A stretch of 64,000 nucleotides of DNA from an uncultured Spirochaetota bacterium (GCA_963781885.1 CAWAHW010000002.1:96001-160000); one strand, 5' to 3'; shown: positions 1-64,000, counted from the first letter of the stretch. The notes: generated from the letters alone by a model not told the origin. Program-made: numbers and translations.

Positions 1-1857
1 GATACCGACGAGGATGAGGATGATGACGAGGAGGAGACGGAGGAAGCCGAGCACGCCGGGGCGGAGGCGGACGCGCCGCGGGAGAAGGGCCGCGCGAGCC
101 GGCCGCTTGCCGCATACGCGGTGGATCTCACGGAGAAGGCGCGGGCAGGGGGCATCGACCCGCTCATCGGCCGCGACGACATCCTCCAGCGCACCATCCA
201 GGTCCTCTGCCGGAGGCTGAAGAACAACCCCATCCACGTCGGGGAGCCGGGCGTCGGCAAGACGGCCATCACGGAGGGGCTCGCCCAGATGATCGTGGAC
301 GAAAAGGTGCCCAAGGCCCTGCGCGGCTACCGCATCTACGCGCTGGACATGGGCGCGCTCCTGGCCGGCACGAAGTTCCGCGGTGATTTCGAGGAGCGCC
401 TGAAGAAGGTCATCAAGGAGCTGGAGAAGCAGGACCGTGCCATCCTTTTCATCGATGAGATCCACACCGTGGTCGGCGCGGGGTCCGTGTCGGGCGGCTC
501 GCTGGACGCCTCCAATATCCTGAAACCGGCGCTCAGCTCGGGCACGCTGCGCTGCATCGGCTCCACGACCTATGAGGACTACCGCAAGTTCTTCGACAAG
601 GACCGGGCGCTGTCGCGCCGGTTCCAGAAGATCGAGGTGCCCGAGCCCACGGTGGAAGAGGCGCACAGGATCCTCCAGGGACTGCGGGAGAAGTATGAAA
701 GCTACCACGAGGTGCGCTTCAGCGATGAGGCGTTGAAGGCCGCGGCGGAGCTTTCGGCCACGTTCATCAACGACCGGCATTTGCCCGACAAGGCGATCGA
801 CGTTCTGGACGAGGCAGGCGCCTGGGTCCGCGTCTACGGGCCCGAGACGGATTCCGCGGCAGGGCCGCGCCCCGTGGACGTGAAGATCATCGAGCAGGTG
901 GTGGCCCGGATCGCGAAGATACCCGAGGCGAGCGTGACGGCGGGCGAGCGCGAGAGGCTGCGCGACCTTGCGGCCGGGCTGAAGCATCGCGTCTTCGGGC
1001 AGGACCACGCCATCGACCTTGTCGTGCGCGCCATCCGCAAGTCGCGGGCCGGTTTCGGCGAGCGCGACAAGCCGGTGGCGTCCCTGCTCTTTGCCGGGCC
1101 CACCGGCGTCGGCAAGACGGAGCTCGCGCGGCAGCTCGCGCAGATACTCGGCGTGGGCCTCCTGCGTTTCGACATGAGCGAATACCAGGAGAAGCACACC
1201 GTGTCGCGCCTCATCGGTGCGCCTCCCGGCTATGTCGGGTACGACGATGGCGGTCTCCTCACGGATTCGGTGCGCAAGACCCCCCATGCCGTTCTCCTCC
1301 TGGACGAGATCGAGAAGGCGCACCCGGATATCTACAACATGCTGCTGCAGATCATGGATTACGCCACGCTCACGGACAACAACGGAAAGAAGGCGGATTT
1401 CCGCAATGTCGTTCTCATCATGACCTCCAACGCGGGCGCCCGTGAGATGGGAAAACCGCTGGTGGGTTTCGGCGACAGGGCGGTGGCGGACGATGCGGTG
1501 TTCGACGCGGTGGAGAGGGTCTTCTCACCCGAGTTCCGCAATCGCCTGGACGCGGTGGTGAAGTTCAACGGTCTCGATCATGCCGTGGTTCTGCAGGTGG
1601 TGGGCAAGGCAGTGGCGGAGTTCCAGGAGGAGCTTGCCGCCAAGAATGTCACGCTGGAGGTGACGCCCGCCTGTGCGGAATGGCTGGCCCGCAAGGGTTA
1701 TTCGCAGGAGTTCGGCGCCCGCGAGATCGCGCGTCTTGTCTCCACGAAGCTCAAGGATTTCTTCGTCGACGAGATACTCTTCGGAAGGCTTGCCAACGGC
1801 GGTCGGGCGCAGGCGGACATCAAGGACGACGCCGTGGTCCTCACCGTTCTCACCTGA
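1..1857 (+). CDS. clpA: ATP-dependent Clp protease ATP-binding subunit ClpA (5' end outside window)
   Basis: Frame open from base 1. Two AAA+ modules with Walker A GEPGVGKT and GPTGVGKT, Walker B LFIDE and [10 protein letters not shown], and the GAPPGYVG loop. No ClpB middle coiled coil. Adjacent to aat. Confidence 0.92.
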
Positions 1858-2582
1858 ACGCCGTGCTCTGGGTCACGGCGGCACGCAGGCGCCCGAGATA
1901 CTCGACCCGCGGTATTTCCACGGCACCCATCGACGCAAGATGCGGCGTGAGGAACTGCACGTCGAAAAGGCGGTAACCGCCTGCCCGCAGCCTTTCTTCC
2001 ATGCCGATGAGCGCCACCTTCGACGCATTCTCTTCACCTGAAAACATCGACTCACCGGCGAAGAAGCCTCCGACAGCCACGCCGTAGAGGCCGCCCACGA
2101 GGCGCCCGTCATGCCAGACCTCCACGCTGTGGGCATACCCCAGCTCGAACAGGCGCGTGTAGGCGGTGATAAACTGCGGCGTGATCCAGAACGCCGTCCC
2201 GGCCGGGGCGCGGACCTGCACATTCCTCCATCACGCGGCGGAAGGCGCTGTCGGCGCTGACGGTGAATCCTGCCTGCCGCAGCACCTTGCGCATGCTGTG
2301 GGAGACGTGCACGCCGCCGATGGGCATGATGGCGCGCGGATCGGGCGACCACCACGTGATGGGATGCGTCGTCCAGGGAAATATGCCGTTGCTGTAGGCG
2401 TGCACGAGCGTGCCGGGCGAGAGGTCGCCGCCCACGGCGAGGAAACCGTCGGGGTCGGCGGTATCCGGATGGGGAAACCGGAAACGCGTCGCCAGCCGCG
2501 GCCCACCGGGGCTCCCGTCAGGCGCGCGGAAATCTTCAGAGCCCCGATGAGGCTCGCTAGAGCCCAGCTTTTCGGAGGGCAT
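1850..2582 (-). CDS. aat: Leucyl/phenylalanyl-tRNA--protein transferase (one frameshift near 2215)
   Basis: N-part [20 protein letters not shown]...WWSPDPRAI (ORF 2109..2582) joins C-part AHSVEVW...[18 protein letters not shown]...ASKVAL (ORF 1850..2221). Confidence 0.9.
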
Positions 2583-3361
2583 CCTCAGCGCTCATGCCGT
2601 CGTGGATCACGGCCTTGAATGCCTTTACGTTCGCCGTCACATTCGCGAAGCCCCAGATGTTGCGGCCGATGGTCGCCCCGGATGCCCCGCTCTTCATCAC
2701 ATCGCCCATCATCGCGAGCGAGCTTTTCAGGTCGGCGGCCTGGGGACCGCCCGGCGGCCACGATCCGCACGGGGCTCGTGGAGACGATCTGCCGATACGC
2801 CTCGATGTTGCCGCAGTACGGCACCTTGATCAGGTCGACGCCCAGCTCGATGGCACAGCGCGCGGCCCACGCGATGTCCTCCGGGGCGTAGGAGATCCGC
2901 ACGCTCCCGGCCGCGAATATGCGCGGGTAGGTGTGGCAGATGACGGGCATGTCGTAGCGCTCCGCCTCGCGAACGGCTCCTGCCACCGCGCGCATGTAGG
3001 CGGCCTCCGTGGGTCCGCGCACGAAGCAGACAAGTGCATACGCGTCGGCGCCCAGCCGGACCGCGTCCTCGGGCGTGGCGGCCAGCTCCATCGCCGAGTC
3101 GTCCGTGCGCACGAGGCTTGCCTGCAGGATCATCGGCACCACACCGGCATAATCCGGCCAGAGATTGCGGGCGATCCCGATCTGCATCGTGACGGCGTCC
3201 GGCCTGCCTTTCACGACGAGCTTCAGCGTCGTGGGCAGGTCGCGAAGCCCTTCGGGAAGACCATCCGGGTAGGTCATGAAGTGATCGACGGCCACCGAGC
3301 AGAGCCTGCCCGACGCATGGCCGAATATCCTATTGAGCCTGACGAGCTTTCCCGTGTTCAT
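2557..3361 (-). CDS. Class I aldolase, DhnA/LsrF family (frameshift near 2750)
   Basis: VAVDH, A..AIELGVDLIKVPY (Schiff-base Lys) and IVAAG motifs. The shifted frame continues GASGATIGRNIW...[16 protein letters not shown] to a stop at 2557. Confidence 0.82.
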
Positions 3362-3533
3362 ACTCCCGTGGATGATAGTGGGAAGACCTCCGCGGGACAA
3401 GGGCTGCGCTCGGCTTCCGGGCGCTGCACTTGCCTCTCCCGCGATGCCTCGATAGGGTGACGGCCATGCGCCCGCCCGCTCGTTCTTGGTGCACGATTTT
3501 CGGCGCCGCATTTTCCCAGAGGAAGACGCTGGC

Positions 3534-4471
3534 ATGAAACGCGCCGGCGCGGTGATCCTCAACGATTCGCTCCTGCTGCTCACCGCCCTGATCTGGGGCC
3601 TGGCGTTCGTCGCCCAGCGCGTCGGCATGGAGCACGTCGGGCCCTTCACCTACAACGCCGTGCGCTTCGGCATCGGCTCGCTGTTGCTCGTGCCCGTGAT
3701 TCTCATCCGCGACGCGCTCGCGCGGCGAAAGGGCCTGGTGTCGCCGAACGGCGCGCCGCCGGCGTCGCGCTGGATAGACCCCGTTCGCGCGGGATTGATC
3801 GCCGGCGGCGTGCTCTTTTTCGGCGCATCCCTCCAGCAGATCGGCATCGTGTCCACCACCGCGGGCAAGGCGGGGTTCATCACGGGTCTCTACGTCGTGC
3901 TCGTGCCGCTGGTCGGGCTCTTCTTCCGCCAGCGCGCGGGCGGGAGCGCGTGGATCGGGGCGACGCTTTCCGTCATCGGCCTCTTCCTCCTCAGCATGAC
4001 GGATGCGCTTTCCATCGCCGCGGCGATCTGCTGGTTCTCATCGGCGCGCTTTTCTGGACCGCGCACGTGCAGGTGGTCGGGATGCTCTCTCCCCGCACGG
4101 ACCCGGTGAAGCTCGCCTGCGTGCAATTCGTCGTCTGCTCGCTGGCAAGCGCGGCCGGCGCGCTTCTCACGGAACATCCCGACCTGTCGTCCATCCTCGC
4201 CGGCGCCGTGCCCATCCTCTACGGCGGTCTGTTCTCCGTCGGCATCGCCTTCACGCTGCAGGTGGTGGCCCAGGGGAAAGCGCCCCCCGCGCATGCGGCG
4301 ATCATCCTGAGTCTCGAAAGCGTCTTCGCGGCGATCGGCGGCGGCATCATCCTCGGCGAGCGGCTGGGGGCGCGCGGCGTCGTGGGCTGCGCGGTGATGC
4401 TTCTCGGCATGCTCGTCTCCCAGGCACCGCTCGTTTTCGCATCGCTTGCCCGGGGAAAACAGGGCGGATAG
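3534..4471 (+). CDS. DMT/EamA family transporter (frameshift near 4020)
   Basis: LLLTALIWGLAFVAQ, TTAGKAGFITGLYVVLVP, and AAIILSLESVFAAIGG.ILGE across ORFs 3486..4109 and 3950..4471. Confidence 0.85.
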
Positions 4472-4484
4472 ACTCTGGGACATC

Positions 4485-5104
4485 ATGGGAAGCGCTGAAT
4501 CCGCCTCGACGCAGATACTCCGCCTGCTGGGCGGCCTTGCCGGCGTGCAGGCGGCGCGGCGGCTTTCCCCGGAACAGCTCCGTCGCGTCTGCGAGCTGGA
4601 GACGCGCTTCGAGTCGTCTTCCGTCATTCCGGTCCGCAACATCGGGGTGCGTCTCCTGTCCGCGCGCGACGCCTGTTTCCTTCTCCTGAAGGATGGCACC
4701 TTCCGTCCCCCAAAAGTGCCGACGGTCTATCTCGTGGAGGAGAGTGCGCGGGAAGGATCGCCGCATGCGCTGTGCGTCGATGGCATCTGGTACACCGTCG
4801 TCGGCGAAGAGATCATCGATAAAGCGCGCCGCGCGGAGAGGCGGTGATTCCCCTGGGCAGCTCGTTCGCGATCTACCCTGAAAGACGCGTCAATGCCGGC
4901 CTGCCGTGCACGTTCATCCTCCCCCCCATCGGGTTCCCCGAGCTGGAAGGGCGGATCGAGGGCCTGGGCATCTCGCGTATCATCAGCATCAGTCCATCGC
5001 TCGCGGCCGACGGGTATCTGCGGACCGCATTCGATTTTCCGCCGACCAACCGGCTGGCAACGCTCCTCATCGGCTGCGACCTGCCGCGGTCCGCGGGGGC
5101 GTGA
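4485..5104 (+). CDS. Hypothetical protein (one frameshifted gene or two coupled small ORFs, 4485..4847 and 4844..5104)
   Basis: Globular, protein-like composition in both pieces, co-directional with neighbours. No recognisable motif. Confidence 0.55.
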
Positions 5105-5161
5105 CGCGCCGCGCGCTCCGCTTGATGCGAAGCCCCCAAGGGGTTACTTTCTACGACAGTC

Positions 5162-6153
5162 ATGAAAAAAAACGTGGTCCCCCAGGTCCGGCAAAGCCGC
5201 GCTTCTGCGCACGGCGTCTCTCTTCTCTTCCCTCGATGAGGGCGAGCTTGCCTTGCTTGCGCGCTACAGCGGCTACCGGTCGTACGACGCGGGGCAGGTG
5301 ATATTCGCGCAGGGCTCGCACCGGGAGGAGCTTTTCCTGATCAAGGACGGCACCGTCGTCATCCGCCGGCGCGGCGAGGACGACAGCGAGCGGGATATCG
5401 CGCAGTTCGTCGGCGGGGAGGTTTTCGGCGAGATGGACCTCCTGGACACCGCGCCGCGCACCGCCTCTGCCGTCGCGGAAGGCCCGACCCGGCTGCTCGT
5501 GTTCCCCGACGGCATCGAGTTCGCGCGGCTTCTCGACCAGCACCCCGAGACCTTTGCCCGCATCCTCCGCAAGCTCCTGGGGGAGATCGCGCGGCGCATC
5601 CGCGCCATCGACCGTCTCATGTCGGAAAAGACCCCGTGGATCGAGGACCTGAAGAGACAGCTCCACCGCGACAAGCTCACGGGTCTCTGGAACAGGCTGT
5701 ACCTGGAAGAGGAGCTTCCGCGCATCGTGACGGCGCATCCGCCGCACGAGCCTCCTCGTGGTGAAGCCCGACAACTTCAAGGCCATCAACGACACCTTCG
5801 GCCACGAGGCGGGTGACAAAGCGCTCGTGCTGCTCGCCGACGCGGTGAAGTCGCGTCTCAGCGATGGCGACATCGCGGCGCGCTACCGGGGGGACGAATA
5901 CTGCGTCATCCTGCCCGGTCGCGGCACCTCCGAGGCAGCCGCGGCGGCGGAGGGCTTGCGCGCCGCGGTGCGGGCCATCGACGTGCGCCAGGCAACTGGC
6001 AGCGACACCATCTCCCTCACCGGCAGCGTGGGCGTCTCCCAGTACCCCGCGCCTGCCGCGGACGCGAAGACGCTCGTGACGCGCGCCTTCGACCAGCTCT
6101 GGAAGGCGCGGGACGCCGGCGGGGACAGGATCCTCGTGGAGAAGGGCGCATGA
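5162..6153 (+). CDS. cNMP-binding domain plus degenerate GGDEF domain protein (frameshifts near 5180 and 5745)
   Basis: cNMP cassette FGEMDLLDTAPRTAS; DKLTGLWNR; KPDNFKAINDTFGH; active-site motif reads RYRGDEY. Confidence 0.8.
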
Positions 6154-8303
6154 AGGCCCCGTCCCTCCTGGCGCGCGTCGGCGTTTTTTCCCTCCTCACG
6201 GAAGAGGAGATCGACCTTCTCTCGCCCCACCTCGCGCGCGTGGAGCTGGCCGCGGGGGAGGCGCTCTTTCACGAAGGCGAGCAGGGCAACGACCTGTACA
6301 TCCTGGCCGAAGGCGCCGCGGCGGCGAGCATCCGCCTGCCGGACGGCGGGACCCGGGAGATCGCCCGATTCGCCCCGGGCGACTTCTTCGGCGAGATGTC
6401 CATCTTTGACGACGCCCCCCGGTCGGCAACCTGCGCGGCCGTGGTGAAGAGCGCCCTGTTCAGCCTGTCGCGGGACGCTTTCACGGGCGTCATTGCGGAG
6501 CACCCCGGCATCGCGCTGAAGCTCATGTATCGCATGCTCAATATCACGACGCAGCGCCTGCGCGGCACCTCCGAGTTCGTTTCGGAGATGGTGCAGTGGG
6601 GCGAGGGCGCCCGCAAGCGCGCCGTCACGGACGAGCTCACCGGCGTCTACAACAGGCGCTTCCTGGAGGATTCGCTTCCCACGCTCGTGGCGGAGGCGGG
6701 GGAGAAGGGCGAGCCGATCTGCCTCGTCATGGTGGACCTCGACCACTTCCGCGGCATCAACGAGGCCTACGGCCACGTCACGGGGGATGAGACGATCAAG
6801 TCCGCGGCCCGCATCTTCCGCGGCTTGCTGCGGGAGACCGATCTCATCGCGCGCTACGGCGGGGACGAGTTCGTGATCGTGCTTCCCCGCACCGAGCCCG
6901 TCCTGGGAACGCGCCTCATGGCCGCCGTCTGCTCCGAGGTGGCGCGTCTTCCATTGCTGAAGGACAAAAAGGGTCCCATCACGACCGTGACGACGAGCAT
7001 GGGGGTCGCGGGTTTCCCCCTCCATGCCGCCGACCTGTCCGGCCTGCGCGCCGCCGCCGACGCGGCGCTCTACAAGGCCAAGGAAGAGGGGAGGAACCGC
7101 GTCATGTGCGCCGCCATGCCGATGCGCGTGGAGCCGGAGCACCCGGCGGCCAAACGCGCCATTCGTACCATTGCGGAGAAGAACCGCGTCATCGAGCGGA
7201 TCATCGCCGCCATGACCGATCGCCGCTCTTTCCTCGTCCTCGGGCACCAGAACCCCGACGACGACTGCATCTCTTCCATGATCTCCATCGCCCTCATCCT
7301 CCATATGTTCTACCGCAACGTCGTCCTCCACATCGGCTCGCAGGTGCACGAGCATTTCGCCTACCTCCTGGACATCTGCCGTTACAACGCCATCCCGATC
7401 ATCGGACCGGGAGACCCGGTGCCGGCGGGCGTCGACACGGCGGTGCTCTGCGACACCCCGAAGCCGTCCATGATGGAGGCGAGCGACGCCGTGCGGGAAT
7501 ACCTGAAAGACCCGAACGTCCTTCGCATCGAGATCGACCATCACCTGGCGGCCGACAGCGGCTACTGGGGCGACGAGGGCTACCGGCTGGTCACGGAGGC
7601 GTCCTCCGCGAGCGAGCTGGTCGGCCACATTTTGCTGAAGCTGGAGGGACGGCACGAGCTGCTGGAGCGCCACCAGATCGCGGAGCTCTTCCCGCGGAAC
7701 CTCGTGCTTGCCATCCTCACGGGCATCATCGGGGACTCGAACATGGGCCAGTACCTGAAGTCCCGGCGCGAAAAGCGCTACTACCAGATATTCTCCACCA
7801 TGTTCAACGACATGCTGTCCCGCCGCACGACGAAGAAGACGAACTTCTTCACGATGGACCAGGTCTTCACGGAGCTGCAGAAGCTCTCCACCCACGAGCA
7901 GGGGTGCTACAGCTACATGATGGAACGAAAAAAGACCGTGGGCTCCGTGACGCTCGTGGCGCTGTCGGAGCCCGAGATGAACCAGCTGTACAACTCCTGC
8001 GACGACGACACGATCATCTCCTCCGCGCGCGTCATCGCCGACCGGCTGGCCGAGGAGAGCGGCAAGCTCGGGCTGATCGCCTACTACGACAACCCTGCGC
8101 GCTCCGACCTCGTGCAGTTCCGCCTCCGCCGGGCAGGGGGGTGGAAGGGATACGACCTGCGCGGCTTTCTCACCCAGTTCAAGATCGCAAACGGCGGCGG
8201 GCACGAGGGTGCCATCGGCTTCCGGGTTCCGCGCGGGGAGATACCCGATTTCCGCGCCTACGTCGCCGATCTTCTCAAGGGGATCGAGGCGACGATCGCG
8301 TAG
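6150..8303 (+). CDS. cNMP-binding / GGDEF diguanylate cyclase / DHH-DHHA1 phosphoesterase fusion
   Basis: FGEMSIFDDAPRSAT; DELTGVYNRR, DLDHF, and RETD-LIARY-GGDEF; DHH motifs GHQNPDDD, LCDT, IDHH, GIIGDS; C-terminal GGGH. Confidence 0.88.
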   Translation: MKAPSLLARVGVFSLLTEEEIDLLSPHLARVELAAGEALFHEGEQGNDLYILAEGAAAASIRLPDGGTREIARFAPGDFFGEMSIFDDAPRSATCAAVVKSALFSLSRDAFTGVIAEHPGIALKLMYRMLNITTQRLRGTSEFVSEMVQWGEGARKRAVTDELTGVYNRRFLEDSLPTLVAEAGEKGEPICLVMVDLDHFRGINEAYGHVTGDETIKSAARIFRGLLRETDLIARYGGDEFVIVLPRTEPVLGTRLMAAVCSEVARLPLLKDKKGPITTVTTSMGVAGFPLHAADLSGLRAAADAALYKAKEEGRNRVMCAAMPMRVEPEHPAAKRAIRTIAEKNRVIERIIAAMTDRRSFLVLGHQNPDDDCISSMISIALILHMFYRNVVLHIGSQVHEHFAYLLDICRYNAIPIIGPGDPVPAGVDTAVLCDTPKPSMMEASDAVREYLKDPNVLRIEIDHHLAADSGYWGDEGYRLVTEASSASELVGHILLKLEGRHELLERHQIAELFPRNLVLAILTGIIGDSNMGQYLKSRREKRYYQIFSTMFNDMLSRRTTKKTNFFTMDQVFTELQKLSTHEQGCYSYMMERKKTVGSVTLVALSEPEMNQLYNSCDDDTIISSARVIADRLAEESGKLGLIAYYDNPARSDLVQFRLRRAGGWKGYDLRGFLTQFKIANGGGHEGAIGFRVPRGEIPDFRAYVADLLKGIEATIA

Positions 8304-9597
8304 GCGGCTCCTCCGCGGACGACGGGTCCTCCATTTTCCTTCGATAGCGCAGCGGCGGCTGCCCCTCCAGCGCGCGGAACGTCTTCGTGAAGTGGCTCTG
8401 GTCGAAGAAGCCGCATTCCGATGCGATCTCCGCCATGGAGCGGTCCGTATTCTTCAACAGGTACACGGCATAGTCGACGCGCAGCCGCGCGATGTACGCG
8501 GAGAGCGACACTCCGGCGTGGGCGCGGAAGAGATGGAGCGCCCGGCTCACGCTGAGGCCGGCCGCCGCGGCCACGTCGCGCGCGGCGACCTTTGACGCGA
8601 AATTGCGCGACAGGTAGTCCTTCATCCGCGTCATGTGCGCCAGGGCGGCGCGTCCGCGCTCCTCCGAGACGGCGCGGGTGAAGTTCTCCAGCGCCTTCGT
8701 GACCTTCCAGAAAAGGTCGTCGTAGCCCGTGGCGGCATTGATGTCCGTGAGATAGGAGTAGCGCGAGCCCAGGAGGCCCTCCGCGCTGATACCCTTTCCC
8801 ATGGCGGCGCGCGAGATGATGACGATCAGCTCCAGCAGGCGCACCTTCAGCATGTCGAAGTGCGCGCCGCTCTCCAGGAAGATGACGCCGAGGAAACGGT
8901 TGATGATCTCCCGCGAGCCGCGCAGATCGCCGAGCACGACCTTGTCGATGATCTCGTTCTGCATGCTCACGAGCGACGTGAGGAGATCGGTCCCGTTCGC
9001 ACGCGCTTCCTCGAGGTAATTGGCGATGCTGAACTGCTGGATGCTCTTTTCGCGGCTCTCCGCCACCTGCTCGACGTCGTTCATGCCGTAGGCGGCGGAC
9101 AGGTCGAAGAGCATGCGCCCGTGCCGGCGCACGCTCTCCGAGGTGAGGGTGCGAAAACGCAGGCGCGCGCGGGGGCCGAGCCCCGAGCGGATGCGGTGCC
9201 GGCGCAACCGCTGGATCACCTCCTCGCGCATGCCCGCCTCCATCTGCGGAAAGATGCAGAAGCCGCTCAGAAGGCCCGCGACGAGCGTCTTGTCCGCGGA
9301 CAGGGCCACGGCGAAAGTGACCAGGCCGAAGGGGCAGATGGAAATGTAGGGCTCGCCCCAGCGGAATGACTCCTCGACGGCCTTGCACCGGTAGTCGCGG
9401 CACAGCCGCCCCCGGGTCGGCGAGCGCGGGAGGCGCGCGCAGAGGCCGCACCCGCCGAGCTTCCAGACCTCCCTCCCGCGCTCGTCCACCAGGGAAAGGG
9501 GCAGCCCGCTTGCGGCGCGATACTCGGTGCCCAGCCGCTGGACCTTGCGCATGTCGAGGGGGATTCTATGGTGCGTCGCCCGCGGAACAGTGGCCAT
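8275..9597 (-). CDS. AraC family regulator with N-terminal PocR-like sensor domain
   Basis: Cys-containing N-domain (CGLC...LC..YR...PYISICPFGL) and C-terminal AraC HTH (IASECGFFDQSHFTKTFR...P..YR). Divergent from the corrinoid gene. Confidence 0.85.
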   Translation of the reverse strand: MATVPRATHHRIPLDMRKVQRLGTEYRAASGLPLSLVDERGREVWKLGGCGLCARLPRSPTRGRLCRDYRCKAVEESFRWGEPYISICPFGLVTFAVALSADKTLVAGLLSGFCIFPQMEAGMREEVIQRLRRHRIRSGLGPRARLRFRTLTSESVRRHGRMLFDLSAAYGMNDVEQVAESREKSIQQFSIANYLEEARANGTDLLTSLVSMQNEIIDKVVLGDLRGSREIINRFLGVIFLESGAHFDMLKVRLLELIVIISRAAMGKGISAEGLLGSRYSYLTDINAATGYDDLFWKVTKALENFTRAVSEERGRAALAHMTRMKDYLSRNFASKVAARDVAAAAGLSVSRALHLFRAHAGVSLSAYIARLRVDYAVYLLKNTDRSMAEIASECGFFDQSHFTKTFRALEGQPPLRYRRKMEDPSSAEEPPTRSSPRSP

Positions 9598-9718
9598 GGA
9601 TAGCATGATTTTACAAAAATACCGTGGGCATGTACAATAACCCTCCCCCCCGGCCGCGCTACAGTGCTCCCTGACAGGACAACGGGACGCCCGCGGGGCG
9701 TCGGAAACGGAGGAAAAG

Positions 9719-10354
9719 ATGGCGACACTGCTGGAGCTTTCCGAGGCGATCCAGAAAGGGAATGCACCCAAGGCGAAGGAGCTCACGAGCGCCCTCCTGG
9801 CCGAAAAGATGGGAGCGGGGGACGTGCTCAACAAGGGGCTACTGGACGGCATGGAGAAGGTGGGCCGGCGGTTCAAGGCGAACGAGATCTACATCCCCGA
9901 GGTGCTCATTGCGGCGCGCGCCATGAACCAGAGCATGGACATACTCAAGCCGGAGCTCGTGAAGGCGGGTGTGAAGCCGGTGGGCAAGATGCTGCTGGGC
10001 ACCGTGAAGGGCGACCTGCACGACATCGGCAAGAATCTCGTAAAGATGATGGCCCAGGGCGCCGGTCTGGACGTCGTGGATCTCGGCATCGACGTGTCGG
10101 CGGACAAGTTCGTCCAGGGACTGAAGGACAACCCCGATGCGCGGACGGTCGGCATGTCGGCGCTCCTCACGACCACGATGACGGGCATGAAGGAGGTCAT
10201 CGACCGGTTCCAGAAGGAAGGGTTGCGCGGCAAGGTGAAGATCCTGGTTGGCGGCGCGCCTCTCACCGACCAGTACGCAAAGGAAATCGGCGCCGACGGC
10301 TATGCACCGGACGCGGCGAGCGCCGCGGAGAAGTTCAAGGCCTTCGTCTCATAG
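9719..10354 (+). CDS. Corrinoid (cobalamin-binding) methyl-carrier protein, MtbC/MttC-like
   Basis: B12 cap domain, DxHxxG motif GDLHDIGKN, MSALLTTT and VGGAP. GGAGG RBS upstream. Confidence 0.92.
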   Translation: MATLLELSEAIQKGNAPKAKELTSALLAEKMGAGDVLNKGLLDGMEKVGRRFKANEIYIPEVLIAARAMNQSMDILKPELVKAGVKPVGKMLLGTVKGDLHDIGKNLVKMMAQGAGLDVVDLGIDVSADKFVQGLKDNPDARTVGMSALLTTTMTGMKEVIDRFQKEGLRGKVKILVGGAPLTDQYAKEIGADGYAPDAASAAEKFKAFVS

Positions 10355-10410
10355 AGAGCCCTTTCGCTGCTGGCGGAGTTCTTCCGCTCCTGGCGGAGTT
10401 GGAGGTTCAC

Positions 10411-11436
10411 ATGACAGGAAAGACTCTCTCCGAGCTCGCCCATGCGGCGTTCCGCGAGAAGCGCCGGCTCGTCGCTCCCCTGATGGGCTTCCCGGGCGTG
10501 GAGATGATCGGCAGCACGATCAAGCTCGCGCAGCAGAACTTCGGGGAGCATTACAAGGCTGTCCGCGCGCTCGTGGACGCCTTTCATCCCGACCTCGTTT
10601 TTCCCCTCATGGATCTTTCCGTGGAGGCCAATGCGCTGGGCCGCTACACGGTGTTCCCGCGCGGGGAATCCGCCACGGTCCCCAAGGACGTCTTCTCCTT
10701 TGACGAGCTGGACAAGCTCAGCCGGATCAATATCACGTTCGACAGCCGGCTCATGGGCTTCGTCGAGACGCTCCGGCTGATGAGCGTGAGCCTGCCGGCC
10801 GACGTGCTGCGCGGTGCCTACGTCGTCGGTCCGTTCACGCTGGCCGCGCTGATGATGGGCGCGGACGACACCGTCATGTCCACGCTGCTCGACCCGGACG
10901 GCCTCCACCGGCTGTGCCATTTCACGACGGAGAAGATCCAGGAATACGTCCAGCTCCTGCTCGCGGCGGGCGCGGACGTCATCTGCATCCTGGAACCCTC
11001 CGCGGTCATGCTGAGCCCCGCGCAGTTCTCGGAGTTCTCGGCGATCTACATCCGGCACATCACGACGAGCTTCAAGTACTCCCGGGCCAATTTCGTCTAC
11101 CACACCTGCGGGAACACGATGCACCTGATCGAGAAGATGGCCCGCGCGGGCGTTCACGGCGTCAGTCTCGATTCCGCCGACATGGGCGTCGACCTTCCAA
11201 AGGCCGCCGCGTGCGTCCCGCGGGACGTCGTCGTGATCGGCAATATCAGCCCGGCCACGACGATGCGCTTCGGCACGCCCGACGATGTGCGGCGAGAGGT
11301 GAGGTCCCTCCTGCGGGAAATGGAGCCGTACCCCAATTTCGTCCTGAGCACCGGGTGCGATCTGCCGCAGGAGACACCAATCGCGAATATTCGCGCTTTC
11401 ATGGAGGTCGGCAGGGCCGGTATCGGCAGCGCTTGA
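10411..11436 (+). CDS. Uroporphyrinogen decarboxylase / MtaA-CmuA family methyltransferase-like protein
   Basis: DLSVEANALG, GPFTLAA, HTCGN (HxC Zn ligands), GNISP and LSTGCDLP. GGAGG RBS. Confidence 0.85.
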   Translation: MTGKTLSELAHAAFREKRRLVAPLMGFPGVEMIGSTIKLAQQNFGEHYKAVRALVDAFHPDLVFPLMDLSVEANALGRYTVFPRGESATVPKDVFSFDELDKLSRINITFDSRLMGFVETLRLMSVSLPADVLRGAYVVGPFTLAALMMGADDTVMSTLLDPDGLHRLCHFTTEKIQEYVQLLLAAGADVICILEPSAVMLSPAQFSEFSAIYIRHITTSFKYSRANFVYHTCGNTMHLIEKMARAGVHGVSLDSADMGVDLPKAAACVPRDVVVIGNISPATTMRFGTPDDVRREVRSLLREMEPYPNFVLSTGCDLPQETPIANIRAFMEVGRAGIGSA

Positions 11437-11503
11437 CCGGATGGACATTTTAGGACATCCTCCCTTTGCTGTCCGTTCGTGAGACAAGAAAGCGCGCACA
11501 TCC

Positions 11504-12201
11504 ATGCAAGTCGACGTCAAGGAAGCAGCACGGCTGCTCTCGGTATCTGAAAAGACCATCTACAGATGGATCAGGCAGGGGATCTCCCTGCCTATCGCAT
11601 CGGCGACCTCTATCGCTTCAACCGCACGGAGCTGCTGGAATGGGCAACGGCGCGCCGTGTCGGGGTGTCGCCCGAGATATTCGACGATGGAGCAGCCGGA
11701 CCGGGCGAGCTGCCGGGCATCGAGGATGCCATAAAGGCCGGCGGCATCCATTACCGGGTGGCAGGGGCGACAAAGACCGATGTCCTTGCGGCCGTGGTGG
11801 AGCTCATGAACCTGCCCGAGGAGGTCGACCGGAAATTCCTTCTGGATGTGATCCTGGCCCGGGAGTCGCTGGGATCCACCGGCTTCGGCGGCGGCATCGC
11901 AATCCCCCACGTGCGCAACCCCATCGTCCTGCATATCCCGCGGCCCATGATCACGCTCTGTTTCCTTGAATCGCCGGTTGAGTTCGACGCGATCGACGGG
12001 AAGCCGGTGCATACGCTTTTCACGCTCGTGAGCCCCACGGTGCGCGCGCACCTCCACCTTCTTTCGCGCCTCACCTTCGGGCTGCGGCTCCCCGAGTTCA
12101 GCGGCCCCGTGGGTGAGAAGGCGGCGCGCGCCGCGCTCCTGGCCGGGGCGCACTTCGTGGACCGTTCGGCGCGGCCGCTTGCAGGCATCGCCCCGGGATG
12201 A
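11504..12201 (+). CDS. Excisionase-type HTH fused to PTS IIA (Ntr/fructose type) domain (frameshift near 11580)
   Basis: VKEAARLLSVSEKTIYRWI HTH, then ARESLGSTGFGGGIAIPH (phospho-His) and FDAIDGKPV...HLHLLSRL. Confidence 0.85.
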
Positions 12202-14197
12202 CCATCCTCCTCCTGCTGCCGATCGCTCTCTTCATCCTCTTCGGCTTGATCTCGCTCCTGGCATCCCGGCTGCCCCGTGTTTCACACCTTGTCGGATGGC
12301 TCGGGGCCTTCGCGGCGGGCGCTCTCGGGCTTTCCCTGACGATCGTGAGCCTCGTGCGCGGGGACAGCACGGCAATCAGCGTTCCGTGGAACCCGGTGAT
12401 CGGCTCCTCTTTCGCGGTCGGCTTCGACCCTCTCAGCGGCTTTTTCCTGCTTCCCGTCTACGGCCTTTCGGCCGTGTGCGCCCTCTTTGGCGCAGGCTAC
12501 ATGGCTCATTCCCCGCGCGGCCGCGGGGCGCACTGGCTCTTCTACGGGCTCCTCGCCGCGAGCATGGCGATGGCGGTGCTGGCCCGCAATGCCGTTCTCT
12601 TTCTCATGGCATGGGAGGTGATGGCTCTCTCATCGTGGCTCCTCGTGACCCACGAGCACGAAACGGAAGAGGTGCGGCAGGCGGGCATCACCTATCTTGT
12701 CGCCACGCAGATCGGCACCGCCTTCCTCCTCGTGATGTTCCTCGTGCTGGGGCGATTCGGCTTCACCGACACGGGCGCCGAGGCGGCGCTCGACTTCTCC
12801 CGGTTCACGGGCATGGGCGGTCCCGTCGCCGCGGCGGTCTTCGTGCTCGCGCTGGTGGGATTCGGCACGAAGGCCGGCATCGTGCCGCTGCACGTCTGGC
12901 TGCCCGAGGCGCACCCGGCCGCGCCGTCGCACGTGAGCGCGCTCATGAGCGGCGTGATGATCAAGACCGGCATCTACGGCCTGCTGCGCGTTCTCTCCTT
13001 TCTCGGCTTTCCCCGGCCTGGTGGGGCTGGACGCTCGTGGCCGTCGGGTGCGTGTCCGGCATCATGGGAGTGCTCTTTGCCCTTGCCCAGCACGACATCA
13101 AAAGGCTCCTTGCCTACCACAGCGTGGAAAACATCGGCATCATCTGCCTGGGCCTCGGCGTCGGCCTGCTCGGAACGGCCTATGGCGCCCCGGCAATCGC
13201 CGCGCTCGGGTACGCGGGCGCGCTCCTGCACGTCCTGAACCACGCCCTTTTCAAGGGCCTGCTCTTTCTCGGCGCCGGGGCCGTGGCGCATGCGGCAGGC
13301 ACCCGGGAGATGGACCGTCTGGGCGGCCTCCTGAAACGCATGCCGCTCACGGGCACGGCGTTTCTCGTCGGTGCCGCCGCGATTTGCGGGCTGCCGCCGC
13401 TCAACGGCTTCGTGAGCGAGCTGCTGGTCTTTTCCGGCGCCTATCGGGCAGTGGCGGCCGGGCCGGTGGCGCAGGCAGTCGTGTGCGGGGCCGTGGTGGC
13501 CGCGCTTGCCCTGATCGGCGGTCTGGCCGCGGCCTGTTTCACGAAGGCATTCGGCATCATGTACCTTGGCGAGCCGCGCACGCCGGCGGCGGCCGCGGCG
13601 ACGGAAGCGCGGCCCACGATGACGGCAGCCATGGCCGCGCTCGCTGTCTGCTGTGTCGGGCTGGGCCTCCTGGGGACGCGCGCCGTGTGGGCCGTCGCCC
13701 CTCTTGCCGCGGCGGCCGCCGGCATGGCACCCGACGCGGTCGTTGCGGCGCTCGGGCCTGCCGCGGCCGGTCTGGCCGGCGTGACCGCTGCCGCCGGGGT
13801 GCTCGTCGGCATCGTCGCGCTGCTCGTTCTTCTTCGCGCGATCCTGCAGGCCCGCAGGGCGAAGAGTCGCGCCGGCACCTGGGACTGCGGCTACGTGAAG
13901 CCGACCGCGCGCATGCAGTACACGTCCTCATCATTCGCGCAGCCGCTCACCGGCACATTCGGCGCCGTCCTTGGCACCCGCAAGGACTGGACCCCGCCCG
14001 CATCGCCATTTCCCACGCACGCCGAGTATGCGACACACACGCCCGACGTCTTTGCGCAGGGGGTGTACCGACCGGCTTTCAAGGGCATCGGCGCACTCCT
14101 GTCGCGCGTGAGCTGGCTCCAGCACGGAAGGCTCCAGCTTTACGTCCTCTATATCGCCGCGGCGATGATCGTCCTCCTGGTCTGGAGGTTGGGATAG
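12198..14197 (+). CDS. hyfB: Hydrogenase-4 component B-like antiporter-type membrane subunit (frameshift near 13015)
   Basis: FLMAWEVM, GFGTKAGIVPLHVWLPEAHPAAPSHVSALMSG, KRLLAYHSVENIG, NHALFKGLLF and WDCGY...RMQY. Confidence 0.85.
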
Positions 14198-14200
14198 GCC

Positions 14201-15097
14201 ATGGACGCTCCCGGCATCGCCATACTCCAGCTCATCATTCCCTTCCTCCTTGCCCCGCTCCTGCCGGGCATCATCAACAGGACAAAGGCGGTCATGGCGG
14301 GCAGGCACGGGCAGCCGCTCCTGCAGACCTGGTACGACGTCGCCAAGCTGCTGGGCAAGGGCGCGGTGTACAGCCGCACGACGAGCTGGCTCTTTCGCGC
14401 GGGTCCCGCCGTGGGGCTCGCCGCGACCGGCCTGGCGCTCGCCATCGTGCCCTGGGCCGGGTCGACCGCGCTCCTTTCATTCGACGGTGACGTCGTGCTC
14501 TTCGGCGGGCTCCTGGGGCTGGGCAGGTTTGCGACGATACTTGCCGCGCTGGATACCGGCTCCGCGTTCGAAGGAATGGGGGCAAGCCGCGAGGCGTGGT
14601 TCGGCTCACTCGGCGAGCCCGCCCTCTTTCTCGCCCTTGCCGCTGCCGCCCGCGGCGCCGGGAGCATTTCCCTGTCATCCGTGGCCGGGGCACCGGCGAA
14701 CGCGGCGCTGCTGCTGGCCGCGGGTGCGGTCTTTGTCGTCTACCTGGCGGAGAACGCCCGCATACCCGTGGACGATCCGACGACGCACCTGGAGCTCACG
14801 ATGGTCCACGAGGTGATGGTCCTGGACCACGGCGGCGTGGACCTCGCCTACATCCAGTATGGCGCGTCCCTGAAGCTCTGGGTCATCGGCGGGCTTTTCG
14901 TGTCGCTTCTCGCGCCGCGGACGGGGCAGTGGATGGCCGACACGGCCATCGGCCTGGGCGGCATGGCGTGCGTCGCGGCGGCCACGGGCGTCATCGAATC
15001 GATCATGGCGCGCCTCCCCCTGGGACGGGTGCCGCAGCTCCTCGTGGCCGCCATCGCGATGGCCGCCCTTGCCCTGGCGCTGGCACTGGTGAGGTGA
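14201..15097 (+). CDS. hyfC: HyfC/NuoH-like membrane subunit
   Basis: G.PLLQTWYD..KLLGK, ALDTGSAFEGMGASRE and ENARIPVDDPTTHLELTMVHE. Confidence 0.87.
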   Translation: MDAPGIAILQLIIPFLLAPLLPGIINRTKAVMAGRHGQPLLQTWYDVAKLLGKGAVYSRTTSWLFRAGPAVGLAATGLALAIVPWAGSTALLSFDGDVVLFGGLLGLGRFATILAALDTGSAFEGMGASREAWFGSLGEPALFLALAAAARGAGSISLSSVAGAPANAALLLAAGAVFVVYLAENARIPVDDPTTHLELTMVHEVMVLDHGGVDLAYIQYGASLKLWVIGGLFVSLLAPRTGQWMADTAIGLGGMACVAAATGVIESIMARLPLGRVPQLLVAAIAMAALALALALVR

Positions 15098-15099
15098 CG

Positions 15100-15750
15100 A
15101 TGCAGATCTGGGTCGACGCCTTTCTCGTCCTCCTGATGCTCACCAACCTCTGGCTGCTGGGATCCAGCCGGCTCCTGTCCTGCATCGCCGCGGTCTCCGT
15201 GCAGGGCGTGCTTCTGGGCGCTCTTCCGCTCCTGGTCCGCATCGACGCGCCGCTCTGGAGGCTCATTCTCCAGGCGGGCATCAGCCTCGGGCTCAAAGGC
15301 ATCATTTTCCCCCTGCTTCTCCTGCGCGCCGTGCGCTCCGTGGATGCCCGGCGCGAGATGGAGCCCTTCGTCGGCTACTCCGCGTCGCTCCTGATCGGCG
15401 TGGCGCTTCTCGCCGGATCGTTGTTCGTCGGCGCGCGGCTGGAGCTTCCCGGGGCGGCGCCGCTCCTGCTCGTGCCGGCCGCGCTTTTCACGGCCCTCAC
15501 GGGGCTGTTCGTCATCGCAAGCCGCAAGTCGGCCATCGTCCAGGTGCTCGCCTATCTCGCGATGGAGAACGGCATTGCCGCATTCGGGCTCGCCCTGGCC
15601 GAGCAGGAGCCGCTCCTCGTGGAGATGGGCACATTCCTCGACGCGTTCGTCGCGGTCTTCGTCATGGGCATCACGATCTTCCACATCAACCGGGAATTCG
15701 ATCATATCGATTCGGACCGGCTCTCCTCCCTGAAGGATTCACCCCGATGA
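15100..15750 (+). CDS. hyfE: HyfE-like membrane subunit
   Basis: Hydrophobic, with QVLAYLAMENG, PLLVEMG and HINREFD. Lies between hyfC and hyfF. Confidence 0.85.
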   Translation: MQIWVDAFLVLLMLTNLWLLGSSRLLSCIAAVSVQGVLLGALPLLVRIDAPLWRLILQAGISLGLKGIIFPLLLLRAVRSVDARREMEPFVGYSASLLIGVALLAGSLFVGARLELPGAAPLLLVPAALFTALTGLFVIASRKSAIVQVLAYLAMENGIAAFGLALAEQEPLLVEMGTFLDAFVAVFVMGITIFHINREFDHIDSDRLSSLKDSPR

Positions 15751-17276
15751 TCCTCGCTCTCGTTCTCGTGCCGGCCTGCGCCGCGGTGGCGGCCTTCTTC
15801 ATCCGCTCCCACGCTGTCCGCCGCGTCCTCCTCGTGGCGGTGGCCGTGGTCCACGCGGGTCTCACTACGCTGCTCTGGATCGATCCCTCCTGGTTCCCGC
15901 CCGTGGGCGCGTGGCTTGCCATCGATCCGCTGGGCATGCTGTTCCTGGGTATCGCCAGCCTTCTTTTCCTGGCCGTTTCTGTCTCTGCCGTCGGGTTCCT
16001 GCGCGCGGAGAGCGGCTCCACGCGGGCCGATCCCGAGGAAGGCTTCCTCTTCGACAACACGCCGGAAGCGCTTTTCACGGCGTGTCTCCTCGGCTTTCTT
16101 GCCGCCATGTCGCTGGTCACCGCGAGCCGGCACTTCGGCCTGCTCTGGGTCGCCATCGAGGCGACGACGCTCGTGAGCGCGCCCCTCATCCACTACCACC
16201 GGCATCATCGATCGCTGGAGGCGACGTGGAAGTACCTGCTGCTCTGCTCGGTGGGCATCGCCGTGGCGCTCCTGGGCACATACTTCCTTGCGGCAGCAGT
16301 GCCCCGAGGCGCAGGGGGCGCAACGACCCTGACCTTCGCGGGTCTCATCCAGGGCGCCGCAAGCCTCAATCCCCGATGGCTGCAGGCCGCATTCCTCCTC
16401 ATGCTGGTCGGCTATGGCACCAAAATGGGTCTCGCCCCGCTCCACGCCTGGCTCCCGGATGCGCACAGCGAGGCACCCTCGGTCGTCTCTGCGCTCCTCT
16501 CCGGCGCGCTTCTGAACTGCGCGTTCCTGGCGATCCTGCGCATCCTTTCGGTGTGCAATGCAGCGGGGCTGGGCGCGTGGAGCCGGCAGAGTTTGCTCGT
16601 GATGGGTCTCGTCTCCATGGCCGTCGCCGCGGGGCTCATCATCGGCCAGCGCGACTATAAGCGGATGCTCGCCTATTCGAGCGTCGAGCACATGGGCATA
16701 CTCGCCGTGGGCGTGGGTCTGGGCGGCGTCGGCGATTGGGGGGCGCTCTTTCACGCGGTGAACCACTCCCTCACGAAAGCGGCGCTTTTCCTCCTGGCAG
16801 GCAACATCCTCGCGGCGTACGGCACGAAGAAGTCCGGCGAGGTGGGCGGCGCCTTGCGGAGCCTTCCAGTCACGGGCGCGCTCTGGATCGCGGGCTTCTT
16901 CGCGATCGTCGGCGCCCCGCCCTTCGGCGCCTTTACGAGCGAGCTCGCCATTCTTCGCGCCGCCGTTGCGTCCGGGTCCTGGCTGGTCGTCTGCCTTTAC
17001 TCGGTGCTCCTCGCCGCGATATTTGCGGGCATGATGAGCGTGCTCGTTCGCATGGCGCAGGGCGACCGGGCAGCGGTACCCGTCGTCGTTGGCGCAGGCG
17101 GCGCGGTCGCGGTGGTCGGCGGCCCGACATCGCCCGCGGCGCGCGTGCGGGAGCCGGTGTTGTCGATCGCGGCACCGCTCGGTCTTCTGGTCCTGACGAC
17201 GGCGCTTGGGCTCGTCGTGCCGGGCTTCCTCGACAACGTGCTGCGGGAGGCCGCCCGCATCCTGGGGGGCTCATGA
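15747..17276 (+). CDS. hyfF: HyfF-like antiporter-type membrane subunit
   Basis: WVAIEATTL, LEATWKY, GYGTKMGLAPLHAWLPDAHSEAPS and KRMLAYSSVEHMG. Confidence 0.87.
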   Translation: MILALVLVPACAAVAAFFIRSHAVRRVLLVAVAVVHAGLTTLLWIDPSWFPPVGAWLAIDPLGMLFLGIASLLFLAVSVSAVGFLRAESGSTRADPEEGFLFDNTPEALFTACLLGFLAAMSLVTASRHFGLLWVAIEATTLVSAPLIHYHRHHRSLEATWKYLLLCSVGIAVALLGTYFLAAAVPRGAGGATTLTFAGLIQGAASLNPRWLQAAFLLMLVGYGTKMGLAPLHAWLPDAHSEAPSVVSALLSGALLNCAFLAILRILSVCNAAGLGAWSRQSLLVMGLVSMAVAAGLIIGQRDYKRMLAYSSVEHMGILAVGVGLGGVGDWGALFHAVNHSLTKAALFLLAGNILAAYGTKKSGEVGGALRSLPVTGALWIAGFFAIVGAPPFGAFTSELAILRAAVASGSWLVVCLYSVLLAAIFAGMMSVLVRMAQGDRAAVPVVVGAGGAVAVVGGPTSPAARVREPVLSIAAPLGLLVLTTALGLVVPGFLDNVLREAARILGGS

Positions 17277-18793
17277 GCAGGGCATTCTTTCTCGACCTGC
17301 GCAACCCCGCGGCCTCCGAGCTCGCCCGGGTTCCCCGCATCCCGCTGGAGACGTTCCGGCGGAGCATCATCCATGACGTGGAGAGCGGGGCGGAGATTGC
17401 CTCCTTCTTTGCACTGCCCCGTGCAGGAGGCGGGAAGGGCGGCTTTCTCCTGGTCGTGCTGCTCGCCGACCATGAGACGGGCACCGTGCGGTGCGCGACG
17501 ACGGTCGTGGAAGATTCCTGGCCTTCCCTCACCGCGGAGGGATGCACGGCCGCGCACTGGTTCGAGCGCGAGATGGCCGAGCAGTGGCGGATCACACCGA
17601 CCGGCCATCCGTGGTTGAAGCCGCTTCGGTTCCAGCCGCCGATGGAAGGGGCGCTTCCCGGTGACCCGCCCCCAGAGATCGGCGATGCCGGCTTCTTCCG
17701 CGTGGACGGCGAGGAGGTGCACGAGGTCGCCGTCGGTCCCGTGCATGCCGGCGTCATCGAGCCGGGCCACTTCCGCTTCCAGTGCCACGGGGAGACCGTG
17801 CTCCACCTGGAGATATCGCTGGGCTACCAGCACCGCGGCATCGAGCGCGCACTCGCCGCCGGTCCCGACCTGCGTTCCATCCATTATGCCGAGACACTGG
17901 CCGGGGACACGTCCATCGGCCATGCCATCGCGTACGCCGAGCTCGTTGAATCACTCGCGGGCGTCCGTGTCCCGGCCCGGGCGCACGCCATCCGGGCAGT
18001 GGCGCTGGAGCTGGAGCGCATTGCCAATCACATCGGCGACCTGGGAGCCCTCGCCGGCGACATCGGTTTCCTCCCCACCTCCGCGTGGTGCGGAAGGATT
18101 CGGGGCGATGTCCTCAACATGACCGCCCGCATCTGCGGCAGCCGGTTCGGCCGGGGCCTCGTGCGGCCGGGGGGTGTTGCCTCCGACATGGACGATGCCA
18201 TGGTCGCGGAGCTTTCCGCGCAGCTTTCGCGGTGCGCCCGTGACGCCCAGGGCGCCTGCGGGCTGCTCTGGACCACCCCGTCGGTGCTCGCGCGCTTCGA
18301 GGGAACGGGTGCGCTCACCCGCGCGACCGCGCTCGGCATCGGCCTCACGGGACCGGCGGCGCGCGCGTGCGACATCGACCGTGACATTCGCCGCGATCAT
18401 CCCTCGGGCATCTGGCGCTTTTCCCAGGTGCCGGTGTCCACCGGGCGGACGGGCGACGTCTCTGCGCGCGCATTCGTACGGTGGCTGGAAATACAACGGT
18501 CTTTCGCCTTCATCGCGGAGCAGCTCGCCACGCTGCCCGGGGGCGACGTGAGCGCCCGGGTGGGCACCCTGCGGCGGAACGCGCTTGCCGTGAGCCTCGT
18601 GGAAGGATGGCGCGGCGCGATCTGCCATGCCGCGATCACCGACAGCCGCGGCACCTTCCTGCGCTACAAGGTCGTCGACCCGTCATTCCGCAACTGGTTC
18701 GGGCTTGCCCTTGCCATGCGGGGACAGCAGGTGTCGGATTTCCCCCTCTGCAACAAGAGCTTCAATCTCTCCTATTGCGGGACCGACCTGTGA
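17273..18793 (+). CDS. HyfG/NuoCD-like large subunit lacking NiFe ligands (Ehr type)
   Basis: WFERE, VGPVHAGVIEPGHFRF, LGYQHRGIE, ELERIANH and VEGWRG. The L1 site reads ETLAGDT and the C-terminus SFNLSYCGTDL, with no CxxC pairs. Confidence 0.85.
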   Translation: MSRAFFLDLRNPAASELARVPRIPLETFRRSIIHDVESGAEIASFFALPRAGGGKGGFLLVVLLADHETGTVRCATTVVEDSWPSLTAEGCTAAHWFEREMAEQWRITPTGHPWLKPLRFQPPMEGALPGDPPPEIGDAGFFRVDGEEVHEVAVGPVHAGVIEPGHFRFQCHGETVLHLEISLGYQHRGIERALAAGPDLRSIHYAETLAGDTSIGHAIAYAELVESLAGVRVPARAHAIRAVALELERIANHIGDLGALAGDIGFLPTSAWCGRIRGDVLNMTARICGSRFGRGLVRPGGVASDMDDAMVAELSAQLSRCARDAQGACGLLWTTPSVLARFEGTGALTRATALGIGLTGPAARACDIDRDIRRDHPSGIWRFSQVPVSTGRTGDVSARAFVRWLEIQRSFAFIAEQLATLPGGDVSARVGTLRRNALAVSLVEGWRGAICHAAITDSRGTFLRYKVVDPSFRNWFGLALAMRGQQVSDFPLCNKSFNLSYCGTDL

Positions 18794-18803
18794 GGGAGGC
18801 AGG

Positions 18804-19568
18804 ATGCTGAGGATCATCAGGGAAAGGCTTCACCAGGGATACCGCACCATACGCTATCCCCGGGGAAAGGCTCCCGAGCTGCCGGAGCGCTTCCGCGGCC
18901 TGCCCGTGGTCGACCCGGACAAGTGCGTCGGCGACTGCACCGACTGCCGTGACGCCTGCCCGACCGGCGCGATTTCACTCGATGCCGACCGCAGGCTTGT
19001 GCTGGACATGGGCCGGTGCATCTTCTGCGGCGCCTGCGAAGCGGCTTGTCCGCAGGGTGCGATCAGGTTCACGCGCGACTACCGTCTGGCGGCGCGCCGC
19101 CGCGCCGATCTTGTTGTCGGCGCCGAAGGCTTCAGCCGGGCGGAGGCCCTTGCGGCGCGGCTGCGCCGGATGCTGGGAAGATCACTCCGACTGCGCCAGG
19201 TGAGCGCGGGCGGCTGCGGCGCCTGCGAGGCGGACGCGAACGTCCTCTCCACCGTGGGATGGGACATGGGGAGGTTCGGCATCCAGTTTGTCGCCTCACC
19301 GCGGCATGCCGACGGTCTCCTGGTGACGGGTCCGGTGACGAAGAACATGCGCCTGGCTCTGGAAAAGACCTGGGAAGCTGTGCCGGAGCCGAAGATACTC
19401 ATCGCCTCAGGCTCCTGCGCCATCTCCGGCGGCATCTTTGCCGGGGCGTCCGAGACGTCGGACGGCGTTGGCAGCATTCTCCCCGTGGATCTCTACGTGC
19501 CCGGATGTCCTCCGCATCCCCTGACACTTCTTGATGCACTTTTACGCCTTTTAGGGAGAATCCCTTGA
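18804..19568 (+). CDS. Fused 2x[4Fe-4S] ferredoxin (HyfH/NuoI-like) and NuoB/HyfI-like small subunit
   Basis: CVGDCTDCRDACP and CIFCGACEAACP; GGCGACE, SPRHAD, GSCA and VPGCPPHP. Confidence 0.88.
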   Translation: MLRIIRERLHQGYRTIRYPRGKAPELPERFRGLPVVDPDKCVGDCTDCRDACPTGAISLDADRRLVLDMGRCIFCGACEAACPQGAIRFTRDYRLAARRRADLVVGAEGFSRAEALAARLRRMLGRSLRLRQVSAGGCGACEADANVLSTVGWDMGRFGIQFVASPRHADGLLVTGPVTKNMRLALEKTWEAVPEPKILIASGSCAISGGIFAGASETSDGVGSILPVDLYVPGCPPHPLTLLDALLRLLGRIP

Positions 19569-19630
19569 CGTTCTCCTTCTAATGGGTTAGATTAACCTAT
19601 AATAACTTATCATAGGTTAATATAACCTAT
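19565..19630 (+). promoter_or_regulatory. Sigma70-like promoter with overlapping palindromic operator (probable PadR site)
   Basis: TTGACG (19565)-N17-TAGATT. Inverted repeats ATTAACCTAT-N11-ATAGGTTAAT (19591-19621) and ATAGGTTA-ATA-TAACCTAT (19612-19630) in an AT-rich gap before padR. Confidence 0.65.
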
Positions 19631-19647
19631 TGGAAGGGGATGACAAT

Positions 19648-20184
19648 TTGACTACGGACATCATCATATTGGCACTTCTCAATCGCTGCCCCCGATACGG
19701 ATATGAAATCAAGAAACACGTATCCCAGATCATGCGGCGTCAGACCAGCATGAACAACAACATCCTCTATCCTGCCCTTCATCGGCTGGAGGAGATGGGT
19801 GCCGTCCGATCCGAGATACAGGAGCAGGAGGGAAAGCCGAGCAGGCACGTGTACAGCCTCGCGCCCGCAGGGGCGGAAATACTCCGCGACCTGGTCGGGC
19901 AGTTCGACGAGGTAGAAGCGGCAAAGGACGATGAGTTCCAGGTCAGGCTCGCTTTCTTCGACCTGCTGGAAGACCCGGAAAAGACGCGCATCCTCGCGCT
20001 GCGGCGGAAGGTCCTCGAGCAGAGGCTGGAGCATCGCCGCACGATACACGGCGACTATGCGCAGGATTACGACTCCCCCTGGGTGAGACGCCTCATGGCG
20101 TTCGAGGAGAAGCGGCTCGTTGAAGAGATCGCCTGGGTCCAGGAGCTGGCCGGAGCCGTGGCATCGGCGGGGGGTGCGGCATGA
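19648..20184 (+). CDS. PadR family transcriptional regulator
   Basis: ILALL...YGYEIKK...LYPALHRLEEMG...R.VYSL...G. TTG start after AAGGGGA. Confidence 0.88.
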   Translation: MTTDIIILALLNRCPRYGYEIKKHVSQIMRRQTSMNNNILYPALHRLEEMGAVRSEIQEQEGKPSRHVYSLAPAGAEILRDLVGQFDEVEAAKDDEFQVRLAFFDLLEDPEKTRILALRRKVLEQRLEHRRTIHGDYAQDYDSPWVRRLMAFEEKRLVEEIAWVQELAGAVASAGGAA

Positions 20185-21629
20185 GCGGAGACACGATTTC
20201 CCCCATCAACGCCGCGCCCCGCATGCCCTTTGTTGCGCAGCTGGGCCTGCTCATGGGCCCCTTCCTCTCCATGGTGGACAGCAACGCGGTGAATGTCGCG
20301 CTCGCGCCTATCGCACAGTCGCTGCACGGGTCCCTGCACGACACGCAGTGGATCGTTTCCGGCTACCTGCTGTCGCTCTCTGCCGTGCTCGCCGCCGCCG
20401 CGTACCTGTCCAAGAGATTCAGCACGATGCGGGTCTACCGGGTGAGCCTGGTCGGCTTCCTCATCGGCTCCATCCTCTGCGCCCTTTCCCCGACGTTGCC
20501 CGTGCTCATTGCGGCGCGCGTGTTCCAGGGCGCCTTCGGGGCGCTCCTCGTCCCGCTTGCCATGACGATGATACTCGGCTCCGGGGGCAGGATCGCATCC
20601 GGCGAGATGTCGCCGCTCCTGGGCATCGTGCTCTTCATGGCCCCGGCGATAGGACCGAGCCTGGGCGGTCTCCTCATACCGCTGGGCGGCTGGCAGCTCA
20701 TCTTTCTCATCAACATCCCCTTTGGCATCTTCGGGCTGATCGCGGGCGCCGGCATCAAGGGCCGAATGGCGGACGCTGCCGACCGCTCGGTGCGCTTCGA
20801 TCCCCTGGGCATCGCCCTGCTCTCCCTCGGGGTCGTCGGCATCACCTACGGCGCGACGAATGGTCCCACCGATGGCTGGCTGTCCCTGCAGTCGGTGCCC
20901 TTCTGGGCGGCGGGCGCGGTCCTCGTTTTCCTGTACGTGATGCTGCGCAAGGACCGGCCGCACCCCGCCGTGAATCTTGCCCTGCTCCGCTCGCCCTTCA
21001 CGGCTGCCGCCGTGGGAATTGCCACGCTCACCTCCGTGGTCAATTTCGCCATGGTGGTGCTCGTGCCCCTGTTCATGCAGAGCCTCCAGCGCGCCACCGC
21101 GCTCACCGCCGGTCTTGCCCTGATCCCGCAAGCGCTCATGAGCGGCATCGGCACCGCGGTGAGCAACCGCGTCGTGCGGCGGCTGGGCACGCGTGCAACG
21201 ACGATCGTCGGCATGGTGCTGCTGACGGCCGGCACCCTTTTCCTTCTCCTGATGGATCTCGGCACGTCGGCGTGGGTCATTGCGTGCATCCTGGTTGCCC
21301 GCGCATTCGCAATCGGTCTTGTCGTCCAGCCCCTCATCGAGGTGGCGATCGGCCGGGTGCGCCCCGCGGAGACGGCTGATGCGAATACGCTTTTCATGAT
21401 CACCAACCGCATTGGCGGGGCCGTGGGCATCGCCATGCTCGTCACACTTTTCCAGGTGCGCTCCCAGGCCCTGGCGCGTGTTCAAGGTATTGAAGGCGCC
21501 GTGAAGGGCTTCCATGAAACAGTGCTCATCCTCACGGGTCTTGCAGCGGCCGGGCTCATCCTGGCGGTGTTCATGCTGCGCGAGAAGAAGCTCGAGACCG
21601 TCGAGCAATTGCTCGATGAGACGCCGTAA
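20181..21629 (+). CDS. DHA2 (EmrB/QacA-like) MFS efflux transporter
   Basis: DSNAVNVAL, QWIVSGYLL, ARVFQG, PAIGPSLGG and IFLINIPFG. Many hydrophobic segments. Confidence 0.88.
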   Translation: MSGDTISPINAAPRMPFVAQLGLLMGPFLSMVDSNAVNVALAPIAQSLHGSLHDTQWIVSGYLLSLSAVLAAAAYLSKRFSTMRVYRVSLVGFLIGSILCALSPTLPVLIAARVFQGAFGALLVPLAMTMILGSGGRIASGEMSPLLGIVLFMAPAIGPSLGGLLIPLGGWQLIFLINIPFGIFGLIAGAGIKGRMADAADRSVRFDPLGIALLSLGVVGITYGATNGPTDGWLSLQSVPFWAAGAVLVFLYVMLRKDRPHPAVNLALLRSPFTAAAVGIATLTSVVNFAMVVLVPLFMQSLQRATALTAGLALIPQALMSGIGTAVSNRVVRRLGTRATTIVGMVLLTAGTLFLLLMDLGTSAWVIACILVARAFAIGLVVQPLIEVAIGRVRPAETADANTLFMITNRIGGAVGIAMLVTLFQVRSQALARVQGIEGAVKGFHETVLILTGLAAAGLILAVFMLREKKLETVEQLLDETP

Positions 21630-21671
21630 AATGGCTTGCGATCCGCGCCAGCGGGTGTACAGTCTCTTCAT

Positions 21672-22687
21672 ATGAAAAAAATCGTCGTCCTCGGGGTTCT
21701 GCTCCTTGTGGGCGCGGGAAACGTGCTCGCGCTGCCGCCTCTGGATGCGAAGCATCTGCCGCTCTATCCCGGCATCCGTCTCCTGCGCAGCGCGGTGGAC
21801 GGCGCCTCGAGCGATTTCGTCTACACGGCGGATGCCCCCGCCGCAAAGGTGTGTGCGTTCTATCTCAGCGCTTTCGGCTGGCGGCCTGACGATGCGGGAT
21901 CGGACTTCGTGCCGGTGAAGTTCTGGCAGCCTGACGGCGGCCAGTGCATGATTTTCTTCAGGGACGATCCGGCGCAACCGGCGACTTTCCCCTGGGCTTC
22001 CGGCGTGGCGACGGGGGCTGTCCTTAAGTGGGAGGCGGAGGACGGCAAGGGCAATCACTCGTCATTCGCCATGAAGATCACCGACACGACGGAGAGCGCG
22101 CCGAGCACGGAGGTCGACCTGTCCGTGCTCACGGCGAATCGCGGCGACGTGGAGGCCGAGCAGGCCGCCGTCGCCGATCAGGCGCAGAAGGCAGCCGCGG
22201 CGATGGATGAGGGGATCAATCACGTCGACCCTGCCCAGAAGAAACTGGTGGACGAGCTCACGGCGCATCCCCCGACGATGAAGGACCTGGCGGCGCGCAT
22301 CAAGAAGGAGTCGGCCTCACCCTGTACCCGGGCGTCACGCTCCAGCTGAAGGCCATGGAGCTGTATGAGCACGACATCTGGGGAAACTTTGCAGGGTACT
22401 GGTTTCTCTCAAAGGATCCGACGGAAAAGCTGGTTGCCTATTATGCAAAGGCCCTGGGGAAAGACATGGATACAATCGACATCGATACTCCCCTCATCGT
22501 CCTCGATATCACCGATGCGCAGAACAAGATCACCGGCCACGTCGCCATCTACAAGGGAACCGCTGCCCACAATCTCGGGCAGGATCCGGACGACGCCGAT
22601 CCCGACCAGGCGCTGAACGTCACCACCCTGGGCTTCTACAGAGGCGACGACGTCGGCACGCTTTCAGAATCCGAGGGCGGCCGCTAG
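21672..22687 (+). CDS. Secreted hypothetical protein with two similar internal domains (frameshift near 22310)
   Basis: Signal peptide MKKIVVLGVLLLVGAGNVLA. LYPG...KVCAFY motif recurs as LYPG...KLVAYY in the shifted frame that continues into ORF 22355..22687. Confidence 0.6.
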
Positions 22688-23913
22688 CCGCGCATGCCGT
22701 AGGCGTCGGCGAGCAGACCGAGCGCGCTGTCCAGGTCCGCGCGGCAGGGCGCCGGAAGGCTCACGAGCTTTTCCGCGGCCGCCGTATCCTTGAATCCCGT
22801 GCCAGTGAGAAGGACGACCACGCGCGACGCGGGGTCGACGTTGTGCCAGTCCTTCTGGAAGCCTGCCCAGGCCGCCGCGGAGGAAGGCTCCACGAAGAGC
22901 CCCGCCTCGCGCGCAAGCAAGAGCTGCGCGGCGCTGATCTCCGCGTCGGTCACTTCCACGGTTCTGCCATTCGTGCGCCGGAGGTAGCTCAGCGCCATGA
23001 GACCGGCCGCGGGCCGTGACACGGACAGGGAATCGGCAATCGTGCTCGTCGCGGAAAGCACCACCTCGCGGCCTTCACGCCAGCTCCTGCTGATCGCGTT
23101 GCTGCCTTCCGCCTGCACCGCGACCATGACGGGCAGGGCGTCCGTGCAGCCGGCTTCCATGAGATCGGTGAAACCCTTGCACGCGCCCGAGTATATCGCC
23201 CCGTCCCCCGTCGGGACGTACATCACGTCCGGGGCCTTGCAGCCGAGCTGGTTGTAGATCTCCAGGGAGACCGTCTTTTTTCCCTCCACCGTGAAGGGAT
23301 TGAATGCGGTGTTGCGATTCACCCCACCGCGCGCGCGCGTGTAGGCGATGGAAAGCTCGTAGGCGTCGTCATAGGTGCCCTGCACGGGCACGACGCGCGC
23401 GCCGTAGAGGAGGGCCTGGAGCAGCTTGGCGCGCGGCGCGGCGGCCGGCACGAAGAGCACCACGGAAAGCCCGTAGGCCGCGCCGACGCAGGCCATGGAG
23501 GCCCCGGCATTCCCCGTCGACGCAAGCGCGACCCTGTTCTCTCCCGCCGCCTGTGCCTGTTCGGCCACGAGGGCCGATGCCCTGTCCTTCAGCGACCCCG
23601 ACATGCAGAGCGTGTCGTTTTTCAGGAACAGGCGCGAAAAGCCCGCCTGCGCGCGCAAGCGGGCCGGTTCGACGAGCGGGGTGGCACCGGAGGGAAAGGA
23701 CCGCCATCGCCGCAGGGGGAGGGGCAGCAGGGACTGCGGCTCCACGAGCGCGCCGCGCCGCGCCTTTTTTTTCGGCCGGGAGACGACGGAGAGGTAGCCC
23801 CGGGGGTAGCTGCCCGGTGCCGCAGGCTCCGCGGCGCAGTGCGGGCATTCGTAGACCACCCCTTCGGCGGTGAGCGGTCTCCCACACGAGACGCAGGAAT
23901 AGGAGGTCTTCAT
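22684..23913 (-). CDS. Threonine synthase-like PLP-dependent enzyme (fold type II)
   Basis: N-terminal CxxC...CxxC; SGSLKDRAS (PLP Lys), ASTGNAG, EGKKT, VPTGDG, EPSSA and LTGTGFK. Confidence 0.85.
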   Translation of the reverse strand: MKTSYSCVSCGRPLTAEGVVYECPHCAAEPAAPGSYPRGYLSVVSRPKKKARRGALVEPQSLLPLPLRRWRSFPSGATPLVEPARLRAQAGFSRLFLKNDTLCMSGSLKDRASALVAEQAQAAGENRVALASTGNAGASMACVGAAYGLSVVLFVPAAAPRAKLLQALLYGARVVPVQGTYDDAYELSIAYTRARGGVNRNTAFNPFTVEGKKTVSLEIYNQLGCKAPDVMYVPTGDGAIYSGACKGFTDLMEAGCTDALPVMVAVQAEGSNAISRSWREGREVVLSATSTIADSLSVSRPAAGLMALSYLRRTNGRTVEVTDAEISAAQLLLAREAGLFVEPSSAAAWAGFQKDWHNVDPASRVVVLLTGTGFKDTAAAEKLVSLPAPCRADLDSALGLLADAYGMRG

Positions 23914-25376
23914 CCGGTGATGCCGACGTCGCGGTTGAACTCGTCGATCAGCGCGTCGATCTCGGGAGCCTGCCCCTGCACCGACGTCCAGTACGAGTCG
24001 TCGCTCCACTGTGCGTTCAGCTCCGCGATGCTTTTTCCCTGCTGCTCGATCCACGTGTAGTACTTCAGGTTATGGACGCGCCGGCGCTCGGGCCAGGTGA
24101 GCTCCAGCACATGATCCGCGCGCTGTCCGGCAAGGGAGCCTGCCCACGCCGCCACGGCGGCGTCCCGGTCGAAGGGGCCCTGCGCCGCGGTGAGCTCGGA
24201 AAGCCGGGAGCCGTAGAGGTCCAGGGAATCCGTGAGCACCGTGAAGATGACGTCGCGCGCGGAATACTCGAAGTAGCGGGCGAGCTTGATGGATGCCAGA
24301 AGATTCCCCAGGCCCGAGATGCCCAAGAGGGGGAGACGGTCGATCACGTCAGGGGCGACGCCCTTGCCCGCCAGCAGCGCGCGGCCTTCCTTCTCATTGA
24401 AAAGACGGAGGAGATTCATGCAGTCCTCGTCATCCACCGCGACAACCGCATCGGTATTCTTCACGTTGTGGATCCACGGCACGTGCTTGTCGCCGATGCC
24501 CTCGATGCGGTGCGCGCCGAAACCGTTGCACAGCAGCGTGGGGCACTGGAGGGCCTCCGCGGCGGCGACGCGGGCGCCGGGGAATACCATCTTCAACCGG
24601 TCGCCCGCGGCGATGGTTCCCGCCGAGCCGGTGGAGGAGACGAATGCCCGCACCGAGCCGGCGCTCCCCACCATGTGCTCCGCGACGCGCAGGAGCGCCT
24701 CACCGGTGACCTCGTAGTGCCAGAGGTAGTTGCCCAGCTCCTCGAACTGGTTGAAGATCACGATGTCGTCCCCGCGCGTGCGGGTGAGCTCGTGGCAGGT
24801 ATCGAAGATCTCCTTCACATTGCTTTCGCTGCCGGGCGTCGCGATCACCTCCCCGGCAACCCGCGAAAGCCATTCGAAGCGCTCCCGGCTCATGCCCTCG
24901 GGAAGGATGGCGATGGACTGGCAGCCCAGCAGCGCGGAGTTGAAAGCGCCGCCACGGCAGAAGTTGCCGGTGGAAGGCCAGGCTGCCTTCTGTCTGCTGG
25001 AATCGAAGGCGCCGGTGACCAGGGCCGGGGCAAGACACCCGTAGGTGGCGCCCACCTTGTGCGCACCCGTGGGAAACCACTTCCCGACCAGCGCGATGAT
25101 GCGCGCCGGAACCCCCGTAAGCTGCGAGGGAAGCTCCAGCACGTTCACATCTCCGAAAAGGCCCCCGGTTTCCACGGGCTGATTGCGCCACGTGATGCGG
25201 AACAAGTTCAGCGGGTTCACGTCCCACAGCCCCACCGCGCGGAGGCCCTGCAGGACGCGGGACGGGGCGCGCGCGGGGTCCTTCATCTGCGCGAAGGTCG
25301 GCAGGACGATGCCCCGCTCGCGGCAGCGCCTGACATTGCGCGCGCGGACTTCCTTGTTCATGGCCAGTGCGATCAT
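23910..25376 (-). CDS. PLP-dependent enzyme, tryptophan/cysteine synthase beta superfamily
   Basis: FPTGAHKVGA (PLP Lys), STGNFCRGG, GSAGT and HRIEGIGDKHVPWIHN. Overlaps the start of the downstream gene. Confidence 0.8.
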   Translation of the reverse strand: MIALAMNKEVRARNVRRCRERGIVLPTFAQMKDPARAPSRVLQGLRAVGLWDVNPLNLFRITWRNQPVETGGLFGDVNVLELPSQLTGVPARIIALVGKWFPTGAHKVGATYGCLAPALVTGAFDSSRQKAAWPSTGNFCRGGAFNSALLGCQSIAILPEGMSRERFEWLSRVAGEVIATPGSESNVKEIFDTCHELTRTRGDDIVIFNQFEELGNYLWHYEVTGEALLRVAEHMVGSAGSVRAFVSSTGSAGTIAAGDRLKMVFPGARVAAAEALQCPTLLCNGFGAHRIEGIGDKHVPWIHNVKNTDAVVAVDDEDCMNLLRLFNEKEGRALLAGKGVAPDVIDRLPLLGISGLGNLLASIKLARYFEYSARDVIFTVLTDSLDLYGSRLSELTAAQGPFDRDAAVAAWAGSLAGQRADHVLELTWPERRRVHNLKYYTWIEQQGKSIAELNAQWSDDSYWTSVQGQAPEIDALIDEFNRDVGITG

Positions 25377-25547
25377 GCTCTCGATGAGACCCCGGCCGCC
25401 GGGGCCTGTCAAGCGCACGGGGGCCGCGCTCTGGCGTCTCAAGGAGCCGCTCCCGGGCAGAAGCGTATCTTCGGACCATCCGGGCAGGGTAGGCTCGTCG
25501 CAGAAAGCTCGCTTGACTCCGCCGCCCGGTGACGCGATGTTTCTTCC

Positions 25548-26537
<990 letters not shown>

Positions 26538-26548
26538 AACAGGCGGCA

Positions 26549-29500
26549 CTATTTTGCGAGCGCCTTAAAAAGCCTTTTTACGATGCTGTCGATTTCTTTC
26601 AACTGGTCGGCCGCAGCCTCCCTTGCGAGGCGCCGGCGGGTTGCGAGGGTGCCCTCCATCTGCCCATCTTTCAGGGACCTCTCCACAACAGAGGCAGCCG
26701 ATTCTCCCAGCTCTGCCAGGCGCGCATGAAGCGTATCCTTCTTGTCGAACTGAGGAATGGGAAGCTCCAGGACTTTCTTTTCGATATGTCGTTCACCTAG
26801 AAGGCCCAAACTCTGGAACGGCTTTATAGCTTCGTTAACATTCTCGCTATTAAGAACAGAAACGAGATAATTTGCCTTCGCCTCGAGATTGTGTGCACCC
26901 CCGCAATACACTGTGTGCTCTGCAAAAAATGGGATTGTTTCCGACTGTGCTCAAAGAGAGCTGCCGATATGTTCATTCCGGCGGCATTGTACAGCACCAC
27001 TGAATTCGGCCTGCTGGATTCTTGCTTCATGAGCTTGCCCTGGTAGTTGAGCCATCCGTATAGGTCTTGCTTGTCCGCTTTCGCCCCTCGATGCTTGATC
27101 CATTCCCTTTCCGCGCGCTCGAACCAGTCGGCGGCCTTCCGGTAACCAAGCTTCCGAAGCTCTGCCGCGGTTTTGAGCTCATATTGGCCTCTTCTCTTCT
27201 ATGACGGGAAGTACCACATAAGGGAGGTCCACAACCGCAAACGGAAGCACGTGCTTTGCAAGTCGCTATGGAATACAAACCTGCGTCTCAACGAGTCCCT
27301 CGAGCATGATGTCTTTATATGGCGGCTTTCCTTCTTTTGCTTGCTCTGGGTCGGTACGCGCGTAGAGCTCATCCGTCGACAACTCTACGGCCGACGGGCG
27401 TGCGATAAAATAGAAGTTGCGGGGCACAATCGTTGCGCCCTGGGAAAACCGCTTGCGATATGGTGTTGGCGCGTGTCCATGGTCAATTGCTTCCTCAGAA
27501 AGTGCTGTTCTCTCTCCAAGCTTCGCCAGAAAGAGCCTGCTCGTCCGCTCAGATAGCTCCTCCTTCGCCAATCTCCATGGAATGTCTCTGCTCCGAAGCT
27601 TTCCGGTGAAAATCACTGCGGGCCAGGATGTATGCGCCGCGGCCTTTCGATTTACTCGCAGAATACCACGCATGCCGGGACATTGAAAAGAGGGCTCACC
27701 CCTCGAAGGTCCCAATACTCCTTGATGTCGCAGTCGGCCTTGAATTGCTCGGTGCGGAACTTCTCATGCTGGTCTCCGCTGAACACGCTGCGGGGCATCA
27801 CGTAGCCGAGCATCCCACCTTTCTTGAGATAGAGATGCGTGGCATGAACGAGAAAAAGCGTCGCGAGCTCCATCTGGGTCACGAGCTTCTGCGCCTTTGG
27901 CGCAAGCTCGTACGTCTCGACGCTGAGGCTCTTGATCTCCTGCTGGTACTCGGGATCGCTCACGTAGCGGTAGGCGAGCCAGGGCGGATTGCCGACGACG
28001 ACGTCGTATCGATTGCGGAGAAAAAGCGGCCGCATGTTGTTTCGCAGAATGAACGACCATATCGTGTCCTGCCGGTTGCGGATTCTTGCCGCCAGGTCTC
28101 CAGACAGCCGGAAAAGCTCGCGCGAGGCATTCACGCGGTCGCCCTCATCTGCAATATGCGCCAGATGCCGGGCAGCCGCGGCGTGAAAACCTGCCTCGGT
28201 CTCCGCGTTTTCGTCCCTGGCCAGTCGTGAGGCAACGTCGGTGCAGAGTGAAACCGCTTCATCCCAGCCCCGCGCGTCATCGAACAACGTCTGCGGAAAA
28301 CCGTAGCGTTTTCCCGCGAACCGGACCGTGACGTGTGTGCCTCCCAACAGGACCAGGTCGTCGGTGTGGGGCATGAGAAGCGCGTCTGCCAGGTGAACGG
28401 GTATCTGCACGGGATGCTTCGCGCGGCGGAGCAGGTCCCGAATCGCAATGACATAGGTTGCCTTGCAGATCATGACCGCCAGTGGATGGATGTCGATGCC
28501 ATGGACGTTTGTGAGCAGTGCCTTGAGCACGCTGTCCCAGTCGATGGCTCCGCCTCGATCGACCTTCTCCAGCATCGAGCGGATCCTGTGCAAAGAGGCT
28601 CGCAGGAATCCGCCCGAGCCGCACGTCAGGTCGATGACGGCGGGAATGTGACCGGTTGGCTTCCCGATCATTTCCGAAACGACGCGTTCGCAGAGCCAGT
28701 CAGGCGTGTAGTATTCGCCAAGATCGTGACGATCGGCCGGGTCCACCAGCTCCTGATAAACCCCCTTCAAAAGGTCTTCATCGATCTGGCCGAAATCGTA
28801 GCTGCGAAGCTGGTTGAGCATCTTCATCCAGGCGCGTTCCAGCCGGCGAGACGCTGTCGGGCGGCCTATCCATTGGAAAAAGTCCTGCTCGACGAGGTTC
28901 ATGAGCCGCTTGCGCTCGAAATAGTCACCGCGGACAAGCGCCGAGACAAGCTCCGTCGACGGAAGAGATGCCGCCTCGTCGCGTTCCAGGAGGGAAGCCC
29001 AAACGATGAACCGGGCAAGGACCGCCAGATACGTATGGCGGCAGAAGAGCTGCGCGGTTGTCGAGAGATTGCCATACGTGTAGGAGAGATAGCGGGACCA
29101 CTCGGAATAGGAAAGGCTGACTTCAGGCTCTTGCCTGACGGACTCAAAAGCGGCCGCCAATTCGGGCTGCAGGGCGGCATACAGATGGCTTTGCACTCCA
29201 AAGTCACGCGTAAATGTCTCGACCGTTGGCCTCAGCCTGCCTTCACGGAAAAAGAGCCGGTTGAGGAAAAGGAAAAAAGACTCATGCGAGGACGCATCCG
29301 AACCCAGAAGAAGCGTTTCTCCCGGCGCCAGATCCACGTCCTCCGCCTGCAGATCGGCAGCTTTCTCCGCGCGCGGATGATACGTGATCCATTGGAGACC
29401 GTCCGATGCAATGCAGATGTAGGAGCGCCGGGGATTCTCTCCGTTCCATAAGCCCGCGCAATAGCTGCGAAGCTGGCCTTCCGCCTCTTCACGTTTCGAT

Positions 29501-29796
29501 GAAAGGGAGCGCTCGAACTCGATGACCAGATCTCCGTAGTACGCATCGATGCTTCCCTTGCGGATGATCTGTGCGCCGGAGGTCGGCATTGAAACGGATG
29601 TCTCGATCCCGTCGGTGTAGCGGCTCAGCTCCTCGACGCTTGAAGGAAAGAGCGCCTGCAGGAGCAGAAGAAACTTGTCCCGTCGGGGCGCCTCTTTGAG
29701 ATCGGAGCCTTTCAGCTCCGACTGAAATCTTGCTATCAGTTTTAAATATTCCGCGCCGCCCACGGTGCCAGAGTATGACAAGCGGCGCGGATGCAC
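26549..29796 (-). CDS. Type IIG-like restriction-modification protein / N6-adenine DNA methyltransferase (several frameshifts in the C-terminal third; may be a pseudogene)
   Basis: GEYYTP, motif I DLTCGSGGF and motif IV GNPPW. Putative nuclease N-terminus IDAYYGDLVIEFE. TRD-like fragments (FSQGATIVPRNFY, GERHIEKKVLELPIPQFD) continue in shifted frames to 26549. Confidence 0.75.
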
Positions 29797-29816
29797 AAGG
29801 GAATTGATGACCTTGT

Positions 29817-30308
29817 CTATTTCCGGCCGAGCACAAATCGAGCCTGTTCACGCCGCAACATCATGTAGGGCGTCATGAATTTGATGCCAAGACCGATGCA
29901 AACATTTGGGATCTTGATGATCTTTGTTGAATTCGATGCGATCTCGTGGGTGACAAGAACGTCTCCGTGGGCACGAGCGTGCGCAACCAGGAAATAGTCA
30001 GCGCTCTGGAGGAAGGTGCTCACCGCCGCCTGTCCGTACGATTGACCGGTTGCCCATGCGCTGATTTCCCCGAGGTGCGGCAGAATGGACGAATCCGGCT
30101 CCAGAAAGAATCCGGACCCGCGCAGTGCGGCCCAGGCCGTCAGCTCATCGTCGCCCGCTTCGATTTCGTCGCCAACTTTTTCGATGCTGAAGACGCGCTG
30201 TGCCTGGTTCTTTTCTATCAGCCAATCCCAGAATGCAGGGCAGAAATCCAGCCCATAATGCAGATTCTTCGCTTGTATGAATACATTTGCGTCAAGGAGA
30301 TATGACAT
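29817..30308 (-). CDS. PIN-domain protein, DUF4411-like (putative toxin)
   Basis: YLLDANVFIQA..YY-like start, FWDWL, ADYFLVAHA, LVTHE and KIPNVC. Confidence 0.82.
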   Translation of the reverse strand: MSYLLDANVFIQAKNLHYGLDFCPAFWDWLIEKNQAQRVFSIEKVGDEIEAGDDELTAWAALRGSGFFLEPDSSILPHLGEISAWATGQSYGQAAVSTFLQSADYFLVAHARAHGDVLVTHEIASNSTKIIKIPNVCIGLGIKFMTPYMMLRREQARFVLGRK

Positions 30309-31450
30309 CAAATGATCTTCAGGCTTCGGCCGAGCTCAAGGAATGTCTGCAGCCTTGTGAAGCCGAGCATGTGGAACGCGTCCCGATGCAGGGTCTGCCC
30401 TTCAAGAGTGCTGACAACGAGCGCGTGGGCAAATCGTTTGCTGACCCTTGCCGCCTGCGTCAGATAGAAATCGCCGCCGCTTCTCCGGGGCAAAGCGCGG
30501 AGACGCTCTTCCTCAGCTCTATACGCCTTCCAAAACTCCTCTCGTGTAAGCCCATTCATATCGAAGACTCTCCGCAGGGCAACCAGAGAGCTGACCTTGA
30601 ATCGGCGTGCAAGTCGACTGGCTTCCTCCTCAACGTTGACATGCGGCCGAAACTCCCGCTTGAGCACGGATAGAGGAACGAGAAGCTCCGCGGCAACGCG
30701 GTTGCACCAAAGCTCCACCTCATGGTCCGGCGTCAATGAAGCTTCCGAATCGGAGATTGCCGACTGTCCCCGCCATACGTGCGCGATCTCGTGCGCCAGC
30801 GTAAACATCTGCGCTGCTTTCGTGTCCGCGCCGTTGATGAAAATCAGGGGCGCAAGGTCATCGCTCATTGCAAAGCCCCTGAACTCTTCAGGGTCGAGAT
30901 GCCTGCTGTTGTTGTTCAACACCACGCTGCTGCACATGACGAGGATGCCTGTCGTGTCCGCCTGTTGGATAAACCGACGCAGCGCCTCGGTCCACGTCGG
31001 GATAGCCGCGCGTTCATCGAGGTCGAACTTCAGCATTTGTCGTATCGACGACGCTGTGATTTCGACATTGCTATTCGAATTCGCCGCTCCAACGAACGCA
31101 AGCGCTTCTTCTCCGTTGGAGCGCGCATAGTTGTGATACCATTCCTGCCTTTGCTGGCATATGTAAATCGTGTCAAGAAGGTTGGGACTCGCATGTCCAA
31201 CATGCACGTTTCCGGCCGTACGGAAATCGGGAATAGGCAGCTCCTCCGTGGGCGGCCGATCAAGAAAGAGATAGCCGACCGGCGCGTGCGTAAGCTTCGA
31301 AAATCGCTCGATCTGCTTTAGTGTGGGGCGCGTCTTGCCGCTTTCCCATCCGGCGAGCTGGGGGATTTTCCGGGCAATTCTGTTTCGATCGAGCCCTGCA
31401 CGCTGATATGCCCAGCGCAGCATCCCGGGATTCACTTCTACGCGGATCAT
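30308..31450 (-). CDS. XRE HTH plus ImmA/IrrE (Peptidase M78) metallopeptidase
   Basis: WESGKTRPTLKQI HTH; FTLAHEIAH (HExxH); E.WCNRVAAELLVP; LARRFKVS. Confidence 0.88.
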   Translation of the reverse strand: MIRVEVNPGMLRWAYQRAGLDRNRIARKIPQLAGWESGKTRPTLKQIERFSKLTHAPVGYLFLDRPPTEELPIPDFRTAGNVHVGHASPNLLDTIYICQQRQEWYHNYARSNGEEALAFVGAANSNSNVEITASSIRQMLKFDLDERAAIPTWTEALRRFIQQADTTGILVMCSSVVLNNNSRHLDPEEFRGFAMSDDLAPLIFINGADTKAAQMFTLAHEIAHVWRGQSAISDSEASLTPDHEVELWCNRVAAELLVPLSVLKREFRPHVNVEEEASRLARRFKVSSLVALRRVFDMNGLTREEFWKAYRAEEERLRALPRRSGGDFYLTQAARVSKRFAHALVVSTLEGQTLHRDAFHMLGFTRLQTFLELGRSLKII

Positions 31451-31537
31451 TGGGGAGCAGTCCTCAACACGATCAACAGAATAGATTTCCATAAGCAAGC
31501 TGTAAAGACTCAGGCGCGTGGCGTTCTTTCCGGCAAC

Positions 31538-31573
31538 AAAAAAAGGGGGACCCGGCATGCGCCCAGTCCCCCC
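31538..31573 (-). terminator. Rho-independent terminator of the ABC/GntR operon
   Basis: GGGGGAC/GTCCCCC stem followed by a T7 run on the minus strand. Confidence 0.6.
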
Positions 31574-31607
31574 GATTGCTGCCGCCTGACGCGGCCGAAA
31601 CGCGTAT

Positions 31608-31700
31608 CTATATCGCTGCTGCGATGAAGAGCACGAAAGCGACTCCCAGGACAAGGATCGCGCCCAGCGCGCTCACCACCACAATTGCGCTTTTCTTCAT
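31608..31700 (-). CDS. 30-aa single-pass membrane microprotein
   Basis: MKKSAIVVVSALGAILVLGVAFVLFIAAAI*. ATGA overlap with the gntR stop, AAGGAGG RBS upstream, terminator just downstream. Confidence 0.6.
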   Translation of the reverse strand: MKKSAIVVVSALGAILVLGVAFVLFIAAAI

Positions 31701-32065
31701 GTCGTTCCCTCCTTGTGTGCGGTATAGAGACTGCGCAGATCGTCGAAGCCCATCTGCAGCAGGTCCATGGTCTTGAAAAGGTGCGGAAGATCGCGGCTCA
31801 CGAAGCTTCTCCTCTTCAGCTCTCGGGTCGTCTCGTAGGCGTTCTGTGCAAGGAAGAACCCGATGCCGCGCTGGTTGTGGATGATCCCCTGGTCCTCCAT
31901 GAACCCGTAGGTTCGATTGACGGTATTGGGGTTCACCTGGATGCTTTCCGCCATCTCACGGATGCTCGGGATCCGCTCGCCCGGCTTCCACGTTCCGCCC
32001 AGCACGTTTTCACACATGAGATCGGCGATCTGCAGGTAGATGGCCTGATTCTCCCGGAACTCCAT
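31697..32065 (-). CDS. GntR family regulator, YtrA subfamily
   Basis: IYLQIAD...IPSIREMA..IQVNPNTV.RTY...RGIGFF, 122 aa. Confidence 0.9.
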   Translation of the reverse strand: MEFRENQAIYLQIADLMCENVLGGTWKPGERIPSIREMAESIQVNPNTVNRTYGFMEDQGIIHNQRGIGFFLAQNAYETTRELKRRSFVSRDLPHLFKTMDLLQMGFDDLRSLYTAHKEGTT

Positions 32066-32067
32066 GG

Positions 32068-32919
32068 CTACACCTCGGTCTCGCGCAGCCGGAAGTAGGT
32101 GGCGAGCCACGCGGCGACGGGCAGCGCGTAACCGAGAACCGTTGCGATGGTCTTGAAGACCATGAGACGGGCGTACGCGACCGTGCCCGGTGCGAATATC
32201 TGCATGAGGTCCCTGCCGTTTGCGCTGAGGCTCCACTTGCCCGCCTGCGGGTTGCCGGCCTGCACGGTGTTCCAGACGATGTGATTGGCGAACGCAAATC
32301 GCCCGACGATGGAGAAGATCGCGGCAAGACCGGCGCCGAAGATCACGATCCACAGCGCCGTCTTCAGGAACGCGGTCTTTCTGAACCAGATCGAGCCAAG
32401 CAGGAACACGGACTGCAGGAGCAGGTAGCGCAGGAGCATCGTGAGCGGCGCCGGGTCGAACGGATTCAACATGCCGTGGCCGAACCCGAATATCAGGCTG
32501 TCGATGCCTTCGCTCACCGCGGCGACCGCGGTCATGAAGATGAGGCTTCCCACGCCGAAGCCCACCGACGTCATGAGCAGCTTGCTCAGGAGCTTCTCGA
32601 AGGCCGATCCCGGCAGCGTCAGGTAGAAGATGCCGCCGCCGTTCTGCCCGACCTCGCGGAAGCTCAGAGAGGTGACGATGAAGCCGCCGAGGAAAAGGAG
32701 ATTGATGAAGTAGCCCAGGTAGAAGCCCGAAGAAGTCGGACGCGAGCCCGGGCTCATGGTGACGACGCCCAGCGTCGTCAGCGCCGAGAGGACGATCACC
32801 GCCCCTGCGACCGCTGCCATGGCGATCAGGAGGGCGCGATAGCTGCCCGCGAGCTCGCGCAGCATGAGCCTGCCGAAGCGCCGCGTGCTCCAGAAACCGT
32901 TTCTCACACGTGCCTCCAC
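32068..32919 (-). CDS. ABC-2 type permease-like membrane protein
   Basis: Several TM segments, YLTLPGS..EK..SK motif and C-terminal YFRLRETEV. Follows the ATPase gene. Confidence 0.78.
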   Translation of the reverse strand: MEARVRNGFWSTRRFGRLMLRELAGSYRALLIAMAAVAGAVIVLSALTTLGVVTMSPGSRPTSSGFYLGYFINLLFLGGFIVTSLSFREVGQNGGGIFYLTLPGSAFEKLLSKLLMTSVGFGVGSLIFMTAVAAVSEGIDSLIFGFGHGMLNPFDPAPLTMLLRYLLLQSVFLLGSIWFRKTAFLKTALWIVIFGAGLAAIFSIVGRFAFANHIVWNTVQAGNPQAGKWSLSANGRDLMQIFAPGTVAYARLMVFKTIATVLGYALPVAAWLATYFRLRETEV

Positions 32920-32920
32920 G

Positions 32921-33772
32921 TCATGCCCCCTTTCCCGCGGTGCGCGCGAAAAGCGCCTGCACCCTGTCCCTGCTTGTGGTCACCGCATTGAAGAGCGTCT
33001 CCAGGTCGAGATTGGTCTCCTCCCCGCCGGTGTTCTCCCGCACGACCACGTAGCCGCCCAGAGTCTTCTCCGCGTACAGCGCGCTGCCGTCCGTCGGCTC
33101 CTCCCTTTCGATCGTCGCCTTCATGCGCGCCGCCGCCTCCTGGAGCGGCTGCTGGAAGATGATCTTTCCCTGGTCGAGGATGATGATGGGATCGATGAGG
33201 TTTTCCATGTCACGGACCTGGTGCGTCGAGATCAGGATCACCTGGTCGGTGCCGCCCGCGCGCGCAAGGAGTCGGCGGAACTGGCTCTTCGACGGGATGT
33301 CCAGGCCGTTCGTCGGCTCGTCCATCAGGAGAATGCGGCAGCCCGATGCGAGCCCGAAGGCGAGCAGGAACTTCTTCTTCTGGCCGAAGGAGAGCTCGCT
33401 GAGCTTCTTCGTGGTGCCCAGCTCGAACTCCGCGGTGTATTCCAGGAAGGCGGCCTCGCTGAACCGGGGATAGAACGGGGCATACAGCTTCACGAATGAT
33501 GCCATCGGAATGGGCGGCACGTGCAGGTCTTCCGCGATGAAACAGATGTCCTCCAGGAGACGCGCCGGTCGCTGCGCGGGATCGAATCCCAGCACGTTGC
33601 AGGTGCCCGCCTGTGGCAGGCGCAGCCCGCAGATCAGCTTGAGCAGCGTCGTCTTGCCTGCCCCGTTCTTGCCAAGGAGGCCGTAGATATTCCCGGCCTG
33701 GAGCGAAAGCTCCAGTTCCTTGAACAGCTTCTGCCTCTTGTAACCAAACGACATGTTCTTGATTTCGATCAC
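32921..33772 (-). CDS. ABC transporter ATP-binding protein (exporter type)
   Basis: GKNGAGKTT, LSFGQ, LMDEPTNGLD and ISTH. Confidence 0.92.
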   Translation of the reverse strand: MIEIKNMSFGYKRQKLFKELELSLQAGNIYGLLGKNGAGKTTLLKLICGLRLPQAGTCNVLGFDPAQRPARLLEDICFIAEDLHVPPIPMASFVKLYAPFYPRFSEAAFLEYTAEFELGTTKKLSELSFGQKKKFLLAFGLASGCRILLMDEPTNGLDIPSKSQFRRLLARAGGTDQVILISTHQVRDMENLIDPIIILDQGKIIFQQPLQEAAARMKATIEREEPTDGSALYAEKTLGGYVVVRENTGGEETNLDLETLFNAVTTSRDRVQALFARTAGKGA

Positions 33773-33788
33773 GTATATCCTCCTCTTA

Positions 33789-33843
33789 GTGATCTACTAA
33801 ACTAATACACCAAATATCTAACACTCAAAGTCGACTTTGTCAA
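33789..33843 (-). promoter_or_regulatory. Sigma70-like promoter with YtrA-type operator
   Basis: Minus strand TTGACA-N17-TAGATA, followed by the imperfect palindrome GTGTATTAGTTTAGTAGATCAC (33789-33810). Confidence 0.55.
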
Positions 33844-33924
33844 CACCTTTTTCAAGCTTTCCGGCGGTATTTCTTGACATCCTGGGAAAACCCGCATACC
33901 TCATTGCATGAGGGGGAAGCCGCC

Positions 33925-34863
33925 ATGGACAAGAGGGAGCTCATGCTGACGCTCGCCGCGGGAAAGACGACAAGCCCGGTGCCTGCGGCCTTCTTTCTCC
34001 ACTTCGACGAAGCCCACCACCGCGGGCAGGCCGCCGTGGACCGACATCTCGAGTATTTCCGCGCAACCGGCATGGATTTCGTGAAGATACAGTACGAACA
34101 TCCCTTCCCGGAAATGCCGCAGATCGTGCATCCCCGCGATTGGGCACGGACCCCTGTGCTCACGGATGACTACTTTGCCCCGCCGCTGGAGGTGGTGGCA
34201 GGCATCGTCAAATCCATAAAGAAGGAAGCACTTGTCATCGTCACGCTGTATTCCGCCCTCATGCATGCCGCGCATGCCGTGGGGAGGAATCTGATCACCG
34301 CGCACCTGGACGAGGATCCAGCGGCCACGGCAAAGGGGCTCGACAGGATCGCCGACAGCATCCTCGTTTTCGTCCGCGGCTGCGTGAAAGCAGGGGTGGA
34401 CGGGTTCTACATGTCCACGCAGGGCGGCGAGGCGGGACGCTTCAAGGATCCCACTGTCTTCGACAGGGCGATACGGCCGAGCGACCTGCGCGTCATGAAC
34501 GAGGCCATGCGCACGTGCCCTTTCAACATCCTCCACGTCTGTGACTACAATGGGGTGTACGCGGACCTTGCGCCGTACGTCGACTACCCCGGCCAGATCG
34601 TGAACTGCGGCACGCAGCTCCGCAGCGGGCCAATCGCTCCGGCCGAAATCGCACGCCTGTTCAAGAGACCCTTCATGGGCGGCATGGACCGGCACGGCGT
34701 TATTGTCACGGGATCGCGCGACGAAATTCAGCGGGAGGTGCGGGGCGTGATCGACGCGGCGCCTCCGCTTTTCGCGCTTGGCGCGGACTGCACGGTCCCT
34801 TCCGACCTCCCGCTGGACAACCTCCGCGCGGCCATCGATGCCGCTCACAATTCCCCGCGCTGA
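33925..34863 (+). CDS. Uroporphyrinogen decarboxylase family protein (methyltransferase-like, not canonical HemE)
   Basis: DFVKI, AGVDGFY, NILHVC, MGGMD and LGADCTVP. Confidence 0.78.
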   Translation: MDKRELMLTLAAGKTTSPVPAAFFLHFDEAHHRGQAAVDRHLEYFRATGMDFVKIQYEHPFPEMPQIVHPRDWARTPVLTDDYFAPPLEVVAGIVKSIKKEALVIVTLYSALMHAAHAVGRNLITAHLDEDPAATAKGLDRIADSILVFVRGCVKAGVDGFYMSTQGGEAGRFKDPTVFDRAIRPSDLRVMNEAMRTCPFNILHVCDYNGVYADLAPYVDYPGQIVNCGTQLRSGPIAPAEIARLFKRPFMGGMDRHGVIVTGSRDEIQREVRGVIDAAPPLFALGADCTVPSDLPLDNLRAAIDAAHNSPR

Positions 34864-34917
34864 GACTGTTTTCTTTCGGTTGGACAGCCTTTCCCATTGG
34901 GTTTACAATCTCCCCAT

Positions 34918-37900
34918 ATGGGCGACCGCATGCGCCCCGTCCCATTCCGGGAGCTCGTGCTCCGCTGCCTGGCGGAGTATCGGGCGGCGGGGTCTCTTTT
35001 CGACGTTCCCACGTCTCACTTCTGGCGCTCCCAGGCCGGGGCGACGGCGAGCATCTTCTCTTCGGGTGCCGCCAACCCGGTCGGCCCCGCGGCAGGTCCC
35101 CACACGCAGCTTGCCCAGAACATCGTCGCCGCATGGTGCGCGGGGGGCCGTTACATCGAGCTCAAGACGGTGCAGAAGATGGACGCGCTCTCCATCGACA
35201 AGCCCTGCATCGATGCCGTCGACGAGGGCTACAACGTTGAATGGTCCACGGAGCTCAGCCTGGATGCCGCCTACGACGAGTACCTGAAGGCCTGGATGCT
35301 TCTGCATTTCCTGGAGACCCTGCTCGGACTTTCGGGGCCAGGCACGGGTGCCGGCTCATTTCTCTTCAACATGAGCGTCGGTTATGACCTGGCGGGTATA
35401 CGCGCCGAAGCGATGGATCGCATCATCAACCGGCTCACGGATTCGTCGCGCGACCCGCTTTTCACCCGCTACCGGGATGAGCTTGCGGGGATCGTCGGCG
35501 ATGCCGGACATTTCTCCGGCACCGGCGGTGAGTCCCGCATGGATGCCCTCCGCGGCCTGCCGTCCCGCATCCCGTCGCGCATCTGCACGTCGGTGACCTT
35601 GTCCACGATGCACGGCTGCCCCCCGGGGGAGATCGAATCCATCTGCGCGTACATGCTGACGGAGAAGCGGCTCGATACGCTGGTGAAGCTGAACCCGACG
35701 CTGCTGGGATTCGATCGCGCGCGGTCGCTGTTGGACGGCATGGGGTACGGCTACGTGCAGCTCAGGCCGGAGGGTTTCCAGAAGGATCTCCAATACACGG
35801 ACGCCCTTCCCATGCTCACCCGTCTCATGGCCGTTGGAAAAAAGGAGGGGCGGCACTTCGGCGCAAAGCTTTCCAACACGCTTGCGGCCGTGAATACCGC
35901 GGGCCGTCTTCCCGGCGGAGAGATGTACATGTCGGGACGGGCGCTGTACCCGCTCACCATGAGCCTTGCCGCGACGCTCGCGGCTGATTTCAAGGGCGGT
36001 CTTCCCCTCTCGTTCTCCGGTGGCGCCTCGGCGTGGAATCTCGCCGCCATTCTCGATGCCGGCATCCGTCCCGTCACCGTTGCAACGGAGCTCCTGAAGC
36101 CGGGCGGCTACGGGCGCATGAAGGAGCTCGCGGAGATCGCCGAGGCCCATCGCGCATCCTGGACGCTCGCGCGGGTCGACGTCGACAAGACGCGCGCGGC
36201 CGCGGAGCAGGCGCGTCTGTCCCCTGCCGCCCAGAAGGATTTCCGCGGCACGGCGCGCGTCTCGGTGCCTGGCAGCCTGCCTCTCTTCGACTGCTTCGTC
36301 GCGCCGTGCGTGGAGGCCTGCCCGATACACCAGGACGTTCCCGAATACGTGCATCTTGCCGGGGTGGGCCGATACGCGGAGGCTCTGGACGTCGTCTGCG
36401 CCCGCAATCCGCTCCCCTTCATGACGGGTTACCTCTGCGACCACCAGTGCATGCAGAACTGCACGCGCATGGACTGGGAAGGAGCGGTGCGCATCCGCGA
36501 CATGAAGAGGATCTCCGCCGAGCGCGGGTATGCGAAGTTCCGGCGCGCACGGAAGGCCAGCCTTCGCGCGGCAAAGCCGCGCGGAGAAAAGATCGCGGTG
36601 GTCGGCGCGGGTCCCGCGGGTATTGCCGCCGCATCGTTGCTGTGCGCGGAGGGCTTCGAGGTCCATGTCTTCGAGCGGGAGGAGGAGGCGGGCGGAATCG
36701 TGCGCTGGCTGCTGCCCGGTTTCAGGATCCCGGCGGGCGCAGTGGAAAAAGACGTCCAGCTGCTTGAGGACCAGGGCGCCCATCTGCATTTCGGGCATGC
36801 CGACCAGACCATTACCGCGCTCCGGACGCAGGGGTTCTCCACCATCCTCGTGGGCACCGGCGCCGAGGCGGACAGGGACATCGGGATCACCGGGGCGCGC
36901 GAGGTGCTCGGGTTCCTCCGCGAGTTCCGGCAGAACCCCCGCGGCCCGAGGCTGGGGCGCAACGTGGTTGTCGTGGGCGCGGGGGACACGGCGATGGACG
37001 CGGCCCGCGCCGCGAGCAGGTGCCCGGGCGTCGGGCAGGTCAGGATCGTCTACCGCCGAAGCATCACCGAGATGCCGGCATCCCGCGAAGAATACGAATC
37101 CGCCCTTGCGGAAGGGGTTGCCTTCAGCTTCCTCCGTTCCCCCGAGAGGTGGAATCAGGGCGTGGGGCTCACGTGCCGCGTGATGGAGCTGGGTCCTGCC
37201 GACGAAACGGGAAGACGCCGCCCCGTGCCGACGGACCGCACCGAGACATTTGACTCCGACGAGGTGATCACCGCGGCAGGGGCCGAGGTGGATCATGCCG
37301 CCATGGGGCGGCTGGGTCTTGATAGTCAGGATCGGAAGATCGATGCGCAGACACAGGAGACCGCGAAGCCCGGCGTCTTCCTGATCGGTGACGCGGCAGC
37401 GGGAGCGGAGACGATCGTGAAGGCGATCGCCTCGGCGCGCAGGGCGGTGGATGCCGTCGTGGCGGCAGAGGCCGCGCGACAGGGAGGCGCATCAGCTACG
37501 CACCGGGCATCGGCCTTGCCGTTGCCCGCGGAGGACACCCGCGCCCTGCGCGCAGCGCGCGATCGCCTGGTGCCGGCATCCCCTGCCGGTACCGCGGACG
37601 CGGCCATGGCGCGGACGGAATCCGCGCGATGCCTGGGCTGCCGGGCGCTCTGCATGAAGTGCGTGGAGGTCTGTCCCAACAGGGCGAACACCCTGGTCGG
37701 CGTGACGGACGGCTTTCGCGACGAGGCACAGATCGTGCACATCGATGCCTTCTGCAACGAGTGCGGCAACTGCGCCACGTTCTGCCCCTGGGAGGGCAGG
37801 CCATACCGGGACAAGCTCACGGTTTTTGCCACGGAGGAAGACTTCCGCGATTCGACGAACCCGGGATTCTTTCTCGTGCACGGGAAGGGACAGGTGAGGC

Positions 37901-38031
37901 TGGCCGGGCAGGTGGGAGCTCTGGCGGTGGACGAAAAGGGCGAGGTCGTCACCGAGGTGGAGCGGCCCGCACGCGCGCTCATCCGCGCCATCGTGCGCGA
38001 CCACGCGTGGCTGATCGGAGGCGTCTCATGA
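34918..38031 (+). CDS. ygfK: YgfK-like Fe-S flavoprotein oxidoreductase (annotated putative selenate reductase)
   Basis: GPAAGPHTQLAQN, ELKTVQ, YNVEWSTEL, TLSTMHGCPP.EIE and VKLNPTLLG; GltD-like CPIHQD and GAGPAG; C-terminal CVEVCPNRAN and CNECGNCATFCP. Confidence 0.9.
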   Translation: MGDRMRPVPFRELVLRCLAEYRAAGSLFDVPTSHFWRSQAGATASIFSSGAANPVGPAAGPHTQLAQNIVAAWCAGGRYIELKTVQKMDALSIDKPCIDAVDEGYNVEWSTELSLDAAYDEYLKAWMLLHFLETLLGLSGPGTGAGSFLFNMSVGYDLAGIRAEAMDRIINRLTDSSRDPLFTRYRDELAGIVGDAGHFSGTGGESRMDALRGLPSRIPSRICTSVTLSTMHGCPPGEIESICAYMLTEKRLDTLVKLNPTLLGFDRARSLLDGMGYGYVQLRPEGFQKDLQYTDALPMLTRLMAVGKKEGRHFGAKLSNTLAAVNTAGRLPGGEMYMSGRALYPLTMSLAATLAADFKGGLPLSFSGGASAWNLAAILDAGIRPVTVATELLKPGGYGRMKELAEIAEAHRASWTLARVDVDKTRAAAEQARLSPAAQKDFRGTARVSVPGSLPLFDCFVAPCVEACPIHQDVPEYVHLAGVGRYAEALDVVCARNPLPFMTGYLCDHQCMQNCTRMDWEGAVRIRDMKRISAERGYAKFRRARKASLRAAKPRGEKIAVVGAGPAGIAAASLLCAEGFEVHVFEREEEAGGIVRWLLPGFRIPAGAVEKDVQLLEDQGAHLHFGHADQTITALRTQGFSTILVGTGAEADRDIGITGAREVLGFLREFRQNPRGPRLGRNVVVVGAGDTAMDAARAASRCPGVGQVRIVYRRSITEMPASREEYESALAEGVAFSFLRSPERWNQGVGLTCRVMELGPADETGRRRPVPTDRTETFDSDEVITAAGAEVDHAAMGRLGLDSQDRKIDAQTQETAKPGVFLIGDAAAGAETIVKAIASARRAVDAVVAAEAARQGGASATHRASALPLPAEDTRALRAARDRLVPASPAGTADAAMARTESARCLGCRALCMKCVEVCPNRANTLVGVTDGFRDEAQIVHIDAFCNECGNCATFCPWEGRPYRDKLTVFATEEDFRDSTNPGFFLVHGKGQVRLAGQVGALAVDEKGEVVTEVERPARALIRAIVRDHAWLIGGVS

Positions 38032-39350
38032 TCGTCCTGCGAAATGCAACGGTTGCGCACCTGCACCCGGCGGAGGTGAGTCCGGGCGTGGACGTCGTGA
38101 TCGACGGCACCGAGATTCAATCCGTCGGCCGGGGGGCGGCAGAAGGGGTCAAGGCGGAACGCAGCATCGACCTTGCCGGAAGACTCCTGATGCCCGGCTT
38201 CGTCTGCGGCCACGACCACTTCTACTCGGGTCTCTCCCGCGGCATCATGGCGCAGATCGCTCCATGCCCCAACTTCGTCTCCACGCTCCAGAATCTCTGG
38301 TGGAAGCTCGACGCGGCCCTGGATGCGGAAGCCGTCCGCCTGAGCGGCCTTGTCTGCGCGATGGAGGCGGTGAAGGCCGGCTGCACGGCGGTCATCGATC
38401 ACCACGCCTCGCCGTCGTGCATCGAGGGCTCCCTTTCCCTGCTCAAGGAAGGATTCGAGAAGGTCGGGTTGCGCGGCGTCCTCTGCTACGAGACGACGGA
38501 CAGGAACGGTCGCGATGGGGCGCGCAAGGGCGCGGAGGAGAACCGCCGGTTCGCCCGGCTCGTGGAGGCGGAAAAGACCACGCGCGGCAAGCTGCGCCTG
38601 GTGGAGGCCATGATCGGCGGCCACGCGCCCTTCACGCTCTCCGACGACGACTGCGCGGCTCTTGCCGACGTGGTGAAGGACACGCATCGCGGCTTTCACG
38701 TGCACGTGGCGGAGGACAGCTTCGATCCCTCGTGGTCCCACCGTACGCATGGCAGGGACCCGCTGCGCCGGCTCGACGATTTCGGGCTCGTGACGGAAGG
38801 CTCGCTCATCGCGCACGGCCTGTACTTGAGCGGCGAAGACCGGGACATCCTCAACGGCCGGGGCGCCTGGCTCGCGCACAACAGCCGTTCGAACATGAAC
38901 AATCACGTCGGCTACAACGGGGAGCTTCCCCACGTGAAGAACGTGGTTCTCGGCACCGACGGCATCGGCTCCGACATGCTCCTGGAGGCGAAGTTCGCCT
39001 ACTTCCGCCACCGGGACGCAGGCGGTCCGCTGGGCCCGGGCGCATTCATGCGCTTTCTCCAGGCCGGCAACGAGCTCCTCCATCGCAGCTTCGGGGAGAG
39101 CTTCGGGCGCGTGGAGAAGGGGTACAAGGCGGACCTCGTGATCCTGGACTACGACCCGCCGACGCCATTCGTGCGGGAGAATGTCGCGGGGCACGTCATT
39201 TTCGGCATGGGCTCCCGGGACGTCGATACCGTGATCGTCAACGGGAAGATCGTGATGGAAAGCCGCGTCTTCCGCATGGACGCATCGTCACTGTACGCGG
39301 AGGCTCAGACAGCCGCCCGTGCGCTCTGGCAAAGGATGGACAAGATATGA
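38028..39350 (+). CDS. ssnA: SsnA-like amidohydrolase
   Basis: PGFVCGHDHFYSGLSRG, WWKLD, IDHHAS, GHAPFTLS, HVHVAE, SNMNN and LGTDG. Coupled to ygfK. Confidence 0.88.
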   Translation: MIVLRNATVAHLHPAEVSPGVDVVIDGTEIQSVGRGAAEGVKAERSIDLAGRLLMPGFVCGHDHFYSGLSRGIMAQIAPCPNFVSTLQNLWWKLDAALDAEAVRLSGLVCAMEAVKAGCTAVIDHHASPSCIEGSLSLLKEGFEKVGLRGVLCYETTDRNGRDGARKGAEENRRFARLVEAEKTTRGKLRLVEAMIGGHAPFTLSDDDCAALADVVKDTHRGFHVHVAEDSFDPSWSHRTHGRDPLRRLDDFGLVTEGSLIAHGLYLSGEDRDILNGRGAWLAHNSRSNMNNHVGYNGELPHVKNVVLGTDGIGSDMLLEAKFAYFRHRDAGGPLGPGAFMRFLQAGNELLHRSFGESFGRVEKGYKADLVILDYDPPTPFVRENVAGHVIFGMGSRDVDTVIVNGKIVMESRVFRMDASSLYAEAQTAARALWQRMDKI

Positions 39351-40970
39351 TTCCCGTCGAGGCCCGCATGGAGTCGTCCTCACGTCTCACGCTTCCGGGA
39401 GTGCTCGCGCGCAGTACGCGCGCCTTTGCCCGCCGGCCCGCGCTGGGCATGCTCGGTGCGGCGCCGCTCACCTATGGCGAGCTCGGCGCGCGGGTGCGGG
39501 GCACCGCATCGCTCCTGCGCGGGCACGGCATCCGTCCCGGAGACCGCGTCGCCATCCTCTCGGAGAACATGCCGCAGTGGGGCATCGCCTACTTCGCCAT
39601 CGCCTCCCTGGGGGCGGTGGTCGTCCCCGTCATGACCGAGTTCACCGAGGGACAGATTCAGCACATCCTCGATCACGCAGGGTGCGCCGCCGTCTTCGTC
39701 TCCCGCAAGCTGCGGCCGAAGCTCGGGGACGCGCCCCGCCTGCAGCTTCCGATCGAGCCTCTTGCCGGGCTGGCGGATGCGCGCGTTGTCCTTCCCCTGG
39801 TGGAGCCCGATGACCTTGCGGCGGTCATCTATACGTCCGGCACGACGGGGCACTCCAAGGGCGTCATGCTCACGCATCGCAACATCGTCTTCGACGCAGA
39901 GGCCACGCGCCATCTCGTCGACGTCACGCACCGCGACAGGATCCTTTCCATCCTCACCCTCGCCCACACCTACGAGTGCACGCTGGGTCTCGTCACAATC
40001 GTGAGCTGCGGGGCCTTTATCACCTATCTCGACCGGCCGCCGTCGGCGAGCGCGCTCCTGCCCGGCCCTCGCGTCCGTGCGTCCCACCATCGTGCTGTCC
40101 GTTCCCCTCGTCGTGGAGAAGATCTATCGCTCGGGCATCCTTCCCGAGCTGGAGAAGAGGTCCCTCTACCACGTGCCCCTGCTGTGGCGGGTCGTCGTCC
40201 TCCTGGCGGGCTGGAAGCTGCGGAAAACATTCGGCGGCAGGATCAAGATACTCGCCATCGGCGGCGCGGCGCTGGCGCCCGACGTCGAGCGCTTCCTCCA
40301 CCAGGCGATGTTCCCGTACGCAATCGGGTACGGTCTCACGGAGACCTCGCCGCTCGTCGCGGGCGCTCCCCCGTTCACTACCCGGCCAAGGTCCACGGGC
40401 ACCGTGCTCCCCGGCATCGAGGTGCGCATCTCCGATGTGCGGCCCGGTACGCGCGAAGGAGAGATACAGGTGAAGGGCCCCACCGTGATGAAGGGCTACT
40501 ATCGCAACCCTGACGCCACCGCGCAGGCATTCACGCCGGACGGCTGGCTGCGCACGGGGGACCTGGGCGAGTTCGACGCGCATGGGCACCTCTACATCCG
40601 CGGCCGGTCGAAGACCATGATCCTCGGCGCGTCGGGAGAGAACATCTATCCCGAGGAGATCGAGGCGGTGCTCAACCAGTCGCCGATGGTCGATGAATCG
40701 CTCGTCTACGGCGATTCGGGGGGTGTCGCCGCGCTCGTCGCGCTGAAGCCCGACGTGCTGGCCTCGCTTGTCGGCGCCGTCCAGGAGGGCATGGCCCGGG
40801 CGGAGCATGCCGCCGCGGAGCTCCTGGAGCGGATCAGGAAGGAAGTCAACACCCAGCTTGCCGCTTTCAGCCGTCTTTCCCGCGTGGAGCTGCAGCGCGA
40901 GCCGTTCGAAAAGACGCCGTCGCAGAAGATCAAGAGATTCCTCTACCCGCGGACGCCTCCGGCGGAATAG
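39347..40970 (+). CDS. Long-chain acyl-CoA synthetase (AMP-binding; frameshift near 40065)
   Basis: IYTSGTTGHSKGVMLTH, GYGLTETSP, GWLRTGDLG, GENIYPEEIE and FEKTPSQKIKR. Confidence 0.87.
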
Positions 40971-41119
40971 AGCCCGGGCGCATCATGCGCGCACCTCACG
41001 CGTGAGACGGGGGCGGGGGGATTTCGGCCCGGCAGTGCGGGCTCCGGGCGACCTCTTTTTCATCCGTCAGCACCTCGGCATGATCGACGGATCGCGTTTC
41101 CGTATGGTACTATTTCGGC

Positions 41120-41521
41120 ATGGATGACGTGCGATGGATGCAACGTTTTTCCAATTACCGCAAGGCGGTCACCAACCTCGACGCGGCATTGCGCCAGGAA
41201 TCATACAATGATCTCGAGCTGCAGGGATTGATAAAGGGATTCGAGCTTTGCTACGAACTGGCGTGGAAAACGCTGCAGGACCTTCTCAGAGAACGCGGTT
41301 ACGACGATATCGCCGGTCCCAAGCCGGCCATACGTCAGGCATTCAAGGACGGACTGATCGGCGACGGAGAGATCTGGCAGGCCATCCACGAAGCGCGAAA
41401 TCTCGCCGCGCACACATATGACCTGGACCAGGCGCGGCGTCTTGCCGTGGAGATCAGAAGCTCATACGCGCGGGCATTCAGAGAGCTGCGCGATCGGCTC
41501 GAGATGAAAGCCGTCGAATGA
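41120..41521 (+). CDS. HEPN-domain nucleotidyltransferase substrate-binding protein (HI0074-like)
   Basis: RW.QRF.NY, GLIKGFELCYELAWKTL and RNLAAHTYD (Rx4H). Confidence 0.87.
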   Translation: MDDVRWMQRFSNYRKAVTNLDAALRQESYNDLELQGLIKGFELCYELAWKTLQDLLRERGYDDIAGPKPAIRQAFKDGLIGDGEIWQAIHEARNLAAHTYDLDQARRLAVEIRSSYARAFRELRDRLEMKAVE

Positions 41522-41823
41522 CGAAGGGCGGGTTCACGGAGGAACGGTGGCTCGCCATCGCGCGGCTGGTCGCGTCAATAAAGCCCTGCCAGCGAATCAT
41601 CGTCTTCGGCTCACGGGCCAAGGGAGTCTGGCGTGAAGGCTCCGATGTGGATCTCGCAGTATGGGGCCCGTCGTGGGATCCCCTGGATGCCGAGCACGCG
41701 CGGGACTTGTTGGAGGAGCGCTGCTTTCCCTGGAGCTTCGACGTGATTCTTCCCGAGCACGTGAAGGAGAGGCAGTTGTTCGAGCACATCCAGCGCGTCG
41801 GGTTCGAGATATCCGCTGGGTGA
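41518..41823 (+). CDS. Minimal nucleotidyltransferase (MNT)
   Basis: FGSRAKG...SDVDLAV, FDV and HIQRVG. ATGA overlap with the HEPN gene. Confidence 0.87.
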   Translation: MTKGGFTEERWLAIARLVASIKPCQRIIVFGSRAKGVWREGSDVDLAVWGPSWDPLDAEHARDLLEERCFPWSFDVILPEHVKERQLFEHIQRVGFEISAG

Positions 41824-41871
41824 TAGGGTTGGAACTCGCTCAGGTCTGCTCTTCGGACCTTTTCGTTTGCC

Positions 41872-42508
41872 TCACGCCTTGTCGGATCGGCGTCGCGCGC
41901 GCACGTCCAGCCGCTCCGCGCGCTGGCGGAAGCGCAGCCAGCGGCGCATGCCGCGCTCCACCAGCAGCATCATGTCCTCCGCGAGGTCCGTGGAATCCTC
42001 CGCGCCCGACGCAAGGGAGACGGCGGTGAAGACCGCCATGAGCATGCGCCGGGGGTCCTTGAAAAGCCCGGTGCGGAATGCGCCTGTCCGGGTGCCCTCG
42101 TCGAGTATGTCCGTGAGCAGCGCGCGCACGTGCGCAAAGAGGGTGGCGCCCTTTTGCACGCGCTCCTCCGCGCCCGGGTAGAGGAAGCGTCTCTCTCCAC
42201 CGTAAAGACCGCGCAGGATGGCGCTGGCCCGCAGCGTGAGATTGGTCCAGCGGAAAAGCGCCTTCAGCCGGTAGGCGGGCGAGCGGAGGCTTGTGACCCG
42301 GCCGGCTGATTTCCTTTGCGGCCCTCTCCTCGATCTGGTCCACGACGGAGGAGTAGAAGGTTTCCTTGCTGGGGAAGTAGGTGTAGAAGCTCCCCATGCC
42401 GAGCCCGGCGGCGCTCGTGATGTCGCGGATGCTCACGCTTCGGTAGCCGCTCTGGCCGAAGAGCCTCTCTCCGACAGAAAGAAGCAAACGCCTGCGGTTT
42501 CTCTCCAT
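41872..42508 (-). CDS. TetR/AcrR family regulator (frameshift near 42300)
   Basis: LFGQSGYRSVSIRDITSAAGLGMGSFYTYFPSKE HTH. C-terminal part lies in ORF 41872..42159. Confidence 0.82.
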
Positions 42509-42675
42509 GTACACTCCCCCGGATTTGCGGCACGAATATCCGGTTTCAAGGGGGATTCAGTCGCCCGCCGATCGTCAGGCGTGGAGAAATCCCCCGAAAA
42601 ACCCCCTGTTTGGCGCTTCCGCGCGCGCCGCAGGTTGACATGCCCGCCAGAAGCACGGTTTTCTCTTTCCAGAGT

Positions 42676-43992
42676 ATGGACGAGGCAGCCAAAAAGCAAG
42701 GTCCCGACGATCACTACCACCTCCGCTGTCCACTGTGCGGAGGCATCTTCGCGGACAGGCCCGATCGTTTCCTGCTCACCTGCCCCGAGCCACACGCCCC
42801 CGCGCTCCTTCGCGCCCGCTACCGTCAGAGGCGCCTCGTGGCGCACCCCGAGCACACGGGAGTGTTCCGATTCTTCGACTGGCTGCCCGTACGACGCGCT
42901 CTGAAAGGCGGTGTCGGCCCGACAGTTTTCCAGAGCACCGGCCTGGGGCCTTCACTCGGCCTGGACAACCTTTTCATCATTTGGAACGGTTGGTGGCCCG
43001 AGAAGGGCGGCTTCATGGAGACCTGCACATTCAAGGAGCTCGAGGCGCAGGCGGTCTGCGGGCGCATCGGCGACGGCTGGCAGGATTCGCTCGTCGTTTC
43101 CTCCGCGGGGAACACGGCGCGCGCCTTCCACCAGGCCTGCACGCGCCACGGCGTGCCCGCCCTCCTGGTCGTGCCGGGACACGGGCTTCCCCTGCTCTGG
43201 AGCACGACCCCCTCACAGCCGCACGTCCGCCTGGCCGTGCTGGATGGCGGGGCGGATTACGCCGATGCAATTGCGCTGGGAAACGGCATCGCCCGCACGC
43301 GCGGATACTTCCCCGAAGGCGGCGCGCTCAACGCTGCCCGGCGCGACGGCATGGGCACGGTGGTGCTGGCCGCGGTGGAGAAGACGGGACGCGTCCCGCA
43401 GCATTACTTTCAAGCCGTGGGAAGCGGCACAGGAGCCATCGCGGCGTGGGAGATGAATCTGCGTCTCATGGAAGACGGAAGATTCGGCGCGGAGAAGATG
43501 CGCCTCCATCTCTCGCAGAATGCGCCCTTCACGCCCATGGTCGACGCCTGGGAGGCGGGCAGGCGCGAGCTTGCGGAGATACCCGGCGGGCGCGCGCTTG
43601 CCGCCTCCATTCACGCCCCGGTGCTCTCCAACAGGAATCCGCCGTACGGGATCGCCGGTGGGCTCTACGATGCCCTCAGCGATACCGGCGGCTTCATGTA
43701 CAGGGTCACCGCCGCGGAGGCAGGGGCCGCGGGCCGGCTTTTCGAGAAGACAGAGGGAAGCGATATCGACCCGGCGGCAGAGGTCGCCGTGGCATCGCTC
43801 CGGCAGGCGGTTGATCTCGGCAGGATCGGCGCGCATGACCTGGTGGCCCTCAACATCACCGGCGGCGGCCAGATCCGGCTGCGTCGGGACAAGAGACCCG
43901 CGGCGCTCCGGCCGCAGGCGACCCTCTCCATGAACGACGTGCGGCGGGAAGGGGAGGGGGCGCCGGCACTATTGAGAGAGGCACTGGCATGA
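42676..43992 (+). CDS. Cysteate synthase (CapA-like, threonine synthase family)
   Basis: WNGWWPEKG, TCTFKELEA (PLP Lys), SSAGNTARAF, EGGALNAARRDGMGT, YFQAVGSGTGAIAAWE, VLSNRNPPY and LNITGGG match my recollection of the cysteate synthase family. Confidence 0.85.
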   Translation: MDEAAKKQGPDDHYHLRCPLCGGIFADRPDRFLLTCPEPHAPALLRARYRQRRLVAHPEHTGVFRFFDWLPVRRALKGGVGPTVFQSTGLGPSLGLDNLFIIWNGWWPEKGGFMETCTFKELEAQAVCGRIGDGWQDSLVVSSAGNTARAFHQACTRHGVPALLVVPGHGLPLLWSTTPSQPHVRLAVLDGGADYADAIALGNGIARTRGYFPEGGALNAARRDGMGTVVLAAVEKTGRVPQHYFQAVGSGTGAIAAWEMNLRLMEDGRFGAEKMRLHLSQNAPFTPMVDAWEAGRRELAEIPGGRALAASIHAPVLSNRNPPYGIAGGLYDALSDTGGFMYRVTAAEAGAAGRLFEKTEGSDIDPAAEVAVASLRQAVDLGRIGAHDLVALNITGGGQIRLRRDKRPAALRPQATLSMNDVRREGEGAPALLREALA

Positions 43993-45233
43993 GCGACATC
44001 TTTGAAAAGTGCGGCACGGACGGCGGCTACTTCGGACGCTTCCGGGTCCAGGGAGACATGTACTTCTCCCAGCCCATACTCGAGGGCGCGCCCGGGCCGC
44101 GCATGAAGTTCCAGGGCAAGGACGTGATCGTCTGGGCCATCAACAACTACCTGGGCATCGCGGGCCGCGACGAGCTCACCGCCGCGGCGGCCGCTGCGCT
44201 TTCGCGGCACGGCCCGAGCGCGCCGATGGGCTCGCGTCTGCTCACGGGCAACTCCGAGCAGCACATCGAGCTGGAGAGGCGCCTCGGCGCCTTCTGCGGC
44301 AAGCCCGCCTCCATCGTGTTCAATTACGGCTACCTTGGCGTGCTGGGAACCGTCTCCGCGCTGGTCGGCCGCGACGACGCGGTGGTGATCGACTCCCTCT
44401 CCCATGCCTCCATGATCGATGCAACGGTGCTCGCCTCCGCGGGCAGGCGCTTTCGGCCCTACAAGCACAACGACATGGACGACCTGGAGCGCCACCTGCG
44501 CGGCGCGCGCGCGGACGTGAAGGGCGGCATCCTTGTCATCACGGAAGGCGTTTTCGGCATGAAGGGCAATCTGGCCCGGCTGCCCGACATCTGCCGGCTT
44601 GCAAAGCAATACGGCGCGCGGCTTTTCGTCGACGACGCGCATGGTTTCGGCGTGATGGGGGCGAACGGCCGCGGCACGGGCGAGCACTTCGGCTGCCAGG
44701 ACGGCATCGACCTGTATTTCGGAACTTTTGCAAAGGCCTTTGCCGCCATCGGCGGGGTGACCGCAGGAGAGAAGAGCGTCGTCGAGTGGGTGCGCTACAA
44801 CGCCCGCACGAATGTCTTCGCCAAGGCGCTGCCGCTCGTCTACGTGAAGACGGTGGAAGCGGCGCTCACGCTCGTGGAGAACGAGCCGCAGCGTCGGGAG
44901 CGCATGTGGGCCATCGCCAAGAGACTCCAGGCGGGGCTCGTGGATCTTGGTTTCGACATCGGCGGCACGGAGTCTCCCATCACGCCGGTCTACGTCATTG
45001 CGGGAAACGAAGAGACCGCGATGGCCATGATCGCCGATCTGCGGGAGAAGCACGGCGTCTTCGTCTCCGGGGTCACCTATCCGGTCGTGCCGCGCGGGGT
45101 CATCCTTTTCCGCATGATCCCCACCGCGGCGCACACGGAGGAGGACGTGGACAGGACCATCGACGCGTTCCGCGCGATGCGCGATTCGATGAAGCTCGAT
45201 CTTTCCACCAAGCCGTCGCAGCAGAATCGATGA
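43989..45233 (+). CDS. Alpha-oxoamine synthase family PLP acyltransferase (SPT / CapB cysteate acyltransferase-like)
   Basis: W..NNYLG, APMGSRLLTG, HASMID, TEGVFGM, VDDAHGFG, YFGTFAKA and YPVVPRG...RMIPTAAH. Confidence 0.85.
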   Translation: MSDIFEKCGTDGGYFGRFRVQGDMYFSQPILEGAPGPRMKFQGKDVIVWAINNYLGIAGRDELTAAAAAALSRHGPSAPMGSRLLTGNSEQHIELERRLGAFCGKPASIVFNYGYLGVLGTVSALVGRDDAVVIDSLSHASMIDATVLASAGRRFRPYKHNDMDDLERHLRGARADVKGGILVITEGVFGMKGNLARLPDICRLAKQYGARLFVDDAHGFGVMGANGRGTGEHFGCQDGIDLYFGTFAKAFAAIGGVTAGEKSVVEWVRYNARTNVFAKALPLVYVKTVEAALTLVENEPQRRERMWAIAKRLQAGLVDLGFDIGGTESPITPVYVIAGNEETAMAMIADLREKHGVFVSGVTYPVVPRGVILFRMIPTAAHTEEDVDRTIDAFRAMRDSMKLDLSTKPSQQNR

Positions 45234-46039
45234 GCCGGGCGCTCGTGACCGGCGCCTCCCGCGGCATCGGGAAGGCCATTGCCGCTTCACTGGTCGCTGC
45301 CGGATACGAGGTTGTCGGCACGAGCCGGCATCCCGAGGCGCTTCCTCCGCACGACAGGATTGACGGCGTCCGCTACCTTGCACTCGACCTGTTGGAGGCC
45401 GGAAGCATCGCGTCGCTTGCGCGGGAAGCCGGACCGGTGGACGTCCTGGTGAGCAATGCCGGGCAGAGCCAGATCGGCGCGGTGGAAGAGCTGCCGGTCG
45501 ACGAGGTGAGAAGGCTTTTCGAGGCGAATCTCTTTGGCGCGCTGCGGGTGATACAGCTATTTCTTCCCGGCATGCGCCAGAGGCGCGCGGGAAAAGTCAT
45601 TGCGGTCGCTTCCATGGCCGCCGTCACACCCGTGCCTTTTCTCTCCTCCTACGCGGCGAGCAAGGCTGCCCTTGTGGCGATGATGCGCGGGCTGCGCTAT
45701 GAGACGGCATCCTTCGGGATCACGGTCGCCGTCGTTGCCCCCTTCGATATCAACACGAGCATTCCCCTGGACATCCGCTACGATGAGCGCTCGGCCTACA
45801 TGCCCGACATCGCCACGGTGCACCAGAGGCGCGACAAGGCCCTTGCCGAAGCGCCGGGACCCGATCTGGTCGCACGCAAGGTGATCTCCATCCTCCGCTC
45901 GCGCCGGCCCGGCTTCTTTCATCCCGTGGGCCGCGGGGCGGGGCTGAACGCGTTTCTCCTGCGGCATCTGCCCGCGAGGACAGTGGAGCGCATCATCCGG
46001 CGCCTCTTTGGGCTTCCGCGAGGGGCAGCTTCACGGTAA
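45230..46039 (+). CDS. Short-chain dehydrogenase/reductase (CapC 3-dehydrocapnine reductase-like by context)
   Basis: TGASRGIG, SNAG and YAASK. Translationally coupled to the acyltransferase. Confidence 0.8.
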   Translation: MSRALVTGASRGIGKAIAASLVAAGYEVVGTSRHPEALPPHDRIDGVRYLALDLLEAGSIASLAREAGPVDVLVSNAGQSQIGAVEELPVDEVRRLFEANLFGALRVIQLFLPGMRQRRAGKVIAVASMAAVTPVPFLSSYAASKAALVAMMRGLRYETASFGITVAVVAPFDINTSIPLDIRYDERSAYMPDIATVHQRRDKALAEAPGPDLVARKVISILRSRRPGFFHPVGRGAGLNAFLLRHLPARTVERIIRRLFGLPRGAASR

Positions 46040-47828
46040 AACTGGTCTTGCTGCCGGGCACACTGGAAAAGCTGAGGCTGCCGCGGTGGGCCTCCACGAT
46101 GTGCTGGCAGATCGACAAGCCCAGCCCCGTGTTTGTCTTCGTCATCTTCGTGCTGAAAAAAGGCGTGAAAATCCGGTCCTGGATCTCGCGGGGGATGCCG
46201 TAGCCGTTGTCCATGACGGTCACCTCCGCGCAGTCCTCCTCCCGGTTGTGCTGCATCGTCACCTCGATGAGACCGTGGTCCAGCACCGCCTCCACGCTGT
46301 TCATGACGAGGTTGATGAAGAGCTGCTTCAGCTTGTTCTCTTCACCGCTCACGACCAGCGGCTGCTCCGGGAAGCTTGTCCGCACCACGAGACGCTTCTG
46401 GTTCAGCTTGTGACCGAGCAGAAGGATCACCTCGCCCAGAAGCTCCCCGAGGTTCACGGTGCGGCCGTCCACCTGGCTCACGCGTGAGAAGGAGAGCAGG
46501 CTGCCGACGATCGCGACGATCCGGCTGAGCTCATTTTCGATCTTTCCGAGCTTCTCCTTCCCGTCCCCGTCCAGATCCTTCAGCTTCAGAAGCTCGACGT
46601 AGTTCTGGATGATGCCCAGCGGGTTGTTGATCTCGTGTGCCACCCCGGCGGCGAGCTCCGCGATGGAGGCGATCTTCTCCGCGCGCAGGAGGTACTCCTT
46701 CACGAAGTGGTCCATCGACACGTCTTCCAGCATGAGGATGGTCCCCGTGAACCTGTAGTCCTCGTCTTGCAGAGGGAAGCTCTTCAGGAGCAGGAAGCGT
46801 TCGTCGTTCACGGTGATGCCTTCCCAGCTGTGGCGCTCGCGGCCGACGATCTTTTCGCAGATGTCGCCGGCATCGCTCACGTGATGGACCTCCAGCATCT
46901 CGCCGATGGGCACGCGCGGCAGGACGTGATCGTCGGCGCCCAGGATGCGCCGCGCGGCCTGGTTGCTCAGGTAGATCCGGTTGTCGGTGTCCAGGATGAT
47001 CACGCCGACCGGCAGGTCGCTGATGATGCTCTCATTGTAGCGTTTGATCAGCGTGAGCTGCTGGTGCTGGCCCTCGCCCTCCTCGATGTTGAACATGAAG
47101 CTGTAGGCGAGCTTCAGGAGCTTGAACCGGTCCAGGTCGCGCACGAGCTCCGTGCCGCGCCGCTGCCCGTTCTTCAGCACCGTCACGCGGTCGGCGAACT
47201 TGAAGACCTCATCCACGCTCGTGGAGACGTAGATGATGGCCTTGTCGCGGCGGCGGTACTCGGTGAGAAGGCGGAACACCTGGTCCATCTCCTCCGAGTT
47301 CAGGCGGCTGGAGATCTCATCCACGACGAGGATGTCCGGCTCCAGGGATACGACGCGCGCGATCTCCACCATCTGCTGCTCGGCGAGGCTCAGCCGTCCG
47401 ACGGGCGTGTCCAGCGCGACGTGCACGTCGAGCTCCTCCAGCAGGTTGCGGCACCGTTCCCGCACCTCGGAGGGAAAACGCTGCCGCAGCCATACTTTCG
47501 GCAGCCTGCCCAGGGAGATGTTCTCCACGGCGTTCAGCGTCGGGATGAGGCTCAGGTTCTGGTAGACGATGCCGATGCCGTGCCGGATGGCCGCCCGGGG
47601 CGTGGGGAAATCCACCTCGCGGCCCTCCAGCAGGATCGTGCCCTTCTGCTTGCGCAGGTCGCCGCTCAGGATCTTCACGAGGCTGGATTTTCCGGAGCGT
47701 CGCTCCCCGACCAGGGCATGGATCTCCCCCGCGAACAGGTCGAAATCGACACCCTTCAGGGCGGCAACCTCGCCGAAGGAGAAATGGATGTTCTTCATCT
47801 GGAGAAGAGGAAGCCGGGGCTCCTTCAC
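45993..47828 (-). CDS. Sugar-ABC nucleotide-binding domain / PAS / NtrB-type histidine kinase fusion
   Basis: One uninterrupted ORF. NBD: GERRSGKS, IVYQNL, LSLAEQQMVEIAR, LVVDE, ADRVTVLKNG. PAS: SIISDLPVGVIILD. Kinase: AHEINNPL, QLFINLVMN, DNGYGI, FTPFFSTK, TGLGLSI. No TM helix. Confidence 0.9.
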   Translation of the reverse strand: MKEPRLPLLQMKNIHFSFGEVAALKGVDFDLFAGEIHALVGERRSGKSSLVKILSGDLRKQKGTILLEGREVDFPTPRAAIRHGIGIVYQNLSLIPTLNAVENISLGRLPKVWLRQRFPSEVRERCRNLLEELDVHVALDTPVGRLSLAEQQMVEIARVVSLEPDILVVDEISSRLNSEEMDQVFRLLTEYRRRDKAIIYVSTSVDEVFKFADRVTVLKNGQRRGTELVRDLDRFKLLKLAYSFMFNIEEGEGQHQQLTLIKRYNESIISDLPVGVIILDTDNRIYLSNQAARRILGADDHVLPRVPIGEMLEVHHVSDAGDICEKIVGRERHSWEGITVNDERFLLLKSFPLQDEDYRFTGTILMLEDVSMDHFVKEYLLRAEKIASIAELAAGVAHEINNPLGIIQNYVELLKLKDLDGDGKEKLGKIENELSRIVAIVGSLLSFSRVSQVDGRTVNLGELLGEVILLLGHKLNQKRLVVRTSFPEQPLVVSGEENKLKQLFINLVMNSVEAVLDHGLIEVTMQHNREEDCAEVTVMDNGYGIPREIQDRIFTPFFSTKMTKTNTGLGLSICQHIVEAHRGSLSFSSVPGSKTSFTVKLPLAEAQRGAG

Positions 47829-47829
47829 G

Positions 47830-49155
47830 CTAGGGCTCCAGGCCGAGCTTCTTCATCTTGTTGTACAGCGTCTTTCGATGGATGCGCAGGATTTCCGCGG
47901 CCTTGTGCTTCACGCCGTCGCTCTTCTCCAGCGCGTCGAGGATCATCTGGCGCGACACCGATTCGTAGGCATTGGCCAGGGTTGCCTGCCCGCTCACCGC
48001 GTAGTCGGTATACTGCCGCGGCAGGTCATCCACGGTGAGCTCCGTTGTTTCGCAGAAGATCACCGCGCGCTCGATGCAGTTCTTCAGCTCCCGGACATTG
48101 CCCGGCCAGTTGTGCGCCAGGAGGACCTGTCGGACCCCGGGTGAAAGCCCCTGGATCTGCTTCGAGTACTGCTCGTTGAACTGCAGGAGGAAATACCCCG
48201 CCAGGAGGCCGATGTCCTCCCGGCGCTCGCGCAGGGGCGGCAGGGCGATGCTGATCACCGACATGCGGTAGAACAGGTCCTCGCGGAAGGTGCCCGCGGC
48301 GATCATCTGCGCGATGTTCTTGTTCGTGGCGGCGATGATGCGCACGTCGGCCTTCACCGCCCGGGAGCCGCCCACGCGCGTGAGCGCGCGCTCCTGCAGG
48401 ACGCGCAGCAGCTTCGCCTGCGTGTCGAGGCTCAGGTCGCCGATCTCGTCCAGGAAGAGGCTGCCGCCGTCGGCGAGCTCGAACTTGCCCCGGTGCATCT
48501 TGTGCGCCCCGGTGAACGCCCCTTCCTCGTGACCGAAGAGCTCGCTCTCCAGCAGCGTCTCGGGTATCGCCGCGCAGTTGATCTTCACGAACGGTTTCGC
48601 GCTGCGGTGGCTGAGCGCGTGCAGGGCGTCGGCGACGAGCTCCTTGCCCGTGCCGCTCTCACCGGTGATCACGACGGAGGCATCCGTCGGGCCGACCTTG
48701 TCGATGGTGCGGAATATCTCCCGCATGCGCGGGTTGACCGACCAGACGCGGAAGCTCGGGGGAAGCAGCGGCTCCACGCGGCGGCGGAGGCCATTCGTCC
48801 GCGCGAGCTGCTCCACCTCGTTGAGGAGCTCGGGGATGCGGAGCGGCTTCTCGTAGAAGTTCATCGCCCCGTACCGCATTGCCCGCACGACGTTCTCCGC
48901 GCTCGCGAATCCCGAGATCATGATGATGGGGATCGAGCGATCCCTTTCCTTGACCTCCTTGAGCAGTGCGATCCCGTCCATCACCGGCATCTTCACGTCC
49001 ACGATGATCAGGTCGGGCGGGTCCTCAACGAGGAGGCCCGGCACCTCTTCCGGAAGCGTCGTGTGGCGCGCGCGATAGCCGTGGGACGTCAGCAGCTCGG
49101 ACAGGGAAAGGCACATCTCAATCTCATCGTCCACGATGAGAACGTTGAAGGCCAT
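47830..49155 (-). CDS. Sigma-54-dependent response regulator (NtrC family)
   Basis: Receiver VLIVDDE...DVKMP; AAA+ GESGTGKE, ELFGHEEGAFTGA, LFLDEIG, FREDLFYR, WPGNVREL; Fis-type HTH. Confidence 0.95.
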   Translation of the reverse strand: MAFNVLIVDDEIEMCLSLSELLTSHGYRARHTTLPEEVPGLLVEDPPDLIIVDVKMPVMDGIALLKEVKERDRSIPIIMISGFASAENVVRAMRYGAMNFYEKPLRIPELLNEVEQLARTNGLRRRVEPLLPPSFRVWSVNPRMREIFRTIDKVGPTDASVVITGESGTGKELVADALHALSHRSAKPFVKINCAAIPETLLESELFGHEEGAFTGAHKMHRGKFELADGGSLFLDEIGDLSLDTQAKLLRVLQERALTRVGGSRAVKADVRIIAATNKNIAQMIAAGTFREDLFYRMSVISIALPPLRERREDIGLLAGYFLLQFNEQYSKQIQGLSPGVRQVLLAHNWPGNVRELKNCIERAVIFCETTELTVDDLPRQYTDYAVSGQATLANAYESVSRQMILDALEKSDGVKHKAAEILRIHRKTLYNKMKKLGLEP

Positions 49156-49268
49156 GGCGCCATGATAGGCGGCGGCGCGCCTGAAATCAAGCGCGCGCCG
49201 CGGTTGCGTGCAGGAAGCGCCGTGTTGCGTGCCCCCCGGGATTCGTGTACAACGAGTGGTGAGAAGCC

Positions 49269-50360
49269 ATGCGCGGGGACACATCGACACGCCGGAGAGC
49301 TCTCGCCTGCGCCCTCTGCGTCACTCTCGCCGCCCTTGCCGCCGCCTCCTGTTCCGGGGCGAATGCCGGGCGGAAAGGCGCCTCTCCTCCCATCCGCATC
49401 GGATTCCTCGTGAAGCGCCCGGAAGAGCTGTGGTTCCAGAATGAATGGCGCTATGCGCAGAAATGCGCCGATACCAATGGCTTCCAGCTCATCAAGATCG
49501 GCGTGCCGGACGGCGACAAGGTGCTCGCCGCCATCGACAATCTTGCCGCGCAGGGCGCCCAGGGCTTCGTGATATGCACCCCTGACGTGCGCCTGGGACC
49601 GGCCATCCTCTCCCGCGCCTCCACCTATGGCATGAAGGTATTCACCGTCGACGACCAATTCGTGGGTCCTGACGGCAGCTTCATCAAGGTGCCCTACATG
49701 GGCATCTCCTCGCCGCAGATCGGCGCGGCGGTCGCGAACGCCCTCTACGACGAGTATCAGAAGCGCCAGTGGCGGCCCGAGGAGACGGCGGCACTCGCCG
49801 TGACATTCGACGAGCTGAACACCGTCAAGGAGCGCACCGACGCTGCGGCGGAAACCCTGAAGGCGCGAAGCTTCCCCGCGGACCGCATCTTCCGCATTCC
49901 CGAAAAAACGGCGGACCTGCCCGGCGCATTCGACGCCGCGAGCATCGCCCTGTCCCAGCACGCCGAGGTAAAGCGCTGGCTGGTTTTTTCCATCAACGAC
50001 GAGGGGGTGCTGGGGGCCATTCGCGCGATGGAAAACCGCGGCTTCAACGCCGACACGGTGATCGGCATCGGCATTGGCTCCAGCCTGGGCATCATCGAGT
50101 TTCGCAAGCGCGAGATCACGCCCTTCTTCGCGTTCTGTCTCATCAACCCATACATGCACGGCTTCCAGACCACCGAATGGCTCTACCGGTGGGTGAGCGC
50201 CGGCATCCAGCCGCCGATGGACACCCGCACCCCCGGTACGATCGTGACGCGCGACGACTATCGGGACATCTTCCAGAGCCGCGGACTTGAGGAGCTGCTC
50301 CTCCCGCAGCCGGGCGACGCGAAGCCGCAGGACGCCGACAGGGGACGGGGCGAATCATGA
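49269..50360 (+). CDS. Sugar ABC substrate-binding lipoprotein, L-arabinose-binding AraF-like
   Basis: Lipobox LAAASC; IGFLVKRPEELWFQNEW, GFVICTPDVRLGPAI, VDDQF and VPYMGIS resemble AraF. Confidence 0.85.
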   Translation: MRGDTSTRRRALACALCVTLAALAAASCSGANAGRKGASPPIRIGFLVKRPEELWFQNEWRYAQKCADTNGFQLIKIGVPDGDKVLAAIDNLAAQGAQGFVICTPDVRLGPAILSRASTYGMKVFTVDDQFVGPDGSFIKVPYMGISSPQIGAAVANALYDEYQKRQWRPEETAALAVTFDELNTVKERTDAAAETLKARSFPADRIFRIPEKTADLPGAFDAASIALSQHAEVKRWLVFSINDEGVLGAIRAMENRGFNADTVIGIGIGSSLGIIEFRKREITPFFAFCLINPYMHGFQTTEWLYRWVSAGIQPPMDTRTPGTIVTRDDYRDIFQSRGLEELLLPQPGDAKPQDADRGRGES

Positions 50361-51334
50361 ACGCCCGCGCGGATGCCCTTTCTCGCGGCCGGCTCGTCGC
50401 CGCCCGGGTGCGCGGCGCCTGGAGCCGCTACACGAGCCTCTTGATCCTGGTGGTCATCGTCGCCGCCTCTTCGATATTCGTCCCGCACTTCCTCTCTTGG
50501 ATCAACATCATCGGCTTGGGCCTGTCGATCTCCATGGTGGGCATGGTGGCCTGCTCGATGCTCCTGTGCCTGGCCTCCGGTGGATTCGATCTCTCGGTGG
50601 AATCGGTCGTCGCATTCTCCGGGGTGCTCGCCGCGGTCGTGATCAATTCCAGCGGCAGCGTGCTCGGTGGCGTCCTGGCAGGCATACTGGCCGGCGGTCT
50701 TGTCGGCGCGGTCAACGGGGCCATCGTCTCCTACTTTTCCCTGAATCCGCTGATCACCACCCTCGCCGTCATGCAGATCGTGCGCGGTCTCGGCTTTCTG
50801 GTCTCCCAGGGCTCGGCAGTGGGCGTGAACAATACGGGCTTTTTCGTTCTGGGTGCCGGGCGCATCCTGTCCATCCCGAACCCGATCTGGATCACCGTTT
50901 TTCTCATGATCCTCTTCGCGTTCGTGCTCACGCGCACCTCGTTCGGTCGCAACATGCGCGCGGTCGGGGGAAATGAGACGGCGGCGCGCTTGAAAGGGAT
51001 CGCGGTCAACCGCACGAAGATGATCGTCTATATCGTGCAGGGCTTGATCGCGGGTTTTGCCGGTGTCGTGCTCGCCTCCCGCATGACCAGCGGTCAGCCC
51101 AATACGTCCCAGGGATTCTCCATGGACGTGATTTCCGCCTGCGTCCTGGGCGGCGTATCGCTCTCGGGTGGCGTGGGGACGCTCAGCGGCACGATCATCG
51201 GTGTGCTGATCATGGGCTCCGTCCAGAATGCCATGAATCTTCTCAATATCCCGACCTTCTACCAGTACATCCTGCGCGGCTTCATCCTTCTCCTCGCCGT
51301 GCTTCTCGACCAGTTCAAACGCAGGAGCAAGTAG
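50357..51334 (+). CDS. Sugar ABC permease, AraH/RbsC-like
   Basis: FDLSVES, NPLITTLA, FGRNMRAVGGN..AARL.G, SRMTSGQP and ISACVLGGVSLSGG. Confidence 0.9.
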   Translation: MNARADALSRGRLVAARVRGAWSRYTSLLILVVIVAASSIFVPHFLSWINIIGLGLSISMVGMVACSMLLCLASGGFDLSVESVVAFSGVLAAVVINSSGSVLGGVLAGILAGGLVGAVNGAIVSYFSLNPLITTLAVMQIVRGLGFLVSQGSAVGVNNTGFFVLGAGRILSIPNPIWITVFLMILFAFVLTRTSFGRNMRAVGGNETAARLKGIAVNRTKMIVYIVQGLIAGFAGVVLASRMTSGQPNTSQGFSMDVISACVLGGVSLSGGVGTLSGTIIGVLIMGSVQNAMNLLNIPTFYQYILRGFILLLAVLLDQFKRRSK

Positions 51335-51345
51335 CCGCCGCGCCG

Positions 51346-51399
51346 CAACGTGCACGAATGTGCACGTCGACTATTGACGAGCGTGGCGCCACGTGCACG
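51346..51399. promoter_or_regulatory. Candidate enhancer (UAS) for the sigma-54 activator
   Basis: Inverted repeat CAACGTGCAC-GAAT-GTGCACGTCG (51346-51369) and a related CGTGGCGCCACGTGCACG (51382-51399), about 80-135 bp upstream of the -24 box. Confidence 0.5.
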
Positions 51400-51480
51400 A
51401 CGTCCTGGGCAGCGCGACTGGGGCACATTCTATTTGCTTACCATGAATGCAGTTGACTCATTTTCCCCGCGCGCTGCCCT

Positions 51481-51496
51481 TGGTACGCCGCTTGCA
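51481..51496 (+). promoter_or_regulatory. Sigma-54 (-24/-12) promoter
   Basis: TGGTAC-GCCGC-TTGCA versus consensus TGGCAC-N5-TTGCA. GG and GC are exactly 10 bp apart. Intergenic, upstream of a GAGGAGG RBS. Confidence 0.75.
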
Positions 51497-51539
51497 CCAT
51501 GAGCAGCGAGGCCCGGAACGGCTCGAGGAGGCTCAGGCG

Positions 51540-52327
51540 GTGGCGACGGCAGGCGACTACAAGACAGCAATCCGCATGGAAGGCATCGAGAAGTACTTCG
51601 GCAATGTCGCGGCGTTGCGCGGCATCAACCTGGAGGTCGGCAGGGACGAGGTCATCGGGTTGATCGGCGACAACGGGGCAGGAAAGTCCACGCTGATCAA
51701 GATCATGACGGGTGTCTTCCCCCCACCTCGGGTGCAATGTACCTGCGCGACCAGCCCGTATCCTTCTCGGGCTATAGCGTCCGTGAGGCGCACAAGCGCG
51801 GCATCGAGACGGTCTACCAGGACAAGTCACTCGGGGAGAAGCAGGTCCTCTGGAGGAACTTCTTCATCGGTCGGGAGATCACGCTCCCCTTCGGCTTCAT
51901 CGACGTGAAGAAGGAAAAGAAGATCGCCCAGGGCATCATGGTGGATACCATCGGGTTCCGCGGCAAGGGCATCACCGTGGAGTCGCGCGCAAGCAAGCTC
52001 TCCGGCGGCGAGCGCCAGGGCGTGGCCATCGGCCGCGCCATGCATTTCGAGGCGGACCTGATCATCCTGGATGAGCCCACGGTGGCCCTCTCCCTGAAAG
52101 AGGTGCGCAAGGTGCTCTCCTTCGTGCAGAAGATCAAGGAGGCCGGCAAGGCCTGCATCTACATCACGCACGATCTGCAGGATGTCTACCAGATATCGGA
52201 CCGTTTCATCGTGCTGGATAGAGGGGAGATCGTGGCAAGCATCGCGAAGAACGAGATCAGCCTGAAGGAGCTGGACACGTTCCTGCTCGAATACTCGCAC
52301 GGCCTGAAAGACAAGGTGCAGCCATGA
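51540..52327 (+). CDS. Sugar ABC transporter ATP-binding protein, single NBD (frameshift in the C-run near 51720)
   Basis: GDNGAGKST, IETVYQD, LSGGERQ, ILDEPT and YITH, all canonical. GTG start after GAGGAGG. Confidence 0.87.
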
Positions 52328-53379
52328 AACACGGAAACTCGCGCTTCGCATTCATCGGGAAGATCGAGGGGCTGCCGATCGCGGCGGTGCTTGCCATCCT
52401 CTACGTCATCTTCATCTTCACCGCGCCGTCGGTCTTTACCGGATATCGCATCTACATGTCTTTCTTCCAGACCGTGCCGCCGATGCTCGTGCTTGCAATC
52501 GGCCTGACCTTCATCATCACCGCGGGGGAGATCGACCTGAGCTTCCCCGCCGTCGTGGCGCTGTCGGGTTTCGTCTTTACCTGGGTTTTCAAGACCTACC
52601 ACGCCCCATGGATCGGCTTCATCCTCGCACTCGCCTCGGGCGCCCTGGTGGGGTATATCAACGGGATCCTGGTGGCGCGCCTGCGGGTGCCGTCCATCAT
52701 GGCAACCCTGGCGACGCAGTTCTTCTGGTACGGCGTGACGCTCCTGATCGCGGGCGGTCTCCAGATCAATATCGAAGAGATCCAGACCAATCTCATCCAC
52801 ACCGTGTTCGTCGGTCGGATCTTCGGCGTCTTCCCCGCGCAGGCGCTCTGGTCGCTCGGTGTCGTGATAGTGTTCTGGTTCATCCTGAACCGGCACAAGT
52901 TCGGCGAGGCGATCATGTTCATCGGCGACAATGCCGACGTCGCGCGCGTAATGGGCATCAACGTCGAGACGACGCGGATCAAGCTGTTCACCATGCATGG
53001 CGTGCTCGCCGCCTTTGCCGGGCTCCTCCTGACGATAGAGATCAACGTCTTCTTCCCGACGCAGGGACAGGGCATGCTCCTGCCGGTCATGGCGGCTGTC
53101 TTCATCGGCGGCACGTCGATCGCGGGCGGCCAGGGCGCCATCGTGGGCACCTTTTTCGGCTCGTACATCATCGGCTCCCTGGAAGCAGGCGTCGTGGCAA
53201 CAGGCATCGGCGGCTACTGGGTGCAGCTCGTGGAAGGAGTCGTGATGGCAGCCTCCGTGATCCTCAACGTGATCATCGGGGACGAGGGTGCCGCCCTTCT
53301 GGCGCGGACCGCCCGCAAGTGGGCCGTGCCGGAACAGGCGCCGCCCGGCAAGGAGCCCGCGGCTCACGGCGATTCATGA
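52324..53379 (+). CDS. Sugar ABC permease (RbsC family)
   Basis: AGEIDLSF, VPSIMATL, IGDN..AR.MGIN and AAVFIGGTSIAGGQG. Confidence 0.9.
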   Translation: MKHGNSRFAFIGKIEGLPIAAVLAILYVIFIFTAPSVFTGYRIYMSFFQTVPPMLVLAIGLTFIITAGEIDLSFPAVVALSGFVFTWVFKTYHAPWIGFILALASGALVGYINGILVARLRVPSIMATLATQFFWYGVTLLIAGGLQINIEEIQTNLIHTVFVGRIFGVFPAQALWSLGVVIVFWFILNRHKFGEAIMFIGDNADVARVMGINVETTRIKLFTMHGVLAAFAGLLLTIEINVFFPTQGQGMLLPVMAAVFIGGTSIAGGQGAIVGTFFGSYIIGSLEAGVVATGIGGYWVQLVEGVVMAASVILNVIIGDEGAALLARTARKWAVPEQAPPGKEPAAHGDS

Positions 53380-53510
53380 GGAACAGGCGCGCCGTTGTGC
53401 GCGGTCTTTGAATCCTGAGCGAAAGGGGGAGGTGCAAACTGAGGCTTTCTTGTCTGCGGCCGCGCCGTGATGGCGCCGGCTTAAATACCTTTCTCAAGAA
53501 GGGGGAATCT

Positions 53511-54491
53511 GTGCGGAAGATGAAATGGGTCATTCTGGCTTTGGTGATCTTCGGGGCGCTGTTCGCAGCCCAGACCTGGGCGGCGGACAAGCAGCTCGTC
53601 ATCTACATGCAGTGCGGCGGGACGCAGGGCGACGGCGCCACGCTTGCGCGCACCAACGGCGCACGGGCGGCGGCCGCGGCGAACAACGTCAAGCTGATCG
53701 AACAGTACTCCAAGTGGGATCAGCAGACGATGATCGACCAGTTCAAGCAGGCCATGGCGGCCAACCCTGACGGCATCGAGATCATGGGCCACCCGGGCGA
53801 GGCAGCATTTGCGGCGCTCGTCGACCAGGCCGAGGCACAGGGCATCATCGTCACCAGCGGCAACAACCCGCTGCCGAACATCGAGGCGAAGTACCACGAT
53901 AAGGGCTTTGGGTACGCGGGCGCCGATCTCTACCAGGGCGGCTACCTCACGGGCCAGTCGATGGTCAAGGCAGGCAACCTGAAGGCCGGTGACAAGGCTC
54001 TCGTGTACGACATCTGGCACCAGGAAGGCCGCAGCCGCAGCAGCCAGGGCGTCTATGACGCGCTGGCAAAGGCCGGACTCATCGTCGACAAGCTCGACGT
54101 GTCCGCGGCGGTGGACAGCGACACCTCGCTTGCCATCCCCATCCTCACGGCGTATCTCCAGGCGCATCCCGACCTCAAGGCCATCGGCACCCAGCACGGC
54201 AGCGTGACCGCAATCCTGCCGAAGGTGCTCCAGGCGGCAGGGAAGAAGCCCGGCGACATCATCTGCGGCGGTATCGACCTTTCGCCCGCCACGGTAAGCG
54301 CCATCCAGGGCGGCTGGATTACCGCCAGCTTCGACCAGGTGCTGTATCTCCAGGGATACCTCCCGGTCCTCCAGATCGTCCTCACAAAGCGCTACCTGAT
54401 CCCCGGTCTGCACATCGACACCGGCGTCGGCACCGTGACCCCGCTGAACGTGGCCACGATCAAGCCCCTCATCGACCAGGGAATCCGCTAG
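53511..54491 (+). CDS. Sugar ABC substrate-binding protein (periplasmic binding protein type I)
   Basis: Signal peptide ending TWA-A; ANPDGI, QAEAQGIIV, AYLQAHPD, GIDLSP and DQVLYLQGYLPV. Confidence 0.87.
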   Translation: MRKMKWVILALVIFGALFAAQTWAADKQLVIYMQCGGTQGDGATLARTNGARAAAAANNVKLIEQYSKWDQQTMIDQFKQAMAANPDGIEIMGHPGEAAFAALVDQAEAQGIIVTSGNNPLPNIEAKYHDKGFGYAGADLYQGGYLTGQSMVKAGNLKAGDKALVYDIWHQEGRSRSSQGVYDALAKAGLIVDKLDVSAAVDSDTSLAIPILTAYLQAHPDLKAIGTQHGSVTAILPKVLQAAGKKPGDIICGGIDLSPATVSAIQGGWITASFDQVLYLQGYLPVLQIVLTKRYLIPGLHIDTGVGTVTPLNVATIKPLIDQGIR

Positions 54492-54511
54492 ACGGAGCAT
54501 GTTTGTGTGAT

Positions 54512-54544
54512 GTGCCCCCGCGAAAGCGGGGGCACTTTCTTTTT
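54512..54544 (+). terminator. Rho-independent terminator
   Basis: Perfect 10-bp stem GTGCCCCCGC-GAAA-GCGGGGGCAC followed by TTTCTTTTT. Confidence 0.88.
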
Positions 54545-54562
54545 CACGCGATCGATACGCCG

Positions 54563-55372
54563 TCACACGCTGATATTTTTTCTCTGGAACGACCACAGGG
54601 AGCCGCCCACCAGCGCGAGCGTCGCGGCAAGCGGCACGGCGATGTCGACGCCGGACAGCCCATGCTGCATCACGTCGGCGGTGTCGTAGTACGCGTAGAA
54701 GGAGATCGCGCGGAGCGCGTGGACGAACGAGCCGGTGGCCGTCCGCCCGAGCACGTCAATGAACCAGCTCGCGATGAGAAAAACAACCGCGATGGCCGCC
54801 GCATGCGACTTTCGCCGGGCACAGGTCGCGACGAAGACAGTGAAGGCGAGCACGATCAGCGTCCCCGGCAGGATGTACAGGCTCGCATCGATGATGGTTC
54901 GGGTGGCGATATGCACCGCGGGGGTGGCGCGAAGACTGAGGAAGATCGCGCCGGTGCTGATGACAATGACCCCGACGGCCAGAACGCCGGATGCGAGGAA
55001 TTTCTCCAGCACGACGCGCCAGCGGGGCACGGGCATGCTGAGCAGCACGTCCATGATCCCCCGGTCTTCCTCGTTGGCCGTGACATTCAGTCCCATGATG
55101 ATCGCGTAGACGCCGAATATGACGAGGATGATCGCGTAGTACTGGTTGTTGAGGAAGCCCGCCGGGGAGGCCAGGAACGCGAGATCCCCGCCGCCCACCA
55201 TCTGGACGACGAACAGGGGCATTCTGGAAATCGCCTCCGCGGTCGCGCGCATGCCATTGGCATCCGGCACGGCGATGATGTTGAGGAGCGCGATCAACCC
55301 GATGCCGATTCCCCAATAGATCATCGACCGCCACCCGCGCCGCAGCGTCTCGAAGAATATCGCACGAGGCAT
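54563..55372 (-). CDS. ABC-2 type permease
   Basis: ANEEDRGIMDVLLSMPVPRWRVVLEKF and FQRKNI; paralogue of the adjacent permease. Confidence 0.85.
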   Translation of the reverse strand: MPRAIFFETLRRGWRSMIYWGIGIGLIALLNIIAVPDANGMRATAEAISRMPLFVVQMVGGGDLAFLASPAGFLNNQYYAIILVIFGVYAIIMGLNVTANEEDRGIMDVLLSMPVPRWRVVLEKFLASGVLAVGVIVISTGAIFLSLRATPAVHIATRTIIDASLYILPGTLIVLAFTVFVATCARRKSHAAAIAVVFLIASWFIDVLGRTATGSFVHALRAISFYAYYDTADVMQHGLSGVDIAVPLAATLALVGGSLWSFQRKNISV

Positions 55373-55382
55373 GCCGTCCTCC

Positions 55383-56192
55383 TTACAGGCCGATGTTCCG
55401 CCGCTGAAAGAGCCACGTGCCGCCCGCCATCAGCACGACCGTGACGACGCCCAGCACGAGCACATTGCCCCAGTCCAGGCCGTGGCGGATCACGGCCGTG
55501 CTGTCGTAGTAGCTGTAGAACGAGAGAAAGCGCAGCGTGCCGGCGAATGAGGCGCTCGCCTGGCGTCCGATGCTGTCGATGAAGTAGCTGCCAAGGATCA
55601 CCACGATGGCGACTGCCGCCGCAACATTCTTGCGGCGGATCACGGACGTGAGAAGCACCGTCATCGCGATCACGACGAGGGTGCTTGGCAGCATGTTGAG
55701 GGTCGTTTCCAGCAGCCTGACCTGGTCGATGGACAATGCGGGCGATGCCCGCAGACCGATCCACAGTCCGCCGAAGGTCAGGGCGATGATGCCCGCGATG
55801 ATGACGACGAAGGCCAGGAACTTTTCCAGCACCAGGCGCCAGCGGGAAACGGGCAGGCTCAACAGCACGTCCATGATCCTGCTGTCTTCCTCGTTCGCCG
55901 TGATGTTCAAGCCCGCAATCACCCCGTAGGCCGCCAGGATGAGCAGGGCGTAGCTGAAGAAGATCATGTTCAGGAACCCCGTCGGCGTCGCCATCGAGGC
56001 GGCGTCCTCTCCCCCGAACATGGCGAGCATGGCGGGCGGCACGCTTTGAAAGGCGCGCGCCATGTCCTTCAGCATGTCGGCGTTGGGGACGATCAGGGCC
56101 ACCGACAATCCCAGCGCGCCGATCCCCAGCCCCCACCAGAGCATCTGCATCCAGTTGCGCCTCAGGGTCTCCTCGAATACCGCCCCGGTCAT
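55383..56192 (-). CDS. ABC-2 type permease
   Basis: ANEEDSRIMDVLLSLPVSRWRLVLEKF and FQRRNI. Confidence 0.85.
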   Translation of the reverse strand: MTGAVFEETLRRNWMQMLWWGLGIGALGLSVALIVPNADMLKDMARAFQSVPPAMLAMFGGEDAASMATPTGFLNMIFFSYALLILAAYGVIAGLNITANEEDSRIMDVLLSLPVSRWRLVLEKFLAFVVIIAGIIALTFGGLWIGLRASPALSIDQVRLLETTLNMLPSTLVVIAMTVLLTSVIRRKNVAAAVAIVVILGSYFIDSIGRQASASFAGTLRFLSFYSYYDSTAVIRHGLDWGNVLVLGVVTVVLMAGGTWLFQRRNIGL

Positions 56193-57142
56193 ACCGCCAT
56201 CTCCGCGGTCGCGCGATGATTGTTCTGCATGGCGGGCGAATCGCCGTAATAGGTGAGGAATATCTCTTCCAGCGTCGGCTCCTGGATCTGCATGTCGACG
56301 ATATAGGCCGCGTCGACCGCCCGGATCAGAGGGTCGAAATCCCCCGTCAGCTTGAGGCGGAGCCTGTCGCCGCTCGCCGACACGTCCGTCACGCCGCTGA
56401 GGCCCGCCACCGCGCCAAGAGGCGCCGCGGCGCGGAACTGGAACGTCACCCAGCGGAAGTCGGTGTGCATCATGTCGCTCACCGTTTTCACCTCCTTGAG
56501 CTGCCCGCTGCGCAGGATCCCGACACGGTCGCAGATCTCCTGCACCTCGTTGAGGACGTGGGAGGACAGGAAGACCGTGCAGCCGTCTTCCCGCGCTTCC
56601 CGCATGAGCTGGAGGAATATCTGCTGCATGAGCGGATCGAGGCCGTTGGTCGGCTCATCGAGGATGAGCAGCTCCGGCCTGCTCATCAGAGCGAGGATCA
56701 GACCGAGCTTGCGCTTGTTGCCGCTGGAGTAGCTGCGCACCTTCTTGCCCGGGTCGAATTCCAGGCGCTCGGCAAGGTTAGTGACGTATTTCATGTCCGG
56801 GCCGCCGCGCAGGCTGCCGACGTAGTGGATGACCTGGCGGGCCGTCAGGTTTTCCCACAGGCTGAGCTCGCCGGGGAGAAAGCCGATCCGCTTGTGCAGC
56901 GCGACGCTGTGCTGCCGGACGTCCATGCCCAGGATGGAGGCGTGACCCGCCGTGGGACGGATCAGGTCCAGCAGAAGCCTGATCGTGGTGGTTTTCCCCG
57001 CCCCGTTCGGTCCAAGGTACCCGAAGATCTCACCCGGCTGGATACTGAGGGTGAGGGAGTCCAGCGCGGGCTTCGCTTTTTTCCCGCCCCTGTAGACCAT
57101 TGTCAGGTTGTCCGTCTGGATCACTGGCGTCCGTGTCATCAT
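56189..57142 (-). CDS. ABC transporter ATP-binding protein (exporter type)
   Basis: GPNGAGKTT, YSSGNKRK, LDEPTNGLDP, LSSH and PTLEEIFL. Confidence 0.92.
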   Translation of the reverse strand: MMTRTPVIQTDNLTMVYRGGKKAKPALDSLTLSIQPGEIFGYLGPNGAGKTTTIRLLLDLIRPTAGHASILGMDVRQHSVALHKRIGFLPGELSLWENLTARQVIHYVGSLRGGPDMKYVTNLAERLEFDPGKKVRSYSSGNKRKLGLILALMSRPELLILDEPTNGLDPLMQQIFLQLMREAREDGCTVFLSSHVLNEVQEICDRVGILRSGQLKEVKTVSDMMHTDFRWVTFQFRAAAPLGAVAGLSGVTDVSASGDRLRLKLTGDFDPLIRAVDAAYIVDMQIQEPTLEEIFLTYYGDSPAMQNNHRATAEMAV

Positions 57143-57167
57143 CGCTCTCCCCCTTTTCTCCACCTGC

Positions 57168-58280
57168 TCATTGTTTTTGTCCCGATCCCGGTGCGTCGCG
57201 CCCCGGCATCGTGAAATCCTCAAACGGCTTTTTCCCTTTCGCAACGTCGTCTATCACCTTGCCCAGCGAAAGGTCCTGGACCGCCGCGGACGGCAGGAGC
57301 ACGATCGTTCCGTTCTTCCGGATCCCCTCATAGGTGATGCTCATGCCGCGCAGCTGCAGGGCAGTCGGGTTGTCGCGATAACGCTTCGATGCTTCGACGT
57401 AGCTGTCGGCGACCTCCTGCTCCGCTTCCGCAAGGATGAGACGGGATTGCCGTTCGCGCTGGGCTTGTGCCTGCCGGGAGAGGGCATCCTCCAGCTCTTT
57501 CGAGATGACGATGTCGGTGATGCCGATGGAGAGGATCGTGATTCCCCACGGGCTCGTGCGCGCGTCGAGAAACTCCTGGATCTCCTTGCCCAGCCTTTCC
57601 TGCTCGGAGAGGAGGCTCGCCAAGTCGTGTTTGCCGATGGCGTTTCGCAGCGCCGCGTGGGCCGCGAGCGTCACCGATTCCAGATAATCCGCGACCTCCA
57701 GCGTGGCCTTTTCCGCGTCCCACACCATCCAGAAGGCGATGGCATCGACGCTGACCGGAACCGTGTCCTTCGTGAGGGTCGTTTCGTGATGGAACTCCAC
57801 CACCCGGATGCGGGTGTCCATCAACCGGGCGGCCCGGTCGACAAGCGGCGCGATGAGGAAGACGCCCGGTCCCCGCAGGCCGGCAAACCTTCCCAGGCGG
57901 AACATGACGACCTTTTCCCACTGCTGGGCGAGCTGGATCGTCGGCATGAGGATGAACCCTGCTCCCATCACTGCGAGCGGTGCGAGAAACGCGTCGCCCA
58001 ACGCCCAGCGCAGCGCCGCTCCCGCCGCCACGATGAATGCAAGATCGAGAATCCACAGCGGGAAGAAGTACAGAATGAGGACCGCGATGAAGCAGCCGAG
58101 AACAACACATCCCAGCGCTTCGAGCTGAAACGACGCGCCGCCGAGGATCGGGATCAGGGCGCCCGCCCCGACCGCGATCACGAAAAGGAGGAAACCCAGG
58201 CTGGAAAGCCTGAAATCCCTTTCCGTCCCGCGCCTGTCGACCTGACCCCCAGGGGGGAGCTCACGAGTGATGAGCGTCAT
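57168..58280 (-). CDS. SPFH/stomatin (slipin) family membrane protein with extended hydrophobic N-terminus
   Basis: QWEKVVMFRLGRF..GPG, TLTKDTVPVSVDA, RQAQAQRERQSR and PTALQLR. Confidence 0.88.
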   Translation of the reverse strand: MTLITRELPPGGQVDRRGTERDFRLSSLGFLLFVIAVGAGALIPILGGASFQLEALGCVVLGCFIAVLILYFFPLWILDLAFIVAAGAALRWALGDAFLAPLAVMGAGFILMPTIQLAQQWEKVVMFRLGRFAGLRGPGVFLIAPLVDRAARLMDTRIRVVEFHHETTLTKDTVPVSVDAIAFWMVWDAEKATLEVADYLESVTLAAHAALRNAIGKHDLASLLSEQERLGKEIQEFLDARTSPWGITILSIGITDIVISKELEDALSRQAQAQRERQSRLILAEAEQEVADSYVEASKRYRDNPTALQLRGMSITYEGIRKNGTIVLLPSAAVQDLSLGKVIDDVAKGKKPFEDFTMPGRDAPGSGQKQ

Positions 58281-58684
58281 AGGTTTCCTCCTGTCCTTTC
58301 AATTCTTCCAGATGTGAGACGATTTCCCGCATTGTGATTCCGTACGAGGAGATCTTCGGAAATGAACTCCCGCACCAGCTCGGCCAGCACGCGCTCGCGC
58401 TCGATGTCGGGGATGTCCACTTTCCGATTGCCGATGAAGGTTCCCGTTCCCTGTTGCGTCGCGAGGATCTGCCGGATTTCCAGCTCGCTGTATGCCCGGG
58501 CGACCGTGTTGGGGTTGACCTGAAGCTCCACGGCAAGGCTCCGCACCGTCGGAAGCCTGGCGCCTGGTGCAAGCCGCCCGTCAGCGATTGCCATTTCAAT
58601 CTGTAGTATCAACTGCTTGTAAAATGGCATGCCGCTCTTCGGGTCAAGTGTGAACTTCAGCCCTGCTGCCTGTTGCCTTTCCAT
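58277..58684 (-). CDS. GntR family regulator, YtrA subfamily (possible frameshift near 58355)
   Basis: PFYKQL...LPTVRSLAVELQVNPNTVARAYSELE...QGTGTFI. Confidence 0.88.
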   Translation of the reverse strand: MERQQAAGLKFTLDPKSGMPFYKQLILQIEMAIADGRLAPGARLPTVRSLAVELQVNPNTVARAYSELEIRQILATQQGTGTFIGNRKVDIPDIERERVLAELVREFISEDLLVRNHNAGNRLTSGRIERTGGNL

Positions 58685-58704
58685 GTTGTCCTGTGTCTCT
58701 CCAG

Positions 58705-58728
58705 ATTGTATTAGTCTATTAATACAAT
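58705..58728. promoter_or_regulatory. YtrA-type operator palindrome
   Basis: ATTGTATTA-GTCTAT-TAATACAAT, 20 bp upstream of the gntR start. Confidence 0.7.
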
Positions 58729-58789
58729 ACCTATTTAATACAACTACAACAGAAGGTCAACTGTTTTCGCTCATTTTTTCTTTTTCCCC

Positions 58790-58835
58790 TTGACAATATA
58801 CTCAGTACTGACTAAAAATAGTCAGTACTGAGTAT
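58790..58835 (+). promoter_or_regulatory. Sigma70 promoter with perfect 17-bp inverted repeat (probable PadR operator)
   Basis: TTGACA (58790)-N17-TAAAAA. ATACTCAGTACTGACTA-AAAA-TAGTCAGTACTGAGTAT at 58798-58835. Confidence 0.72.
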
Positions 58836-58845
58836 TGGAGGATCG

Positions 58846-59403
58846 ATGAGTGTCCCTCTCTACATTCTCGGGCTTTTGCGGAGATTTGGACCCCAACACG
58901 GCTACCAGATAAAGAAAGTCATCAGCGAGGAGATTGCGGACTTCGCGAGAATCAAGCTGCCAACGATCTACTACCACCTTCAAAGGATGGAGGAGGATGG
59001 CCTGCTGTCCGCCGAGAACGCAAAGGATTCCAACAGGCCCGAGCGTCGCGTCTACACAATCACCCCGAAAGGTCGGGCGGCCTTTGAAAAGGAGCTCGTC
59101 AGTCTACTCGATCTCACGTTCGAGCCTTCATTCGAATGCGATGCTCTCTTCTACTTTGCCGACTGCCTGGACGATGCCGACATCCTCGGCTCGCTCGAAG
59201 CCCATGCGCGTGCGATGGACGCTGCACGGCAGACAATTGAGAGCCACGAGGCCATCGCCACGGAAGGCCTTTCCGCGGAGCAGAAAGCCTGGGCGTCGGT
59301 CATTTTTTGCCATCACAAGCTGCACGACCAGGCCGAGGCATCGTGGGCGCGCGAGGCGCTCGCCATTCTGCGCAACAAGAACTCGGGTAATCAGGAGGCA
59401 TGA
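58846..59403 (+). CDS. PadR family transcriptional regulator
   Basis: ILGLL...HGYQIKK...IYYHLQRMEEDG...RPERRVYTIT.KG. Confidence 0.9.
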   Translation: MSVPLYILGLLRRFGPQHGYQIKKVISEEIADFARIKLPTIYYHLQRMEEDGLLSAENAKDSNRPERRVYTITPKGRAAFEKELVSLLDLTFEPSFECDALFYFADCLDDADILGSLEAHARAMDAARQTIESHEAIATEGLSAEQKAWASVIFCHHKLHDQAEASWAREALAILRNKNSGNQEA

Positions 59404-59404
59404 T

Positions 59405-60063
59405 ATGACGAAGGCAAGAGTGCCGGAGACAAACAGCGGCATCCAGGGAACCGCGACCGTCGAGATCTATGACGCATTCGCGAGGAACATGAGGGATCGG
59501 GGCTACCTGCCCGTGAAAGAGTACGTGTCCCGTGGTCTCGCGGGCGGCGTCGGCCTGGAAATCGGTCCCGGGCCCGGCTACGTCGGTCTGGAATGGCTCC
59601 GCGCCTGTCCGGATGGAAGCCTGACCGGACTGGAGATAAGCGCCGACATGATCCGCGTGGCCGAGCGCAATGCCCGCGAGTATGGTCTCATAGACAGGAC
59701 ACGCTATGTCGAAGGCAACTCCATGAGCATGCCGTTCACGGACGGCAGCTTCGATTGCGTCGTTCTCGAATGGCTCTCTCCACGAGTGGGAAAAGCCGGA
59801 GCTCGTCTTTTCGGAGATCGTCCGCGTGCTGAAACCGGGAGGCATCTTCTGCGTGACCGATCTGCGTCGCGATGCCGGGCTCCCGGCGCGGCTTTTCGGT
59901 CTCATGGGCGCCAGACCGAAGGCAATCCGTCAGTGGATTCCTGAGCTCGCTCAACGCATCGTACACGAAGGCAGAGCTCGAAAAGCTCCTTCACGATGGC
60001 GGCATCGAGGCGGCAGTAGAGAGCAGTTTCATGGATGTGTCAGTGACGGGGAAGAAAGGCTGA
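59405..60063 (+). CDS. Class I SAM-dependent methyltransferase (frameshifts near 59765 and 59930)
   Basis: LEIGPGPG, GLEISADMI and MPFTDGSFD, then RVLKPGGIFCVTDLRRD in the shifted frame. Confidence 0.82.
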
Positions 60064-60240
60064 AGCCCGTCCGGCGTCACGGGTCGGGGTGCCGGGCTTC
60101 GAGGGTCTTCACCAGCGCATCGAGATCGGCGTTCCACCGGGTCTCATCCAGCGCGCCGAGCCCCCGGGAGAGTCGGGCGCTCTTTTTGCACTTGACGACG
60201 GACATCCGGACCGTATTTTCTTGTGAGAAGAGGTGACGAG

Positions 60241-61230
60241 ATGAAACCTGTTGTCTGGGGCGTGCTTTCGATTTCCCACCATTACAAGCTTCGCGTCCAT
60301 ACGAATGTGAGCCGGTCCCCGCTTGTCGACATGCGCGGTCTTGCCTCCCGCTCCCGGGACAAGGCGGCGGAGGCCGCCCGCGATCTGGGCATCGCAAAGT
60401 CGTACGGTTCCTACGAGGAGCTCCTTGCGGACAAGGAGATCGAGGCAGTCTACATCCCGCTTCCCAACCACCTGCACGCGGAATGGGTGAAGAAGGCAGC
60501 GGATGCGGGAAAGCACGTCCTCTGTGAGAAGCCATTCGCCATGGATGCCAAAGAGGCGGAGGGGGCGATCCGCTACGCGGAGCGCAAGGGCGTGCGCGTG
60601 ATGGAGGCCTTCATGTACCGATTCCATCCCCAGTGGAAAAAGGCGCAGGAGCTGCTGAAGGCGGGGGAGATCGGGAAGGTGCAGCTCGTGTCCACGGTCT
60701 TCACGTACAGCAACCTCGACCCCCACAATATCCGCAATATCCTGGCCGTCGGCGGCGGGGCCATTCCCGACATCGGCTGCTACGCGGTGTCCAGCGCCCG
60801 CTTCCTCCTGGGCAGGGAACCAACGCGCGTGATCAGCCTCGTCCAGCGCGACCCCACGATGGGCACGGACATCCTCACCTCCGCCCTGCTTGACTTCGGG
60901 TCTGCCCGGTGCCAGTTCACGATCTCCACCCAGACCCACCCCTGGCAGCGGGTCGACGCACTGGGAACCGGCGGCGCGCTTTCCGTCCTGATCCCTTTCA
61001 ATGCCTACCCCGACGTGCCGATGCAGATGACCGTCACCGCGGGCGTCGGCACCCGGCAGATCTACACCCCGCCCACCGACCAGTACGTGGAGATGTTCGA
61101 GGGCTTCTCCCGCGCCGTGCGCGACGGCACGCCCGTTCCCACGCCGCCCCAGGACGCCATCGATAACATGAAGGTGCTCGACGCGCTGTTCAGGTCGGAG
61201 AAGTCGGGGAGCTGGGAGAAGGTGACGTAA
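60241..61230 (+). CDS. Gfo/Idh/MocA family oxidoreductase
   Basis: VYIPLPNHLH, GKHVLCEKP, MEAFMYRFHPQW and GGGAIPDIGCY. Confidence 0.92.
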   Translation: MKPVVWGVLSISHHYKLRVHTNVSRSPLVDMRGLASRSRDKAAEAARDLGIAKSYGSYEELLADKEIEAVYIPLPNHLHAEWVKKAADAGKHVLCEKPFAMDAKEAEGAIRYAERKGVRVMEAFMYRFHPQWKKAQELLKAGEIGKVQLVSTVFTYSNLDPHNIRNILAVGGGAIPDIGCYAVSSARFLLGREPTRVISLVQRDPTMGTDILTSALLDFGSARCQFTISTQTHPWQRVDALGTGGALSVLIPFNAYPDVPMQMTVTAGVGTRQIYTPPTDQYVEMFEGFSRAVRDGTPVPTPPQDAIDNMKVLDALFRSEKSGSWEKVT

Positions 61231-61294
61231 GCAGGCACGGCACCGGCCTTGTGCGGTCCGGTGGCCGCACCCGCCTGATCGGGATCCGGTCAGG

Positions 61295-62374
61295 TCACCG
61301 GTTGCAGCCGCATGAGGCGCGGATCTTGAGCTCAGGTGAGGATCTATGGGTCTCGTTCGCGAAAACGCCGTGAGCGGTCATGTCGAGCGCAATGGCTCCC
61401 ACGATCTCCCCCAGGTGCCGCGCGCCGGGATCCAACGATGTCATGCCCATCCCAAGGGCGAGGCCGGAGTTTCCATAGCCGATCACCGAGCAGTCCCGTC
61501 CGGGTGCGAGCCCGGTCGAGGTCAGTCCGTGGAGTGCCCCTGCCGCCGTCTCATCCGAGGCACAGAGGAATGCCCGGCATTCAGGCGACCGGGAGAGCAT
61601 CTGACGACAAGCGTCCTTTGCGGCGTCCACACCGGGCGCTATGGTTCGCATGAGCGCTGGCTCAACTGACAGCCCGGCCGCGGCCATCTCCTCCTCGTAG
61701 CCCTTTCGAAGCTGATCCACGGTAAAGCTCGTCTCTGCGGCAAGGAAGGCGATCGATCTGTGCCCGAGATCCTGGAGGTAGCGCACGGCATCACGTGCAC
61801 CTTTCACGTCGTCCACGATGACTTGGGGGGCGCGTGCCGGCTCCCGCAGGCCGCGTACGACGATGGTGTTCCGCAACTCTTCTCCCACCTGCACTATCGA
61901 CCTGGCCGATCCAGCAGGCTCGAGGATGACCAGCGACCCGGATTCGACGGCCTGGCCGTACAGAGCCGCTTCCAGGAGGACATCATTGTGATGGAGTGAG
62001 ACGCGCAGCGGCATGTCCAGGCTGCGGAGCTGCTCCTCCAATGACTCGAGGATCGCCGCATTCGTCTCATCCATGTGCGCGCAGAGCAGCTGCGCAAACG
62101 GGAAATGTGCCGCCCTCCGCGAAGCGACGGACCTGTCGCGCGAGTAGATGACGAGCGTGCCCTTGCCGCTGTAGCGCTCGATATAGCCCTCGAGCACGAG
62201 CTTCGCCAGCGCGTTCCTGACCGTGAGATGCGTGGTCGCGAACCTGTCCTTCAGCGCGCGCTCGGGCGGGAACCAGTCCCCCTTGCGATACTTGCCGGAC
62301 CTTATTTCCTCCCTGAGCTCCAGGTAGATTTTCTCGTAGAGGTACTGGCTGGTTCCCGCGGGTTCCTGCGACAT
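61295..62374 (-). CDS. GntR wHTH plus LacI-type effector domain regulator (AraR-like)
   Basis: PPERAL..RFATTHLTVRNAL..L..EG...GKGT; YLQDLGHRSIAF, CASDETAAG and DCSVIGY. Confidence 0.85.
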   Translation of the reverse strand: MSQEPAGTSQYLYEKIYLELREEIRSGKYRKGDWFPPERALKDRFATTHLTVRNALAKLVLEGYIERYSGKGTLVIYSRDRSVASRRAAHFPFAQLLCAHMDETNAAILESLEEQLRSLDMPLRVSLHHNDVLLEAALYGQAVESGSLVILEPAGSARSIVQVGEELRNTIVVRGLREPARAPQVIVDDVKGARDAVRYLQDLGHRSIAFLAAETSFTVDQLRKGYEEEMAAAGLSVEPALMRTIAPGVDAAKDACRQMLSRSPECRAFLCASDETAAGALHGLTSTGLAPGRDCSVIGYGNSGLALGMGMTSLDPGARHLGEIVGAIALDMTAHGVFANETHRSSPELKIRASCGCNR

Positions 62375-62468
62375 ATGGCTGCCGGTGGATCTTACTGTAA
62401 GATGCGCGGTTTTCGATCTCAAGGTTCGTCCTTCGCCGCGCATCATATGGCATATTTTCGTTGAATGC

Positions 62469-62551
62469 TATATAGCGCTTACGAAGTCAAAATATCCATA
62501 TTAAAAAAAGTCTTGACAGGTAGGATGTTATGCTATATATAGCGCTATATA
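62469..62551 (+). promoter_or_regulatory. Promoter with operator palindrome for the divergent regulator/SDR operon
   Basis: TTGACA (62513)-N17-TATATA. Perfect palindrome TATATAGCGCTATATA at 62536-62551 and a partial copy TATATAGCGCT at 62469-62479. Confidence 0.65.
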
Positions 62552-62575
62552 CAGTGATTGCGGAGGGAGCCAACT

Positions 62576-63340
62576 ATGGATCTGGGCTTGAAGGGCAAGA
62601 CCGCCCTCGTGACGGGCGGGGGAACGGGGATTGGGGCGGGGATCTGTGAAGCGCTGGCGCAGGAAGGCGTGAACGTCGGGGTCAACTGGATCGTCGGTAA
62701 GGACGACGTCACCGCTTTTGCCGCCCGCTTGAGCCGAACCTACGAAACGGACTGCCGCCCCTTCTATGCAGACGTCTCCAAGCCGGATGACCTGGACGCG
62801 ATGGTGCGGGAGCTGATCGCGGCGTACGGTCGCATCGACATCCTGGTGAACAACGCGGGCATCTGGCCCACGGAGGACATCCTCGACATGCCGGACCGCA
62901 ACTGGGACAAGGTCATCGGCATCAATCTCAACGGGCCGTTCATGCTCTGCAAGAGGGTCGCGCAGCACATGGTGGCGGCCGGCATCAAGGGGAGCATCGT
63001 CAACCTGTCCTCCAAGTCGGGCATCACGTACAACACGGGCGGTCACGCGCACTACGCGTCGGCCAAGGCCGCGATCATCATGCTCACGAAGTCCCTCCAG
63101 CGGGAGCTCGCGCAGCATGGCATCCGCGCCAACGCGATCGCCCCCGGCATGGTGCGCACGCCCATCAACGAGGACAAATGGACCGACCCCGAGCTGAAAA
63201 AGGCGTACGAGGCGCGCATCCCGTCGGGGCGTTTCGCGCTCCCCGTGGAGATCGGCTACGCGGTTGCGTTCCTGGTGTCGGAGAAATCGTTCAACATCAT
63301 GGGAACCTGTCTCGACGTCACCGGCGGAATGCTGATATAG
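62576..63340 (+). CDS. Short-chain dehydrogenase/reductase
   Basis: TGGGTGIG, NNAG, YASAK and NAIAPG. Confidence 0.92.
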   Translation: MDLGLKGKTALVTGGGTGIGAGICEALAQEGVNVGVNWIVGKDDVTAFAARLSRTYETDCRPFYADVSKPDDLDAMVRELIAAYGRIDILVNNAGIWPTEDILDMPDRNWDKVIGINLNGPFMLCKRVAQHMVAAGIKGSIVNLSSKSGITYNTGGHAHYASAKAAIIMLTKSLQRELAQHGIRANAIAPGMVRTPINEDKWTDPELKKAYEARIPSGRFALPVEIGYAVAFLVSEKSFNIMGTCLDVTGGMLI

Positions 63341-63350
63341 GAGGAAGGAA

Positions 63351-64000
63351 ATGAGCGTGAACCTTTCGGGAAAGACCTGCGTCGTCACCGGCTCGGCAAA
63401 GAGCATTGGACTGGGTGTGGCGGAGATGTATTGCAGCCTGGGGGCAAAAGTGGCCATGATCGATATCAACCCCGACGTCCTGAAGGAAGCCGAGCGGCTG
63501 TCGAAGGCGGGGAACGCGGTCCGGGGCTACATCCTGGACATCACCGATAAGAAGGCGGTGGGGGAATGCTTCCAGGATATCGCAAAGAAGCTGGGCGACG
63601 TCTTCGCGCTCGCAAATATTGCGGGGGCCGTCGACCAGCAGCCGTTCGAGGAGATTACGCCCGAGCGGCTCGACAAGATGAACAGGATCAATATCAATGG
63701 AACGATCTGGTGCGCGCAGGGCGCGCTCATGACAATGAAGAAGCTCAAGGACGGACGGATCATCAACTTCGCCTCGAAGTCGGGCAAGACGGGCTCCGCC
63801 ATCATGGCCGCCTACTCGGGGGCAAAGGGCGCGATCATCTCGATCACGCACGCCATGGCCTTCGAGCTCGCGAAGGAAAACATCAAGGTGAACTGCCTCT
63901 GCCCCGGCATCGTCGAGAAGACGGGAGTCTGGGGCGCGGTGAGCAAGGGCTACGTGGAGAACCTCAAGATGGAGGAGGAGGCCGTGGTGAAGCAGTTCAC
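63351..64000 (+). CDS. Short-chain dehydrogenase/reductase, sugar/polyol dehydrogenase-like (3' end outside window; absent from the ORF track)
   Basis: Read directly: MSVNLSGKTCVVTGSAKSIG...ASKSGKTG...YSGAK...VNCLCPG. GAGG RBS. Confidence 0.88.
   Translation, partial: MSVNLSGKTCVVTGSAKSIGLGVAEMYCSLGAKVAMIDINPDVLKEAERLSKAGNAVRGYILDITDKKAVGECFQDIAKKLGDVFALANIAGAVDQQPFEEITPERLDKMNRININGTIWCAQGALMTMKKLKDGRIINFASKSGKTGSAIMAAYSGAKGAIISITHAMAFELAKENIKVNCLCPGIVEKTGVWGAVSKGYVENLKMEEEAVVKQF

What the first reader, a model, noticed from the sequence alone, without database searches (positions are those of the whole stretch)
45993..54544. Sugar ABC importer rebuilt as a receptor: ABC-NBD/PAS/histidine kinase fusion with an ATPase-less binding protein and permease, a sigma-54 activator, and a second complete importer
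Seen: one intact 611-aa ORF joins a RbsA/AraG-type nucleotide-binding domain (about 47828-47095) to a PAS domain and an NtrB-type kinase, with no TM segment. It is coupled to an NtrC-type regulator with an intact GAFTGA loop. Divergently, an AraF-like lipoprotein overlaps an AraH-like permease with no araG gene between them. A -24/-12 promoter then precedes a second ABC importer with a canonical ATPase. Established: araFGH-type importers need an NBD pair, and histidine kinases dimerise. The transporter-coupled sensors I know (BceAB-BceRS, Pst-PhoUR, ChvE-VirA) use separate polypeptides. Inference: the kinase dimer supplies the two NBDs that dock on the permease. Sugar-loaded binding protein then drives NBD movement, sets kinase activity and switches on the real uptake operon. 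I know of no characterised system with this architecture but cannot exclude one.
Basis: partly seen in the sequence, partly recalled or inferred. Interest (0 to 1): 0.93.

Follow-up and report, generated by a model that had tools for sequence, protein, structure and literature searches.

The report
Sugar-transporter ATPase domain fused to kinase
A soluble bacterial signalling kinase carries the motor domain of a sugar ABC transporter as its only input and sits beside an arabinose binding protein and permease that have lost their own motor, so a transporter may here serve as a signal receptor that switches on a second sugar importer.

Summary
Window 45993-47828(-) encodes an intact, TM-free 611-aa ABC-NBD/PAS/HisKA/HATPase_c kinase, with an NtrC-type activator (GAFTGA) directly upstream. 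Divergent from them lie AraF and AraH genes that overlap, with no araG. An exact -24/-12 promoter follows, then a single-NBD ATPase, permease and binding protein. That ATPase is frameshifted in the assembly at a C-run. A near-identical short-read contig carries the extra C, so this is probably an assembly error.

The fusion is a real family: 705 clusters at 50% identity match its NBD-PAS junction. The activator gene lies directly upstream in 60 of 61 testable loci, and no locus with enough flank lacked a CUT2 sugar transporter.

Most relatives (42 of 74) sit beside a transporter with its own tandem ATPase. The ATPase-less AraF-AraH layout is confined to the window's subclade, where it is conserved down to 56% identity.

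That the pair controls the sigma-54-driven importer is well supported. That the kinase's NBDs dock on AraH is plausible but unproven: complex prediction gave weak support only.

I found no paper describing such fusions. Earlier notes of this scan found the family on other DNA.

The parts
45993..47828 (-). 611-aa soluble histidine kinase: ABC NBD + PAS + HisKA + HATPase_c
   Evidence: ORF. Pfam domains. No TM segment. 119 of the 120 best homologues carry PF00005+PF00512+PF02518.
47094..47828 (-). NBD (residues 1-245), CUT2 ATPase N-half type. Walker A is GERRSGKS, with Q90, signature LSLAEQQ and Walker B VVDE. The H-loop His is replaced (VSTS).
   Evidence: Sequence. Family alignment. NCBIfam AraG N-half, 197 bits over residues 6-224.
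46713..47033 (-). PAS domain (residues 266-372)
   Evidence: Pfam PAS, PAS_4 and PAS_9. AF2 model pLDDT is 73-90 here. The preceding linker 237-269 is below 50.
46005..46703 (-). DHp (HisKA, His398) and catalytic HATPase_c domains (residues 376-608)
   Evidence: Pfam. H398, N510, D540/G542/G544 and G568/G570 are invariant in 27 family members. The closest solved relative, 3a0r, covers PAS-HK only.
47830..49155 (-). NtrC-type sigma-54 activator (REC + AAA+ with GAFTGA + HTH_8). Its stop lies 1 nt before the kinase start.
   Evidence: Pfam and NCBIfam. Start inferred from homologues and the sequence. GAFTGA at residue 212.
49203..49232 (.). Two copies of GTTGCGTGC, 21 bp apart, in the 113-bp divergent intergenic region. 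Function unknown.
   Evidence: Read. Not tested further.
49269..50360 (+). AraF-like L-arabinose-binding lipoprotein (SBP1)
   Evidence: PDB 1abe/6abp, 307 bits, E about 1e-90. Signal peptide with Cys29. 9 of 12 recalled ABP pocket residues are kept.
50357..51334 (+). AraH permease (PERM1), overlapping araF by ATGA. No araG.
   Evidence: NF008441, 438.7 bits against a cut-off of 378. It is the only AraH over the cut-off in the genome. Listed homologues below the closest clade are about 60-70% identical, many named AraH by their sources.
51350..51399 (+). Three GTGCACG motifs (51350, 51360, 51393), the likely enhancer sites of the activator
   Evidence: Conserved in L001, and TGCAC repeats occur at the same place in L107. 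This is the only one of 83 sigma-54-like sites in the genome with 2 or more GTGCAC within 220 nt upstream.
51481..51496 (+). -24/-12 sigma-54 promoter TGGTACGCCGCTTGCA
   Evidence: Exact match. Same element in the L001 tail. rpoN is present in the genome. In 72 loci, 31 of 48 such sites lie upstream of a CUT2 gene, against 2.28 expected.
51576..52327 (+). Single-NBD ABC ATPase (ATPase2) with canonical motifs. The frame is broken at C-run 51719-51724 in this assembly.
   Evidence: 68-70% identical to the intact 261-aa L107 gene. An X1 contig has an extra C after 51718.
52324..53379 (+). CUT2 permease (PERM2) of the regulated importer
   Evidence: Pfam BPD_transp_2. The other 119 of the 120 best clusters listed are 75-89% identical.
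53511..54491 (+). Sugar-binding protein (SBP2) of unknown specificity
   Evidence: Pfam Peripla_BP_4. Only weak PDB matches, 36.7 bits or less.
54512..54535 (+). Intrinsic terminator-like hairpin (10 pairs, 9 G-C, T-rich tail) ending the five-gene plus-strand unit
   Evidence: No such hairpin lies between 51334 and 51576.

Best explanation
The seven genes form a sugar-sensing circuit.

Well supported: the soluble NBD-PAS kinase phosphorylates the NtrC-type activator. The activator binds the GTGCACG sites at 51350-51399. From there it opens the sigma-54 promoter at 51481, which drives the ATPase2-PERM2-SBP2 importer.

Inferred input: the kinase dimer places its two N-half-type NBDs on the coupling helices of an AraH permease dimer, taking the place of the missing AraG. 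Arabinose-loaded AraF docking on AraH changes how the NBDs close around ATP. That movement passes through the linker and the PAS domain to the DHp helices and sets kinase activity.

The NBD lacks the H-loop histidine, and both of its composite sites would use a degenerate signature. The AraF-AraH-kinase complex is therefore expected to signal rather than transport.

In most other family members the same kind of kinase would visit, or compete for, the permease of a complete transporter.
For: Shown:
- The architecture and motifs are as stated.
- The activator gene lies directly upstream in 60 of 61 fusions with 1500 bp or more of upstream sequence. The 61st has it 257 bp away.
- No locus with 4 kb or more on both sides lacked CUT2 genes.
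- 31 of 48 sigma-54-like sites in 72 loci lie within 400 nt upstream of a CUT2 gene on the same strand, against 2.28 expected.
- In the own genome, only 1 of 83 sigma-54-like sites has 2 or more GTGCAC within 220 nt upstream, and it is this one. The background rate for such windows is 0.00065.
- rpoN is present.

For docking:
- The NBD is of the CUT2 N-half kind. Mean identity is 29.5% to the N-halves and 20.6% to the C-halves of neighbouring tandem ATPases.
- Walker A GK[ST] is kept in 66 of 66 fusions and Walker B Asp-Glu in 64 of 66. Q90 and N103 are invariant in 27.
- SBP1 and PERM1 are true AraF and AraH. Their orthologues in G139 and G281 (45-61% identical) lie in araF-araG(tandem)-araH operons.
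- The own genome has no AraG over the cut-off. All 11 of its tandem CUT2 ATPases sit beside their own permeases.
- The AraG-less layout with an internal UAS and promoter recurs in L107. Identities there are fusion 56%, SBP 68% and permease 63%, in a very AT-rich sequence.
- Predicted complex of PERM1 with NBD residues 1-250: weak support. Score 0.59, best of 3 controls 0.00. The mark was reached by 58 of 80 solved complexes and 2 of 110 mismatched pairs. At 0.60 or under it was reached by only 7 of those 80 solved complexes and by both mismatches that passed. The runs agree in at least 86% of contacts and the partner pLDDT is at least 76. Many ABC NBD-permease complexes are solved, so this may show likeness only.
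- A fusion's NBD ranks nearer to its own neighbour's N-half (median rank 10 of 34) than to its C-half (19.5 of 34). This effect is small.
Against: - 42 of 74 fusion genes sit beside a transporter with its own tandem ATPase, and 8 beside one with a single or cut ATPase. The family as a whole therefore does not need the kinase to complete a transporter.
- ATPase2 lies 240 bp downstream of AraH on the same strand with no terminator-like hairpin between. It could energise AraH.
- The complex prediction is only 'weak support', and its controls do not test another ABC NBD.
- The NBD-PAS linker (237-269) has pLDDT below 50 in the monomer model, so no rigid coupling is shown.
- The loss of the H-loop His is shared with relatives that have complete transporters, so it is not tied to the AraG-less state.
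- The coupling-helix change in PERM1 (EAA to TAA, 5 of 6 close relatives) is not shared by L107.
- There are no expression, binding or phosphotransfer data.
Confidence: 0.5

Rival explanations
1. AraF-AraH is an ordinary arabinose importer that borrows the neighbouring single-NBD ATPase2. The five plus-strand genes are one unit with an internal inducible promoter. The kinase senses in some other way, or only samples the permease in passing.
For: - The five genes share one strand, with no terminator between PERM1 and ATPase2 and one strong terminator after SBP2.
- The five-gene block is inherited as a unit in L107.
- PERM1 is about 60-70% identical to AraH homologues outside its closest clade, with no sign of decay.
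- One ATPase serving several sugar ABC permeases is known elsewhere (MsmX and MsiK, recalled).
Against: - AraH orthologues examined pair with tandem AraG (2 of 2 loci).
- PERM2-type permeases are abundant on their own: the other 119 of the 120 best clusters listed are 75-89% identical, against 6 other fusion clusters at 78% or more.
- SBP-PERM-single-NBD sets stand alone in L096 and L131. ATPase2 therefore belongs to a self-sufficient module.
- A sigma-54 promoter with its UAS separates the two halves in WIN, L001 and L107.
Confidence: 0.2
2. The NBD never touches a permease. It is a cytoplasmic ATP-driven dimerisation or energy-state sensor, or it binds another soluble partner. The sugar transporter is only the output of the system.
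For: - Most relatives have complete transporters.
- The signature motif is degenerate, and the H-loop His is missing at the canonical column in 17 of 66 fusions. This fits a non-catalytic nucleotide switch.
- The PAS domain could carry the real ligand.
- The docking prediction is weak.
Against: - The association with CUT2 transporters held in every locus with enough flank, and the NBD is specifically of the CUT2 N-half type. A generic energy sensor has no reason for either.
- The AraG-less AraF-AraH pair has been kept under selection beside the kinase across 56%-identity relatives. This reading leaves that pair without any ATPase of its own.
Confidence: 0.2
3. The kinase's NBD pairs with the single-NBD ATPase2 (in other loci, with the transporter's ATPase). 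This heterodimer has one consensus and one degenerate ATP site, like the two halves of AraG, and so reads the transporter's ATPase cycle.
For: - The N-half-type NBD has a good Walker A and a degenerate signature. ATPase2 has a canonical LSGGERQ. Together they would mimic the asymmetry of a tandem CUT2 ATPase (asymmetry recalled).
Against: - Histidine kinases dimerise through DHp, which favours two like NBDs side by side (established knowledge).
- The NBD is only 28% identical to ATPase2.
- Most relatives have tandem ATPases with no free half to pair with.
- Not tested directly.
Confidence: 0.07
4. The fusion is an assembly or annotation artefact, or a decaying pseudogene.
For: The assembly does carry at least one probable homopolymer error.
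Against: - The ORF is uninterrupted.
- The same architecture and length recur in 119 of the 120 best homologues.
- 108 of the 150 best junction matches are 585-642 aa.
- 705 clusters match the junction at E of 1e-10 or better.
Confidence: 0.01

Closest known systems
BceRS-BceAB type transporter/kinase co-sensing (Bacillus)
   Same: An ABC transporter's activity is read by a histidine kinase that has no ligand-binding domain of its own. The response regulator then raises transporter expression. I saw passages of PMC6978683, and the search listing only of bioRxiv 10.1101/2020.02.28.969956.
   Different: In Bce the kinase is a separate membrane protein that contacts the permease, the transporter is an exporter-type with its own ATPase, and the regulator is OmpR-type (recalled). 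Here the kinase is soluble and carries an NBD itself, the partner is a binding-protein-dependent CUT2 importer, and the output is sigma-54 dependent.
CbrA (SLC5 transporter domain fused to a histidine kinase, Pseudomonas)
   Same: A transport-protein module and a PAS/HisKA/HATPase kinase lie in one polypeptide, paired with an NtrC-family activator (CbrB). I saw the abstract start and passages of PMC7096432.
   Different: CbrA fuses the membrane permease itself, a secondary transporter. Here the fused part is the cytoplasmic ATPase domain of a primary (ABC) transporter, and the permease and binding protein are separate genes.
PstSCAB-PhoU-PhoR and MalK-MalT (recalled, not read here)
   Same: The state of an ABC importer's NBD is passed on to a transcription system.
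   Different: Those systems use separate polypeptides and an adaptor or a regulatory domain. The NBD remains a working transport ATPase.
AraFGH L-arabinose ABC importer (E. coli; 1abe)
   Same: SBP1 and PERM1 are AraF and AraH by score.
   Different: AraG is missing from the operon, and no AraG over the family cut-off exists in the genome.
Binding-protein-assisted kinases: XylFII-LytS, ChvE-VirA, LuxP-LuxQ (recalled)
   Same: A periplasmic sugar-binding protein without transport of its own feeds a histidine kinase that induces a sugar ABC transporter.
   Different: There the binding protein touches the kinase's periplasmic domain directly. Here the kinase has no periplasmic or membrane part, so a permease would have to carry the signal across the membrane.

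Membership tests
Catalytic ABC transporter NBD (PF00005) | Walker A lysine and Walker B Asp-Glu | tested here: met
   GERRSGKS (K47) and VVDE (D170, E171). Kept in 66 of 66 and 64 of 66 family members.
Catalytic ABC transporter NBD (PF00005) | Q-loop glutamine | tested here: met
   Q90 is invariant in 27 and in 12 sequences.
Catalytic ABC transporter NBD (PF00005) | Canonical LSGGQ signature | tested here: not met
   LSLAEQQ. This resembles the degenerate signature that I recall for N-halves of CUT2 tandem ATPases.
Catalytic ABC transporter NBD (PF00005) | H-loop histidine | tested here: not met
   VSTS in the window. 17 of 66 family members lack His at this column, 10 of them in the window's clade.
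HisKA-type histidine kinase (NtrB/AtoS-like) | Phospho-accepting His in the H-box, plus N, G1 and G2 boxes | tested here: met
   H398, N510, D540-G542-G544 and G568-G570 are invariant in 27. Pfam HisKA and HATPase_c.
AtoS (NF008468 equivalog) | Score over the curated cut-off across the whole protein | tested here: not met
   230.1 bits against a cut-off of 646, and only residues 256-607 match. The source name 'AtoS' is therefore not warranted.
NtrC-family sigma-54 activator | REC domain, AAA+ domain with GAFTGA, HTH_8 | tested here: met
   Pfam. GAFTGA at residue 212.
Sigma-54 promoter | GG and GC elements spaced as TGGCAC-N5-TTGCW upstream of a gene, with rpoN in the genome | tested here: met
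   Exact match at 51481-51496, 80 nt before the ATPase2 start codon. rpoN at G000:C1:412595-413089, 188 bits.
AraFGH L-arabinose importer | AraF binding protein | tested here: met
   307 bits against 1abe/6abp. 9 of 12 pocket residues, which I recalled, are conserved.
AraFGH L-arabinose importer | AraH permease | tested here: met
   NF008441, 438.7 bits against a cut-off of 378.
AraFGH L-arabinose importer | AraG tandem ATPase in the operon or genome | tested here: not met
   No gene lies between araF and araH. The best AraG-model hit in the genome scores 562 bits, under the 689 cut-off. All 11 tandem ATPases are beside other permeases. The genome is 92.6% complete, and 16 kb of it is withheld.
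Transporter-coupled (Bce-like) sensing | Signalling depends on physical contact between kinase and transporter | tested here: inconclusive
   The predicted complex gave weak support only: 0.59 against a best control of 0.00. A binding assay cannot be done with these tools.

The most novel reading that the evidence does not exclude
AraF, AraH and the NBD-kinase form a four-part, non-transporting ABC 'receptor'. A binding-protein-dependent importer has been turned into a transmembrane signalling device. ATP-dependent NBD closure, triggered by the sugar-loaded binding protein, directly drives histidine-kinase autophosphorylation. Several hundred related kinases use the same plug-in mechanism on complete CUT2 transporters.
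Probability: 0.4. Interest if true: 0.9.

Novelty: new variant of a known kind. Interest (0 to 1): 0.75.

Why it matters
How a transporter tells a kinase that substrate is present is known only for a few systems, all built from separate proteins.

Here the suspected contact is written into a single polypeptide. The family is large: 705 clusters at 50% identity match the junction.

One subclade offers a natural experiment. The transporter's own ATPase is gone, while the binding protein and permease are conserved.

If docking is shown, the system would give a simple, reconstitutable model for allosteric coupling between ABC NBD closure and kinase activation. It would also be a modular sugar biosensor. 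In addition, many genes now named 'AtoS' or 'ABC ATP-binding protein' would need re-annotation.

Tried and rejected
1. The genome-contig scan with the single protein gave 1 true fusion (L001) among 80 loci. The other 79 were ordinary CUT2 ATPases or kinases hit through generic motifs. I replaced it with whole-genome search and a junction-specific alignment.

2. Eight literature searches and passages of five papers gave no description of an ABC-NBD/histidine-kinase fusion. PMC3495685, PMC7755780 and PMC1183210 were irrelevant. Supplements and subscription journals were not searched.

3. I tested whether the NBD was recruited recently from the local AraG. Rejected: it is 37% and 31% identical to the AraG of G139 and G281, no closer than to other CUT2 ATPases in the own genome (30-40%). 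The family tree shows one old fusion.

4. I tested whether loss of the H-loop His marks the AraG-less state. Rejected: the same clade includes loci with complete transporters.

5. I tested whether the binding pocket of SBP1 was remodelled in this clade. Rejected: the two recalled positions that differ from E. coli ABP (N232, D235) also differ in AraF of G139, which sits in a normal araFGH operon.

6. I looked for clade-specific changes in the PERM1 coupling helix. They are present in 5 of 6 close relatives but not in L107, so they carry no weight.

7. The runs X2-X4 gave only pieces of mostly 85-95% likeness from other organisms. I draw nothing on expression or habitat from them.

8. The look-up of earlier notes near this place found nothing.

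9. The flanking genes are an aminotransferase, a PALP enzyme, an ABC-2 exporter and a Band_7 protein. They show no link to arabinose.

Full report
**What is in the window**

The region is G+C rich (0.60-0.69).

On the minus strand, an NtrC-type activator (47830-49155) is followed one base later by a 611-aa ORF (45993-47828). Pfam places four domains in that ORF: ABC_tran at residues 24-172, PAS at 266-370, HisKA at 390-450 and HATPase_c at 496-604. NCBIfam aligns residues 6-224 to the N-terminal half of AraG (197 bits), and almost as well to YtfR, AlsA and RbsA. Residues 256-607 align to AtoS at 230 bits, far below its cut-off of 646. The protein has no hydrophobic stretch of TM quality: the maximum 19-residue hydropathy is 1.31, against 2.54 in the permease next door. 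The activator has REC, a sigma-54 AAA+ domain with GAFTGA at residue 212, and HTH_8.

On the plus strand, 113 bp away, a lipoprotein-type binding protein (49269-50360) scores 307 bits against E. coli L-arabinose-binding protein. It overlaps by ATGA a permease (50357-51334). That permease passes the AraH equivalog cut-off, 438.7 against 378 bits. No ATPase gene lies between them.

After a 241-bp gap come a single-NBD ATPase, a second permease and a second binding protein. A strong terminator-like hairpin at 54512-54535 ends the unit.

**The correction**

The second ATPase has canonical Walker A, Q-loop, LSGGERQ, Walker B and H-loop. In the window its frame breaks at a run of six C at 51719-51724.

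Three results bear on this:
- A 247-base contig of run X1 matches 51501-51746 with no other difference and carries one more C after 51718 (depth 5.9, one contig).
- The orthologue in L107 is an intact 261-aa gene, 68-70% identical.
- An AMP-binding enzyme upstream (38264-40970) is also split between two frames.

I read the break as a probable homopolymer error of the assembly. X1 may be the source sample, and one contig is thin evidence.

**The kinase's NBD**

In an alignment of 27 family members, G41, G46, K47 and S48 (Walker A), Q90 (Q-loop), D170 and E171 (Walker B) and N103 are invariant. R44 replaces the usual second glycine of Walker A in nearly all. Among 66 full-length fusions from fetched loci, GK[ST] is kept in 66 and Asp-Glu in 64.

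The signature is LSLAEQQ. I recall this degenerate form from the N-halves of CUT2 tandem ATPases.

The H-loop histidine is missing at its column in 17 of 66. Ten of these form one clade (support 0.994) that holds the window (VSTS). Two of the ten have a His one residue later.

A homodimer of such NBDs would have two sites with a good Walker A and a degenerate signature. That fits nucleotide-dependent closure better than fast hydrolysis. This last point is inference.

The AF2 monomer model (mean pLDDT 75.1) gives confident NBD, PAS, DHp and catalytic domains. The linker 237-269 is below 50. No solved structure covers both halves. The best match is the PAS-kinase 3a0r.

**A real and large family**

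- Of the 120 best homologues of the whole protein, 119 carry PF00005, PF00512 and PF02518. Nearly all are about 600 aa. The exception is a 385-aa piece.
- Source names are 'AtoS' or 'ATP-binding cassette domain-containing protein', from Spirochaetes metagenome bins and one Candidatus Vecturithrix record.
- A 111-position profile spanning only the NBD-PAS junction finds 705 representatives at E of 1e-10 or better among 1.84 billion clusters at 50% identity. Of the best 150, 108 are 585-642 aa with the junction at about residues 185-310. Forty are shorter pieces and two are longer.
- In 401 genomes of the window's phylum, 10 (including the window's own) had a match at E of 1e-80 or better. Only three candidates per genome were scored.
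- The own genome has one copy.

**Neighbourhoods**

I annotated 94 sources with profiles iterated from the window's proteins. The sources were the window, L001, 12 genome stretches and 80 metagenome loci. Seventy-two of them hold 74 fusion ORFs.

Of the 61 fusions with at least 1500 bp upstream, 60 have the activator gene directly upstream on the same strand. The 61st (L097) has it 257 bp away.

| Nearest CUT2 genes | Fusion ORFs (of 74) |
|---|---|
| Cluster with a tandem ATPase | 42 |
| Cluster with a single or contig-cut ATPase | 8 |
| CUT2 genes cut off by the contig end | 7 |
| Only a lone double-NBD ORF or a lone binding protein | 4 |
| Flanks too short to judge | 13 |

No locus with 4 kb on both sides lacked CUT2 genes.

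So the association with an activator and a CUT2 sugar transporter held in every locus sampled that had enough flank. The ATPase-less state is not general.

**The output**

In the 72 loci there are 48 sites matching TGGYAC-N5-TTGCW with at most one mismatch. Thirty-one of them, in 30 loci, lie within 400 nt upstream of a CUT2 gene on its strand. By position alone 2.28 would be expected.

In the window the exact site at 51481-51496 is preceded by three GTGCACG motifs at 51350, 51360 and 51393. In the whole 4.64-Mb genome, 83 sigma-54-like sites exist. Only this one has two or more GTGCAC within 220 nt upstream. Such windows occur at a rate of 0.00065. rpoN is present.

The same promoter and motifs stand after the permease in L001. 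In L107 the same gap holds TGCAC repeats and a TGGTAT-N5-CTGCT element.

The target of this pair is therefore most likely the ATPase2-PERM2-SBP2 operon, and probably nothing else. I rate this step at about 0.85.

**The AraG-less pair**

PERM1 is about 60-70% identical to the AraH homologues listed outside its closest clade. Two orthologues found in 401 genomes of the phylum (G139, G281; 57-61% identical) lie in araF, tandem ATPase, araH operons.

In the own genome no AraG passes its cut-off. Each of the 11 tandem CUT2 ATPases lies beside its own permease genes. The genome is 92.6% complete with 16 kb withheld, so absence is not proven.

The whole layout recurs in L107: activator and kinase, divergent araF-araH, a gap with UAS and promoter, then ATPase, permease and binding protein. 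L107 is very AT-rich. Its identities to the window are 56% (kinase), 57% (activator), 68% and 63% (AraF, AraH), and 63-70% for the second importer. Comparable conservation of all seven genes argues that all are in use.

I could not fetch those contigs.

The tree places the window and L107 together (support 0.897), inside a clade whose other members have complete transporters. Loss of AraG is therefore a derived state.

SBP1 keeps 9 of the 12 ABP pocket residues that I recall. araA is present elsewhere in the genome. L-arabinose or a close relative is thus the likely ligand.

**Does the NBD dock on a permease?**

*For:*
- The NBD is of the CUT2 N-half type: 29.5% mean identity to N-halves against 20.6% to C-halves of neighbouring ATPases.
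- The association is with CUT2 permeases only.
- An AraH stands beside the kinase without a cognate ATPase.
- The predicted complex of PERM1 with NBD 1-250 gave 'weak support'. The score was 0.59 and the best of 3 controls 0.00. The mark was reached by 58 of 80 solved complexes and 2 of 110 mismatches. At 0.60 or under it was reached by only 7 of the 80 solved complexes and by both mismatches that passed. The runs agree in at least 86% of contacts, and the partner pLDDT is at least 76. ABC NBD-permease complexes are a textbook pair, and no other NBD was used as a control, so this shows compatibility at most.
- Over 34 non-redundant loci, a fusion's NBD ranks nearer to its own neighbour's N-half (median rank 10) than chance, while the C-half of the same protein does not (19.5). 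The small excess sits in residues 1-35 and 85-112, the latter being the Q-loop region. Related loci are not independent and the effect is 1-3 points of identity. I give it little weight.

*Against:*
- Most relatives do not need the kinase to complete a transporter.
- ATPase2 is close by with no terminator between.
- The linker is not modelled with confidence.

**Mechanism and rivals**

My best reading (0.5): the kinase dimer takes AraG's place on AraH2. AraF with sugar changes NBD closure. The change reaches the DHp through the linker and PAS. The activator then fires the sigma-54 promoter of the real importer.

| Rival | Odds |
|---|---|
| AraF-AraH imports arabinose with the help of ATPase2 | 0.2 |
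| The NBD is a cytoplasmic nucleotide or energy switch without permease contact | 0.2 |
| The NBD pairs with ATPase2 as a heterodimer | 0.07 |
| Artefact | 0.01 |

**Comparison with what is known**

The closest systems are Bce-type co-sensing (passages of PMC6978683) and CbrA, a permease-kinase fusion (abstract start and passages of PMC7096432). From memory I add Pst-PhoU-PhoR, MalK-MalT and the binding-protein-assisted kinases XylFII-LytS and ChvE-VirA. None of them has an ABC NBD inside the kinase.

Eight full-text searches found no description of such a fusion. Subscription journals and supplements were not covered.

Earlier notes of this scan found the same family on other DNA at least six times, with similar readings. 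They are AI notes, not independent evidence. New here is the AraG-less AraF-AraH receptor-like pair with a separate, uniquely marked sigma-54 target, conserved in a distant relative.

Noticed in passing
window 38264-40970 (+): An AMP-binding enzyme is split over two overlapping frames. 38264-40513 matches PF00501 positions 4-242, and 40077-40970 matches positions 256-384. This is probably a second indel in the assembly.
   Followed up: no
window 49203-49211 and 49224-49232: A direct repeat GTTGCGTGC, 21 bp apart, lies in the 113-bp region between the activator and araF starts. It differs from the GTGCACG sites before the sigma-54 promoter. Its function is unknown.
   Followed up: no
G000: C1:616376-622999, C4:3615-9043, C3:140538-151123, C6:309708-318505, C2:356794-367794: Several other NtrC-type regulators lie beside CUT2 sugar transporter clusters in the same genome, some with long binding-protein-domain ORFs of 579-802 aa. 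Sigma-54 control of sugar uptake seems common in this organism.
   Followed up: no
L117:201-11887 and L153:1-11263: Two activator-plus-NBD-kinase pairs lie on one contig, on either side of a single complete CUT2 transporter. They fall in different branches of the family tree.
   Followed up: partly
window 50357-51334 (PERM1 residues 204-215): The EAA coupling-helix motif reads GGNETAARLKGI instead of the usual GGNxEAARLAGI. The Glu is Thr in 5 of 6 sequences of the fusion-linked clade, but not in the L107 orthologue.
   Followed up: partly
proteins P0487 (1735 aa) and P0509 (851 aa): Longer proteins match the junction profile. P0487 matches 8 times through the PAS part only, while P0509 has the junction at the usual place plus about 240 extra residues.
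   Followed up: no
window 54563-57244 (-): A convergent ABC-2 type exporter (two ABC2_membrane genes and an ATPase) and a Band_7 protein follow the terminator. They appear unrelated to the sugar circuit.
   Followed up: no
G000:C2:481934-486046 and C1:7813-8910: Further BPD_transp_2-type permease ORFs have no ATPase gene within 2.5 kb in the own genome. I did not check whether they are CUT2 permeases or another subfamily.
   Followed up: no
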